In this document: in pieces, positions 1 through 64,000 of the stretch
Position numbering within the stretch: position 1 is the first letter of the stretch
How the letters are laid out: the number at the start of each line of letters is the position of its first letter
Assembly (NCBI GenBank): GCA_001724265.1
Contig: MEDY01000033.1
Span: 1-64,000, forward strand
Direction: 5' to 3'
Origin: Rhizaria sp. SCN 62-66
Lineage: Eukaryota
DNA length: 64,000 nucleotides
Made by a program: the position numbers and the translations under genes
Notes under the pieces: generated by a model
Database searches by the model: none
What the model was told of the DNA's origin: nothing
The model's input: the letters and a program-made list of their open reading frames with translations, nothing else

Positions 1-515
1 CAGGTCAGCCTCGGAAGGGTTCTGGCCGAGAGAGCGCATGACCTTGCCGAGCTCCTTGGTGGTGATGGTGCCGTCGCCGTCCATGTCGAAGAGGGAGAAA
101 GCCTCCTTGAACTCGGAGATCTGCTCCTCGGAAAGGTTCTTAGTCAGGTCCTGCTTAGAGAGAGGGGCGAGTAGCAGTACAACATGAAGGTTAGGATGTG
201 AGCGAAACAGACAGAGTGAGCGAAGGCTAGGGTCTGGGAAAAGCACTGGACACGTAGACAGCAAAGCGGACCATAGGGCGCAGGTGTGCAGAGATGCTGC
301 GGTTAATTGCTCACCCGAAGACAAGACACAATCAGGAGCATCCACTATAGCTGCCACTTCAGAGCAGTATGGACGCTGCAAAGTTAAATCTCGAGTCGGT
401 GGTGGGGACAACAACGGCAACAATATTCGCTGGACTACAGCCCTACATGAGCGTTAATTTGAGAGTGCTAAATCAAAGAAAGAAAATAAAACGTGCTGCG
501 TACCTCAGAAGACAT
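1..515 (-). CDS. Calmodulin or calmodulin-like protein, 5' part (exon 1 504-515, exon 2 <1-150; continues beyond the window start)
   Basis: Spliced translation [54 protein letters not shown] closely matches calmodulin EF-hand 1. Phase-0 intron 151-503 (gtacgc...aagcag). Missing from the ORF track. Confidence 0.93.
151..503 (-). other. Spliceosomal intron in the calmodulin gene (353 nt)
   Basis: GTACGC donor after ATG TCT TCT GAG, CAG acceptor, CTAAC branch-like motif near 190-194, frame preserved. Confidence 0.8.
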
Positions 516-605
516 CTTGTTGCTTCAATGATCGTGTAAATCTTTGGTTCGCGAGGAAATTAAGTCAACCCTGTTCCTCTCGTGACCTCCACGATTTCGA
601 ACTAG

Positions 606-640
606 AGTGACCGTGAGCAAGGTCAAGTGACCGTGAGCAA
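606..640. repeat. Perfect 15-bp direct repeat AGTGACCGTGAGCAA (606-620 and 626-640) upstream of calmodulin
   Basis: Read directly. 20-bp period, about 90 bp upstream of the calmodulin ATG. Confidence 0.85.
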
Positions 641-1001
641 CCCCACTCCAGACCATATCTCCCAAGAAATGACAAACATAACAAAGTCAACTCGAAACAA
701 AAGTCTAACATGTGTGGTGAACCATATAATGACACTCTCATCTGCTTCCTGATTTAAAAATACATTCAGGACTTAGTAGATCATCGCTTGATTATGGAGG
801 ACGTAACATGATAAGGTTTTTGTATGTGCCCTGCATGCGTGATAATAAGCAGTAATGTTTTAAATATGGATATCATATCATCAAATAACTATTAAGAATA
901 TATAACATACTTGGAGCGCCTCGTTGTTCAATGCAATGCAGTTGCATAAGTCGTCTTCGTAGTGCGATTGCCTGACAAAAGCAGATCCATCAATCGCATG
1001 T

Positions 1002-4000
1002 TTAAAGGAGTAGCTTGAAAACTTGATAAGCGACCACAGCAAGCATCGCGAGGATCATGAACCGCACGACTTCATCGCCCATCGCAACAAAACCCTCGGT
1101 CAACATCGCACGCTTGGCCTTCGCCACGACAGCGTTGACACTGAACATCTGACGCAGTGCCGCGACATTGCTCACGCCAGCACCACCAGTGCGCGACTGC
1201 GTCTTGGGAGCGAGCGCGACGGGCGTGTTCTTGAAGCTCTTCTTGAGTTCCTCCTCTTTCTCGATCACCGCAGCCTCGGCCTCGGCGGCCTCTAGCGAGC
1301 GCACCACAGCGGCACGGAACTCAGCCTCGTAGTCGAGCTCGGGCAGCGCGAAGAGCCGCTCCAGCTTCGCGATCACCGAGCTGTAGAGCCCCATCACGGC
1401 GTCGCCGTTGTAGAGCGGGTGGTGCTTCACAGGGGTCGGGAACCGCACGCTGCCGGGTTGCGCCGCTGCAACGCCCGCAGCCGCGGCGAGCGTGCGCTGC
1501 TGCACGACGCAGAGCCTTCGGTGGCGCGCCAGCACCAGCGAGCGGCGCAGCGCAGCCACGGCCAGCGGGGTCGCGAACAGCGGCGACTGCAGCACGCGCG
1601 GAAGCATGCGCGCCGCGATCGTCACCGCGGACGGGTCGATGCAGTCCGCGGGGAAAAAATCGAACTCGGCGTCAGCGTCGGGGGCTGCGCGTCCAGCGGC
1701 GCCGGAGGTGGCCGAGGGCATCACGGACGCGTACTGACGCCCGCCAGCGGCGCTGGCCTGGCCGTGCGCGCCGTACGCGCTCGACGACCAGCGCAGGCCG
1801 GAGCGGGAACGCGAGCGCGAGCGCGAGCGCGAGGAGCCCGCGGCGGCGCTGAAGGTGACTGAGCGGCGCGCCGAGGCGGAGCGAGAGCGGTCGTCGTCGC
1901 CGCCGCTGGCCGCCGCGCTGCTGACGTCGTCGCTGCTGTCGTCGTCACTGTCGCCGACGTCGTCGCCGCCGGCACGACCGCGACTGCGGCCGCGGCGACC
2001 GCTGCCGTGGCCGGGACGACTGCGCGCGCCGCTACCGCTGTTGCTGCCGCCGCGGGCGGAGTCGGGCGCGAAGGACGACGCGGCGACAGCGGCGTTGGCG
2101 TCGGCACTCGTCGTGGCGTAGGGAGACTTGACGAAACACGGGATCGCGGCGGTCGCGGCCGCGCCGGCAGTGCGGCGCATCGTGGCCGTGTAGCGCTTCG
2201 GGGGTGACAGCAGCGAGTCGACTGCGGTGGAGACTAGCGACTCGCCATCGTCCTTGCACTCAGTCGCCGCAGCACCGGCAGCGAGGAGGGTGGTGCGCTG
2301 CGCCACGGGCGTGTGCGGGGTTGACGGCGTGGACGGGATAGGCGCGCTCGGGTCCACGCGGGTCGGCGTCGCGAGCGTGACGGGACGGCGGATGCCGCTG
2401 AATACACCGGAACCGGTGGTGCTGGCGTCTTCGTTGTCGCTGTCGCTGTCGCCGTCGCCGAGACTCATCTCGCGCGCGAACGCGGGCGTGAAGCTGCCTC
2501 TCTCGGCCTCCTCCTCGGCGGCCGCAGCGGCGGCGGCAGCATCAGCGGCAAGCGCGGCATTCGCGTTTGCGTTGTCCTTGGCGATGTTGGCAATCATCAT
2601 CTCGACCAGCGCGACTGGGTTCTTGAACGGGGCGAAGAACGGCGCGTACGCAGTCACGGGCGCGGTGACCGCCGACCGCGAGTCCGCGGCGGAGCTCAAG
2701 GTCGGCAGCGCGAGCGTCTCGTTCAGGTAGCCGCTGACCCAGTTGCCCTCCACGGTCATGAGCCTGCGGACGGCCTCCTCGCCCGCGGTGGCCGCCGCTG
2801 CGGCCGCGGAGACGTAGTGGCTCGCGGTGCCGAAGCCGCCGCGGTAGCCGCTGCCGCCCGCGCCCGCGGCGACGGTGCTAAGCGCGGCGGCCGCGGCGCC
2901 GGCGGGGACGAGACCCTGACCGGAGTGACTGTGAGCGGCGGCGGCCGCTGCGGCGGCAGCGGTCGGGTCGAAGAACTGGCTCTGAGCGAAGTTAGCGCTG
3001 GCGTGGTGCTGGTACGCGTTCGCGGGCAGCGAGGCGGGGGAGAGGCCCCACTTGCCGGGCGTGCTGCCGCTGTACGGGCTCTTGGACCGCGAGTTGAACA
3101 GCGGGGACATGTTGCTCGCGCCGCTGCCGCCGTATCCGACCGCGACCGGGGTCGACGGCGACATGCGCCCGTGTGCGTGTCCGTGGTGTCCGAAATGTCC
3201 GTGGGTGGCGCCCGAGGCCGCGGCGGCGTTGAGTGAGCGCATGTTGTGGTACGGAGTCGGCGTCAGCCCGCCCACGCTGCCCGCGGCCGAGAACACCGGG
3301 GTGCCCGAGCCGAGACCCTGAGCGCCGAACACCGTCGTGGCTGTTAGCGCGGGACTGAAACCGCCAGCACCGGCAGACTGACTGGCGCCGCAGACACTGC
3401 CTCTGCCGCCGGCGCCGGGGCCGTGCTTGAACCGACTGGCGCCGCCGTTGGCGATCGCAGCGCCCAGCGCGTTGGTGCTGCTGCCGCCGCCGTTGTTGTT
3501 GGCCATTCTGGGCGGCTGCAACGCGGTGTCGATCGCGCTCACGAGCTCCTTGCGCGCGACGAGCGAGCGCGGGCCGTGCGGCGGCGACTGCCCGCGTGCA
3601 GGCGCGAAGGCCACATCGACGGAGCGCGCGCGCACCTCGAACACGTGCGACGCGAGCTGCGGCGCCGAAGAGAGCAGCGCAGAGAGCTCGGCGGCGCTGG
3701 CGCGGGCGTCCCAGTAGCGCAGCACGCGGCGCAGTGACGGGTTGTCAGCCAGCAACGTGAGGAACAGGTCCAGCCGGCGCAACGCCGCGACCGTGGGCTC
3801 GAGCGCGGGCGACTCCGGGGGCAGCTCGGGCGAGGACAGGAACGACGCGGCGAAGTTGGCTGGCAGCGCGCGCAGGGCGGACAACGCAGCAGCGATCGGG
3901 TTGCTGCTCGCAGCGGCCTCGCGCGCCTTGTCGGCGGCGGCGCGGTCGATCTGCTTCTGCTGCAGCGGGGCAAAGCGTGCGCGCAGCTTGGCAACGCGCG

Positions 4001-7000
4001 CGGCGAGGTCGCTCTGATGCGCAACCCAGTGCAGCCCCATCGCGCTCGAAGTGAGGTCCGCGGCCAGGTCGCCGTGAATACGCGAGACGAGCGCCGCGGG
4101 AACCGTGGTGAAGAGCGGCAGGTGCGCGATGATGTACGGCGCGTACAGAGGCACACGGTAGCGCACGGGGGGCAGCATCATGGCGGGCGCGTTCGCAGCC
4201 GCTGAGCTGTTGCTGGTGCTGCTGCTGCTTGAGCCAGAAGAGGAGACGGTTGAAGCAACAATGCGGTGGTCGCGCAGAGGCGCGACAAGGCGCGTGCCGT
4301 CGGGCGCAATGTAGAGCTGCGGGGAGACCGTAGCCGGGGTCAGTAGCCACGGCTGGACTGCGGTGAGCCAGGTCTCGAGCAGGAGGTCCATCGACAGTGC
4401 GGCCGAGGCGGATGCGTGCGCGGGGGCGGACTCGGCCGTGGTGGACGCCGCTACGGACGCGGACAGCGAGGCCGGTGCAGAGAAGGGACGCAGTGTCGAG
4501 AGCGCGAGAGAGAAGAAAGATGCACGGCTCGGCACAGACGCCTCAGCGGACCATGGATGCATGGAGATGAGGCCGCTGTCGGCGGAGTTCGAAGACAAGC
4601 CCTCGCGCGTCGCCGTGTGCGCACCAGAGCCGCCACCGATCGAAAGCGGCATGGTGAACGCACCCGCGATAGAGTTCGAGCGGTAGTTCATGGAGCTATC
4701 GTGGTGCGTCGCCATCCCGAGACCGGGCAGTGCCCAGATCAAATAGTGGCCGTGAGCGTTCGCACTCGCAGCGGAGCCCTTGCCTGACGCGGCCGCCGCG
4801 GCAAGCGGGGGCTGCGGGCGCGGCGCGGTGGCGATCGCAGACAGCAGCAGGCGCGTCATCGGCTGGGCCAGCAGCGCCAGGTGCGGGGGCACGAAGCCCA
4901 CGCGCGAGAGCGCCGGCGCGGCGAGGCGGGCGAGCGCGGTGAGTGCCGCCACGGGGCCCGGCGCGCGCGTGTGGCTCAGCGGCACCAGCGTCGCTGTGCG
5001 GCTGCTCGCGCCACCGCTGCCGTTCGCACCGAGGTTCGCGCTGGCGGTGTTGGGCGCGGAGAGCGGGGGCAGGACGCAGCCGCGCTTAGCGCCGACGGTC
5101 TTGGCGGCGACAGCGACATCGCCGGCGCCGGGGGCTAGGGCCTGCGCGAGCGCAGCGGCGTCTTCGCTCTGAACGGTGCCGTTGACGTTGACGCGGACCG
5201 AGGCCGGGAGGTCGATGCCGGCGGCGACGGAAGGCAGCGAGAGCGCGCTCATGTGCGTCGGGCACGCCGAGGGCGCGGATGAGCCAAAGCCACCACGGGC
5301 GAAGGTCAAACCGTCAGCGTTGGCGTTGGCGCCCGCTGTCGCGGTGGCGAGCACGGCGGCGGCAGCAGCGGCGGCGGCGTTAGTGTTGTCCGTGACCTGG
5401 CGGCCGCGCGCCACCGCAATGCCGAGCGTGGCCGTGGTGGCGTCGTCACTCGCCGTGGAGCGGCCGAGGTGGCGGCCAGAAGCGTACTCGGCCACGCTGT
5501 TGTTGCTGCCGTTGCCGGGCTGGGTTGAGAAGAGACGGCTCGCACCGACGATCATCATGTCGTTCGCGGTCACAGTGGCGTCGGCCATCGCACTCCCGTC
5601 GCCACTGAGGCTCTGGGTCAGCACGGCGGACGTGTAGCTGCTGGCGTTCAGATTGCTGCCGCCAGTAACAGCGCCGCCGGTGCCGCTGCTATCGCTGCTG
5701 GGCGCGAACGCGTCCTTAAGCAGGCGCGTCGAGAGCACGTACGGCGGCCGCGTCGTCGCAGCCGCCACGAGCTCCAGCGGGCGGACGCTGGTCGGCAAGC
5801 CCGCGCTCGAGTCGCCGCCGGCGGCACCGTTGCCGCTGCCGGAGTCGGAGCCAGAGCTAGCGCCGGAGCTGGAGCCGCTGGAACTGCCGGAGGAGGACGC
5901 GCCGGTCTGCACGGGCGCGGCAGAGAGCGCGCCGTTGCTGCCACCGCCGGCGGCGAGCGCGGTCGCGGCTGCGGCGGCTGCGGCGGCGGTAGCCTCGGCG
6001 ACCGCAGTGGGGCGCACCGTGGGCGCAGTGAGGGACAGACGCGCTGCGATCGGGGAGAAGGCTGAGGAGAACGCGGTGGACAAAGAGCCAAAGAGCCCAG
6101 TGCCCCACGCACTGCCGCCTGCAGCGGTGGCGGCGGCTGAGTTGGGGGCAACGCCGGGGGCGACGGCGGGCAGCGGGGTCAGCAGAAGCGGCGCGGGCGG
6201 GGCCGGAAGCTTTACGTAGCGCGAATGCAGGTCGTGCGCAGAGAGGAAATGCACGTACATGGTGCGGAGCGCGGCGGCGACGGCGACGGGCGGCACCGTG
6301 CTTGTGCTGCTGAACACAGCGTTGCCCGCAGCGGTGGACGCGGCGGTGTTTGCGCCCAGAATGGAGACGTTGCCGAGAGGGACTGCGCTTCCTTCTTGAG
6401 TGATCGACGCGTCAGCACTGTTCACAGCGTTGATTGGCGCATTGCCGTTGTTGCCCCCGCTGTGAGCGTGAGCGCCAGAGGACGCAGTGGAAAGAACGCG
6501 GGTAAACAGACTGTACTTGGGACCGTTGGCCACACCGGCAGCATTTGCAGCGGCCACGTTGACATTGCCCAGGTGAGCGGATGGCTGCACAGAGAGAGAT
6601 TGGTGCTGCAGCTGCGAGCCTTGCGAGTTGGATGCAGACACAGACACACGCCTGAAACGATTGACGGAGCGAGTAACAACGAGAAACAGAGTGTGAGCGG
6701 AATTCCACGTATCGCTGTGACAAATAAAGCAATATAAAAATCATTTACAATAAACACATACCTAGCAAGGAGCCCCGGCATAGAGGAGAGCGAGCCGATG
6801 GCCGACGCCGAGAGGTCGAGCGAGGGCATTCGGCTCGGCTCCGAAGAGTCTAGGTGGCCGTGTAAGTACCCCTGCTGCTCAAACGAGTTCTGGTAGCCAA
6901 AGCCAGGCACGCTGAACCCGCCGTCCAGTAGCGGCACACCGGTGCCCGCGAAATGCCTGTGGTTCACCGCGCCCCCGGCGCCGCCGGAGTAGTAGCTATG

Positions 7001-10000
7001 CGCCGCGGCACGACTATTCTCGGCCGCGGCGGCGCTGGCGGCGGCAGCGGCCGCGGCGGAAGCCAGCGTGGTCGCAGCGATGATGACCTCGGTCGGGGAC
7101 GGCAGGTTAGCCCGCAACGCCCAGGACCAGGTGACCGTGAGCGCGGGGGACTGAGCCAGCGGCGCGGCAACACCGTTGTCCTTGTCGCCAGCAGCAGCAG
7201 CGGCCGTCGCGGCGGCAGCTGCGGAGGCGGCGGCGGTGGTGCCAGCAGCAGCCGCGGCGGCAATGAGCGCGCGCGCCTTACGCAGGCCAGCGTGTAAGTA
7301 CCCGCTGTGGATATAAGGGACGCACCACTTCTCCACGGCCGTGGCCAGCATCTGCGGGCCCCAGGGCTGCACGTCGCCGGAGCCGGGGAAGAAGAACTCG
7401 AACTGCCGCTTCAGCGCCAGCTCATACTGGGCAAACGCGCGCTCCTGCATCAGCACCAACAGCCGACGGTTGCTCATGATGTTGCGGGAAGTTAAGCCGG
7501 CTGTCGTGGTAAGCATGCCTCCGAGGTCTTTGGCGGTTTGACTTTGGAACCACGTGATGCGCGCATTGCGCAAGTGCATAGCAATGGTGAAGGGAGAGAA
7601 AAAGCTCGTCGCAATCTTGGTGTGCTTGGCAGCGCGCGCGGGGCGATCTGACAGGGCGCTGGCGATGTGCGTGGAGAAAATAGGCAGCGAGGACAGAGCG
7701 GGCGACTGCGCGTAGGAGAACAAGTGCCAGAAGAAGAGCTCCTGCAGCGACACGTCGCGCGCTGTCGGCGCAGTGGGCAGCAGGGACTGCGCTGCGATCG
7801 CGGCGCTGCTGCTGTTGATGTACGCGTCGACATTGCTGCCGGAGTATTGCGCCGACGAGAGAAACTCGGTGCCGTAGGCGACAGGGGCGAGCATATGGCG
7901 CGCTTGCGCGCGGACCTCTGCCAGTGCCAGCGACGGGCATGACCACAGCGGAAGCAGCAGACTGCCGTTGCCGCTGTTCGAGCTGCTGCTTGTCCCACTG
8001 CCATTGCCGCCGCCGCCGCCACCGCCGGCGTAGCAACCGAGGGCGCCGTTCGCGGCAGCAAGAGCTGCGGCGGCAGAGACCGCGGAGTTGCTGTTGCTCG
8101 CTGTGAGCACGCCGAAGTTGCGGAGCCCGTTGCCGTAGCTGTACCCATAGCCAGCACCTGCAACACCAGCACCAGCGCCCGCGACAGCCGCGTTAGTCGC
8201 TACAACGCCCGCGGACGCAACGGCTGCGGGAAAAGAGCTGATGTTACTGGCAGCGGCGTTCGTGGGCGCGAGTACGTGAGCAGGACTCGGGAGGGCGATC
8301 GCGTTGGCCGTGTCAAGAGCGGGCACAACGCGCACAAGCGGCAGCGCGACGGCGGCCTCAGCGACATCGAGCGCCAAAGTGAGGCCGCGCGGGGCGGGGA
8401 ATTCCGCAGAGTCAGCGGGCAAGATGGGCTCTGAGAGCGCCTTGACGACCGCGGTTGCAGACGCAGCGGCGGCGGTGGCGGCGGCAGCGGCTGCGGAGCC
8501 GGCGCCGACGCCAGTGTTCGTAAAAGTGGCATTGATGCTACCATTGACACTGCCGCCGATGACGTTCGCATTGTCACCACCCTGCCCGCCCGAGAGAACG
8601 GACGACCAACCAGCCGTCGCAGCGTCGAAGTTGTTCCCCGCAGCAGCGCTGCTCGCGGGGCCGGAACCGAAAAAGTCGTCCAGGTCACCGACGACCCGCA
8701 ACAGGGCCGCCGCGGTGAGCGCTGCCGCGATCTCGCAGCTCACGGTCACCTGGCGCGCCCTCGCGGCGGCGGGGTTCAGCGCGGCAGCGGCGCCGGCGGT
8801 AAGCGCGGGCGGCACGCCGGTGCCGTAGCGGCCATCGTAGCCGGGGTAGCGCGTGAGCGCGGTGCGCGCGAGGAAGACGTAGGCGTCGCGCTCTTCCGAG
8901 CTCGCCGGCAGCGAGCGGATGGCGTCGAAGCCGCTCTGGGTCAGCGCCCAGCCCGCGATGCCGTTGCTGGGCATCGCGGGGATGGCGCCGGCCGCGACGA
9001 GCGCGGCGCTGCCGGAGTGGGCCGCGCCGGCGGCAGCGGGCGTGGTGATGCCGGGGACGGCGCAGTCCTGCGAGTCGAGGCCGAAGAAGGGCAGGTACGG
9101 CGACCACAGCGACAGAGACAGCGCGTGCTCGCGGGCGTGCGCGCCGCCGGCGCTGTAGCCGCTGCTCACGGTCATCTGCTGCTGGGAAGCCGGCGCGTGC
9201 GCAGTGCGCGGACGGCGGCCGGAGCCGAGCAGGGCCAGACTGGTCTCGGGCGCAGACAAGGAGGCGGGGAACAGGGGCGCGCCGAACACGCTCTCACCGT
9301 TATCAGAGCTCGAAATCGAGCTGGAGCTGGAGCTAGATGACTGTGAGCGCGGGGCGGCGTGTGCAGCGGGCGCCGCGAGCGCGGGCTGGGCGAAGGCCGC
9401 TCGGCCCGCGTGCCACGGCGAGAGGGCGCCGGCGCGGACCAGCGCCGCCGTGGCGGCCTCATCGCCGCCGGCGACCGCAAGCGCCGCGCGCGAGGGCGCG
9501 GGCAGCGCCGAATCGGGGACCGGGAAGGAGGGCGCGAACGGGGACGAGTGGAACACAGCGCGGAACAGCGCGCCGTCGGGGTTCGTGGACGACGCGGAAG
9601 ACACAGCGGGCTGCGGGAATGCGGTCGCGACAGTGATGCGGGACTGTGTGGTAACCACGGAGTCGTCGGCGCCAACGATGTTCTTGCCGCCGCTGCTGCC
9701 GCGGCCGGCGCCGTTGCCGTCGCCGCCAGACATGAGCCCGCGGCCGCTGTTGCTGCCGGACGCGGAGGACGACAGATTGAAGTCGTTGACCGTGAGCCGA
9801 GATGCGCGGCCGCCCATAACGCCGCTCACTGCGCCGCGCGCGCTCGCTGACGCCGACACCGCGGCGGCCAGAGCGGCGGCGCCGTTGCCATTGGCAGATG
9901 TGGCGCCGCGCGCCGTGGAGGCGGCGGCGGCGCGCGAGGCCTTCATCGTTGCGCCGAGGGCGAGAACACGCGAGTCGGCCGCGGGGGAAAAGAGGCCCAG

Positions 10001-11284
10001 CGCGCCGGGGTAAGCGGCGACCCAGCCCAGACCGGCAACCTCACCGGGCGCAAGCACAGTCTCCGTCTTGGAACCACTGGAGCTCGAGTTAGAACTGGAA
10101 GAGCTAGAAGTAGTAGAGCTCGTAGAGTTGGTAGTGATCGTGGTCGCGACGGCGCCGAGCAGTCCCTGGCCGGACGTGTGGCCAAACAGCGCGGCAAACA
10201 CGTGCGGCGCCATGTGGTACCAAAGCGCCAGGGCGCTGCGGTGCGCTGCTGTGTCGCACAGCGCGTCGGCCAGGTCCGGCAGCGCTTCGGCGTGCAGCAG
10301 GTCCGGGTGTAGGGTCCGTAGCACGACCGCGATCTCAGACAGAGGCAGCGTCGGCGCCTCCGTGGGGGCCGCGGCGCCGCCGGCGGACGCGCTCGCGACG
10401 GCAGAGCCGGCGTTGCTGTTGCTGGCGTCGGCGTCGCCCGCGGCGGCGTGCGCAGGGCAGTGGCAGGAGCAGCGCGGGATGCGGCGCACGCTCATCAGCA
10501 GCGTGCTCCGGTCCATGCGCCAATGCAGCCAGTCGCTGCCGGGCGCGCCGGGAGAAGCCTTGCATTGTGTCGTGTGCGAGTGTGGGGAAGATGAGAGCGG
10601 GGGCAGGTCGAAGAGACGGTCGTTGTAGCGGGAGACGTCGGCTGCAACGTCGCGTAAGAACACGTTCGCAATCCTGTTAAGCACCCAGGACGGGAACAAA
10701 CCGGCGACGGCAGCTGCGGCGGCTGCGGCGGAAGACGAGGACGGGTGCGTGTTGCGCGGGCTGCCTGCAGTGCGGAAGGCGAAGCGAGACGCGGAGCCGC
10801 TGGCGGGCGCAAACGCGCGGGACGCCGCGCCGCTAAAGGTACCGCTGCCAGCAGAACCAAAGCCTATGCCACCAACAGCGCCAACGCCAGCAAGGTGAAG
10901 GCGCAGAGCGGGCGGGATCGAGGGGCTGGAACCGTCCGCTACGAGCTGCTGGCCCTGCGCGGCTGTATCGTAGTAGTTAGTGTGGAACATTGAAGTGTCG
11001 AGCTCCAGCACGCTCGCAGCCGCAGCCTCAGCGTCGACAGAGGCGGCGCGGGCTGCTTCACGGGCCGCAGAAGCACGATTGCGTGGTGTGCGACCGTTGG
11101 CACCTGTGGGTTTCGCACTGGCAGCGGTCTCGTGGGGCGCGGCAGATGAGGCGGACGCGGGAGTGGCGACGGCTGCAGCGCGCCGGGGAGACGCGGTAGC
11201 TGCGGGCGCGGCCTCGCGAGGTGATGAGGGGCTTGACGGCGCACCCGTGCCCCGAAGAGGAGACGCCGGTTGCGTGGTCGCCAT
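1002..11284 (-). CDS. SMPD4: Sphingomyelin phosphodiesterase 4 (SMPD4/nSMase3/NET13)-like tail-anchored protein, ~3390 aa, two exons (11284-6762, 6651-1002)
   Basis: The track ORFs 6422..11284 and 1002..6647 join in frame across intron 6652-6761. Ordered motifs SLQELFFWHLFSY, YELALKRQFEFFFP, MLATAVEKWCVPY, LLLETWLTAVQPW, YAPYIIAHLPLFT and YNGD resemble SMPD4 blocks as I recall them (FEYYIFFFA, YFILVDRYLSWFLP, VFVEMWLHHY, VLEMWLSYLQPW, WAPFVQENLLMYT, GDP). C-terminal hydrophobic helix. Stop is TAA. Confidence 0.72.
6652..6761 (-). other. Spliceosomal intron (110 nt, phase 2)
   Basis: AG|GTATGT donor and TTTCAG|G acceptor. AT-rich island within GC-rich coding DNA. Splicing gives ...LLA-R-RVSVSAS in frame. 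Confidence 0.9.
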
Positions 11285-11732
11285 TGTATTTTATAAACAG
11301 TGTCAGGGAAAGGTAGTAAACTGTCTAGGAGAGGGAAAGGGGACGAAGTCTGGAGACGAGTGGGTGCGGTAGTGGGTCAGATTAAAATCTCAAACAACCA
11401 ATCGTATTCAGAGTATATAATAGCAAAAACAGAGCTAGAACCAGTGTAAATTATATTATATTATCACTGCATTTTAAAACAACGAATCTGTAAACCAGTG
11501 CAAGAGTGATTTGCACGGCGTTGGCTCGTTGGCTGGGCCGTTGGCAGGGCTGGCAATCGGACCGCGCCGTTGCGCTTAAACTCAGGTGCAAAAGTGCTTC
11601 GGAAGGATACTCGACTTATTACATTGTGTATTGAATTTAAAATTGCTAAATATAAGCGTGTATTCATGTTGACTATTCAAAAACTAAAATAAATTCGCGA
11701 AAATAATTCATACTATGTGTATATCGAACTCT

Positions 11733-14700
11733 TTATCCCCTGAAGAAGGCATCGAAGTTGATATCAACATCCGTCGCACCAATGCTATCAGGGTCAATGT
11801 CAAGGATGTTGCTGGGATCAACATTCTTGCCACTCTTCTTACCACCCACCACGGTGCCGGGGCGCGACACTGCACTCTTAGGCCTCGCGACAGCAGGTGA
11901 GCGTCCAGCGTTACTGTGGCTGCTGGCGGCGGCGTTGCTTTGACTCACGCCGCTCGACGGCACGGCGGTCGCGAGGCCGTGGCTCGTGGTGCCGACCAGC
12001 GCGCTCGGTGCCGGGCGCGCGGTGCCGCTGCCGAAGCCGACACGGGGCGCCTTGCTGACCGCCATGCCGCTGCTGCTGCTCACGGCCCCGCGCGTAGGCG
12101 ACGGCGAGGACGGGGACTGCGCCGCCGAGTGACCGTGGGCAGTGCGGGGGCGACTGGTGCTGCGGGCACGAGCACTGGCACTAGAGCTAGTTGCGCTGCC
12201 AGTGCTGGTTCGAGCGATGCCTCGATTGCTCGTACTGGAATCCGCACTAGTTGACTCATGCGCCGCCTTGACGCTCGAACCAGCCTTCCCGCTGCCGCTG
12301 ACCTGCGTGTGCGTGACTGGCACTGACGCCAGTCCGCCACGGCCCTCCGGCTCCTGTCCCCTGTCGCGAAACCGCGTCGAGAGGAGCGCCTCGACGTCGT
12401 CGTTTGCCGCGCGGGCGGCCTGCGTGACCGCGGCGGCGGCCGAGGCGCCCGCAGTGGTTACGGGGCCCGGCGTGGCGAAGACGGACATGCTGTTGTACTG
12501 GGAGACGGGCGTCGCGGGCACGGTGGTGCTGGCATGGCTGCTGTTGTGGGCAGATGAGCTGGGAGTGCCGGGGGTCTGGCTCGTGGCGAAAGGGTTCGTG
12601 CGACGCATGAAGCCAGAACTGCTGGGGGTGTTCACATACTGCTGTTGCTGTTGTTGCTGCTGGAAGTGATGTTGCATCTGAGGCTGGGACTGGGAGAGCT
12701 GCGCTTGCTGCTGAGTCTGAAGGTGAGCCTGAGGTTGCACAGGCGGGGGCATCGTGTTCGAGAGATACGATGCTGAGAGCGCTGCCACCGACTGAGCAAC
12801 GGAAGGATGGACGAAGCGGGTGTCGTAACCGGCCAGCTGCAAATGGGGCTGCTGCTGCAACATCATCTGCTGTTTCTGCTGCTGCTGACGCTGCAAGTCC
12901 TGTTCATGTTCGCGCTGCTGTTGTTGCAGCTGCTCTTGCCCCTGCTGCTGTGCCGGCTGCTGCTGATAAAAGCGCTCGCGCTCCTGCTGCTGCAGCTGCT
13001 GGCCGTAGCTCGCGCTCTGCGACGGGGGCTGCGAGGGCGACACGAGCGACGCCGACGTGATCGGGGACAGTGGCAGCGGCGAGCTGTCGCCGCCGAAGAG
13101 CGCAGACCGGAGAACGCGGCCATCCTCTCCCTGACCGTCGCCGCTTTGGTAGCCGTGGGCGCGCGAGCGAGAATGACTGTGAGCAGGCATCGGCGTCGAC
13201 ACCGCATCAGACTGGTCGTAAGCACCAGCCGTGTTATTCTTACCGCTATTAAAAGCAGAGATGTCAGTGCCGTCACGAGGGTCGCTGCCTGCACCAACAG
13301 TCGCTGCTAGCGCCACAATGTCACGCAACTGGCGGCCCGCGGCCTCTGCCACAGCCGCAGCGGCGGGAACCGACGTCAGTGACTTGACCTGGCCCCACGC
13401 CAGCTCGGCCTTTTGTCCGCACATGGCGGCATCAGCCGCGTGACGAGCCTCGGCCGCGGCGAGCTTCTTGCGCGCGATGTACCGCTCGCCCTCTGCGTGC
13501 TGCTTGTGCTCCAGCATCGCAACCTCGAGCGTGGCGAGCTGCTGCTTGTGGCGCTGCTCCATGACCTGCACCTTCTCGCCCAGCGCAGACACGCGCGCGT
13601 ACGAGGGCTCCTCGCGCGCGCGCGCCAGCATCGCGGCCAGCTCGGCGTTGGCCACATGCAGCCGTTTGCTCTCGCCGACCGCTAGCTCCCACTGGCCCGA
13701 CACGCGCTGCAGCTCAGCCTTGGCCTCGCCCTCGCGCGCCGCTGCCAGCGTCGCCGCCGCGGCCGCCTGGCTCTGCGCGGCGTCGAGCTGGTCCTGCAGC
13801 CCGCGCGTGGCAAGCGTCACGGCCTCGCGGGTACGCGCGCCGGCTGCGGCGAGGTCGCGACTGTGCGTCTCTGACAGGGCAGACTTAATGAAGGCGATGT
13901 GGCGTTCGAGCTCGCTGACGCGGACGAACTGGAAATCCTTTTCGTCGTCGTCATCATCATCGTCGGCGTTGTCGCCGCTACTCTTGTTAGCAGCACGTTG
14001 GCGCTTGGCATCGAGACGCTGCGAGCGCAGCACAGCAACATCGGCAGCAGAAAGCACTCCAGACAGCGCAGTAACAGCGCTTGCTTCAGCAGACTCATTG
14101 CCAGCGACTACACCGGCAGCGGCATCAGCTGCAAGGTTGCGAGTGCGGCGGAGGTTGCGCAGCTGCGTGTTGGCCTCATCCAAGCGTGCGTACAGGCGTT
14201 CAACCTCCTTGCGGGACTGCGCAAGCTCGCTCTCAAGCAGGGCGGCGTTTGCAGCGCCGCCGGCAACAGTACCGGGTGACATAAGTCTGTCAGCGTTCGC
14301 GCCACCAGAGGCAGCAGCACTGCTTGCGATGGCAGTGTTGGACAAAGTGGCGCCAGTGCGCTGCGCAAGAGAGTGTAGCTCGGCGTTGAGTGCAGTGATC
14401 GTGTCGCGCTGCTCGAGCAGCTTTGCGGCGTACTTCGAGCGCGCGGCGTCGAGCTGGCCCTCAAGCTGCTTAATCCGGGCCGTGGGCTTAAGCGCGCGCA
14501 TCTCGGCCATCTCCTCCGCATGCGTCGCCGAGAGCTTCTGCAGCTGACGTTCATATGCGACGCGCATCTTCTCGTTCTCTTGCGCCAGAGAGCGCAGTTT
14601 GAGACGGGACTGACGCTCCAGGTCGCCACGCGCGGTCTCAGCGGCAGCGAGCTTATTGGCCAAGTCCGCGACTGCACGGGACTCCTCGGCGCCAGGCTTG

Positions 14701-17700
14701 TTAGCGAGCACGAGCGCTGCGGCAGAGTTGGGATGCTTCTGCTTCACAAGCGACTCGAGCGATTCGACCTGCCGTTCAAGCTCGCGCACACGCCGCTTAT
14801 CGGCTTGCTGCGCGGTCACGTCCGTGCTCGACGTCGCGTGCGCGTGTGCGGCGCCAGCGCGGCGCAGCAATGCGTGCGTCTTGGCGACGTCGGCGCTGGG
14901 GTTAGCGGCAGCGTGGGCAGCGGTCGCAGCGGCGCCAGTCCCCGTGCCGGTGAGTGCGAGGTTCTTCCAGTCGCTCATCTCGTGGCTTAACTTGTCAACC
15001 GTCGCGCGCAGACCCAGTTCGCGGGCCTCATAATCGTCCAGGATCGCCTGGTTCTCAGCGAACCACTGCACCTTGTTCTGCAGCTCAGTCACCATCTCGG
15101 AGTGCTTTGCAGCGAGCTCCAGGTAGCGACGGTGCCACTTGCCGCCGTCGCCCGCATTGTTATTACCGCTAAGCAGTGGGTCGCCGGCGGGGGACTGCAG
15201 TGCAGCGGCGTTGCTCGCCCTAAGCGCGAACGCGGCGGCAGGCAGCGGTGAGCCCATCGCGGCGCCACCGCTGGCGTATGCAGCGGCGTCCTCGGCTCCA
15301 ACCGCGGCGGCGGCACCACGAGCGGCCCGGTCAGCAGCAGTGCCGACAGCAGGCCCCGAGGTGGCTGAGCCAAGCGCGTTACGCGTCTGCGCGAGGTCGG
15401 ACTCAGCGACGGCGAGCGCACGCTTGGCGTTGGCGAGCTCCTCACGAAGAGAGCTGACCTCGACACCCTCGGCAGCGGCGGCGCGCGTGGACGCCTCCTT
15501 GGCGGCAGCGCGCGCGTCGCGGGCTTCGTGGCTCAGCTTGGCATTGGCCCTGTTGAGCGATTCCACGACGGCGTCCAAGTGTGCGATCTCCGCAGCAACC
15601 TTGTTCTCCCAAGACGGCGTTTGGCTGGCGCCGGCAGGCAGTTTGCCGCTCGCGCGGGCAACCTCCCTCAGTGACGGCTGAGCCGCCCCCGTGCGATACT
15701 CGAACAAGCGCGCCTTAGCGGCCTCCAGCTCGGTCTTAAGCGATGTGATGCGGTCCTCGTGTTCCGCGACGGCGATCTTTTCGGTCTTGGTCGAGTCAGT
15801 GCGCGCCTTCTCGAGGGACTTGGCAGTGTCTTTGTGGTGCTCGCGCTCGGACTCGAGCTCGGCCTCGGTTAGATTCAGCCGCGTCTGAAGCGCAGCGACG
15901 TTGCGCATGGCAGTGCGCTGCGAGCGGCGGAGGCGGACGACGAGTGCGGAGAGAGCAACGGGGTTCAGCGCCTTCAAGTCGGCGTCAGGGCCAGAGACTG
16001 CGGCGGTATACGCAGCGATGGCGGCGTCCGCAGCGGTGGAGAGAGACAGCTCATCTTGACTCAAAGTTAAGCCATCGGTGCTGTCGGCGTCGTGATGCTG
16101 GCGCTGGTTCATGTAAGCGGGCTTACGCGGAGGCTGCTGCATCTTGTTCGTGTCAGAGCTTTCGCGAATGTACTCGGCCTGCGTGAACGTCGCGTTCACC
16201 GTGGGGCCAGTGCTTGCTGCAGCCTTAGGCTTCGGCTTCGTCAAAGACGCAGATGCCTTGCTCTCCTTGCTCTCTGTCTCATGCCCTGCAGGAGCCTCAC
16301 TTGCAGTGTTGGTAGTGGTGACGGGCTTCGATGACTCAGCCTCATCGGCAGCAGGTGCAGTCTCAGGGGCAGATGTAGCAGCCGGGGCGTCGGCCACAGA
16401 GTTGCGACCGCTGTCTTCGTTGAATTTCTCACTGTAATCGTCATCGCCAGCACTGGCCAGCACGTTCGCCGACTCTGTCTCAGCCGACTCGGCAGCAGCC
16501 TTGTTCACGCGCCAGGCGTGCGACGGCAACGCCGCCAGCGCAGCAATCGCGGTCGCAGCAGAGCGCACAGCGAGGCCGGTCGGCACTGGCAGCTGCTTCA
16601 GCGGCGGCGCGGCGATGCTAGCGGTTGCGCCACCTGGGGCGGGAGCGGCGAGCAGCGGCGGCAGCAGCAGCGAGGCGGTCAGCGAGGCGAGCGGGTCGCG
16701 GCGGGAGCGACCGGGGGCTAGTGCAGGCGCGCATGCGGCCAGAGAGGTCACAGGGTCGCCAGTTATCGAGGAATCCTTGACTGTGGCGGAGGCCGAAGCA
16801 ATCGCGAGGATGCGACTCGCGGCGGCGATAAACGACGGGAGCGGAACACTCGTGGCAGCGGTTGTGGTCGCCGCAGAAGGGTTGTTGTACTTGGCAAATG
16901 CATCATCATCGTCATCGTCGTTCGCGTTCGGGTTCTCGTGGTCGAGCTCATCCAAGTACCCAACGACAAGGCGCGTCAGCACCTGCCTGTACTCGTTCAT
17001 CACCGCGCCCACAACGACTGCGGACGCAATGCCGCTGCCAGAGCCGCTGCTCACGGTGCCTGCCACAGAGCCTAGGCGCTGCTCCCATCCGGGGGTGACC
17101 GTGAGCAGCGCCCGCAGGCCAGCGCGAGAGGGCAGCAAACCGCCTTCGTGGCCGTGCGCACTCGAATCGGCGCCGGAGCCTGTGCCAGCGCCAGCGCCGG
17201 CAGCAGCGGTAGAGACCGCATCGTGCGTCAACGCAGATGCAGAGAAAGCAGAGGTGACCGTGGTCATCGCAACAGACGCAGATACAAGCGAGCTTGCAGT
17301 CATACTTGCAGCACTGCGCATTGCAGAGGTGAGCGCAGAGCCTGAGCTTGCGATCGCAGCCGCCGCAGTCGTAGACGCGGCAGCAGAGACAAACGGCAAA
17401 CGAGTGAAGTCGACACCCAGAGCATAAAATGCAGACACAAGCAGCAACTGGGCCTCAGTGACACCGTATGTAGTCACGACAGCAGCCCAGTCAACCGAGC
17501 CAGTGCCCGCCGCCTTCGCAAACGCAGTGACGCCGGAGCGTGCAGCAAAGCGACCGAGCGCGACAGCCGAGTCCGCAGCGCCGGACGCGGACGCGCTCGG
17601 GTACATGGTTGCGGCTGAGGGCGCAGCGGTGCGGGACGCGGCCGGTGTGTGGGGGAATAACAGGCCCGCAGCGAAACAACAGTCTGCAACGAAGATGAGC

Positions 17701-20700
17701 GCGGGCGCGGGCAGCGCGGGCGGGGGCGTGTGCGGGTTGGCAGAGCTCGAGAGCGAGGGCCAGGACGAGGGACACAATAGCGAACCGCCGGGCGCGGTGG
17801 CGGCGTGCGCAGTAACGGCGCGCTGCGAAGACGCGACGATGGAGGCTGCAAGCGAGACGACGCGCTGCGAGAAGAGCGACGCAGCCGTGAGCAGAGGAGA
17901 CAAACCGGCGGCGGGCAGGGACGGGGCGGGGGCGGCGACAAGCGCTGCGAAAACATCAATTCGAGCGCTGCTGCCGCGGGCACGAGCGCTGGCGGAGCCG
18001 GGACTGCCGTTGGAGAGCAATGGAAGGTTGAAAGTCTCAGACAGCAACGCCGCAGCAAAGAGTGAGTCAACCAACGATTGCGACAAGTACGTCAACTTGT
18101 GCTTTCCAGCAGAAATGGTGATGCTCAGACCGGCGGCAGTTTGCCACGCGCTTTCGAGTTGGGTGGCAGTGAGCAGCGGAGTGACCGTGAGACCGGGAGC
18201 CCAGGTGCCCGCGGCCACAGCAATGCTACTGCCGGAGCCGTCACCGTCAGTGGGGATGTCAGTGATGACGGCGCCAGTCGGGACGGGGACGGTCACGGAA
18301 GACGTTGCAGCGGCGGCGGCAGCGGCGAGCGCGCGCTCGATAATCGCGGCCCAGAGTGAAGAGGTGGGGGCGCCTGGCGACGGCGGCGCAAGCTCGCGAG
18401 GCAGCTTGTACTTAGCGCCAGAAACACTCCGAACAGCTGTCAGCGCTGCAACAACATCGCCAGCGGCGGTGACACTACCAATAGAGTCAGACGAGGTGCT
18501 GTAGTTGCTGTTGTTAAGAGCAGCGGCCAGCGCAGAAAAGAGAGATGCGGTCGTCACTGCCTCGGTCACACCGAAAAACTCAGTCGTAGTGAAAACGCAC
18601 TTGTCGTTCGCACAGAGTGCAGAGAGTGCCGTGCAAAGCGTTGCCAGTGACGCCGTCTCCTGAGTGCCGAGAGCAGCGGCAAAGGCAGTGTTCGCAATGG
18701 CGTTGTACAGGTCGGCAGGGACAGAGTTAGACAGCAGCAGTGCGGTGACAAACGACGACATGGGGACAGCCATGACGCCCGCGTCCGTCGCCGTTGTCAT
18801 CGCAGCAGCAGTGGCCGCAGCGCTTGTCGCAACGGCAGTGCCGGTCTTAACTGAACACATCTTCGCGTTGGTGGTGACCAGAGCGACGGGCGTCAGCTTC
18901 AACGCAGTGACGAACAGTGCGGTCGCGTCTGCAGTGTTTATTTGCGGGCACACGAGCGCGACGGCGCGCAGGAACCACGGGAAAGACAGTGCGGTGACGG
19001 CGGGGGGCGGTGTGGACGCGGCGAAGCCAGTCGCGGGCGGCGCAGCGGCGGCAGCGTGTGAGGCGACAAGGAGGAAGACTGACTGGAGAACGAGTGTGAC
19101 TGCGCTGTGACCGACAGCCCACGCATTCATGGCAGCGGATACCACGGCGGACGTATTCACGGCGGTAGCAGATGTGCTCAGACTGTTGAGCGAGTCAAGC
19201 ACAGCGCGCTGGACCCCCTTAGACGCAAAAGGTGTGTAAGTGCGGAGCGTAGGGCTCGCGAACGCGGCGGCCACAGTCGACACGGGGACAGTCGCGGCGA
19301 GCGAGAACGCCGACCCGTTCGCGTTCGCAATGCTCGCCAAAGGGTGGCCAGTAAGCGCACTGCTGTTGCTAGCGCTTGACTGCGACTGCGAGCGCGCGAG
19401 AGTAAGTACGAGCCATGTGAGGGCCAGTCCCGCGCACGAGTCGGGCCTCCCGACGCGGCCCATGGCAGTCGCGGCACTGGGTGCAGAGCCAGCGGCGGTG
19501 TGTACAGTCACGGAGTCCACCAGAGCAGGGGAGTTCAAAGTCAAGCCGCTGGCCTTAGCAACCCACCACGCGTGGGCTCCAGAGCTCGCGCTGCTGCTGC
19601 TCACGGACTCCGTCTCAGGGTCGAGTGCGGCGTTGGAAGCAATAGGCACGCGGCGAGGACCTAGTACAGCAGTGGCGGGGACAGCACTGCAACTAGCTGC
19701 GAGAGAGCTGATGTGCGATAAAACGTCGGTCTGAGCAGCGGTCACAGTCGCGTTCGCAGGCGCGGTCACGGCAGCGTTGCTGGAGTCTGTCCAGTGTGCC
19801 GACAGCGCGTTGCTGACGATAGCGCCGTCAAACCACGACGCGGGCGTGTCAGTGTAGCCGGGAAGTGACTGTGCGCATGCGGCTTGAGTTAAAAACGCGA
19901 GCGTGTCCTCGTCGCGGCCGCCCGCGTTCGTAGCCTCGAACGAGCTTGAGTTCGCAGCAGAGACACCGAGCGAAGCATGTAAGCCACGCGCGCGGTCAGC
20001 GGCGGTCACCGCAGTTGCAACTGCTGTTGCCATCACAGCGTCAGCAACAGCAGCGGCTGCGTTGGCCGAGTGAGCGGTGACCGCGGGCGCCTGAACCATC
20101 GCCGAGTCGGCGAAGGTGGCGACACGGGGCGGCAGCACGACGTACTTGGCCAGCTGGTCGCGCGCGGCGGCGGCGCCAGAATCTGCGCCCACAGCCACAC
20201 CGGATGCGCCGAGGCTCGCGGTGAAGGGCTCATCGGTGGCGAGCAGGTAGGAGCGGAGATACGCGGCGGCGACAGTGCCAGTGCTACTAGCGTTGGAGTA
20301 ATCGCTGCGGTACGGTGCGAGAGCGGCCGCAATAGCTGAGGCGTCAGCAGCAGCAACAGTGCCCACACTGGCAGGGTAGCCACTGCTGTAGCTACTGCTA
20401 CCGAACCCCGTCCCAGAGGAACCCTGCGGCGCCGAATGCAAGTGCAGCGACGACGACGCGCCGTGGCCGAGAGGATGGGTGCTGCCCGCCATGTGGCTGT
20501 AGCCGCCGCTGGACAGAGGCCCGGAGGAGACAGTGGGCGTGGAGACGATGGGGGTATCGGGGTACAGAGACGACGGCGGGTAATGACCATGACCGTGGCT
20601 AGGGCCGTGACTAGGGCCTTGGTGAAGACCGAAACCGTGAACGTGACTGGGACCGTGGCTACCGAGACCATGTTGAGAACCGGGACCGCCAGCCATGGAG

Positions 20701-20952
20701 TGACTGTGTGCAGGAGGCATGAACAACGTGTTGTCGACAGCGCCGCTGCCACTGCCACTACTGCTGCCGCCGTAGCCTGCGTTGGCGTTGGAAGTCGCAA
20801 GCTCAGCCAGTGCAATACGGTCGGCCGCAGACTGGTCGACGACAGTGGTGGCGTCAGCCGCGCTCGGTCCGGAGCCGAAACCGGTCCCAGCGGCGGTGTT
20901 GCTGCCGGAGGCGCCGCCGCCGCCGCCGCCGTAGCTGTAGTGACTCACGCTG

Positions 20953-20991
<39 letters not shown>

Positions 20992-21665
20992 ATGGGATTA
21001 GCGTTCTGAGCGTGTGAGCCGATGCTCTGGAAAGGATTCGAGAGCACGCCCAAGCCGGCGTTGTTGTTAGAAGTAGTGGTGCCGCTCGGCGGGGGCTGGA
21101 TCATTGAGATCGACGGCTCAGCGAAAGACGAGCCGCCAGCATAGGTCGCGTTGTTCGCAGCAGCACCAGCACCAACGCCGAACGCAGTGGTGGACGTGTT
21201 AGTGTTATCAATTGTGGAGACAAACGTAGCGTCGCCGTAAATAGACGGCTTGGGCGGCGAGTGATGCATGCGGTGCGGGGGGTGGTTGTTGTTCAGATTG
21301 TTCTCCGTGGTGGAGGAGGACGAGTCCGAGGGGGCCGCGAGCATGCTGCCGTGGCCACTGCTCTCGCCGACCGTGGCGAGCGAGGATGCGGGCGCCGGAC
21401 GCGCAAACGTTGACGCGTAAGACGTAGGCGCACCCGAAGCGGAGCGGAGCCATGCCGGGGCAGAGTCGGAAACGTTCGAGGCCGCTGCTTGCGACGAGGT
21501 TGTATAAGAGGATGAAGAGATGGAAGGGGCGGGGGGCGCAGGCGGGAGCGGGTCATTGCGGTGGAACAAAGCGCGGCGCTCAGGAGAGTCAAGGCCTTCG
21601 TTAAGAAACGCGTTAAAGGCGTCGTCGTCAAACGGCCGCGCCTCACGAGGCGCACGGCGGGACAT
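11733..21665 (-). CDS. CEP162: Centrosomal protein CEP162-like, 3310 aa, no intron evident
   Basis: N-terminal FDDDAFNAFLNE. C-terminal coiled coil with LQNKVQWFAENQAILDD, RRVRELERQVESLESLVKQKHPNSAAALVLA, LRSLAQENEKMRVAYERQL and LGEKVQVMEQRH, matching CEP162 blocks (LQWYAENQELLD, KIQDLERQVKEME..KRRYPNSLPALILA). Stop is TAA. Confidence 0.85.
20956..20990. repeat. (CTG)n microsatellite encoding poly-Ser in the CEP162-like gene
   Basis: About 11 consecutive CTG units, read as AGC codons on the minus strand. Confidence 0.85.
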
Positions 21666-21895
21666 GAGAGACGAAGCAAACGCTGGGAGCGTGAGAGTGA
21701 AGAAGACGGGAGCTACGACTGAAAAGGAGTGAACAAGGAACGATTTATCAGTGATAAGGAAGTGATTATAAATTGGCCCACAACAAAAAGTAGATTATTG
21801 CATACGCACTCAATATAAATGCGACGAACGGAAAGTTCATCCCGTGATTTTAAAAACAAAAGTTGCCATTTTCAAAAACTTGGAACCATCTTGGC

Positions 21896-21908
21896 ATTTT
21901 TCGGAACC
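21896..21908 (+). promoter_or_regulatory. Candidate promoter motif (A)TTTTTCGGAACC, copy 1
   Basis: The exact 12-mer also occurs at 45723-45734 (+) and 51061-51072 (-). All three lie in divergent intergenic regions. Confidence 0.55.
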
Positions 21909-22188
21909 GAGCTTGGCCTACAAAGTCGATTGACGTTGCAGTTTCGGTAACGACCCTGACTTTAGCACATCACAGAGCATTGTATTGTCCGTGTGAGAGG
22001 CTGTACATGTGATATCTAATTTTTTGTGATAGATTACATACTACGTTGTATTTACCAACTTACTGGACTTGTTATACCCCCTGTGCTGCATAGGCGTTTC
22101 ACACTCTCCTTCCACAGCCCCGCACAGCCTGCTTTGGTATCCCACTGGTCACTCGCCCCATATAGTGGCTTGCTGTCTTGCCCCCAAC

Positions 22189-24963
22189 ATGTCAAGCTCG
22201 ATCAACAAAGAGGCTGCCGCGCTGCTGGACCTTTGCGTTGCCAGCTACGCCTCGTTCGACGGCACAGCGCGCGCCCGTATCTCCCCTGCCACACACATCG
22301 AAACTTTCATTTCCACAGCAGTAGCGTCGCTCTCAAACCCCACGAGCAGCTCCACCACGGCCGTGACCACGACAACTGCGGGGGGCACAATGTTTGGAAC
22401 GACGGCAGCTGCTCCAGCGCTGTCCGCAGCGTCAGCAGCCCTCGCAGCTGACGCCGCGACCGCCGCGTTCGTTACCGACGTGTTCTACACACTGATGCGG
22501 TACAACGCGCTCCTGCTCCGGCTCTCAGAGAGCTTTCTCGAAAGCAGCAAGGCGACGCTTACTCGCGCCGACAAGCGCCCATTCCTCGTGCTCATCGCCA
22601 TCGCGCTGTGGAAGCTCAGCGACCTGGGCTGGGAGCAGTTCCAGAGCCTCCTGGGCGCCCAGCCCGGCCACAAAGTCGTGCCGTTCCTCGCTGCGTTCTT
22701 CACCAGCGCGTCGCTGCAGACGTGGTTTCGCACCGAGGCGAGCACGTTCTTTGACATCGTCCACGTCGACAACGTGCTCATCCCGGCGCTGCTCGCGCAC
22801 GCCGATGAAGCCGCCGCGCTGGCGGACTCGCTGCGCACCGCCGACGCGCACCACACGCGCGCTGCCGCCAACGGCAACAACACCACCCTGGGCAGCGGCT
22901 ACGCGGGCGCCGGCGTGACCGCGACGCTCTCGCCCTCCAAGACGACTGTGCCTGTGCCGTTTAACCTGTCCGAGGCTAAGCCGCGCAAGCAGGCCCCGCA
23001 TGCCGTTCCGCGCGAGGCCGTGCCGGTGCTGTTCCAAGCGCGCCCGGTGCCCGCGGCGCTCGCGGCGACCTCGTTGCAGGCCATTGAGGCCGAGCGCGCG
23101 GCCGCGACCGTCGCCGTGGCGGCCGCGACGGCGGACAAGTACGTCGGCGTCGACTCGCACGTGCCCACTGCTTCAGACGAGCGACTCGCGGCGGCCGCGG
23201 CGGCGCGCGCAGAGAAGGACGCCGCTGCCGCCGCCGCTGCTGCCGCCGCCGAGGCCGCTGCCGCCGCCGCCGCGGAGGCCGAGACGCGGAAGCTCAAGGC
23301 GCAGTTCCTGCACCCTGCTGAAAGCGTGAAGCTTACGGCGGCCGCGATGCTCCGCGAGGAGGCGCTCTACCGCCGGCAGCAGGAGGAGCGCATCGAGTCG
23401 CTCAAGCGGTTTGCCACTGAGCTCAAGGACACAACCGAGTACGACGCGTGGCGGGTCCGCGCGGAGGCCGAGGCCGAGGCGGAGCGCGCCGCGGCGGTCG
23501 AAGCGCGCAAGGAGGACGCGGCGCGCGCGCTCGTGGACGCACAGGAGGCGGTCAAGAAGCGCATGGCCGAGGTGCAGGAGCTGGCGCAGCAGCAGCGCAA
23601 GGACGCGCGCGCCGCCGGGGACGAGCGCGTGGCCGCCGAGGAGGCCGCCGTGGCGCAGCGCAAGGAGCGCGCGGGTGAGATTGCGGCCGACCGCGCCAAC
23701 GTCGCCGTCGCCGTGGCTGAGGCGCGCAAGGAACGCGGGGTGGGCGCTGAGGCGCTGCGGCGGGAAAAGGAGCAGAACCGGCAGCGCGTGCTGGACGAGC
23801 GCGCGACGGAGCTGGCGGCGCGCAAAGAGGTGATCCGGCAGATCCAGGCGATGGAGCAGGTTGCGCACGCGCGCGCGCGGCAGCCCAAGGAGGTCGATCC
23901 CACGCAGACGGCCGGCCACGGCTTTCTGAGCGAGATGTCGCTGGCGGAGCTGCGCGCGAAGCTGGCTGCGCTTAAGGTGGAGAACGAGACCGAGGCGTCG
24001 CAGCGGCGCAGCAAGGCGGCGGACGAGAAGGCGCTGAAACAGGCCAAGTTCGAGGCAATGGCGCGCAACCACGCCGCGATCCGTCAGTACAACGTCGAGA
24101 AGGGCGACGTGCGCCGCGAGGGCAAGGCGCTGACGGCCGACGCCAAGGCCGCGGTCGAGGCCGCGCGCGCCGCCGCCGCTGCCGTGGCCGCGGACCGGCT
24201 GGCCATCGAGAACGCCGCGACGCGCGCTGAGGCCGCGCTGCTGTTAGCGCAGCAGAACAAGGTGCGCGCGGATGAAGCCAACTTTCAGATGCTGTCCAAG
24301 GCGGCGGCGATGCAACAGCGCGCTGAGGAGCTGCGCGCGTCGGCCGTGCGGCGCGTGCAGCGCGAGGAGGCCGCTGAGGCCGCCGCCGCTGAGGCGGTGG
24401 CCGTGGACGACGAGCGGCGGCAGCGTGCGCTGGGCAAGGCGCATGCGCAGCAAGCGCTCTCGCAAGCCAAGGCGATCGCGAGCATGAAGAACGACCTCGC
24501 GGCTCGGCACGCCGACGCGCAGCGCGAGGCTGCGCTGGAGCTGGCGCGCAAGCGCAAGATGACGGCCACGGTGCGTGAGGCGCGGTCGCCGCGGTCCCTA
24601 GCCAGCCCGCTCTCGGCCAGTAGTACGGGCCGCGTGTCGCCGCTCGGGCTTGCGGCGTACTCGAGCGGGGCTGCGACGCCGCTTAGTCGCTCGCTGTCGG
24701 GCGCTGGCGCTGGCGCGAGCTCGACTGCGGTGGTGTCGACGCCGCACGCCAGGACGTCGGCAGTTATGGCCGCCGCAGGCGCGTCGGTGCTGTCTGGCAA
24801 CGGAAACGGCGGCGGCGCCGGTCACTCCGGCTCTCATGGCCAGTTCAATGGCACTGGCGCCATGGCGCGCACGGTGCGCAGCGTGAATAGCAACACTGGA
24901 GTGCCTAACGTCACTGTGCAGAGTTCGGGCAGTAATGTTTCCGTCTCTGTTCACCGCTACTAA
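22189..24963 (+). CDS. CFAP99: Cilia- and flagella-associated protein 99 (CFAP99)-like, 924 aa
   Basis: First in-frame ATG at 22189 ([16 protein letters not shown]). Motifs [56 protein letters not shown] and [23 protein letters not shown], followed by a long coiled coil, as recalled for CFAP99. Stop is TAA. Confidence 0.8.
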   Translation: [924 protein letters not shown]

Positions 24964-25282
24964 GCAATGCTAAGAGCGATACATCACAAAATGAAGCGAC
25001 ACAACAATGGCTAGCTACATATAAGCCAAATGTAAGATTATACGTTTCTGCAGTTACTGTGAGTTGTGATTGATTCGAATGTTACACTAGTTTACAGTTT
25101 AAGTCTTGTCGGTCCAAGAGTTGTAAGAAGACTGGAATACAATAGACAGATCATCTTTATTTCGTCCCATTGTCGACCTTCAGCTCTTAATCAGTGAATT
25201 TGTCAAATAATAATAATAATGATAATTGTGATATCTCTTTGTAGCATAATGAATGAAATAGTCCCGCAAACAGCCTCATGCT

Positions 25283-28200
25283 TTAGTAGATGCGCAGAAT
25301 GCGTGCTGTCTCCGCATCGAACCTCATTCCCATCTGCAGCAGAATCTCCTGCCGCTTGAGGTCCTTCTCCATCCCGTCGACAGTCGTCACGCCCTTGGCT
25401 GCGAGCTCCGCCGCCAGCGCCGTGTCGTCGAGCAAGCACCGCACGATCCAGTCGTCCAGCTCGCCGCAGCGCTTCGGCGACGGCGCGGCCAGTCCGCCGC
25501 AGAAGTACTTAAGAGGCGCGTGTCCCGTCAGCAGGCGCCACTTGCGGCATCGCGGCGAGTCGCAGATGACCCAGCGCAGCTGCGAGCTGCTGCTCTCGCG
25601 CAGCTCGCGCTCCTCGGCCGCGGGTTCCGCGTGCATCTTGAAGTAGGCAGTGTCGCTGATGTCCTCGTCGGCGGCGCCGCGCTGCGGATCAGAGCTGTCG
25701 CCACTAGAGTGGGAACATGAGGCGGATGAGCATGTATGACTGTGGGCGTCAGAGTCGGACCCGGAACCAGAGCGAGAGCCCTTGTTGCTGTTGCTGCTGT
25801 TGCGATCGGGCCCGTGCGAACCCCCGCGACCGCGGCCGCGGCCACGGCCACGACCGCGCCCGCCGCGACTTGAGCTCGCACTCGCACGATTGTTGCTGCT
25901 AACGCGGCCGTCATCGCTGTCGCTGCCGCTGGTGCCGTCGCCGTCGTTCGCGGTGCCGCTTTTCTCGCCGTTGTCATCGTCTTCGCTGCCACTGCCGCTG
26001 CCACTGCCATCATCACTGCTCGTCGCGTCGGTGACATCGGTGTTGGCGTCGCTGTTATCAGCGGTGCCAGCGGTGGCAGTGCGCGGACTGACGCGACGAG
26101 CAAGGGCGGACTTGCCCTTGTTCTTGCCCTTGGCAGTCTTCCTTGACTTGGTGTCCTTGTCGTTAGACTTTGACTTGGACTTAGAAGTTGCACCCTTAGA
26201 CTTAGATTTGGAGGACTTCGTAGCGTCACTGTCACTGCTCTCAGAGGGCGCAGAACCTTCGTGACCACTTTCGCTGTCGTCGGATAAAGCACGGCTCGAG
26301 CGAGTCTTTTTGCTCACGAACTTGCCCTTGACCTTGCTCTTAGTCTTCGAGTTCTTGCTCTTGCCGTCGCTCTCGTCGTCGTCCGAGTTATCGCGTTCGC
26401 TACCGCTCGTGGTGTTCTCTCTCCCGCCATCGTCACTTTGCACAGTCTCGTGAAAACGACGCTTCAAGCCCTTGCCCTTGCCTGCCGCTTTGCCGCCAGC
26501 CATGGCACCCGCGAGCTGAGCCAGCTTGGCTTCGCGGCGCCTCTGACGCAGCACCCTGCGAAGGTTGCGGTACCGCTGCTCCTCGAGCAGCGCGTCCTGA
26601 AGCGAGAACACACGAAAGCCGGGCGTTGCCGGCGGGGCGCCAAGGCCGCCTACCTGTCCAGCCTTGTTGCTGTTGCTACTGCTGACTTTAGAGCCGGCCG
26701 CAGCTGCATCGACACTGGCGCCGCCCTTGTTCGGGCTTGAGGTCGCACTCGTTGTCGCGGGTGTCGTTGCGGCGGCAGCGGTGGCTTTGGCCTTCGCAGC
26801 GAGCACGAACGCAGCGCTCGGTGTCGCCGCGTTGAGTCCCTCCCAGGCGCCCGTCGTGTTGCCCTCTTGGAGGAAGTGCTGCAACAGGTCCGCCTTGGCG
26901 TCGGCGGGCATCATGGACAGCGGGATCAGAGGCGCGTCGACCGGCGTCACGATGGACGCGATGCCGTTGGCGGCAAAGCGCTTGAACGGAAGCATCGACT
27001 GCGTTGCGCGGCCGCCGCGAGCCCCGCCCCGGTGAGACGCAGAGCCAGCTCCAGCGCCCGCGGACCGCTGCAGCTGCAGGCTCGAGCCAGCGGCGGCTGG
27101 CTCGTCGTCATCGTCGACGTCGGACGTCGGCGGTGACGGCGAGGCCGAGGACTCGCATTGCTGGCGCCAGTCCTGCCACCACTCGTCGCCCCATCCCGCG
27201 TCGTCGTCGCTGCACTCGCTCGCGCTGCTGACCGCCCACGCCTCCGCACCCGTGTCCGGGAAGCGACCGAGCTTTAGACAGCTCTCCGCGTTCGCGGCGC
27301 CGGTGCCGCCGAGCAGCGAGTGCAGCCGGCCCGCGGTGAACGCGGCGGCGCCGGCGGCGGTCGCGGCGAGAGTGCCCACGGTCACTGCGCCGGTGTACGA
27401 CACGGGGGCGGCGGCGTTAAAGCTCCAGCCGCCGCGGCCCCGGCCCCGGCCCCGCCCGCGCCCGCGTCCACGGCCGCGACCGCGGCCTCGGCCACGGCCG
27501 CGCCCGCGGCCAATGCCGTCGCCGTCGTTGGCGGGGCCCTGGGTCGCCGAGACGTCGTCGTCGCCGTCGCCGTCGCCGTCGTCGTTGTCGCCGCCGCTGT
27601 GTTGCGCGTCCTCATCCTTGACGTCATCAGTGTTTGCTGCTTTCTTGTCCTCGTGATCATTGTCGTCGTCGTTCATAACATTGGCCGCCTTGCCAGACTT
27701 GTTGTTTGTACTGGCAGTGGCGGGCAGCGCACCGCGCGCCCAGCCAATGAGACCCGCGGCCGACATCGTAGCAGCAACCGCCATCTCCTCGGCACTCGCA
27801 CCGTCCGTCAGCAAGGACGCAGAGCCCGGCGGCGTGAGCAGAGCCGCACTGGCGGGCGCACGTGCAATGACCGAGGCGGGCCCGCACGACGCGCGCGCGC
27901 CGGCCCCGCCTGTGACCACGGTGGCAAGCCCACCGAGGAAGGTATCCTCGACGCGCGCGCCGGCGAGCGCGAAGTCGTGCGGAATCGGCTGCGCGACCAC
28001 TGCGAGGGAGAGCAGTGTGGATGTGATGCTAGCGTAAAAGCGAGAGGCGAGGGCGCCGTAAGGCGACAGCACGGTGATGCCGGCCGCACCAGTGCCAGGA
28101 ACAGCGCCGTTTGTGGCTGCGTTCGTGTTTGTTTTGGAAGCGAGGCACGAGATGGGGGTAAAGATGGGCGTCTTGACCAAGATCGCAGGGGGCAGCGTGA

Positions 28201-31200
28201 CTGTGATGGCGCGGTGCGAGAAGGTCTCGGCGCCCAACACCTCCGTAAGCTTGTGTGTCGCGAGAGGGAGCTCGGGAGACGTATACATTGCCTTGGCAAA
28301 AGCAGATGCATGAGTTGTACTTGCGGACTTGCTATCGACAACAGAAGAGCTTGAACTTAGGGCTTTGATGTGAACTGAAGGGAAGTCCGGATAGGTGCCC
28401 CTGAGAGGAGTCATCATCCGACGCAGCAACAGCGCCTGGGCTGCGGGAGGCAGCAGGTTCGCAGTCGAAGCGCACTCGTCATTGCTGCCACCCCAAGCAG
28501 CATATGCGGCCTCGGCAGCCGCTGCAGTAGCAGCAGAGGCAGCGGCGGCTGCAGCCTCTTCGTCTGTAACCTCATTGGTATTGGTGCTAGAGCTTGCTGT
28601 CGTAGGCTGCAATACTTTGGTATCTGAAGACTTAGCGCAACCAATAGAGCCACCAGACTGGCTGGGACGATGAATAGCAGAACCAGTGGCAGCTGCAACA
28701 TCGCTCTCGTTGTTGAAGTCAACAGTGACAACTTCAGGCATCAGCTTCTGCAGTCCGAGCAGCGCTGATTCGGTCACAGTGGGTGCGATATCGGCAGCGC
28801 CAGCACCACTGCCAGGAGCAGTCGCAACGGCCGCCGCGGCGGCCGCGGCTGCGACAGCGGCGGCGGCCGCGGCGGGGTTGGGCGCGGTCTCGACCGTGGG
28901 GACCTGGGCCCAGCCGCCCCGCAGCCATAGTACGGAGCCGGGGCGCAGGTGCGGCGCCAGCGCGGCCGCGGTGGCGACGGGGAGTTCGATGGCGATGACG
29001 CGGAGTGTGTGCGTGTAGAGCAGGACGCGCACCGGCGCCTGCTGCTGCTTCTGCGGGTCTTGGGGTTGCGAAGCACCGTTCTCACTCGCAGACTCATCAG
29101 TGGGGATAGATGCTAGGGAGGAGAAAGAAGAGGAAGAATACAACGCTGGCGGCTGCTGCTCTCCTTCAGGCTCATGCTGCTGTTTAGCGCGGACCTTCTT
29201 GTTATTCGTGCTCGCTTTGCCGCCCTTTTGATTTGTACTCGTATTGCCGCTTGGTGCAAGAGCGGCGTTTGCAGTCTTATTGGGATTCGCAGAGTCAAGA
29301 GCGAGTGCAGGTGTCCAGAGGCTCGAAAGAGCGCTCGCAGACGCAAACGGAACTAAACCACTCATATTGCTGCTGCTGGAATCAACCTTCGTGGTGCTAC
29401 TGTTTGCACGGCCGTGAGCAGATGCTGTGGGACTGAGAGTCCCGTTGCGGTGGGGCATCCAGAGTGCAGTCGGGGGGAACTGCGAGCCGAGAGGCAGCAC
29501 ACCGCACCACGTACCAGAACCCTTCTCGTCACCGACATTCGCAGCAACACCGGAGTGCAAGTGCAACGCGCCCGAGGGCTGCAGCAAGCTATTTGCATTT
29601 TCTGAGGAAGTTGTGAGCGTGTCTAAAGGGGCGAGCGCGGTGATTAGCGCAGGCCGAAGACCGAGGTCGAGACCGGCACCCTCGACTTCGGCGGCGGCAG
29701 CAGCGGCAGCGGCAGCAGCGGCGACAGCAGCAGCGTTGTTGTACGAAGCGCGGCCAGGAGTGCAATGAACAGGAGCGCTCGGCTCCGTTTTGACTGCGTT
29801 GGACGCAACCGATGCATCATCGTCGTCGTGATCATCATCGCCACCACCGTCGTTACTTCCAAAGCCTTCGTCGTTGTCTTCCTCTTCTGTCGCTGCGGCA
29901 GAGCCAGCGGCACTCGCCGAGTCACCAGCCGCGCCCTCGGAGGCGGCGGCGTCTTCGGCCGCCTTCTGCATCTCCGCGAGTTTCGCCTTGGACACGAACC
30001 TGCCGCCTATGCCCACGGCAGCGCCCGCGGCGCCCATGCGCGCGCGCCCGCCGCGGCCTCGGAGGCTGCCACGCGCGAACCGGGCGGGTCCCATACCCGT
30101 CACGATCATCGCGCCCGCGGCGCCCTTGCTGGCGCTGGCCATGGCGCCGCCGCTGCTGGCCCCGGCCGTGGCGCGGTGGGTCGAGACGGGGCGCGCAACG
30201 CGGCCGAACGTCGCTGCCGCCGCCGTGGCCGCGGCCGTGGCAACGCCCGCGGGCGCCGGCGTCGCCCAGAGCACGAGCGCGAGCCCAAAGAAGTCGCCCG
30301 GGCGCGCGAGCTTGCGGCTGAGCAACGGCGCCTCGTGCGGCGGCGTCGCGTGCGCCGGCACGGCTAGCGCGCCGGGGGGCAGGAAGGTCGGGGCGGCGGC
30401 GGACGTGAACAGCACCGCGTCCGCGGCCGTGGCCAAGGCTGCGGCGGCGACCGCGACGGGCGTGCCCGAGGCGGCGTCGCTGTGACTTGCCAGCGGGGTG
30501 AAGGCCTTGAGGCCGGCGGACGAGAGGGCGCCCACGGAGCCCATGCCACCGGCTGTCATTGTTCCTGTAGCCGCTGCGAACAAGGATGACGAGTCGGACG
30601 ACGCGGTTGCGGTTGCCGCGCGGTTCGCAGTGATGTTCTCGAGCGGCTTGAGGCCGTGCGTGTGGATGCTGTAGAGGTCCTCCGCAACGAGACCCAGGAC
30701 AGAGACGCCGGAGCCGAGAACTGCGTTGATGCCGAACTGACCCATACCAACGCCGGTGCGCAACGCTAACGCGGCGGCTGCGGTGTCGCTGTCATCAGCT
30801 TCGCTGCGGTCATCCCTCTTGACAGAGCTAGCCTTCGCGGCAGACTCTAGCTTAGCTTTAACGTCTGCGTGAGCGTTTGCTGCTGCGTGACTGGCGTTGC
30901 TGCCTGAGGGCGGGTTCATGAGGCCGAGTGCGGCCAGAGCGGTGCGTTTGTTGGCGCGTGGCATGGTCTTCCGAGGCACGCGCACACGGGTACCGATGCC
31001 CAGACCGACGCCAATCGCGCCAGAGCTCGCCGTGGGGTTACTGACCACGGCAGAGCTCGCACTGGCGGCAGCCGGAGGGTACGCGTTGCTCGAGGTGTAC
31101 GGGTACAAGTGGCTCTGCGCAGCGGGCGGTGCGGAGTCGGACGCGTAGGCCGGGGACGCAAACGGGGAGCGCGCGGACTGACGGGACCTGACCCAGCCCG

Positions 31201-34084
31201 AGTAGGAAGGCACGAGCGCCGAGACGTCGCGCACACGCAAGACGGTCTTGTCAGCTGGAGTAGAGTCGGAACACGTCTTTGCGTCCTGAACATCATCGTC
31301 ATCGTCATCATCGTTCATGGTCTTGATGTTATCACCACTCACGTGTATCTTCTTGTCATCATTCGTGTCAACGAAATGCTGCTGTTCGGACAAGTGCTCA
31401 GCGTACTGCGCGGTCGACGTGAGCACCACGTCCTCGCGCCATGCACGGTACAGCGCCTTCTCCACGCGGCTCGCGGACCAGAGCGCGCGCAGCGGGCCGG
31501 GCGCGGGACCTAGCGCGCGCGCCTCAGCGGGGACACCGCGGGCGTCAGCGTCGCTGGCGTCGTCGTCGTCGCTGCTGTCACCGCCAGAGTTCGCGCTTGC
31601 CTTGCTGGCGTGGCTGTGAGCCGCCGGAGGGAAGAGCTGGCCGTTGCGGATATCGATAAGCCAGTGCTGCGGGTCCTGGGGCTGCGGCTCTGTCTCGGCA
31701 GCGGGGTACGCAAAGGACAGGGCGACGGCCAGGCGACGGGCACCACGGGGAGGGCCCTGTGGCGACTGCGGCTGCGCACTGGTGTCGGCGCTTGCTACGG
31801 CCACAGCAGACACGGAGTCGGGACTTGCACTGACGTCAGCAACAGCAACAGCTGAAGAAGCGGATGTCGCTGGGGACGCCTTAGCACTGCAGCTGTCGCT
31901 GCCGCTGTAATCACTCCCACTGGTATCGCTCTCATCGCCCATGGAGCCCTTGGACTTCTTGGTGCCGCTCTTAGACGTTGAGCCTCTCGCCTTCGATTCA
32001 GCTGACTTAGAAGCATTCTTCGTAGCGCCAGCACCCTTCGACTTGGCAGTCACATTCCGACTCTCATCAGCACTTGACCCATCGCTATCACTGTTGGTGG
32101 TGATTTTGGCTGTTGATGTCCCGTCAGGCGTAAACCAAGGCGCAAACGGAGCAGCAGTGATGCGAACACAGTCAGCAGCGGCGCCCGCACCCGCAGTCTT
32201 ATTAGAACTGCCAGTCTGCCTATGTGCGGTTGCCTTAGCGCCACCTGCCTTGCCACCCTTGGCGCCCGACTTCGCGCCGCGCGTCGGTGCTGCAGTGGGC
32301 GACGGCCAGTGCGAGAGACCGAGCGCGCGGGCCGCGTCTTGAGGTCCAGAGCCGGCAATGACCGTGTATGCAATCTTTCGCTCATCGCGAGCCTCACTGC
32401 CCGCGGGCGAGTCGTTTGCACCGGCGCCTGCGCTTGCACTGCTCCGGAGACGCAGTCGCAGTGAGTTGGAGCCAGATGGCGTGAGCTGCGACGCGGGCCG
32501 CAGGTGCGCAGGAACGAGCGACGAGGGCAGCATGTACAAAACGCGACGCGCACGCATGGCAGCAATCGTTGCGGCAGTAGGAGAGACTACGTTGTCAGCG
32601 GAGGCGTTTGAGCTCGCCGCAGAGGTAGTCGCAGCCTGGTTCGGCGACGTTGAGCTCTTGGCATTGTCATCATCACGTTTGAGCTCATCACCATCGTCAT
32701 CGGCGCTGCCGTTATCACTGTCACCACTGTCCGAGCTCGCATTCTTCTTACTCTTCGACTTGCTACCCACATTGTTCTTGTTGTTCTGGGTGTTTTTGTC
32801 GCTACTACTAGTCTTGCTTTTCTTGTTCTTAGCGGTCTTGTCGGCATTATCACTTGCATCAGAGCTGTCGTCACTGTTGTCAGACGCCGCCGTCTCGCTC
32901 GAGCTCGCACACAACTCGTCTGAGTTCTCCTCAGCGGCAGAGCTCGCATCGGAGTCAACATCACCTCCGCTATCGTCATTGTCACTGTCTGAGGCAGAGT
33001 CCGCGTTTGAGCCCGAGTCGTCGTCAGAGTCTTGGTCAGAGTTCGATGAATCGTCGTCCTTCATTGCGCGGCCCTTGATCTTCGATGGCAGGCTCTTAGA
33101 CTTGGAGGTGGCACTCTTGGAGTTCTTGGATGCAGAAGCCTTGGACGTAGAGCCTGATTTACTGTTCTTAGATAATCCCTTTGTTGAGCCCGTCTTGGTC
33201 CCCACAGCTGATTGAATCTTGCTCGTCTCATCGCCCTTGATCTTGTTCTTGGAGTGGCTTTTCATGGATGACGCCACAGTTGCTGAGGTAGATGTTGGTG
33301 ACACCTTCGCACTGCTCGAACGAGAATGCGCCTGTGACTGCAATTGCGATTGTGGCTGTGAAAGCGAGGGAACTGGTGGCTTTCGAGTCGAGTCGCTGTA
33401 CGAAACAACACCAGGTCCTCGGTCGCGGCCTGTCCGCCTCACGGCTACGTTGTCATCATCGTCTTCACTGGACCCGTTCTCATCATCGTCGTCGGTGTGA
33501 TCTTGCTCTGACGCGTCGTTGTCATCACGGTCATCGTCGTCAGTGTCATCAGTGTCAGTGCCACTGCCCCCACTGTCACTCTCGTGATTCTTACCCTTAG
33601 CCTTGTTACTTGTCTTTGCACTTGCCTTAGGCTTGTTCTTCGCACTCGTCCCGTGCTTTTCTCCTGCAGAGCTACTCAGGGTGGACGAGTCCTTGCCATA
33701 CTTGCTCACAGCCGCTGCAGTCGCGGACGCAGCACTTACAGCCGCGCTACTCGCACCCTTGCCGCCCTTCAGCGGGGACTTCTTGGGGGCCGCAGTGGAC
33801 TTGGAGGACGAGGTTAGCGACGGTGGGGCATGCTTGCTTGCGCCTGCAGAAGCTGAGGCGGGCGCGGGGCCAAACGCAGAGACACCAAGGGACGGTGATA
33901 CAGAAACAGCAGGCGCTTTAGGGGCAGAAAGCAGTGGTGACGAGGCTGCAGAAGCAGATGCTGAGCCTGAGCTGCTGGAGGTTACGCGAGTGAAGCCGAA
34001 TCTAGCGAGACTGGCGGCAGAGGAGGACACGGAGGCAGACTTCTTGCTCGCCGGGGCGGACTTGCCGGCCGCACTGCGGGGCAT
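25283..34084 (-). CDS. Large low-complexity nuclear protein with a PEHE-like motif (KANSL1/MSL1 type) and a C-terminal CW-type zinc finger, ~2933 aa
   Basis: Probable start MPRSAAGKS at 34084. C-terminal [15 protein letters not shown]...YFC...RC fits zf-CW. [11 protein letters not shown] and [23 protein letters not shown] fit the two halves of PEHE. Also (GR)n tracts and K/D/S-rich blocks. Stop is TAA. Confidence 0.75.
   Translation of the reverse strand: [2933 protein letters not shown]
27432..27512 (-). repeat. Coding (Gly-Arg)n repeat, about 13 units; a shorter copy lies at ~25825-25867
   Basis: Translates as [28 protein letters not shown] with mixed codons. Confidence 0.85.
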
Positions 34085-35178
34085 GGCTAGGCAACTCGAG
34101 AAGAGGCCAGTAGACCGAATGAAAGTGTGGTGTGGCACAAAGGCGAGCTGGTTGCTCTGGGGTTGAGGAAGGCGAGGGAATAAAAAGCCACAGTTCAAAT
34201 TTCGCATTAGTTTAAGAAGATATAATCGGGCATCGTAATGGATAAATTAGCAATGTAACTGCTAATAAGAGTCCGAATTAAAATTGAAGAAAGCTCATGG
34301 AGATCTAGCAAGAAGAATGATTGGCACTCAGAAAGGCGCGAATGAGGCCCTTAAATGGAAAACGAAGGATATAACGGCGTCAGTACCGACAAACAGGGCA
34401 TGAAGAGCAAATTAAGGTAGAATTATCAAATTTGTTGTCAATTGTTAAAGTAATATTCCGTATTCATGCTATACTGCTTCATTGGTCATGCTTCAAACAA
34501 ATCATAGTTGGCACCATGCCAGTTCATACACTACGCTTTTCTTCGCTCCCAGTCAAAATCTCAGTCTTGCCATGCGAATCAACCATGTTTGGACAAGTCT
34601 CTGTCATCCCTCTCCAATCACAGTGAAAGGAGTTGTTTTGACTCAAGCCGGCATTGCAAACACACAATGTGGCATTGCAACTACTGTGATCGATGTCCTC
34701 AATCCGCTGTTTGTTGTGAGCGAGGCGGCTCGCTAGTCACGAGTGCCCATCAGAATGTGCCGATATCAAGCACAAATGCGTGATGATCAAAACTTTGCAC
34801 CAGCGGTCATTGGCGCGGTGAATTGAAATGCTGTGTACCGTGTGCGCAGTTGTTTTTAGCCTTTGTGGCATCGGTCCTCGTTCTTTTCAAGTCACCTCAG
34901 CTCTCCACTGGTTCCGTACAGTCGCAGTTTGTGGTATGTGGTCAAATCCCAATCTCCTCAAGAAGCTCGTATCCGAATGCCACATGGCATCATACCATCG
35001 TCAATGTGCATGCTTTCTTGTGTCTTTTATGCTACTCTTCAATTTTCAGCTTTCTTTAAAATTCCAATATCACTATATCGACTGTATACCTGTCAAAACC
35101 ACGTTCTTGTTGCTCCGCCTCACCTGCTTTTCTCACGTATTCCACCATCTCTTTGGCACTCTCACCAGCTCTCCCCCG

Positions 35179-36721
35179 ATGCTTCGCCGCCCGGGCGCGA
35201 CCCTCTCACGTGTGTTTACGAGCCGAGTTCCTTCCATCTTGATCAAGGCGCCTGCCCGCGCTTTCACGAGCTCATCGCAGTCTTTTGAACGCGTTCGCCC
35301 CTCCGATTCAATCCCCGACGTCGTCGAGAAGATGCTTGCAAACGGGCAGAGGCGTGCATATCTTGCTCCCAACGATCTTACTGGTTAGTTTGAGGCGTCA
35401 CATCCCATGTTCAAGGACCACGTACGTTGCTATCTTGTATCAACGACTCTCCTGCTCCGAAAACCTCGATACTCTATATCGAAGCTCTCCGCTTGTGTCT
35501 GTGGTCTTATATTGTTTTTTTGCTCTTTATGATGTCTCATTGTAGATCCTGACCTCTGTCATTGACGACGAGCGCGACTACGACCGCCATGAGGCGATTT
35601 TTCTTGAAGTCGGCGCCGAGACCAAGGCCCTGCACGCCGTCTTCCTCCACAACACGACCCGCGGCGCCGGTGCTGGCGGTGTGCGCGCGATGCATTACCG
35701 CGCGCTCGAGGACTACGTCAAGGACGGTCTGCGTCTTTCGCAGTCGATGTCGCACAAGTGCGCGCTTGCTGGCATTTGGTGGGGCGGCGGCGGCTCGCTC
35801 ATCTCGCTTCCCGACCCACGCAAGGGCTCGTTCGACCGCGCGGCGCTGTTCCGCGAGCACGGCCGCTTCGTCACATCGCTCCAGGGCTGCTTTTTCACCG
35901 GCAAAGACCTCGGTGTGACGGAGGAAGACATGGCGACCGTGCACCAGCAGACTCGCTTTGTGATGAACGTCCCGCCCGCGGTCGGCGGCAGCGGCGATCC
36001 TTCTGGCTTCACCGGCAAGGGCGTCGTCGTCGCGATGGAGGCCGCCGTGACGCACGCCAAGCTCCCCGGCATCCAGGGCCTCTCGCTTGCCGTCATGGGC
36101 GCCGGTAAGGTCGCGCGCTCCGTCGTTGCCGCCGCGCTGGACAAGGGCGTGGAGCGCGTGATTGTTGCCGACCCCGACGCGGCCGCGGTTGCGAGCATGC
36201 AAGCCATCTTCAACGACGGCCGCGTGTTGATCAAGCACGTCGACCCGACCGACATCTCGATCGTGGCCGAAGACGTCGACATCCTCGCGCCCTGCGCCAC
36301 GGGCGGTGTGCTGAACCCGATGACGATCCCGGCTATCAAGGCCAAGTTCATCGTCGGCGGCGCCAACAACCAGCTGCTAGACAAGGTGCGCGACGCAGTG
36401 CTGCTCAAGAACCGCGGGATCACGTTCGTACCCGACTACATCTGCAACCGCATGGGCGTGATGGTCGCCACGGCTGAGACGGCGGGCACGATGATCAACG
36501 ACCCGCTGCTGCTGCGCCACCTGGACAAGAGCTACCCGCGCGGCATCTACGCAATGACGCACATGGTGCTCGACCGCGCAGAGGCCGACAACACCACCAC
36601 GGCGCACGCCGCGCGCGTCGTCGCCGAGGAGTTGTGCCAGCAGCCGCACCTCATCCTGCCCAACCGCGCGAGGAGCATTGCGCAGTCGCTCCGCCAGCAC
36701 GGCTGGGTGTACAATGGCTGA
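35179..36721 (+). CDS. Glu/Leu/Phe/Val dehydrogenase family protein with mitochondrial-type presequence, 472 aa; exons 35179-35421 and 35546-36721; in-frame TAG at 35386-35388
   Basis: Arg/Ser-rich N-terminus without acidic residues (MLRRPGATLSRVFTSRVPS). Motifs HNTTRGAGAGGVR, MSHKCALAGIWWGGG, GSGDPS, GAGKVA, DILAPCATGGVL, GGANNQL and VPDYICNRMG. Stop is TGA. Confidence 0.9.
35422..35545 (+). other. Spliceosomal intron (124 nt, phase 0) in the dehydrogenase gene
   Basis: CAC|GTACGT donor, identical to the donor at 48262. T-rich tract and TTGTAG|ATC acceptor. Phases match only if the upstream TAG is translated. Confidence 0.85.
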
Positions 36722-37102
36722 ACTTAAGTTAAGGCATTTAGCCACTCCTGCAGCCATTCCTGTTTTGACTTCTGGAGCATTCCTTTCTTACCCTTGTACT
36801 CTTTGGTCAGAGTGTGAAACGTGTTATATCTAGTTAATTACTGCTTGTCACTTTGCCTTGTGTGCTTTGTTCCCCTAATAATCGTAATACAAGGTGTCAA
36901 TCAACATTGTTGCGTGGGGGACATAAAGATGCTGTATTTACATGGGTAGTTGAATCTTGAACGCGTAATTGTACACTGAAGTATGGCAAACTAAAATATA
37001 ATTGAAAATGAGTAAAGTTCGAAACAAATACGTACGATTGATGAGATAAGCAAAAAATTGTTGATTTGGGGCACATGTTTGATTTTTGATTCTAGGGTCA
37101 TT

Positions 37103-40100
37103 TCATTCGTTGTTCTCCAACGTGGCAGTAGTATGACTGGTCTTGCTCTTGTCTTTGCGGACACGAATCGTCTTATTGACGATCACAATACGGCGCGTCT
37201 TCTCGGGCTTGCTATCCCCAGCAACACCTGCAGCAGCATGTGTCATCGCATCAATCGCCGCACCAGCAGCAGCTGCGGCACTGGCGTCAGTGCCACTCGT
37301 GACCGTGACAGAGGGACGGCGGGTGACTGTCTTCACTGTGGTCGTGCGACGAATTACAGAGACAGTGCCACGCTTGCGGGCTGCGTCGCCGTTATTCGTG
37401 TCACTAGTGTTAGAGCTGGCAGTCGCAGTACTATTCGCATTGCTGTTCGACGATGCTTGGGCAGGGAAAGCAGCCAGTGCAGCGACAACAGCAGCAGCAG
37501 GGGAAACAAGCTTGACGGGGCTCTTGACGCGACCAGTGTTGCTATCGGAGTTGTTGTTGTTGTTTGAAGCAGTCGCCTGCTGGTTCTTCGCGACAGGGCT
37601 CTTGACGGTGGTGTTCGGGTTGCTGCTATTGTTACGCTTGCTTGTGGGGCTCTTCGCAGGGCTCGCCTTCGTGTTCGCGCCCGCGCTAGTTTGAGAATGA
37701 GCGTTCGCGTTGCCACCGAACATAGCAGCGCGAGCAGAAACATTACTACCGGCGACAGCAGCAGCAGGGCGAAAAGCAGGAGCGGCAACAGCTCTCTTCG
37801 TATTCCCACCATCAGCAGCAACAGCAGCAGAGTGGGCCGCGTTAGTCGTGCTGTTGCTAGTCTTGTTACCGTGAGAAACTGTTCCGCCAAACATGCTGGC
37901 AATAGCCGCAGCCTTCGTGCCCACCGCGTTGCCACCACTCGCCGTCACAGCAACTTGATCGTGAGAGACAGCAGCAGTGGTCGAGCTACTGCTATTGTTG
38001 CTAATCGTGTTCGTTGCAGGAGCGTTGAACCCACCCACATAGACGGCAGGAATGGATGAGAATGTCGCAGCAAGCGCGCTCACCCGACTGCTTGCGGAGC
38101 GCTGCTTGCTCGCACTCTTGGGGACAGGTGAGCTCGGCTGCGCTGCAGTGGTGTTATCATCATTCGAGTGATCCTGCAAAACAGCCTTCTTCGCGGGTGT
38201 CTCAGAAGCAGCGTTCTTGAGCTTTTGCGGGGACTTTGCGCCCGTGGTGTCGTTCGCAGGTTTAGAGCTCGCATCTGTGTTGTTGTTATTGGCAGCATTG
38301 TGGAGCCAACGCTTATGAGCAGCACCCTCACCCTTACCAACAGCAGTGACGTTAGCAGCAGCAGAGTCTCTTTGCTTGTTGTTATTCTGGCCCTTGTTGT
38401 CAGCAGCCGCAGAAGACTCCGCCTTCGCAGCAGCGGCGACAACTGCACCAGCCCTCTTGGGAGGACTGCTCTTTGCTGCATCGCGCTGGTTCGCAGTGCT
38501 CACGTCACCGCTCGTGTTCTTTGTGCTGCTCGTGCTATTGTTGTGACTCGTCTTGCGCAGAGCAGCTGCACGGAAATCACTCACATCTGCAGTGGCAACA
38601 ACACGAGCAGCCTCGTCCTTCTTCTGAGCGTTCGCTTGATGTGCGTTCTTGCTGTTGCTATCACTCTGAGCCTGTGGCCCAGTCACCGAGGAACCTTTGT
38701 TCTTGCCGTTGGGTGTCTGCCTTTGCTTCTGCTGCTCGTTTTTGTCGTTATTGTTGTTGTTACTCTTGCCACTGACAGTGACACTGTGAGAGCTCACGGG
38801 TGCAGCGATGTTCGCCTTTGTGGTCGAGCCGGCAACGTTGCTGTCACGAGACTTGCCCTTCTTAGGAGTTGCAGATGCAACAGCATTAACACCTAAAGCA
38901 GGAGCATGATCGCCGGCATTCACGTTCGCGCCACTGATGCCACCATTCGCAGCCTTAGCATTGCCTCTGCCACCCTTGCCCTTGGCCGGTGTCGTAAACA
39001 GCGTCCGCTTCGCCCGATCGCCGCTGGCATGCTCATCCTCAGCAGTAGCGTCACCACCGGCGGCAGCCGCAGCGGCAGCAGCGCGCGCGGCCCCGCGCTG
39101 GGTCTTCTTCGCCTTGAGCTGGTTGTTCGCATACTCGCGCGCCCACGTCGACGCCAAACGCGCCGACTCAGCGGTAATGTCACCAAAAGCGCCCGCAAAC
39201 ATCGCCAGAAAGTCACCCCAGAGAGTGAAAATAAGCTCCCAAGCCCCCTTAGCGTCTGGCTCAACAAGCAACACGGCCAAATCTGCGCCGTTCTTGCTCG
39301 CCTTCTCAAGCCGCGACTTGACCTCCGTGACTCGAGCGGTGATATAGTCCAAAGTGCTATCAACAAGAGCGAGTGCATCAGTCTCAGCCGTCGCGATAGC
39401 GACCCACTCGGCCGGAGGAGATACGCTCGCTGACTCAGCCTTGTCACTGTTGGTCTTACTGTTCTTCGCTGCGTCAGCAAGAATCGCGGCCATCGCTACC
39501 TGGCGCGCACGGAGGCCCTTGACATAGGTCGTGAACTTATTGCACTGCCCTCCCAACGCAGAGATGTCGCTCGTCAAGCTCGCCTGCTCAATGCGGGCCG
39601 CGGTGGCAAACGCGGCGGCCGAGGGCGCCAGCATCGAGCAGAGGTCGCTGTGTTTGCGCATGAGAATGCGGGTGAGGAAGTGGGCGAGATTGGCCTGTGG
39701 CGGCAGCGGGATGCGCGGGCCGGTCAGGTCGAGGCTCACGGCACCGGTCTCGGGGTTCGTTACGATGACAACAGCGCTCGCTGCCACATCCGTCGTTGCG
39801 GCAGCGTTGCCACTGCTCTCAGCTGTGCTCTCGTTGGCGCCGTCATTCTTGTTAGAGATGGCGTTGTTGCGCTTCGCAGAGTCGATCTTGACGGCGCTCA
39901 GCTTGCTCAAATCCTTCAGCTTGACCGCATACACACCAGCCTTGCCCTCTGACATCGCGTTGAGCGTGTTGCCCGCAGTCAGCGCGGTTGCCAAGAGCGT
40001 GCGCGTGTGCGCCGAGTCCTTAATGGTGCTCTGTGCCTTAAGGACGATGTCGAGCGAAGTGTCGATCGAGCGCACCCACGCAGGGAACTCGCGCTGAAAG

Positions 40101-43100
40101 ACACTGGCCTGCACTGCGCTCTCGAATGCGCTGATGGAAGTGCTGTTCGTCGTTGCACCCTTGCTCTTGTCGTTGCCGCTCGAGTAGCGGCTGCTGGCAA
40201 TAGCCTTGTACGCGTCATCGGTCTCGGCCACGGCTAACACCCACGACTCGGCGCTGGCAAGCGTCACGCGCTGCCCCTTAAACCCGCGCACGAGCTTCAC
40301 CTCCTCCGCCGTGGGCACCAGGTTTGACATGATGCCGAGCTGATCGGCGGTCAGGCCGGGCGCGGCGCTGAGGGCGGCGTGGATCACCCCACTCTCGGGC
40401 TGGCGAAGCTTGGCGAGCGCGATGTTGATGGCCTGGGAGCGGCGGCCGTCGAGCAGGGTGATGGTGCCTGCCTCGACAGCAGTGGTGCCAACGGCGGCAT
40501 CGGCAGCAGCGCCTGTGCCGCTGGTGCTGTTGGCGGCGTTGGTGAGTGAACGGGCGGCTGCTTGGGGGAACAACGCCGCCAAATCCGCAATGTCGGTCCT
40601 CGAAAGCACGCCAAACACGTCTTCACCGTCCTCATCGTCGTTGTTGCTCGCACCGCCCTTGCCCTTACCTTTGCCCTTGCTCTTGCCGTTGTTCTTTGAG
40701 AGGGTCGCAAGTGCAGTAGCCGGCGTTGCCAGTCCAGCTGCAACCGCAGCCGCAGTGACGTCAGCGCACACCTCTTGCCACAGAGTGTTCTTGATGTTTC
40801 CAAGGGGGATCGACGCCCAGTGGACGATCTTGAGCTTAATATCCTTCAGTGAGGCAAACATGACGCGGTACTTCGTCTGATCCAAGGATGCAGCGCCCTT
40901 CTTCCCCTTGCGCGGGCTGCCGCTCTTACTGATCTCGCCGTCGTCGCCGCCGGCACCCTCTGGGAGCAGCAAGTGTGCAAACAGAGCCCCAGCCTCCGGC
41001 ATCGCGCTGATGCCGAGCGACTGCAGCAGTGCCGCGAGCTCCTCCTTCCTCTTCTTCTCCGCAGCAGCGCGCCGCGCGGCCACCGCCGCATTCCCACTGC
41101 TACCGGCGTTCGCGCTACTCGCGCTTGGGCTGGCGTCGTCGCCGAAGAGATCGAAGTCGAGGGGCGGCGGCGGAACACCGCTGGGGTCTGTGTCGAACAT
41201 GTCGTCAAACAGACCGTCAGGTGGCGGCGGGGGTGCGCCAGGGCCGCTCAGAGCAGTGCCGCTTGAACTAGCTTTGGTGACTGTGGGCAACGTCGGGAGA
41301 GCAGTGATCGGTGAGAACAGCGTTTCGTCATCAAAGACGTCGAAAAACAGCTCAGCAGGCGGGGGCGGCACGTCAGAATTTTTGTAACTACTAGTGCTCA
41401 CAGCATTCGCATTGACAATGGCTCCATTCGCAACGTCAGCAGCATTAACAACAGCAATTGTCGGCGCAGCGACAGGCTTGTTGAATCCCTCCAGCGCCGC
41501 CATCGCCACCGGCACCGACAGGACCCCGACATCGTTATCCACCGTGGTAATGCTATTATTGCTCAGCTGCGCGCGCCTGAGCCGCGCCACGCCGGGGGGC
41601 GGCGTGCCGGCGTAGGTGGCGACCCGGCCCATGAGTGCCGTCAGCGAGTCGACGGGGGCCGAGAGCGAGGCCAGGCGCGCAGCGCGGGCGGCGATACTGC
41701 TGCTGCCGAGCCACGCCGCCGCGCCACCGGGCGTCGCGCCGCCGCCGGGCTGGAGCGAGAGGGAGGAGGCGAGGCCGCCGTGGTTCGAGAACAGGTACGA
41801 GAAGTTGTGGGGGTGCGCGGTGCTGCCGTTGGGCGAGGCAAGCATGAACGCGCCGCTGCTGTTATGGCCCCCGGCGCCGGGGCTGCCCACCAGTGCCACC
41901 GCGCCTCTGCCGCGGTCGCCGCCGCCGGCGCCGGCGGGGAGCAGCGGGAGCGCGGTCTGGTAGAACTGCTTCTGCGCCTCGAGCGCAATGGCCAGGATGC
42001 GGTCGCTGAAGCCACCGGGCCCCGTGAGGCGCGCGAGCGACTGTGACAGCCCCAGCACGATGCCGTCGTAGAGCGTGCAGTGGTGGTGCAGCGCCGCGTT
42101 GGCCGCCGTCAGCTGTGCCTGCTGCTGCTGCGTGGCGGGCGCGTCTTCGGAGGCGAGAGAGGCGCTGGACTCGGCGATCGCGTTGATCTCCTCCACGGCG
42201 TCGCAGATCCCGTCGTAGTGCTGCTCGGCGCGCGCGAGCTCGGCCTCGAAGCTCTCGCACTCACACTCCCACTCCAGAGAGACCTCCTCGAGCGCGTCGC
42301 GCAGGTCCTTCTGGAAGATAACGCGCGCGCGGTGCGCGATGTGCTGCTGCAGGGCCACAAAGTCGGCGCGCAGACCGGCCGAGAGCGACGTGGTGGGATT
42401 GCTCGTAGCGAAGACCCGGGGCGCGCTGGGGTTACTCGCGGGCGCTCTCTTGTTAACGGGGCTGCTCACACGGGGACTGTCGGCACTAATGACGGCGCTA
42501 TTTTTAGCAAAGCGACGAAGGCGCGGCGAGCCCGACGCTGCGTCGCCGACGCTGTTACGATTGTCAGCGGTCACTCTGCCTCTGTTGTGGCTGTTAGGAG
42601 TCGTATTGCTACTGTTGTTGGTACTTGTGTTTGTGTTATTGTTGCGGGGCGAGAAGGGAGAAGAAAACGCAAGCGCAGTCGCAAGCCTGCGTGGCGGAGA
42701 CAGCAAAACACCCTGACTTTGATGCAGTTGCTGCTTGATGGCGCTGTTCGAAGCACTATTGTTGTCTTGGTGACCGCGAGTGGGCGACTCGTGCAGAGTC
42801 GCAAGCGCGCCTCCCCGAGGCGAGAGCAACAGAGCTGCCTCACCACTGTGGCCCGCACCAGTGTTGGCATTGCCTCTCTTGCTCTCGCTGTCGTCACTGT
42901 TGCTGGTGCTGTTACTGTAATTCTGTTTGCGGTGATTTGCGCGGACGGGCGTAGCGAGCGGCGAGCCCGCAGCGCTGCTACTAACACTACTAGCAGCCGA
43001 GTCGTACTTGTAGCTCGCGCGACTGTTCCCGCTGCCATAGTGCTCACGCTACCACTGCTCCTGATACACGCTCGCCGGTACAGCACCAGCGCCACCAACA

Positions 43101-44005
43101 GCGGCGCCCACACCGGCGCTGCCCGCGCCACGAACGCCGCCGCTCGCGCCCGTGACCGCAAGCGCGGACGCCGACGTGTTGTGCAGCGAGCACGCCTGCG
43201 TGGCCATGTCCATGAGGCTCTCTGCAAAGTCGAGCACGTCGTCGTGCAGCGTTTCGAGCACGGCGCGCGCAGACTGCAGCTGCGCGCCCAGGCTCTCGAT
43301 GTGCGCCGCGTCGATCTCAACCCGCTCAAAGCTCAAGCTGCTGGCGTCGGTATCGGGGTCGGCGGCGGCATCAGCGCTAGAAGTGGTTACGTGGGGCGTG
43401 CGCGTGGGAGAGAGAATGACGAGGGGAGAGAGTAAGCGTCCTGTGCTGTTGGCACCCAGGCCACTGTTCGAAAGAGTCCTTGAAGCGGGGGATAGAAGCA
43501 GGGGTGAGGCCAAATGCACCGCGTTAGCACCGACACCCGCACTGTTCTTCGTACTCGTGATGGTGTTGCCCAAACTCAGTGTACTGCTTATAGATTCTTC
43601 GCTTACGTCGCGGGGCTTCGACTGCTGCTCAGGAGAAGAGAAAAATGGAAACGAGAACGGTAGCTTAAACAGTGGAGAGTGCACGTGTTGTTGTTGCTGT
43701 TGCTTCTGTGTGTCATCAGCAGTTGCAGCATCACTACTGCCGTTGTTGCGCTTGTTGTTCGCCTTCGTGGGGGTGTTGCTTGAGCTCGTGCTGTTGCCGC
43801 TAGGTCCGGTGTCGTTATGAGCAGTCTTGGTGGGTGTTGGCGAAGACGAAAAGAAATACATTTTCTTGAGAAACGTGTCAAACACGCTTGGGGAGTGTGG
43901 AGGCAGAGCTTTCAGTGCATGTTGCTGTACAACAACGGTCTTCGCGCTTGTGTTGGCCTTGGCGACAGTGGAGGCCTTGGCGAGCTTCTTCTTGCGCGGG
44001 GGCAT
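37103..44005 (-). CDS. Formin (FH1-FH2), 2300 aa when the in-frame TAG at 43049-43051 is read as sense
   Basis: FH2 motifs LKIVHWASIP..IKNTLW, TLLDGRRSQAINIALAKL, LVPTAEEVKLV, LLATALTAGNTLN and LKDLSKLSAVK, preceded by short poly-Pro tracts. Track ORFs 43049..44005 and 37103..42829 share a frame and are separated only by one TAG plus 73 open codons. Stop is TGA. Confidence 0.88.
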
Positions 44006-44530
44006 GATTTAGTGGAGAGCGAGAGTCGCGCAGCCAGAAGGTGAAAATGATTATGCTGCAAGCAAGCGGGTCGAGAATATGTGTGCCGCAAACCAGAGTA
44101 GAGCGGGGATGGTGCCGAGAGCGACGAGGCGAAGGGGGGGCGTGCCGCTCGAAAGTTTGAAAACTGGTATTGAAAAATTGTTACGGAAGGAAAGATAATT
44201 TTGAGAAATAAATAAGGTAAAACATATCAAACGCACAATTCCATCACAATAACAAATAAAATTGTGAATCCACGAAGATTTCAAGCAATGCAACGTTGTC
44301 AAATCCAGTGGCATATGCACCAACAACGAGCCAATGTCCAACGGACATCAACTTCTACGGAGGATATGTCCGATAAATAGAGGGCCATGACGCAAACCAT
44401 GATGCTTCACGTGCGAAGATGTGGATTTCTGTACTTTCGCAAAATCATATACTCTTGAACTGCGACTGGCCTAGTGAATCTCGCCCTACAACCTCCTCAT
44501 ACCTTTACGCGAAAAGTCAAGGATGAGCAC

Positions 44531-45123
44531 ATGCTGTCGGATATTGTGATGTGTGTGGGTATTTATGACAAATGGCTGAGGCAGGACGGCAACTACCGCA
44601 TGGTGATCCGGCTCAATTGTGATATGCTTCCCTGCGATTCTGTGCACTTTCGTGTCGCATCGAAGAACTTTGTTCTTGGCGATAGGCTTCATATGTCTTT
44701 TGTGCCCCCGGCCCTGTACACAGCGGCATCGTTGCCGTTTCTTGCGTCTCACTGTTTCACTGCAGTAGCTCCCTGACTGACAAGACTCGCTATGCCTCTG
44801 GACCGTGGGTCCATCCTGGAAGTACCATTGTCTACGGCGAATACGCTCAGCCGACGACTGGCGCTGATACAGCGACGTACCCCGTTGGTACAGTGCTAAT
44901 ATATTCCCGCAGCGTTGCTCCCCCCGCCAGAGGCGATGGCCCTGGCTTTTATGACACCCTGTGGTTCATCATCTTCAAGCCGTGCCCCGTGAGCTTGCTG
45001 CGCGGAGCAGTGCCCGTTGGACGCGTGATGTCGTGCGTGTCTGGTCTTGTGGCTGCGACTGGTGACCGCGGGGAAGAACCTTTTGACGCAAATATGTTGT
45101 AGTTCTCTTCAAGCGAACTGTGA
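44531..45123 (+). CDS. Possible small orphan gene or decayed gene (~180 aa; putative intron 44716-44765; TAG at 45100-45102 before TGA at 45121-45123)
   Basis: Moderate-GC, protein-like ORFs in two frames that a 50-nt GT...CAG phase-2 intron would join. No recognisable family, and the donor GTACAC deviates from the local consensus. Confidence 0.3.
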
Positions 45124-45721
45124 GGATGCGACATTGTACAGACATGTCACACTGTTTGTCGCATACGTCCCCCTCGCTCTCAGTTTCGCACAACTCTTTT
45201 CGAAGCAAGTGAAACAAGTCTTTTCATCTATGATTGATTATTTCACTCTTCTTCGTGATACTATGCTGTATCGAGTAATGAGTACTTATAGTGCGTTGAA
45301 TCTGTTTATTATGTTTGTGTTTTTGACTGTTGCATCATGTTATATTTTTAATAAACTTTGAATGCTTCTAAAGGAACGTCAAACATCTTAAAACATCAAA
45401 TGTGCACGATCAAAATCAAAGAAAACACACTATATGGAACTGAAATTAAATACATCAATTACAATTGGCGATAATATTTCGTGATGTAACACCAGTTCCC
45501 CATCCAATAAGGATATATCAGTCGAAAAGTGGCGCGTAACACTAACTCGCAATCACGATACGCTCCTCATATCTATCACTTGCATTCCGTCTCGTATGTT
45601 CACTCAGCAACACAATTCTCATACTAGCACACTTGAACAACGGTGTAATGACATTTTTATGAAGTGCTTCATTCAGAACAGCGAAATATTGCGCTTTTTG
45701 TGGCTGTTCGCCGTTCTTCCG

Positions 45722-45734
45722 ATTTTTCGGAACC
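45722..45734 (+). promoter_or_regulatory. Candidate promoter motif ATTTTTCGGAACC, copy 2
   Basis: Identical 13-mer to 21896-21908. Lies upstream of the PX-C2-SH3 gene. Confidence 0.55.
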
Positions 45735-46256
45735 TGCTGGCAAGAGGTGGCGGCGGGTGGCAGTCGCGAGGCGAGCCAAGGAAAACTGAGCGATTACGAT
45801 ATCTGCGCATACCACCACTTGGAGACGTCTATTCAATTCCAATTTAGGATGTCACGACAGAATGGCGCAGTTTTGTTTTCTCATTCTTATACGCTCCTTA
45901 AACTCAACACATACAATGTGTTGCACTCTCTTAAATGAAGGAGTCGTTTGGCACTGAGTCACCAAGCAGCATGCTTTTCCTTAAAGTTGCCTGAGTCTCA
46001 ACAGTTCATTCTGTAATAGCATTGTCACCGAGGGAATCGTATTTACTGCTTATTATTTGATATGAAATTGTTATGTCCATTTGAATTTGCGCTGTTCTAG
46101 TTGCTAATTGTATCCTTCTTGCGTCACTCCTACTTGCTCCCTAACTTATCCTCGATCGTCATTGCTCGTCTTTCCGCTATTTCTCTGTCGCCTTGATGCT
46201 TCGTTATGTGCCTAACTGCTGCCTCTTGCTAACACTTTAGGCCTCCTGTTTCCGAC

Positions 46257-48932
46257 ATGGATCCTCCGATCTACCCTCGGATCTGGATCCCCACTACGTC
46301 CGAAACCACGGCGATCGTGGACGGGGAGGACAAGGTCTACACGGCCTACAACATTCATATCGAAGTCGCCCCCGGTCAGATGCGTTACGCCGTGCGCCGC
46401 TTCCACGAATTTGTCGAGTTTGATAAGGTCTGGTCTGCGCTCTACACCACTCTCAAGGACCAGTTCGAGCTGCCCAGCAAGGTCATGCTGTTCAAGACCA
46501 CCAAGGCCATGGAGTCCCGTCGCAGCGGCCTCGAGAGCTACATCGTGGGCCTCTCCCGCGTGCGTTCCATGGAGACCTTCGTCTGCCAGTTTCTCGGTCT
46601 CACCGAGGACGAGCTTTACATCCGCCCCAAGAAGCCCGCCGGCCCCGCCGGAAGCACCCCCGGCGGCCGCGCGGGCCACCCAACCCTAACCCCCGCCGTG
46701 AGCATCGATCTGGTCAACCAGCGCGGCATGGAGGGCCTCAGCGGCAAGATCGACGGCCTGCAGCGCGAGCTTGTTGCGCAGTCCGGCGCGGCGCCGTTGC
46801 CCAAGGGCGCGCTGGCGAGCTACGAGGAGAACGGCGAGACGTACATCGTCGGCGCCTCAGCCTCTGGCGGCACCACGGGTGGCAACCTCGACGACCTGCG
46901 CAGTGCGGGCGCCAAGGAGTCGATGAAGGAGGCCCCGCGCGGCAACACGCTTGAGGCCAGCGAGAAGGCGCGCCGCGACAAGGAGGAGTTCCTGAAGAAG
47001 AACGCAGGCGTGATCGCGTCGCTGATGCCCGGCCGCCAGCTCAACGTAGTGTACAACATCGGTAAAGCGGGCGAGATGTACGACCGCTCGCTGGGCAAGG
47101 TGCAGCTGTCACTGTGGTACCGCCCCGGTGTGATGGGCAACACGCGTAAGCCGATGCGCGACGCGATCATCACCGACGACACTGGCGGCGGCGTCATCGT
47201 CATCACCGTTCACTGCGGCATGGACCTGCCGTCCAACGACGGCATCAGCAATCCTTACGTCAAGACGTACCTTACGCCCGACCCGGACAAGGTGTCGAAG
47301 CAGAAGACGAGCGCCAAGTCGCGCACGGTGAACCCCACGTGGGAGGAGGCGCTCGAGTACCGCGATATCTACCCCGACGAGCTGCGGCTCAAGTGCCTCA
47401 CCATCTCCGTCTGGGACAAGAAGCTCAACGGCAAGAACATGTGCATGGGCGAGGTCGTGTTCGACTCGCTGGCCACCTTGCCGCGCACCGACACCGAGCG
47501 CCTGCACCGCTGGTTTGACCTCAAGCCGTGGACCAACTTCGCCAACACTGGCACGTCGGCCGCGACAGGCATCTCGACCTACGCCAAGCGCAACTCCGTG
47601 ACCGACAACGCGCCCCCCGCGGCGACATATTCCCCGTCCAGCTCACCCATGGCCTCCCCGGTTAGTCCCGGTGGCCCCAGCGGTGGCGCGTCCCCCGCGC
47701 TGCCCCGCGGCCCGCCCCCGCGGCTGCCGTCGGGCCCGCCGCCGCGCGTTAACAGCAGCCACGGCGCCGGGTCTGCGCCCACGTCGCCGCTTGCGGCCAC
47801 GTCGAGCTACGCCAGCAACGGGTCCAGCGGCAGCGCCGGCGCGGTCGAAGGCCGTCCGCACGTCGCCGCCGCCCCCACTGCTGCTTCCGCGAGTAGCTCC
47901 AGCGGCGGCGGCTTCTTCTCCGGGCTCTTTGGCCGCAGCGGCAGCGCCGGGGCCGCCAGCCCGCCTGCCACGCCTGCGTCGCCCCCGCAGTCCCCGATCC
48001 CGCCCCTTGCGCCCACCACGAGCGCCAGCGCCAGCGCGACGAACAAGATCAACGTTGCCAGCGCCGCCCCCGCGCCCCGCCCCTGGGCAGTGGCCGCGGC
48101 CAACAACAACAAGCCGCCAGTGACCGTGACCGCAAGCTCGAGCGCGAGCTCCAGTAGCAGCGTGAAGCCCGGCGCCGGCCCCACGCCCGCGGCGGCGGCG
48201 ATTGCGGCCGCTGGCGCAAACGCGCGTCCTTCGTGGGCCCGTCCCCTGCCCTCCACGCCCGGTACGTAAACCACAACTACACGCATGTTTGGAGGCATAT
48301 GTTTTATTATTCTCATAATTCACGTTGAAATTATTGAAATAATGGAAGAATCACGATTTTTAATTTTTACTTTCGTTTCCTGATATATCTTACTGATATT
48401 GTCACAACTCTGTTTGTTTTGTTCCTTCGCCCTTATTATCTCAGGAGCTTCCAGCCCGCCCGCCCCGCCCGTTAAGGCCGGCGCTGCCTCCGGCGCCGCG
48501 TCTCCCCCCGCGTTCGGGCGCGCCCCGTCTACGCCTGCCGTGAGTAACCCGCCCCCCGCGTCCGCCGCCGCGTCCGCCGCATCGCCCCGCGCCCCCCCGC
48601 GGCCCTCGCTCATCGGCGTCAACACGCGCCCGCTGCCCTCCCCGACAGGCGCCGCCTCGCCGCCGCCGCCGCCCGCGTCCGCCGCCGTCGCCGCCGCGCC
48701 CGCCGCGGTCAAGGCCCCACCGCCGCCACCGGTGTCGGTGCGGCCCTCAGTGCCGACGGCGCTGGTGGTGGAGACGTACGTGCCCACGGCCGACGAGGCC
48801 GCGGCCAGCGTTCTGGCGCTGACCAAGGGCACCAAGGTCGAGGTTATCGACAGCACCACGGGTGCGTGGTGGTATGGCAAGATCGGCGCCAAGGAAGGGT
48901 ACTTCCCCGCCGAGTTCGTGAAGATGATGTAA
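46257..48932 (+). CDS. PX domain - C2 domain - proline-rich - SH3 protein, ~830 aa; exons 46257-48261 and 48445-48932; an extra upstream exon is possible
   Basis: PX: YTAYNIHI..VRRFHEFVEF..LPSK..ESRRSGLESYI. C2: NPYVKTYLTPDPDKVSKQKT..NPTWEE..ISVWD..MGEV. SH3: LALTKGTKVEVID..WWYGKIGAKEGYFPAEFV. A CTAAC..TTTAG acceptor-like site ending at 46240 suggests an upstream intron. Stop is TAA. Confidence 0.88.
48262..48444 (+). other. Spliceosomal intron (183 nt, phase 1)
   Basis: G|GTACGT...CTCAG|GA, very AT-rich. Joins ORFs 46257..48269 and 48399..48932 in frame. Confidence 0.92.
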
Positions 48933-49953
48933 GCAAGGCATGTTAGCCTGCTATCCAAGGGGGGCCGGGCACTTAGATGTGACGAATGCCTTTTTGTTTT
49001 TGTTTGCTTATCTGTAAATATGCCGTTAATAATTATTATTTCTGCCCGACACTTTTTATTTCTCCTTTTCATTTCCGCGTTTGTCTTTGTTTTGAGTTAG
49101 ACTATGCTTGTTTCCATGCCTTACAGCATCTTCTCGCGCCGCGCTCTCTGATCTTGAACCCACGAATGAACACATGAGCATGGGACTGCTACTAACTCCA
49201 TGCTCTTGTTCATCGGAAGAACGGAGCCAATTTTGTAGCTTTTTTGTACAACATCAACGAAGAAGATTATCAATACACGTATACTTAGTGCACACTTTGT
49301 CTTGGTTTGCAATGATTGGCAGTGTGGACTGATTAAATCGTGATATGATGTAGTACATTGTATTGTAATAATCGTGGCGAGTTTCGATAATAATTCTCGT
49401 GATCGTGAGCGACAGCACACTTTGACAGCGCGCTCAAGGCCAGCTCACAGTCACTTGGCAGATCGGAACCAACATCCACATCAAAATAGCGGGTGCCACA
49501 AACAAAGATAACTCAAGTCATTGCTTAAGCTATGATGAAAAGAAATTGAAATATAAGCTTGTGCTGAAGCGATCCTGAAATGCAACGTAGCGCGCCACCG
49601 ACTGGGCCACTGTGCATGACGTTATCGCCCGTGTTCAAGGTGCTGATCGTAACAGGAGAGAACAAAAAAGAAAACAACAAAGACATAACAGAAGAGACCA
49701 ACATCTAAAACATGAACGGATAAAACCCACGCGTTGTCATTGTCACAACGATTGGTCCACCAGGAGGCATGTGACACAGACGAGGTTGAGCTTTGAGGCA
49801 GCGCAAGGAATTAGAGCGACAACAAAGATAGAGGAGCACGATCATATGCATCATACAAACAGAAATGGCCATTGCAGTCATAGATCGTGCTTGGGGGGCA
49901 CACTTCAAGCGAGAGTGACGATATCATGCACTTAACACTTCGAGCGCTGCCAC

Positions 49954-50765
49954 TTAGAGCTTGCACTGCGGACTGCCCTTGTCGTCCGTGCCCGCGGCGG
50001 GCGCACTGCCCGCGCCCTTCGGCGTCACCGGCGCAGAGCCAGCGCTCGAGCTGCCAGCGGAGGGCGCCTCACCCATGGGGATGGGCGTGGTTTGGGGCTT
50101 CTGGTGCTCATCGTAGTAGAACGCCATGTGAACGCTGCGGCGTGAGAAGCCGCACTGCTCGTAGAAGGCAACGTTCTTCTCGTTGCAGTCCAGGATAATC
50201 TTGTAGCAGCCATACGCGCGGGCCTCCTCGACCAGGCGCTCGATGATGCTGCGAGAGGGAGCGAAAACAAAGTGCAACGAGATGAATAATGAGTAAATGA
50301 TAGTAGTGAGAAGTAGCCGTTACAGTACATGCATGCACTTGACACGTAAGATAGAGGCATTTCAAAACAGACTTGAAGTATAGTAAACAAGATAGATACA
50401 AAGGTGTGCGGATATTTGCCGTACATCTTGCCGAGGTTGAGGCCCCGGTAGTTCGAGTCGACGACAACGTCCTCGATGTGGGCCACGAGGCCGCAGTTGT
50501 GGATGAACTTGGCCTCGTAAAACAAGCTCGCAGTGCAGGCAATGCGCCCCTTGGCTTCGTCCTCGCCGACCAGAGTAACTGAGGCGCCCGCACGCGAGCG
50601 CACGTCAAGGCAGCGCTCGAACTGCTCGCGCGAGACGGCGCCGAGGTCGGTGAGCTGGGAGAGGATGGCGGGGAAGCCCTTGTCGTAGTCGCCGCGCGCG
50701 AGGGGGCGGAACGTGATCTTGACGTCGGACTTAGGACGCGAAAAGTCAGCGGGAGCAGATGACAT
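49954..50765 (-). CDS. GNA1: Glucosamine-6-phosphate N-acetyltransferase (GNAT), 211 aa; exons 50765-50425 and 50248-49954
   Basis: RPLARGDYDKGF..LSQLT, EAKFIHNCGLVAHIEDVVVDSNYRGLNLGK, GCYKIILDCNEKNVAFYEQCGF. Stop is TAA. Confidence 0.95.
50249..50424 (-). other. Spliceosomal intron (176 nt, phase 2) in GNA1
   Basis: AT|GTACGG...CGCAG|C gives LGK-I-IIERL in frame. Confidence 0.92.
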
Positions 50766-51060
50766 GGCAAGGCAAAGGCTGTGTGCGGGGCTGGTATCAG
50801 TCAGCAGCAGGAATAGGGTGGGGAGGGCGAGCCGGCCTGGAAGGAGAACAAGGGGACGAGGCAAGGGAGAGGTTGTGAAGTCGGGTGCTCTCGTGGATGA
50901 TCAATTCATGTAAGCAAATATGTAACGTTGCAATCAAACATAAAACAACGCTTTCTACCAGGAATTTGCTATAATATGCGCACAGCAGGACATGCCACGG
51001 TGCAATGACCTTGCGCTTGAATCGTTTGAACTGTCCACAATACAATCTCGTGGGCCCGTT

Positions 51061-51072
51061 GGTTCCGAAAAA
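51061..51072 (-). promoter_or_regulatory. Candidate promoter motif TTTTTCGGAACC, copy 3 (reverse strand)
   Basis: GGTTCCGAAAAA on the + strand, roughly midway between the divergent GNA1 and WD40 gene starts. Confidence 0.55.
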
Positions 51073-51298
51073 GTCGACATGATCTTCGTCGAACTGTGGT
51101 AACGGCCTCGAAGTTGAACAGATCAACACTGTACTTCGTAGTGTTTTCAGTATGAAGATTTACAAAAGAGAAATAACTGACCAGCTTTAAATTATCTTGA
51201 TTTTCTATTGATAGGTTCACCAACGGAGACTTCACGCCACAGCACTCACTTAAACCTAGTCTACTGCTCGTCTGGCTGAGCAGCTCTCGCGGTCGCTC

Positions 51299-53454
51299 AT
51301 GCTCTCCCAGCGCCGTCCGTTCGCGTCCACGCAGCCTATGCCTGCCGCGGCCGTTGCCACCGACGATGACGCCTTATGGGGCGGCCCGCGCCGCCCGCAC
51401 GACTTTGTTGTCCTCTCCCCCGAGGCCGTGCGCCGCGCCATTGGCCTGGTCCAACTGAACAAGCTCCAGCGCTACTTCCAGATCGACTCCGCCAACGATG
51501 ACGGCATCAGCCTCAGCTGCGACGAGTTTGTTGCCGCCCTGGGCTCCGTTCTTATGTCCGCCGCTGCGCGCACGTCGACCAAGTGCCTGCGTATGGTGTT
51601 CATGCAGATCGACGCCGACGCCAACGGGTCCGTCGACTGGGCCGAGATCACCTCGTTCATGGTCGTCGACCACCGGGGCCTGGCACCGGAGCCCAGCGTG
51701 TACCTCAAGCGGCCCGTCGGCCCCACGCCCCCCGTGCCGCACAGTACGAGCAAGGCGTTTCCCGCCGCTTCGGAGTCGTCCCGCTCGTCCGCCTCGTCTG
51801 GCAGCAATGCCAGTAGCAACAAGAGCGGCAGTGGGAGTACTTCTGCCCGCTCGCGCTCGCGCTCATCGACTGCTTCTGCCGTCTACAGCGGCGATTCACA
51901 CGACGGCACCTTTGACGCAGACGCGGACGCTGACGCTGACGGCGACCATAACGACGACGACAGCAACAACAACGGCGACGGGGACGGCGACGGTGGCGGC
52001 GGCGGCGGCGGCGGCGGTGAAAGCTCTGAACGCTCAGGCTCGAGCTTAGCCGGCCGCTCCTGGTGGCGCAACCGCGGCTCCAGCTCCAGCTCCAGCTCTG
52101 GCTCCGGCTCTGGGACGCCCCCCACCGGCTCCGGCTCCGGCGGCGTCGGCATTGGCAGCGCGGTTGGCCCCCGGTCGCGCCCGCGCCGACTGCGCCACGC
52201 CCCCTCCGCGACCGCGCGCGTCAAGATGGTGACCCCGCCGGTCAACGCCACAATCAACACTCTGTCATCGCAGCACCACGTCGGCATGATTGACGCGCTG
52301 CTGACGCTGCCATCGGGACACCTGATCACGGGTGGCCGCGACGGCACCGTCCGAGTCTGGCGCCCGCCCGTGACCCCCGAGGCCGCGGCCGCGCCGCCGA
52401 CCCACATCCTCCACGTCGCGTCCGAGTCGCTGCGGTCCTCCATGCCGCTGTCGCTGCTCTCGGGCGGGCCCGCGGGCGCGCTGTCCGCCGCCCTGACCGG
52501 CGACGGCGGCTCAGGCACCGCCGCTCTCGGCGCCGGCGCCGGCGCGGGCGGCGCGGGCGCCGGGGCCGCGGCAGCGGGGCGGCGGCGGCCTGACTCGCTC
52601 GCCCTCCGCGACCCGTCCACCACGTTTCCCTCGCTGTCCACCTCTCTTTCTAGCAGCAGCAGCGGCGGCAGCGCGAACGCGTTCGGCGGCGTAGGGCGCA
52701 AGGGGTTCTACTCGCGCAGCGGCGTGGGCGCGCCGCAGAGCTACCTCGGCGGCGTTGGCCCCCGCAGTGGTGGCGTCAAGGCCGAGGCGCCCGCGCCCGG
52801 GTACCTTCCGGGCGGGCTCTCCGCCAGCGCGCTCAGCGCCGGGCTAGGCCGCAGTCTCGGCGGCAACGGCAGCGGGACTGGTACCGGCGCCGACGCCACG
52901 CCGCCGCGCGTGACGCACGTGCCCGTCGCGGGTGGCGCAGGGCACATTCTGATTACTGCGATGGCAACGCTGCCGCTGAGCAACAATCTTGTTGTGTGCT
53001 CGAGCGACTGCGTGGTCACGTTCGTCGACATCGCCACGATGAAGATCACTTCGCGCATCCGCGACTTCGGCTCCGTGCACGTGTTCACCGAGCCCATCAC
53101 CGCCGCGCTTGGCCTCGCGCTCTACGGACAGGACCTGCTGCTGCTCGGCGACGACTGCGGCCGCATCCACCTGCTCCGGTTCCACGACAAGAACTGGTTT
53201 ATCCACGACGCCACGCTCACCATCCAGGCCCGCGAGGCGGCCGCCGCGGCGCCGGCGACGTTCGAGGCCGCCGTGGCTGCGGCGTCGGCGGCCACGGGCG
53301 CCGGCGGGCTTGACGATCTCTCTGGCAACAACGGCTCCGGCGGCGGGAACAACGACGACGACGGCGGCCGGTACGATCCGTACTACAGCAACAGCGGCGG
53401 CGGCAGCGGCGGCTCGGCTATCGCGCGCTCCGGCGGCAGCGGCGGCAGCGCTGC

Positions 53455-53485
<31 letters not shown>

Positions 53486-56400
53486 GGCGGTGGCAGCATT
53501 GGCGCGGGCCCTCAGGTCACCGCTATCCCCGGCTCGATCGACTCCGCGGATGCGCCGCACGCGCCGCTGCCGCCGTCTGTGGCCGCGGTGCTGGCCGCGA
53601 GCGCCGCGATGCCGCCCGGGCCGCCGCAATGGCACGGCGTCAGCCGCTACCGCGTGCGGCTGCACTTCCCGCGCGTGCGCACGGACATGACCGCGGTCTC
53701 CACGGCCACGGCGACGGCCACTGCCAGCACGGGCGGCCCCGGCGCCGCGGCGGGCTCTGGCACGGGCGCGGGCGCGGGCGCTGGCAAGGTTGCGTCGGTC
53801 GCCACCGTGACCGACGGCTCGTTCAAGTACTTGGAGACGCAGTCCACCACCATCACGGCCACGAACAACAGCCTCAACACGAGTCTCAACGGCAGCACCG
53901 GCGCGACGAGCCGCTTCGCGCCGTTCAACTCGCGGCAGGACGAGGCGCTGTTCCGCGCCATCAGCGACCACCCGTGCGCTATCACCGACATCAAGTATTC
54001 GCCGCAGCTCGACGTCTTCGTGTCGGCTAGCGCGGACGGCACTGTGAAGCAGTTCGACATCACGCGCATTCCGTCCGTGCGTGCGGGCCCAGGCGCGTGC
54101 GTCGGCGGGGCCGGGTTCGGCGCCGTCGGCACCGCCACCTCCGCGGCGTCGGCCTCGGCCGCTGCCGCCGCTGCCGCTGCCGCCGCCGCGGTCGCCGCCG
54201 CCGCTGCCGAGACCGCTGCCGTTGCGGGGACGCTTGTCGCCAGCGCCAACGCCGCCGCCGCCGCCGCTGCTGCGAACACCGCGGCCGCCGTGGCCGCCGC
54301 GGCCGCCGCTGCCGGTGGCGGCGCCGGCGCGGGCGGGGACGACGACGGCTCCGACCCGTCGCGGCCCGTGCTGCGCGAGCCCTGCTGCGTGCGGCGCGTG
54401 TTCCTGGGTCACACGCGCGCGGTGCACACCGTGGCGCTGTCGCCGAGCATGAAAATCGCGGTCAGCGCCGGCCTGGACCGGTCCGTGTGCGTGTGGGACC
54501 TGTACAACCTGCAGGTCATCACCACGCTCACGGGCTTTCAGGCCCCGCTGGAGCTCGTGGCCGTCGACGAGCTCGCCCGCATCATCATCGCCGTCGCCGC
54601 AGACAAGGCTGTGCGCGTGTACGACATCGCGATCGGCTACGTGTGCGTGCACTCGAAGCCCGCGGCGGTCAAGTGCTTCCCGCAGGACTGCTTCTCGGCC
54701 GCCGCGTACGACAGCTATAACCGGCGCCTCGTGGCCGCGCACTCGCGCATCTGCGCCATGGAGATCGTGGTGCTTGCGACGCGGCCGCCCAAGTCGCACC
54801 GCAGTCCCGTGATCGCGGTGTGCTATAACAAACAGTTCAACCAGCTCATCACGGCCGACGAGGCCTCCGGTGTGTCGATCTGGGACATCGAGACCGGCAA
54901 GGTACTCTCACGCTTCGAGGCCAGTGTGCCGCTCGCAGCGATGTGCCTTGACTCGAACGAGCGCAGGCTGCTAATGGGCGGGCAGGACGGTTCGCTGCAG
55001 ATGTACAACTTCAGTAACGGGCAGAAGCTGACCGAGTTTACGACGGAGATCCTTGTCCATGAGGAGGAGGACTACCACGCGTCTCTCGCCTCCAGCAATA
55101 ACAACAGTAGCATGAACAACAACAGCTCAAATTCTAGTTCGACTTCTAATGCGGGTGTGCCGGCTCCCAGTAGTGGTGCGGCGGAGACTGTTAGCAGCAG
55201 CGGTGCATCGGCGACGCGGTCCAATGCGCTGATGATGCTGCAACAGCAGCAGGCCCTGCAAGACACTCTTGCTGCCAGTTCAAGTGCTAATTCGAACTCT
55301 AGCACTGCGAACTCCTCCCGCAACCCCGCTACTTTGACTGCAACCAACGCTGTAGCTCCTAGCTCAGGCTCGAACGCACACGCGGCTGCCGGCGCGACGG
55401 GGAACAACAGCAACAGTCGACGCCGCCGCCCGACGACCTCGCGCGACATCAGCGCCGTGGTGTACATCGAGTCGCCCGCACACTCGAGCACGCGCTACAA
55501 GCTGGCCATCACAACTGGCTGGGACCGGCGCGTGCACGCTTGGGCCGACCTCGGCGCCGGCGACGCGCGCCAGAGCCACGTCAAGTCTTTCCCACCGCTT
55601 GCGCGCCGCGACGTCGTGGGGCACCGAGACGACATCATCTGCCTCACGGCGACGGCCACGCCCGGCATCATCGCCACGGGCGGCGCGGACGGGCTCACGC
55701 TGCTGTGGCGCACTGACGGCGGTCATCCGCTCGCGCGCCTGCGGCCGTGGCCGCGGTTTGAGTTGCTGGTGCCGCCGCCGCTGCGGCCCGTCACGGCACT
55801 CCAGGTCGTGCCGGAGCTGGGTGTGCTCATCTCAGCCTCGGCGGACGGCTTCCTGCGCTTTTGGACGCTCAAGCGCGGCCGCCTGTTGATGGAGAAGTTC
55901 ACCCACCACGCGCACGCGCACGCCGTCACGCACTTGGGCGGCAACGGCGCGCCGACGCTGCGCACGTTTGACGGCGTGCTGTACCACGAGCCCGTGCCCG
56001 TAACCGCGATGAAGGTCTCCGTCGGCGTCGGGCTGCCGCTCGTTGCCGCGGCCCTGAAGCAGGTCGACTCGACGATCGCGGGCGCGCTCGCGGTGGCGGA
56101 CTCGAGCAGCGGCAGTCGCCGCCGGCGCCGGCAGCACGAGCGCCAGCGCCGCCAGCTGCAGGGGCTGAGCACTGACGCCACGAACGAGAGCGAGAGCAGG
56201 GAGTTCGGCGCCGGCTTCGTCACCGACAGCGATAACGATGAGGAGCACAGTGACAGCGGCGAGCAGCGCAGTGGGCACAAGCGTAGCATCACCGCGACTG
56301 AGCACAGTCTCACTGCGGACGCTTCCCCGCGCGACAGCAGCAACAGTACCACCGCTGCGCATAGCGGTAACAACGGCGATGGCGGTCTCCGTCCTCCACT

Positions 56401-59400
56401 CAAGTTCCTGCCGTTTGAGACTCTGTATCCCGACTTCGTCAACTCGTACCACGCGCACTCGCAGCTGCACTGTAACGCGGCGCAGCGCGACAGCACCAAG
56501 GCCACCGTGCTTCCCACAACCGGCTCGCTAGCTACTAGCGCTGCATCCAATGCTGCGCCTGCTACGAACGCGACCGCCAGTGTGTCTGCGCTGCCCCCGT
56601 ACAACTCGTACCTCGTGACTGGCGACGGCAGCGGTTTCATCAAGGTGTGGGACATCACGTCTTTTAACCCCGCATTCTGCTCACAGTACAGCACCGAAGT
56701 CGCGCACAAGCTCGCAACCAACGCTGCTGCCACCGCTGCTGCGGCCACTGACGCCAACGCCGCAGCTGCAACCGCCGCTGTCGCTGCTGCTGCGGCTCCA
56801 CAAGACCCTCAAGCCGCCGCCGCTGCCACCGTTGCCGCTGCCGCTGCGTCCGCCGCCGCTGCGGCCGCCGCGAGCGCCGCCGCTGCAGAGGTCACGTCCT
56901 GCCTGCCCAGCGCCCGTATGTTCCCGCAGGCGTACGCGACGTCGCGTGCGCTGTCACCGACCGCGCCCGCCGCGTTCACACGCTCTCATGGCGGCAACGG
57001 CAGCGACGCCAGTGCGAGGATGCGACCCGGAGACGAGGCGTACGCCGGCATTGGTCCGCCGCCGCGCGTGCTGACGTCCTCGATCCTGCCCAACGTCAAC
57101 GGCAACAAGGGCTTTGCTTCTGGCCACGGCAGCGGGAGCGGTGCAGGTGTATCCACGACCGGTTTGCTTGGGGCGCCGTGTCCGTTCGAAGACCCTGCTT
57201 CGCTTTCATTCCCACCCGTACGCTCGCTGTGCCGCCAAATCGCGCATTTCCGCGCGCACAGCCACCGCATCACCTCGGTGGACATTGTGCCGCACCGCGG
57301 GCTCATTGTCACCGGCTGCGTCGACGGCACCGTCCGCCTGTGGACGCTGCAGGGCCGCGCCATCGGGCTCTTCTGCGCGGACTCGGCCACCACGGTCGCG
57401 GCTGCGACGCAGGCGGCCGCGGACGTGGCGCGCGCGCAGCAGCAGCAGATGCAGCAACAGCAGCAGCAACAGCAGCAGCAGCTCGGCCCTGCAGGCAATG
57501 CTAACGGTGTCTCCAAGGGCTCCGGCTCGTCTTCCGCCGCGGGTGGCGCCGCTGCGGCCGGCAACGCCGCGAGCGCGGGCAACAGCGACACGATCGACCT
57601 CTCGGGCCAGTCGTCCTCGCTCGGCGGCGCGCGCAACGGGCTGCGGTACATCCGCACAGCGCTCCCGGCGACCGTCTTCGCGCCCTCGTCGACCGCGCCG
57701 CTGCCGCCCTCGGCCTCCGCGGCGGCCGCGTCCCCCGCCGGCCCCGCCGGCGCCGCGGGGGCCGCACTCGCGCAGCAGCTTTCCCCGTGGAGCCTGCTGC
57801 TGGGTCCCGGCTTCTCGTTCCTCGCGGGCGCGCTGGCGGGCGCGACTGTGAGCATTTCGGCGCTCAACACGGCGTCCAGCGCGGCCAACAGCAACGCCAA
57901 CGCGGCCGCTGCCGCCGCTGCAGCAGCAAACAACAAGGCCGCTGGTAGAGGCGGTGCTGGCGCGAAGACGCTCACTGCCGCCGCCGCCGCAGCCAACTCG
58001 AGCTCCAAGGCTGACTCCGCGACCGTTGCCGCGACGACCGCCGCTGTGCGCGCTGCCGTGGCGCGCTGGGGCGGCAAGTGCACCAGCTTCGGCGCTGCCG
58101 CGCTGACCGACGCGCTCGCCGCTGATGCCGCTGCCTCAGCAGCTGCGACCGCTGTCTCCACGGCGGCCGCGACCAGCGCCGGCGCCGCAGCTGCTTTTGC
58201 CTCCGCGACCACCAACACTGCCGTCGCGGCCGCCGCCTCTGCTGCGGCCGCGACGGTCCCCCTCGGCCTCGGCTCCGGCCTGTCGCTTAAGAGCGTGTCC
58301 GACATCGCATACCCGCTGCCCGCGACACTGCTCGACCTCACTGCGCGCATGCTCGCGCCTCTGGCGGCCGCGATCAATAACGCCAACAGCCGCGGCGGCA
58401 GCGCCGCGGGCTTCGCGGGCAACGACGGCGGCGAAGGCGGCGTGAACGGCAACGCGGGCGGCGCGGGCGCGGCCGGAAACGTTGAGACCCGCGCCGTCGA
58501 CGCCGCGCTGGGCTCCACCGGGCTGCTGCTGACGACCGGCATGCTCGCGGGCACGTCTATCGCCGGCGGGCTCCGCGCCGCGGCGTTGGCGCTCACGGCC
58601 GCGCGTAGCCAGGTCGCGTCCACGGTCGCCGCCGCCAGCAACGGCGCTGCGAGCGACGGCCGTCTGTCGCCGAGTCTCAGCCAGCTGCCCACCGGCCGCA
58701 ACAGTCTTAACGTCGGCAGCTCTGGCGGCAGTCTGGCGCTGCTGTCTCGCCCCGGCACGAACGCCACCAGCACCGGCTCTGCCGTCTCGCTCGCCTCGGC
58801 CGCCGCGGCGACCGCGACCGCAACGACGGCAGCCTTCGCCGCGATCGCGGGCGCCAACGCGGGCGTGCCGTGGTCCGCCCTGCTGCGCACGCTCACGCCG
58901 CTGCTCGGCATGCTCACCGTGCCCATCTCGCCCACCGCGGCCCCGCTCTCGCCCGCAGCCTTTACGCAGCGCCGCGCTCTGCTGGCGCCGCTCAGCGTTG
59001 CGTCCAAGCCCCTGCCGCTGACCGCGGCGCCCGCGCTGGCCGCGTTCGCGGCGGCGCGGCTCGGCGTGTCGACCGACGCGGGCATCATCGGCGCCAACAG
59101 CATCGCGATGATCGACCTCCTGCACGCTCAGCCGCTCGCCGCGCTGCCGCCGCCGGTCCCCGTTGCGTGCCCCGCGCACAGCGGTAACGCTTCTGCGCAT
59201 GGACTCAATAATGCCGCCGGTGGCACGGCAATCATCGGCGCGCACGCCAACTCTGCAGCTCCCGCGGGCACTGTCACAACGACTAATAGCAACGGCGTCG
59301 TTGTTGTTCAACCTGCCACATCCGCGTCCGCCTCTGCCGCTGCCGCTGCCGCTGCCTCGGCCACTGCCTCAGCGGTTCAGTCCGCGGCTGCCGCGCCGCT

Positions 59401-62400
59401 TGCCGCGGCCGCCGTGGCCACGGTTGACTTCGCCGCGTCTCTGCTTCCGTCGCTGCTTGCGCGCCCGTCCCCGGTGGCGCTGCTGGGCGGCGCAGTCCCA
59501 CTGACGACGCTGCAGGCCCACCGCCACGCTGCGCTGTGGCTGGCGCAGCAGGGCCCCGCGTGCATGCACGCGCTCGCGCACCTGTCGGCGCGTCTCGTCC
59601 GCGCGCGCAGCTACCACGTGATCGTGCACGCGCTGCGCCACGCCGACTCGCTCACCGCCGCGCTCGCGACGCTCACCGCCAGCGCCAACGCGTGCGGGCT
59701 CATCAGTCACCAGAACACGCAGCGCGGGTCGCTGGCCAGCCGCGGCGGGCTCGGCGGCCACACGCGTGTCGCGTCGCTCATGCAGTCGCCCTTCAACGGT
59801 GTCGGCGGCGCCTTCGGTGCCTTCGGTGGCGCCGCGAATGGCGGTGGTGCCACCGCGCGCGGCCGCGCCAGTGGCAGCGCTGCTAGCGCCAACGGCTTCG
59901 GCCTGCTGTCGGAGAACCTGCAGCAGTCCGAGGGCGGCTACTCGATCTCGATGTTCGAGCAGCAAGCGCTCGACGCACTTGGCCTCACCGCACTACTACG
60001 TGAGAATGCGAACAGCGGCGCCGGCGGCATTGCCGGCGACAGCGGCGATGGCATCCCCGGCAGCAGCGGCAGCGGCCTCAGCGGGGGCAGCGGCGGCGGC
60101 AGCGGGGGCGCTGTCGGCGTCGGCGGCCTGTTCAGCGCGGGCGCTAGAGGCACTGTCGCGGGGCTCGGCCTGCCGTGGCTCGCACCCATGTCGCCCACCG
60201 CCGCCACCGCCGCTGTCGCGACTGCCAATATCCCTGCTGCGGCGCTCAACGCGCCCGCGTCACCGGTTTCTGTGGCATCGGGCGTTGCGTTCAAGCCCGT
60301 GGTTGCTTCAAAGAACAATAATAACAGCTCCACAAGCAGCAAGGTTAACAACAGCAGTGATTATGCGGGCGCAAATATCGGCGGTATCGACGCTTTCCGC
60401 ATGTTCCTGACGCTGTTCTCCGCCATGAACAACGCGAACTCCGCGAGCGGTGGCAACAGCAGCGGCGGCAACGGCAGCGCTAGCGCCGGTTCGACGAACA
60501 TCGTGCCGTACACCAGCAACGGCAACAACGCCGGTCTCGCCACTGCCTCCGCCGGCCTGTCGTCCTCCTTGCCCGTCACCATGACCGCGGCGGGCGCGAC
60601 GACGGCGGCCTCTGCGATGCTACTTGCGCTCGCGCTCGCGCTCCGGTCCGCGCAGTCCGGTGCCGACGGCGTCTTCTACAACGCCCCCGTGGTCTCGCTC
60701 GCGCTGGCGACGGGCTTCCACGAGTCTCCTGACCTTGGCCGCCACAGCAACGCGCTCGCCGCCACGGCCTCTGCCGCCGCAACTGCCGCTGCCACGGCGA
60801 GCGACCGTGGCTTGGGCGCTGAGACAACGCTCGACGCCGCCGCGGCCGCCGCAAACGCTGCTGCAACCGCCGCCGCGACCGTCGCAGCTGCCTCTGCGGC
60901 TGCGAACAGCAGTGTTGGCGGTGCCGCGTCGTTCGCCCTCGGCGGCGGGTCTGGCGCGGGTGCCGCTGGCGGCGTCAACAGCTCTGTGGCTGCAGGCAGC
61001 GCCAACGCGGGCGGCGACTGGAACCTCAACGACCCGCAGACGTGGGCCGAGCCCGTGACTGTGCCGACCGGCTACGGCAGCGTGCTGCTGCCTCACTACC
61101 CCGCGCTGCCCCGGCGCAAGAAGCGCAGCGGTGGGCGCGGTGCGCGTGGCCGCAAGGACGACGTGGGCACCAGCGCGAACGGCAATGCCGCAGCAGCTCG
61201 CTCCGGTACCGCGGACTCGAGCTCTGCCAGCGGTTCTGCCGTTGTTGTGAGCGCTGATGCCGGCAAGACTGCCGGTGCAGCGCCCACAGTCACTGCTACG
61301 AGCAGCGCCACAACTGCTGCTGGTCTCAGCTCGGCGAGCGCCGGGGGCGCCAACGCTAGCGCTGCCGGTGCTGCCGGTGCTGCCGCTGGTGCCGCTGGTG
61401 GCGCTGCGAACAACCCGTACACGAAGGCCCGCGTGCGCGTGCGTTGCCCCGCGCTGCCATCGCGCCGCCGCGTCGGCCGTCTGGTGCCGATGACCCTCGC
61501 CTCGGCGCGCGCGACGCCGCACGTGACTATGACAGCGTCAGCGACGCTTCCGCTGTTCTCGCCGTCCACGCCCGCGAGTTCAGGCGTGAACGCCGGCGGT
61601 GCCGGCAATGCCGGTGCTGCCGGCAACAACAACGCGAGTGATGACGCTAACGCGATTTCACCTGGCACGCAAACGCGCTCGCTTCCCAACTCGATCAGCA
61701 ACAGTAGCAGCAACAGCAACGCGAACGGTTTGTCCGCATCGAGCAGTGCCGTCGTCGTGGGCGGCAGCGCTGTGCCCTCGCGGCTGCTGCTGCCATCGCC
61801 GTGGTGGTATGCCGGCAAGCCTCTTGTCACGTGCTTCACGTACACACTCACGCCGTACAACTACTACGCCCGCGCCAACGGCTACAGTGGCGGCAACGCA
61901 TCTAGCTTTGCCGGCAGTGCGAACTCCCGGTCTGCAGGGCTCGCTCTGATGTCGCGCCCGCTGCCTCCCATCCCGACTGCGACTGCCGCGCTCAGCGCCC
62001 TCACGCTAACTGTCGTTAACGGGAGCGCAACCAATGACGATGTGAGACTCAACCCGGCGACGGTTGCGCGTGTGCGCCGTGCGAGCCAGGCCGCTGTGCT
62101 CACGGATGCACTCTCGCAGACGCTGTCCCGGAGGCAGAGCACCGTCACCGTTGACGGTAGCAACAGCAACAGTGTGAGTGACGCTGCGGCTACGAGTGCT
62201 GCCACGGTCGCGACGCCGGCTGCCTTCGCCGCTGTCAAGCGGAGTGTTGGCCCTACGAACAACACTCTCAGCAATGGCAGTGGACACAGCTTCAGCTCGA
62301 GCGTGCTTCCCGCGGCCGCCGTCGCCGCCATGACTGCATACGGCGTCACCGTCCCCGTCCCACTTTTCTCCTCGTCCTCCACCTCGACCGTACAGCAGGC

Positions 62401-64000
62401 CCGCGCCCAGTCGCAGGCGCAGCAGCAGGACTGCGCCAGCGCCAGCAGCAACGACCCCGTCGCGCTGTTGACTGCGATCCTGCACGCCGGCGACGGCGAC
62501 GGCACGCTGCCCGGCGACGGCGGCGCCGCCACGGGCATTTACACTGGCCGGCGCTCGATCCACGTCGACGAGCTGCTGCTGCAGCGGCTGCACTTCCGCG
62601 CCGCGCGTGCCACGGCGCGGCTGCAGCTCACGCATGAGCACGCGCAGCGTGAGCAGCAGCAGCAACAGCAGTACCGCACGCTTGCGGCAGCGGGCGGCGG
62701 CGCGGGCGTGCCGCGCGGCGCCGCGGCTGCTGCGGCCGCGGCTGCCGCGGCGTCAGCCACGAGCGGGCGGCGCGGCAGTGCGGCGGGCGCGACCAAGCGC
62801 GCTGCCGCGCTGCAAAAGGGTGCGAACTCTGCTGCGGGCGCTGCAAGTGCTGGTGGTGGTAAGTGGGGTTCTGGCTCTGGCGCTGGTGCGGATGCTGACG
62901 GGGACGACAATGAGGAGGACGATGAGGAGGACGACGCCGACGGCGATGAGGACGGTGAGGACAATGCTGATGGTGACGACATCTGCAGCTACGGTGCCGA
63001 CGACGATGAGAATGACGAGGACGGCGGTGAGGACTCTGACAGCGATGAACTGTTTGACTGCGACAACGATGCGTTCTTGTCGTTCCTCTCTCAACCCCCC
63101 TTTGCGAACAATACCCCCAGCGTCAACACTACTGCTAAGAACGTCAACTTTAACGTCGGCGACAACTCTTGCTCGACTGTGCCTGAGCCCACGATGCCCA
63201 ACACCGTTGTGTTTTCCGTCGCCGGCTCCGGCACGGGTTCGCTGCCCCCCGCCGCTACCGCCGCGAGCGCCGCCGCCACCGGCACCATGCCGGCCGCGGG
63301 CGGGTTTGCCCGGCCGCACCACCTGTCTTTCGTGCGCTCCGTGCCGCTGCTGGAGGACGAGGAGGCCCGCGCGCTCGTGACGGAACAGTTCCTTGTCGGC
63401 ATCCAGCTCTTCGAGGCGCGCATGCTTGCCCTCTCCGACAGCGGTGTTAGCGCGAGCGGCAGCAAGGCGCTGGTGCTGGCCAATGCTTCTGCCGCTGCTG
63501 GCGGGAGCTCGGTTGCAGCGACTGTGAGCAGCGCAATTGCTGCTTACACTCCCTCTGCCACCAACAGCACAAATGGGAGCGCAAACGCAGGTAACAGTGG
63601 CGCCAACTCTGCCTCAGCTGCGACTGCGCTCAACAACGCACCAGCGACTGTGAATGTGACAGCTCTGCATGCGATGCTGCGCTCTCTTGTCCGCGACCTG
63701 GTTCAAACCGACCAAGGTGCCTACTTGGCTAAGCAGCTCATTGCCGCCTTTGCCGCAGCTCTTGCGCGCACAATGCTCGTGGCTCAGGCTACGGCAGTCT
63801 CGAACACCATCACGGCGCTTCAGCAGCAGCAACAGCAGCAGCAGTCGCAGCAGCAGCAAGCCTTGGTGAGCTTCGGCAGCATTTACTCTGCTGCTGCCTT
63901 TGCAGTCTCGACTCTCACCGCTCCTTCGTCTGCCATCAATCCTCTGTTGCTCCCCACTGCAAACACGGCCAATACCAGCAGCGCCGCCATGCACAGCAAC
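51299..64000 (+). CDS. EF-hand + WD40-repeat protein of the WDR49/WDR64/EFCAB8 group, >4234 aa, 3'-truncated by the window
   Basis: ATG at 51299. No ORF in this frame is listed, implying no stop before 64000. EF-hand FMQIDADANGSVDWAEITSFM. WD repeats LITGGRDGTVRVW, HPCAITDIKYSPQLDVFVSASADG, GHTRAVHTVALS..VSAGLDRSVCVWD, SHRSPVIAVCYNKQFNQLIT..IWDIETG and AHSHRITSVDI..VTGCVDGTVRLWT, separated by long Ala/Gly/Ser/Asn tracts. Confidence 0.85.

Follow-up and report, generated by a model that had tools for sequence, protein, structure and literature searches.

The window, by which we mean the whole 64-kb stretch of DNA analyzed, is eukaryotic in character, with GC-rich coding sequence, AT-rich introns and intergenic regions, and long genes consisting mostly of intron-poor open reading frames (ORFs). 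Nine genes lie in it, one of which is incomplete. Several ORFs of great length, enriched in Ser, Ala, Thr and Asn, lie in 1002-34246 and 51260-64000, none with a Pfam match at E <= 1e-4; gene A comprises two exons of 1912 and 1622 codons, and the further ORFs extend over 3353, 976 and 2987 codons. An ORF with WD40 repeats exceeds 4246 codons and continues past the window end, and by eye the region at 44.1-46.2 kb (GC 0.46) holds no convincing ORF. Besides the dehydrogenase intron described below, three further putative introns were read by eye, with the donors GTATGT, GTACGT and GTACGG:

6652-6761, minus strand: AT-rich GT-AG intron of gene A
48262-48444, plus strand: AT-rich GT-AG intron of a PX-C2 gene, whose last exon ends with TAA at 48930-48932
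about 50255-50425, minus strand: AT-rich GT-AG intron of a small GNAT-like gene

The gene of primary interest encodes an ELFV-type dehydrogenase whose reading frame contains a TAG. Its features, with the evidence for each in brackets, are as follows:

35179-35421, plus strand: exon 1 (translation; cDNA contig; alignment to the homologue P0003)
35386-35388, plus strand: in-frame TAG in exon 1 (DNA contigs of runs X3 and X4; cDNA contig of run X5; alignment)
35407-35409, plus strand: in-frame ATG (Met77), a possible alternative start (sequence; PDB alignment ranges; Met in P0003 too)
35422-35545, plus strand: spliceosomal intron of 124 nt, GTACGT...TAG, phase 0, GC 0.41 (cDNA joint in X5)
35546-36721, plus strand: exon 2, 391 codons, with TGA at 36719-36721 (Pfam PF02812 and PF00208)

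From the ATG at 35179 the frame runs for 69 codons (MLRRPG...APNDLTG) to the TAG, continues through FEASHPMFKDH and reaches the GTACGT donor at 35422; the acceptor AG occupies 35544-35545, and phase is maintained into exon 2 (35546-36718). A first-pass annotation of this DNA had placed an in-frame TAG after NDLTG and before FEASHPMFKDH, and the codon lies exactly there; the other coordinates of that annotation are likewise correct. The first 36 residues include 6 basic and 0 acidic ones and are rich in hydroxyl side chains, a composition suggestive of a presequence. At the other end of the gene we observed a tandem stop (TGA ACT TAA, 36719-36727), with an in-frame TAA two codons past the TGA.

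We took advantage of four public sequencing runs aligned to positions 34900-44100 of the window, among which X3 and X4 provide DNA contigs and X5 provides cDNA. The TAG at 35386 is present in X3 record 1 (34900-35705, 0 differences) and in X4 record 9 (34900-35796, 1 difference, at 35164). X3 and X4 come from studies separate from the window assembly, so that three independent assemblies agree on this codon. In RNA, the TAG is kept in X5 record 17, which covers 35167-35421 with 0 differences and starts 12 nt upstream of the ATG at 35179, the first ATG within that cDNA contig. Past 35167 this record has 6 letters that do not match the genome, and a stretch this short could be a trans-spliced leader, adaptor or noise. 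In a separate cDNA contig of X5, 35421 is joined to 35546 across a GT..AG intron (1 contig, with 25 letters on its shorter arm), and among the pieces listed X5 has none over the intron at 35422-35545. Both RNA observations that the annotation had called for, the junction and the retained TAG, are thus in hand, and the phase-0 pairing of GTACGT at 35422 with an acceptor ending at 35545, which it had proposed, corresponds to the joint seen in cDNA. It had also considered a donor GTTAGT at 35384; this donor is indeed in phase 1, and its sole phase-matching acceptor is the AAG at 35607-35609. Transcripts using a donor at or before 35384 would have undone the claim, but in none of the four runs did a joint from 35384 appear and the only joint near the TAG is 35421 to 35546. 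Taken together, the DNA contigs, the cDNA contig and this joint exclude both sequencing error and removal of the TAG by splicing. The TAG at 35386-35388 is confirmed as genuine, in frame and retained in spliced RNA.

Homologues span the TAG. At E <= 0.001 a search with exon 2 scored 400 proteins; the list covers the 120 best. Among these, the best match after the window's own fragment is P0003, a protein of 491 residues that is 65% identical; the other matches listed are 39-48% identical and mostly 430-460 residues long, and the named ones are bacterial. The extra length of P0003 is N-terminal, where it reads PSDSIPDVVTKMLENGQPRAFMVFNDVTGKFEASHPM against PSDSIPDVVEKMLANGQRRAYLAPNDLTG-TAG-FEASHPM in the window. 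The TAG column corresponds, with no gap, to Lys70 of P0003 (codon AAG), and 117 homologues align across the column without a gap. Their residues at this position are R 24, G 17, E 17, A 15, K 8, Q 8, T 7 and S 6, and the K of the close relative comes from a pair of sequences in a single 90% cluster. With such variation, the alignment does not reveal the encoded residue. The earlier guess of Q or K at this position is therefore matched by the K of the only close relative, although the column at large favors neither (K 8, Q 8 of 117). Other expectations held throughout: the codons on both sides of the TAG behave as coding, with gap-free homologues and pN below pS on each side; the ASHP motif is real, with the Ser of SHP present in 111 of 117 homologues; and similarity to FEASHPMFKD extends to P0003, which reads NDVTG-K-FEASHPM. 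Upstream of the TAG, 21 of 31 residues are identical to P0003, with pN 0.19 and pS 0.68, and the part downstream of it has pN 0.21 and pS 0.54. These values are similar on the two sides, which argues that purifying selection has acted on the piece before the TAG just as on the remainder of the gene.

The predicted structure of P0003 is consistent with this. Modeled by AlphaFold from 82 homologues, P0003 reaches a mean pLDDT of 90.1, and residues 41-90, with block pLDDT values of 94-97, form a helix (45-54), two strands (59-65 and 70-73) and a second helix (76-87), whereas residues 1-40 are of low confidence. In this model the second hairpin strand starts at the TAG column. The confident fold of residues 41-90 suggests that the part before the TAG is a piece of folded protein and not a leader. 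P0122, a member of the 90% cluster of P0003, carries a 33-residue insert exactly at the site of the window intron, starting with VR and ending with Q. By its sequence the insert looks like an unspliced 99-nt phase-0 intron, as would be translated from GTACGT...CAG. The contig that encodes P0003 (L001) is without such an insert and may be derived from cDNA.

By homology, the dehydrogenase belongs to the Leu/Phe/Trp dehydrogenase branch of the ELFV superfamily. Exon 2 passes the cut-offs of both Pfam families (PF02812, 44.7 bits against 25.3; PF00208, 64.5 bits against 23.4), phmmer gives an E-value of 1.4e-53 to 6acf, and Foldseek comparison with Leu and Phe dehydrogenase structures yields TM-scores of 0.77-0.91 when normalized to the target. 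An assignment to the tryptophan dehydrogenase ScyB (NF035922) was rejected, as exon 2 scores 203.5 bits and P0003 161 bits against an equivalog cut-off of 600. While 6acf, 1leh and 1c1d share the fold and both Pfam domains with the window protein, the subfamily to which it belongs (about 430-460 residues) has an extra N-terminal subdomain of about 45 residues, which is absent from the solved LeuDH and PheDH chains. The PDB match begins at residue 87 of P0003, which corresponds to residue 7 of the 8hpe chain, and Met77, encoded by the ATG at 35407, lies 18 nt past the TAG and 4 residues before the residue-1 position of solved LeuDH chains. The subfamily with this subdomain is uncharacterized. 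In the window protein, the motif WWGGGGS (near 35783-35803; P0003 residues 158-164) aligns a Gly to Lys80 of 1leh. P0003, the other eukaryotic member, likewise has Gly in this column, which is Lys in at least 90% of 83 aligned sequences. We take Lys80, in the GGGK motif of 1leh, to be the catalytic base. If this role is correct, the window protein and P0003 are probably not conventional amino-acid dehydrogenases, and they may be pseudoenzymes or have a changed chemistry.

A second in-frame TAG is found in the neighboring gene, which encodes a formin-like protein:

37103-44005, minus strand: formin-like gene, ATG at 44005-44003, 319 codons, TAG, 1981 codons, TGA at 37103-37105
43049-43051, minus strand: in-frame TAG (...VYQEQW-TAG-REHYGSG...) (coding score; DNA contigs)

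An FH2 domain (Pfam, 82.6 bits) lies in the part downstream of the TAG. We identified this site by ranking stops flanked by 40 stop-free codons on each side with a codon-usage score trained on long ORFs. Out of 349 stops ranked (TGA 217, TAG 87, TAA 45), the TAG at 43049-43051 scored best. Two other high-scoring stops, at 2728-2730 and 30483-30485 on the plus strand, were rejected, being antisense to long minus-strand ORFs. With the formin gene excluded from training, each 150-nt block between 44005 and 41755 scored above zero in frame 0 and below zero in the other two. GC content across this stretch is 0.49-0.80, as compared to 0.32-0.41 in three recognized introns, and an intron covering the TAG is not apparent: there is no AT-rich stretch, and none of the in-frame GT..AG spans over it uses any of nine donor hexamers tested (0 spans; 267 such spans exist with other donors). 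The next in-frame ATG lies 401 codons downstream, so rescue by an internal start, conceivable for the dehydrogenase, fails for the formin.

In DNA, the formin TAG is present with 0 differences in X3 record 6 (40088-43557) and X4 record 15 (42128-43178). As to RNA, X5 and X8 show some depth in the bin at 42882-43188, with no listed piece spanning 43049. Both the dehydrogenase and the formin gene are transcribed. We looked for homologues that extend across the formin TAG. A word-based search recovered nothing but P0243, the upstream ORF of the window itself. Of 4 matches in a full HMMER search, none extends over the TAG: two (P0243 and P0244) come from the window, P0245 corresponds to query residues 346-418 and P0246 is weak. 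Both TAGs share the context G-TAG-NNT-GAG (GGT TAG TTT GAG at 35383-35397 on the plus strand; TGG TAG CGT GAG at 43054-43040 on the minus strand), which may be due to chance.

In-frame TAGs are thus found in 2 of the 9 window genes, one anchored by homologues and the other by coding signal only. This second TAG, like the ATG at 35407, lay beyond the first-pass annotation, and its presence in a neighboring gene turns an oddity of a single gene into a likely property of the organism. Over roughly 18,600 codons, the coding frames of the window are free of any interruption by TGA, TAA or frameshift. The eight complete genes terminate with TAA (n = 6) or TGA (n = 2) and none with TAG, an absence that is only weakly significant in so small a sample. 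Three gene ends of the relative that encodes P0003 are TGA, TGA and TAA, again without TAG (0/3), and the approximately 7 kb of sequence from this relative contain no in-frame TAG. Sequence 3' of the terminators has a GC content of 0.34-0.41 in 7 of 8 genes, the GNAT gene being at 0.51. The 64-kb window contains no tRNA gene detectable by ARAGORN, no Rfam match and no eRF1 gene.

Among 14 listed runs, all or part of the region at 35100-43300 occurs in 12, which belong to 7 studies; the runs are labeled as metagenomes of bioreactors, wastewater, activated sludge and microbial fuel cells. The organism itself, a eukaryote with a GC-rich genome, is uncultured, and metagenomes of bioreactors, wastewater and activated sludge are its only known sources. 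A scan of metagenome contigs with P0003 recovered two loci of the relative (L001 and L002) and 7 distant matches (L003-L009) that are probably bacterial. Among genome contigs, a search for a mis-binned copy returned only one bacterial homologue, with 38% identity (L010). Synteny is partly conserved, as a formin orthologue lies convergent downstream of the dehydrogenase in the relative (L001, 1809-3197, minus strand) as in the window. The upstream neighbors differ: L002 has a dynamin gene, the window a giant ORF that matches no Pfam family. The window is devoid of a marker gene, and we relied on the L002 dynamin for phylogenetic placement. Its best named matches are from chlorarachniophytes (49-50%) and oomycetes (46-48%), and in a FastTree phylogeny of 46 sequences chosen from 120 listed it grouped with chlorarachniophytes with SH-like support of 1.0. 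This makes a rhizarian affinity possible, as a lead drawn from one gene, of a relative, in a thinly sampled part of the tree.

We consider it probable that UAG specifies an amino acid in this organism, with TAA and TGA as the terminators. The grounds are that 2 of 9 genes are interrupted by TAG and by nothing else, that both are transcribed and that no gene ends with TAG; moreover, a selected folded domain and a presequence would be useless if translation stopped at the TAG. Ribosomes starting at AUG 35179 of the dehydrogenase mRNA would pass through UAG 35386 and cross the 35421/35546 junction, yielding a precursor of 473 residues made of a presequence, the conserved N-terminal subdomain and the LeuDH-like core. 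Likewise, translation of the formin mRNA would proceed from AUG 44005 through UAG 43051-43049 into the FH2-bearing part. Decoding would call for either a dedicated tRNA with a CUA anticodon or strong near-cognate suppression, and recognition of UAG by eRF1 would presumably be weakened. For the residue inserted, the sole hint, a weak one, is the Lys of the relative; Lys itself seems doubtful, and it is a meaning of UAG that, to our knowledge, has been reported for no nuclear code. Whether the change extends to the entire genome, with UAG converted from stop to sense in a GC-rich genome, UAA and UGA kept as stops and about one sense UAG for every 9,000 codons, we regard as an evenly balanced question. 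Use this sparse (two TAGs over roughly 18,600 codons) would be in keeping with a reassignment at an early or ambiguous stage. That both stops are TAG is weak evidence for reassignment, since 68% of random single-base nonsense changes at this codon usage would produce TAG anyway; the identity of the two stops therefore discriminates little.

That same proportion suits an explanation under the standard code, in which both TAGs are fixed nonsense mutations in a near-clonal population and the frames remain open because the mutations are recent. The dehydrogenase, if made at all, would then be a short form starting at Met77, devoid of presequence and subdomain, and the formin would be truncated or start internally. 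Several observations agree with this: relative to P0003, the change from AAG to TAG is a single transversion; the ATG at 35407 could start a LeuDH-like core of canonical length; the equivalent of the catalytic Lys is already lost, which hints at relaxed or altered function; and the population is near-invariant (across 9.2 kb, X3 and X4 each depart from the window at one position), as it would be after a recent fixation. Yet two of nine genes in 64 kb would have to be broken without a single frameshift, TGA or TAA interruption elsewhere in the coding sequence, and both broken genes are still transcribed. As AUG 35179 is the first in the cDNA, the dehydrogenase mRNA would present a 69-codon upstream ORF, after which ribosomes would presumably need to reinitiate 18 nt later, at the ATG at 35407. 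The formin offers no ATG for 401 codons, and the lack of TAG terminators here (0/8) and in the relative (0/3) also speaks against this explanation. On balance we judge fixed nonsense mutations to be unlikely, if still the main rival and a serious one.

The standard code could also hold if UAG were read through at particular sites, whether in a programmed or a leaky manner, with short and long products from each gene and a minor long dehydrogenase carrying the presequence. The shared G-TAG-NNT-GAG context would agree with such site specificity, and near-cognate tRNAs in yeast insert Gln, Tyr or Lys at UAG. However, folding of the 60 and 120 nt after each TAG revealed no RNA structure that would promote readthrough (z-scores 0.0 to +1.07; control mean -0.09, sd 1.2), and neither context is a motif of the UAG-CAR-YYA type. 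Known programmed readthrough lengthens C-termini, whereas here the site would interrupt a folded domain in one case and the first 14% of a 2300-residue protein in the other, and we find this account quite improbable. The least credible proposal is that RNA editing, a minor allele or alternative splicing alters or removes the TAG ahead of translation, or that it is a sequencing artefact. As contigs drop rare variants, edited transcripts in the minority or a rare allele could have escaped notice; the cDNA contig nonetheless retains the TAG with 0 differences, the sole nearby joint is 35421 to 35546, the window, X3 and X4 assemblies agree, and the alignment is gap-free at the TAG column. We give this proposal next to no weight.

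UAG as a sense codon has precedents that resemble the present case to different degrees. According to the passages of PMC5304391 that deal with it, the rhizarian exLh uses UAG for Leu and retains UAA and UGA as stops, with 384 in-frame UAGs in 71 genes and terminators divided into 56 UAA and 15 UGA (PMC5304391). As in exLh, so described, UAG alone occurs in frame in the window and TAA is the commonest stop (TAA 6, TGA 2), and a rhizarian affinity of the window organism is possible via the dynamin of its relative only. In contrast to the exLh of those passages, in-frame UAG is far rarer (2 sites in 9 genes versus 384 in 71), the window genome is GC-rich, and the nearest homologue has Lys at the TAG column, with Leu not indicated. 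So low a frequency, two TAGs over some 18,600 codons, counts against reading UAG as sense. From the same source, Iotanema spirale translates UAG as Gln with UAA as main stop (PMC5304391), and phyllopharyngean ciliates, as outlined in the relevant part of PMC11687900, read it as Leu or Gln with a preference for UAA as stop (PMC11687900). In these lineages, as portrayed there, UAG and UAA no longer share one meaning and UAA stays the main terminator, similar to what we propose, but they are lineages other than that of the window organism. Finally, Condylostoma, Parduczia and Blastocrithidia are listed in PMC5304391 as having ambiguous or context-dependent stop/sense codes (PMC5304391). By that account they share with the window a stop codon with sense meaning inside coding sequence, and differ from it in that the same codon also terminates translation, while TAG closes 0 of 8 genes here. 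Our full-text literature search listed no title or abstract on this organism or on a variant code in a wastewater eukaryote.

In practice, standard-code gene callers split or truncate the genes of this organism: in database entries the dehydrogenase appears as a fragment of 343 residues and the formin as two pieces of 318 and 1823 residues. Since the organism is widespread in treatment-plant metagenomes, the data for a full test are already public, and a contig of 263 kb exists among them. If true, UAG translation in this organism would represent a further independent UAG-only nuclear reassignment, of a known kind described in few lineages so far. It would be unusual in taking place in a GC-rich genome, with very sparse sense use and TAG terminators already absent, and would help to decide between the codon-capture and the ambiguous-intermediate routes by which stop codons are captured.

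Follow-up and report, generated by a model that had tools for sequence, protein, structure and literature searches.

Results

In-frame TAG codons in two neighbouring genes

In the window, which is the whole stretch of 64,000 nucleotides analysed here, two neighbouring genes each carry one in-frame TAG, and the ribosome would have to get past each of them for the conserved segments of the two proteins to be produced. The TAGs are real and flanked by coding sequence, and one of them is kept in spliced RNA; from these observations we infer, tentatively and at a little less than an even chance, that UAG is translated as an amino acid in this organism. The in-frame placement of both TAGs within coding sequence is not due to chance, since the coding scores and the homology speak against it. 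A first-pass annotation of this DNA had noticed one in-frame TAG in each of two neighbouring genes, and both were found at the positions that it gave, within coding sequence. The relevant features are as follows.

Gene A, exon 1: 35179..35421, + strand, basic presequence, then the subfamily N-terminal extension; the TAG is codon 70
In-frame TAG no. 1: 35386-35388, + strand, codon 70/473, context GGT TAG TTT GAG
Gene A, intron: 35422..35545, + strand, 124 nt, GTACGT..TAG, GC 0.41
Gene A, exon 2: 35546..36721, + strand, Glu/Leu/Phe/Val dehydrogenase core; terminal codon TGA
Gene B: 37103..44005, - strand, formin (FH2), 2300 residues with long low-complexity parts; ends in TGA
In-frame TAG no. 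2: 43051-43049, - strand, codon 319/2301, context TGG TAG CGT GAG
Gene B, conserved domain: 41945..42373, - strand, about codons 545-687, after the TAG and before the next in-frame ATG

Gene A is, judging from its sequence, a mitochondrial-type Leu/Phe/Val dehydrogenase. The Pfam families of the dimerisation and NAD(P)-binding domains were both found past the cut-off (PF02812 at 1.4e-11 and PF00208 at 1.6e-17), and the protein P0003 of a relative matches the leucine dehydrogenases of the PDB at 1.6e-44. These PDB chains begin at about the equivalent of gene A residue 83-90. The N-terminus of the translation, which is basic and contains no acidic residue, looks like a mitochondrial presequence, and a presequence here is of use only as an in-frame fusion to the enzyme. 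P0003 and six bacterial homologues align with exon 1 both before and after the TAG. Between codons 41 and 69, the gene differs from that of the relative by 10 synonymous and 8 non-synonymous changes, and therefore the region upstream of the TAG has been under purifying selection. At the TAG site, AAG (Lys) is found in the nearest relative (65% identity), while the six bacterial homologues have G, E, A, G, E and D. This column, the single alignable site of the two, is thus variable, and the earlier suggestion that UAG is most simply Gln finds no support in it. In the relative's gene, no intron was found at the equivalent of 35422..35545.

Gene B contains the FH2 domain (PF02181 at 4e-23, above the cut-off), and proline runs (PPPP and PPPPP) occur upstream of it in the translation. 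The coding signal continues in a single frame through the TAG, with scores of 0.53 bits per codon before it and 0.59-0.72 after it. The first in-frame ATG past the TAG is codon 721, which is 401 codons downstream, and the conserved domain shared with a relative is located within these 401 codons: a 193-aa fragment of the relative (P0254) matches it with 57% identity over 157 residues. The TAG itself sits in a low-complexity stretch. For the 318-residue part upstream of the TAG, no Pfam family was found. The database lists the formin as separate proteins, an N-terminal piece of 318 residues and a piece of 1823 residues, the gene callers having split it at the TAG. When homologues extending across the TAG were sought, the word-index search yielded nothing beyond the 1823-aa piece of the organism itself, and the exhaustive search gave three matches, namely the organism's own two pieces and the relative's fragment downstream of the TAG. 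From the sequences, both TAG sites are tolerant positions, one being a variable column and the other a low-complexity stretch.

Source organism and scope of the searches

The organism is an uncultured, GC-rich and intron-poor eukaryote from wastewater and bioreactor samples. It probably belongs to Rhizaria, because the dynamin of its relative groups with rhizarian sequences; in a quick single-gene tree, this dynamin clusters with those of chlorarachniophytes (SH-aLRT 99). DNA of the organism is present in runs from several reactor and wastewater studies, three of which were compared in detail. Runs X1-X4 contain 87-100% of the words sampled from it. The divergence between studies amounts to 1 to 5 differences per 20 kb, and the population is almost clonal. 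In scans of metagenome_contigs, genome_contigs and viral_contigs, the organism's contig was not found, and genome_contigs gave one bacterial homologue only. Within the 64,000 nucleotides, we found no tRNA gene, no Rfam match and no eRF1 gene.

Presence of the TAGs in DNA and RNA

Whether the TAGs might be artefacts, caused by misassembly, by editing of the RNA, by an overlooked intron or by incorrect gene models or starts, was judged against the DNA and RNA evidence. The read evidence consists of assembled contigs, in which minor alleles are invisible. Contigs of DNA run X3, which belongs to an independent study, cover 33473-35705 and 40088-43557 with no difference and include both TAGs. In run X4 of a third study, 34050-35796 is covered with one difference, at 35164, and among the listed pieces none spans 43049. 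Both TAGs are therefore present in contigs of X3, and that of gene A also in those of X4.

The RNA check bears on one of the two sites. A contig of RNA run X5 covers 35167-35421 with no differences and no gaps, contains the gene A TAG, and ends at the exon border. A second X5 contig joins 35421 to 35546 across 124 skipped nucleotides bounded by GT..AG, with 25 letters on its short side; the modelled intron of gene A is therefore real. The gene A TAG is thus unedited in spliced RNA. Among the listed RNA contigs, none extends across 43049, the gene B TAG, and stretches of this kind count neither for nor against the reading. Consequently, the gene A TAG cannot be due to an assembly error, to editing or to splicing, and the gene B TAG cannot be due to an assembly error.

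An unrecognised intron deserves particular attention, as the gene A TAG lies inside GGTTAGT, which resembles a 5′ splice site. This candidate donor (GTTAGT at 35384) was rejected: the cDNA contig continues through it and retains the TAG, the donor in use is GTACGT at 35422, and joining the candidate to the proven acceptor would break the frame. The gene B TAG, which is outside the listed RNA contigs, is enclosed by 262 GT..AG pairs of 30-500 nt whose length is divisible by three. Nevertheless, the 40 shortest of these 262 pairs are GC-rich (0.56-0.73) and have poor donors, none of them GTACG, whereas all three introns of the window start with GTACG and the two that were measured have GC contents of 0.41 and 0.32. 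The interpretation of gene B as two genes was also rejected, since 401 strongly coding codons, including the conserved domain, would be left without an ATG. Together with the concordance of the independent DNA runs, these results largely refute an artefactual origin, which we consider very improbable.

Stop codons and codon counts

Nine complete genes were found in the window. Their stop positions, with the strand as signed, are as follows.

TAA terminators (6 genes): 1002-, 11733-, 24963+, 25283-, 48932+, 49954-
TGA terminators (3 genes): 6422-, 36721+, 37103-
TAG terminators: none

The first-pass annotation had counted eight complete genes, six ending in TAA and two in TGA; the absence of TAG holds, and the counts are corrected here to nine genes and three TGA. 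In the syntenic relative, the stops of three genes are TGA, TAA and TGA, so that tabulating terminal codons, as had been recommended, yields no TAG among the 9 genes of the window and none among the 3 of the relative. If TAG ended 20% of genes, which is an assumed share, its absence from all 12, a small sample, would have a probability of about 0.07. We also searched the GC-poor 2.2-kb spacer (44009-46232) for a gene ending in TAG and found nothing convincing, the best ORF there (44686-45102) scoring 0.18 bits per codon.

In-frame TAG occurs twice in the 17,761 codons counted, a total that rises to about 18,800 when gene 8 and the acetyltransferase are added, and the recount agrees with the rarity noted before (2 in about 18,600). 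The two codons are distributed over 2 of 10 genes, at 14-15% of the gene length in both cases (70/473 and 319/2301), and the six giant ORFs contain none in 14,504 codons. The approximately 18,800 modelled codons are free of in-frame TAA and TGA and of frame breaks, which bears out the earlier statement that no model needs an in-frame TAA or TGA. If UAG were Gln, it would account for about 0.4% of the Gln codons (2 vs 521). With a synonymous CTG:TTG ratio of 534:118, an established TAG = Gln would predict dozens of TAGs.

Little weight attaches to the two interruptions being the same codon. With the codon usage seen here, TAG is the outcome of about 67% of random nonsense mutations, and the probability that two such mutations both produce it is about 0.45.

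Discussion

To our knowledge, a nuclear reassignment of UAG only has been found in very few lineages, all of them through an abundant codon, and the onset of such a change is uncharted. If UAG is translated here at about 1 per 10,000 codons and never serves as a terminator, the organism would represent a natural early stage of reassignment, in which codon capture in a nuclear code would be caught in nature for the first time. This would also suggest that low-use reassignments are overlooked, since the known cases surfaced by way of abundant in-frame stops. The codon-capture and ambiguous-intermediate models would then become testable in one organism through the tRNA set, eRF1, the decoding efficiency and the location of the first new codons.

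The translation of UAG could be understood as follows. UAG would be an ineffective terminator that is translated, while UAA and UGA end genes, and full-length dehydrogenase and formin would be made by ribosomes that read past codons 70 and 319, respectively. The most economical mechanism would be a tRNA with the anticodon CUA, possibly combined with an eRF1 that recognises UAG poorly. The extreme rarity of UAG would fit a reassignment by codon capture that is either very young or inefficient in decoding; UAG would first have been lost as a terminator and would now be returning by mutation at tolerant sites. That the organism stands at the very start of such a stop-to-sense change, with UAG gone from the gene ends and read either by a newly arisen tRNA(CUA) or through strong suppression, is in our view somewhat unlikely; UAG would then have come back into coding sequence at a few tolerant sites, about 1 per 10,000 codons. 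The broader proposal that UAG is decoded as an amino acid, which the first-pass annotation had also made, is only partly supported. The conserved parts lying past both TAGs and the absence of TAG from the nine gene ends speak in its favour. Two codons, in 2 of 10 genes, are a small sample, as that annotation itself had cautioned, and the use is very low, with none in the 14,504 codons of the giant ORFs. Moreover, a start at M77 would keep the classical LeuDH core, and one at M721 would keep FH1-FH2.

The same observations can be read under the standard code, with the two TAGs as nonsense mutations that reached fixation in a population close to clonal. On this reading, either the two genes were disabled recently or they still yield truncated products from downstream AUGs (M77 in gene A and M721 in gene B), and the finding would be an ordinary one. 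The high share of TAG among nonsense mutations here suits this explanation, as do the position of both TAGs in the first 15% of their genes, where such mutations are best tolerated, the retention of the whole classical LeuDH core or of FH1-FH2 in the truncated products, the relative's AAG, a sense codon, in place of the gene A TAG, and the TAG-free giant ORFs. Near-clonality would in addition favour the fixation of slightly harmful alleles. Single N-terminal in-frame stops in otherwise intact genes, with downstream AUGs that keep the catalytic cores, are indeed what ordinary premature stop alleles look like. However, two of them among 10 genes, common to all samples examined, together with the lack of TAG terminators (0/9, and 0/3 in the relative) and of in-frame TAA or TGA, are unlike such alleles. 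Two independent null or hypomorphic mutations would be required in neighbouring genes. No second lesion was found across the 473 + 2301 codons, and therefore both mutations would have to be very recent; yet they are common to samples of three studies dating from 2015 to 2025. The truncated products would lose segments conserved in relatives, and that of gene A would also lose its presequence. Ribosomes generally reinitiate poorly after an upstream ORF of 69 codons, and nevertheless the gene A mRNA is present and spliced. On balance, we regard two fixed nonsense mutations as somewhat unlikely.

Readthrough of a programmed or leaky kind, in which near-cognate tRNAs decode UAG and each mRNA perhaps yields two products of different length, would suit the very small number of sites better than a global mechanism does. 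The two sites have the local context G TAG NNT GAG in common, and the base 3′ of the gene B TAG is C, which after a stop is the leakiest context in eukaryotes. On the other hand, this shared context was spotted post hoc and at two sites only, and the RNA structure 3′ of the TAG is ordinary (z 0.21; 104/200 shuffles fold as well) in gene B, to which the folding was confined, the gene A mRNA 3′ of its TAG crossing the splice junction. Known programmed readthrough extends C-termini, and we know of no case in which the stop separates a presequence from its enzyme or falls at 14% of a formin. The short products would have no recognisable function. Site-specific readthrough is accordingly an improbable explanation of the two sites.

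Translation of UAG may be compared with the known UAG-sense systems. In Rhizaria sp. exLh (Sainouroidea), UAG is Leu and the stops are UAA and UGA (56 and 15), and 71 genes together hold 384 in-frame UAGs, most of which fall on conserved Leu positions (Panek et al. 2017, PMC5304391). The exLh system resembles the present organism in having UAG in frame within coding sequence and gene ends that are only UAA, in the majority, or UGA (6 and 3 here). Both probably belong to the same broad lineage, given the rhizarian-grouping dynamin of the organism's relative. The present case differs in having only 2 such codons in about 18,800, one where the sequence varies and the relative has Lys, the other in a low-complexity stretch. 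For sainouroids, a free-living or coprophilic habit is given (PMC5304391), which would suit wastewater.

In Iotanema spirale (Fornicata), UAG is Gln and makes up about 8% of the Gln codons, and UAA is the main stop; a tRNA(CUA), with or without an altered eRF1, is proposed for both exLh and Iotanema (PMC5304391). Iotanema is like the present organism in that UAG alone changes its meaning, whereas it belongs to an unrelated lineage, and the share of Gln codons here would be about 0.4% rather than about 8%, with Gln not indicated. The phyllopharyngean ciliates read UAG as Leu or Gln, and 78-91% of their genes hold an internal UAG; suppressor tRNA genes were reported in two genomes (McGowan et al. 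2024, PMC11687900). They too have UAG alone reassigned and UAA as the preferred stop, in contrast to which they are unrelated and the share of genes with an internal UAG here is 2/10. It has been pointed out in the report on exLh and Iotanema that a low abundance of sense UAG may conceal a reassignment (PMC5304391). The use of UAG in this organism is 20 to 100 times below that of any UAG-sense lineage described (PMC5304391; PMC11687900).

Gene map and stop codons

Coding potential was scored as codon-usage log-odds, trained on the six giant ORFs. The genes found in the window are as follows.

Genes of the window: coordinates, strand, product and stop codon
1002-6740, minus: gene 1, no Pfam family; TAA
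6422-11290, minus: gene 2, no Pfam family; TGA
11733-21794, minus: gene 3, no Pfam family; TAA
22033-24963, plus: gene 4, no Pfam family; TAA
25283-34246, minus: gene 5, no Pfam family; TAA
35179-35421 + 35546-36721, plus: gene A, Glu/Leu/Phe/Val dehydrogenase; TGA
44005-37103, minus: gene B, formin with FH2; TGA
46233-48932 with intron 48262-48444, plus: gene 8, PX-C2-SH3 protein; TAA
50774-49954, minus: GNAT family acetyltransferase, two exons; TAA
from ~51260 past the window end, plus: gene 9, WD40 giant; stop outside the window

The nine complete genes end in TAA (6/9) or TGA (3/9), and never in TAG (0/9). The first-pass annotation had also found no TAG ends; its count of eight complete genes (six TAA, two TGA) is replaced by nine. 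TAG terminators are likewise absent (0/3 genes) from 6.4 kb of the nearest relative. In exLh, a rhizarian (Sainouroidea) that reads UAG as Leu, the stops comprise 56 UAA and 15 UGA, and nearly all genes of its relative Guttulinopsis end in UAA, according to PMC5304391; the window has six TAA and three TGA.

The in-frame TAG of the dehydrogenase gene

TAG 1 (35386-35388, plus strand) is codon 70 of gene A. The gene model proposed earlier proved right: in run X5, one cDNA contig runs directly from 35421 into 35546, and the skipped intron has GT..AG ends. A second X5 contig matches 35167-35421 without a difference or gap, and the match ends exactly at the exon end; therefore, TAG 1 is present, unedited, in the spliced message. 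Although automatically classed as 'probably DNA', X5 was taken here as containing cDNA because it shows two splices (35421 to 35546 and 48260 to 48444), neither of them among those listed for the DNA-type metagenome runs X3 and X4, and because its depth is zero in the intergenic bins. In DNA, the same TAG is carried by contigs of X3 and X4, which come from two studies apart from that of the possible source run. An artefact at TAG 1 is excluded. A donor look-alike containing the codon (GGTTAGT) is unused and would break the frame.

Exon 1 encodes a basic presequence lacking acidic residues and, after it, a segment that can be aligned with homologue N-termini on both sides of TAG 1. The closest relative, P0003 (491 aa, 65% identity, on metagenome contigs L001 and L002), reads ...NDVTGKFEASHPM... 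where the window reads ...NDLTG*FEASHPM..., and its codon at this site is AAG. Codons 41-69, located 5′ of TAG 1, show 10 synonymous against 8 non-synonymous changes between the two genes, so they have been maintained as protein. The TAG 1 column is G, E, A, G, E and D in six bacterial homologues; being so variable, it would indicate nothing firm on the amino acid of a sense UAG.

Past the one eukaryotic relative, the nearest homologues of gene A (35179-36721; L001 38-1510) are bacterial MAG proteins (41-47% identity), with Myxococcota, Polyangiaceae and Pseudomonadota among the named sources; they have in common with gene A an N-terminal extension of ~45 residues. This suggests that a bacterial-type dehydrogenase was acquired by the eukaryotic lineage and gained its presequence later. 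The 124-nt intron of the window's gene A is missing from the relative. The downstream minus-strand gene of L001 encodes a formin C-terminus, as in the window, whereas upstream of gene A the relative has a dynamin (L002 86-2317) and the window a 2988-codon orphan gene; judged from these contigs, synteny is seen downstream and not upstream.

The in-frame TAG of the formin gene

TAG 2 (43051-43049, minus strand) is codon 319 in the 2301-codon frame of gene B, and the next in-frame ATG is codon 721. Before TAG 2, the 318 codons score 0.53 bits per codon for coding potential; the 401 codons from TAG 2 to this ATG score 0.60, and the other two frames −0.56 to −0.79. When the first 720 residues were searched exhaustively against 1.84 billion representatives, three matches were found: two are pieces of the organism's own protein, and the third, P0254, is a 193-residue fragment from a relative. 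At 57% identity over 157 residues, this fragment matches codons ~545-687, which places a conserved domain 3′ of TAG 2 and 5′ of any ATG.

An X3 contig (40088-43557) confirms TAG 2 in DNA; the RNA contigs listed cover TAG 1, not TAG 2. The GC content around TAG 2 is 0.58-0.86, versus 0.41 and 0.32 in two measured introns, and a GTACG donor occurs in 0 of the 40 shortest candidate introns (262 drawn). An artefact here, including an odd intron, is unlikely, and for the two sites as a whole we give an artefact hardly any weight. Both TAGs lie in the context G TAG NNT GAG (GGT TAG TTT GAG, 35384-35394; TGG TAG CGT GAG, 43054-43043, minus strand), which was noticed afterwards on two sites and may be due to chance.

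Is UAG translated?

The conserved parts of the gene A and gene B proteins require the ribosome to pass the TAG, and the presequence of gene A must be fused to the enzyme across TAG 1. The lack of TAG ends in the window and in the relative also speaks for a changed meaning of UAG. No other lesion was found in ~18,800 codons, and the TAG allele recurs in samples from three studies (2015 to 2025). We consider it possible, at slightly below an even chance, that UAG is translated, chiefly by a weak or recent reassignment via a tRNA(CUA); this and the other likelihoods are rough priors, not computed values. Of the earlier claim that UAG is a sense codon, the real in-frame TAGs and the lack of TAG ends stand, and translation itself is held at this tentative level, the evidence base being two codons. 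If true, this would place a UAG-only reassignment within or close to the lineage of one known case, and its level of UAG use would be unusual and possibly incipient. In a quick single-gene tree, the relative's dynamin falls with chlorarachniophytes (SH-aLRT 99) and is separated from stramenopiles, amoebozoans and fungi; exLh, also in Rhizaria, is the one organism outside ciliates and metamonads known to have UAG alone as sense. A literature search of limited scope returned neither another rhizarian UAG-only case nor a comparable case from a wastewater or GC-rich eukaryote.

The codon statistics stand against translation. TAG occurs in 0 of 14,504 codons of the six giant ORFs, whereas the described UAG-sense lineages all use the codon widely (PMC5304391, PMC11687900). 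The synonymous codons CTG and TTG occur in a ratio of 534:118; therefore, an established TAG = Gln should number in the dozens, versus 430 CAG. GC pressure, a young reassignment and the overlooking of low-use cases so far can be argued to explain this, but the variant code still requires a rare kind of organism together with unprecedentedly low codon use. No tRNA gene or Rfam family was found within the 64-kb window.

Two nonsense alleles under the standard code are unlikely in our estimation, though well worth weighing. At this codon usage, a random nonsense mutation would give TAG in ~67% of cases, and two such mutations would both give it with a probability of ~0.45; each TAG is located 14-15% of the way into its gene. 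In leucine and phenylalanine dehydrogenases of solved structure, the chain starts at about the equivalent of gene A residue 83-90; therefore, a product from M77, 19 nt past TAG 1, would lack just the presequence and the subfamily N-extension, with the classical core intact, while a formin from M721 would retain FH1-FH2. However, under this reading two of the ten genes must each have fixed an N-terminal nonsense mutation very recently, and TAG terminators must be absent by chance. Site-specific readthrough at both TAGs seems improbable; no stimulatory structure was found 3′ of TAG 2.

Features of the genome and population

The window is GC-rich (0.46-0.74 in 2-kb steps), gene-dense and eukaryotic. 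Its sequence occurs in public bioreactor, wastewater, activated-sludge and fuel-cell metagenomes of several studies; the organism is therefore known from metagenomes only. Five very large intron-free genes (1002-34246 and 51260-64000) have 1623, 1913, 2988, 3354 and >4247 codons; four lack a Pfam family, and the last carries WD40 propellers. The introns are few, short and AT-rich (GC 0.41 and 0.32 in the two measured, versus ~0.6-0.7 in exons), and all three (35422, 48262 and ~50425, minus strand) begin with GTACG(T/G), which should aid gene modelling in this organism.

The samples of the three studies differ by only 1-5 bases per 20 kb; the population is close to clonal in all the studies and years sampled. 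Six single-base differences were found in 30001-50000: five are noncoding (35164, 45316, 45492, 46141 and 49801), and one (38547) alters the second position of a formin codon. The C-terminal part of the formin also has a CAG/CAA-type repeat (37813-37830), at which many foreign contigs end and false joints arise in metagenome runs; the joints listed there are no evidence of rearrangement. The spacer between the divergent formin and PX-C2-SH3 genes (44009-46232; 2.2 kb, GC 0.46) contains no convincing ORF and no Rfam match, and is far longer than the others (~0.2-1 kb); a poly(A) RNA run shows some depth inside it, at 44675-45341.
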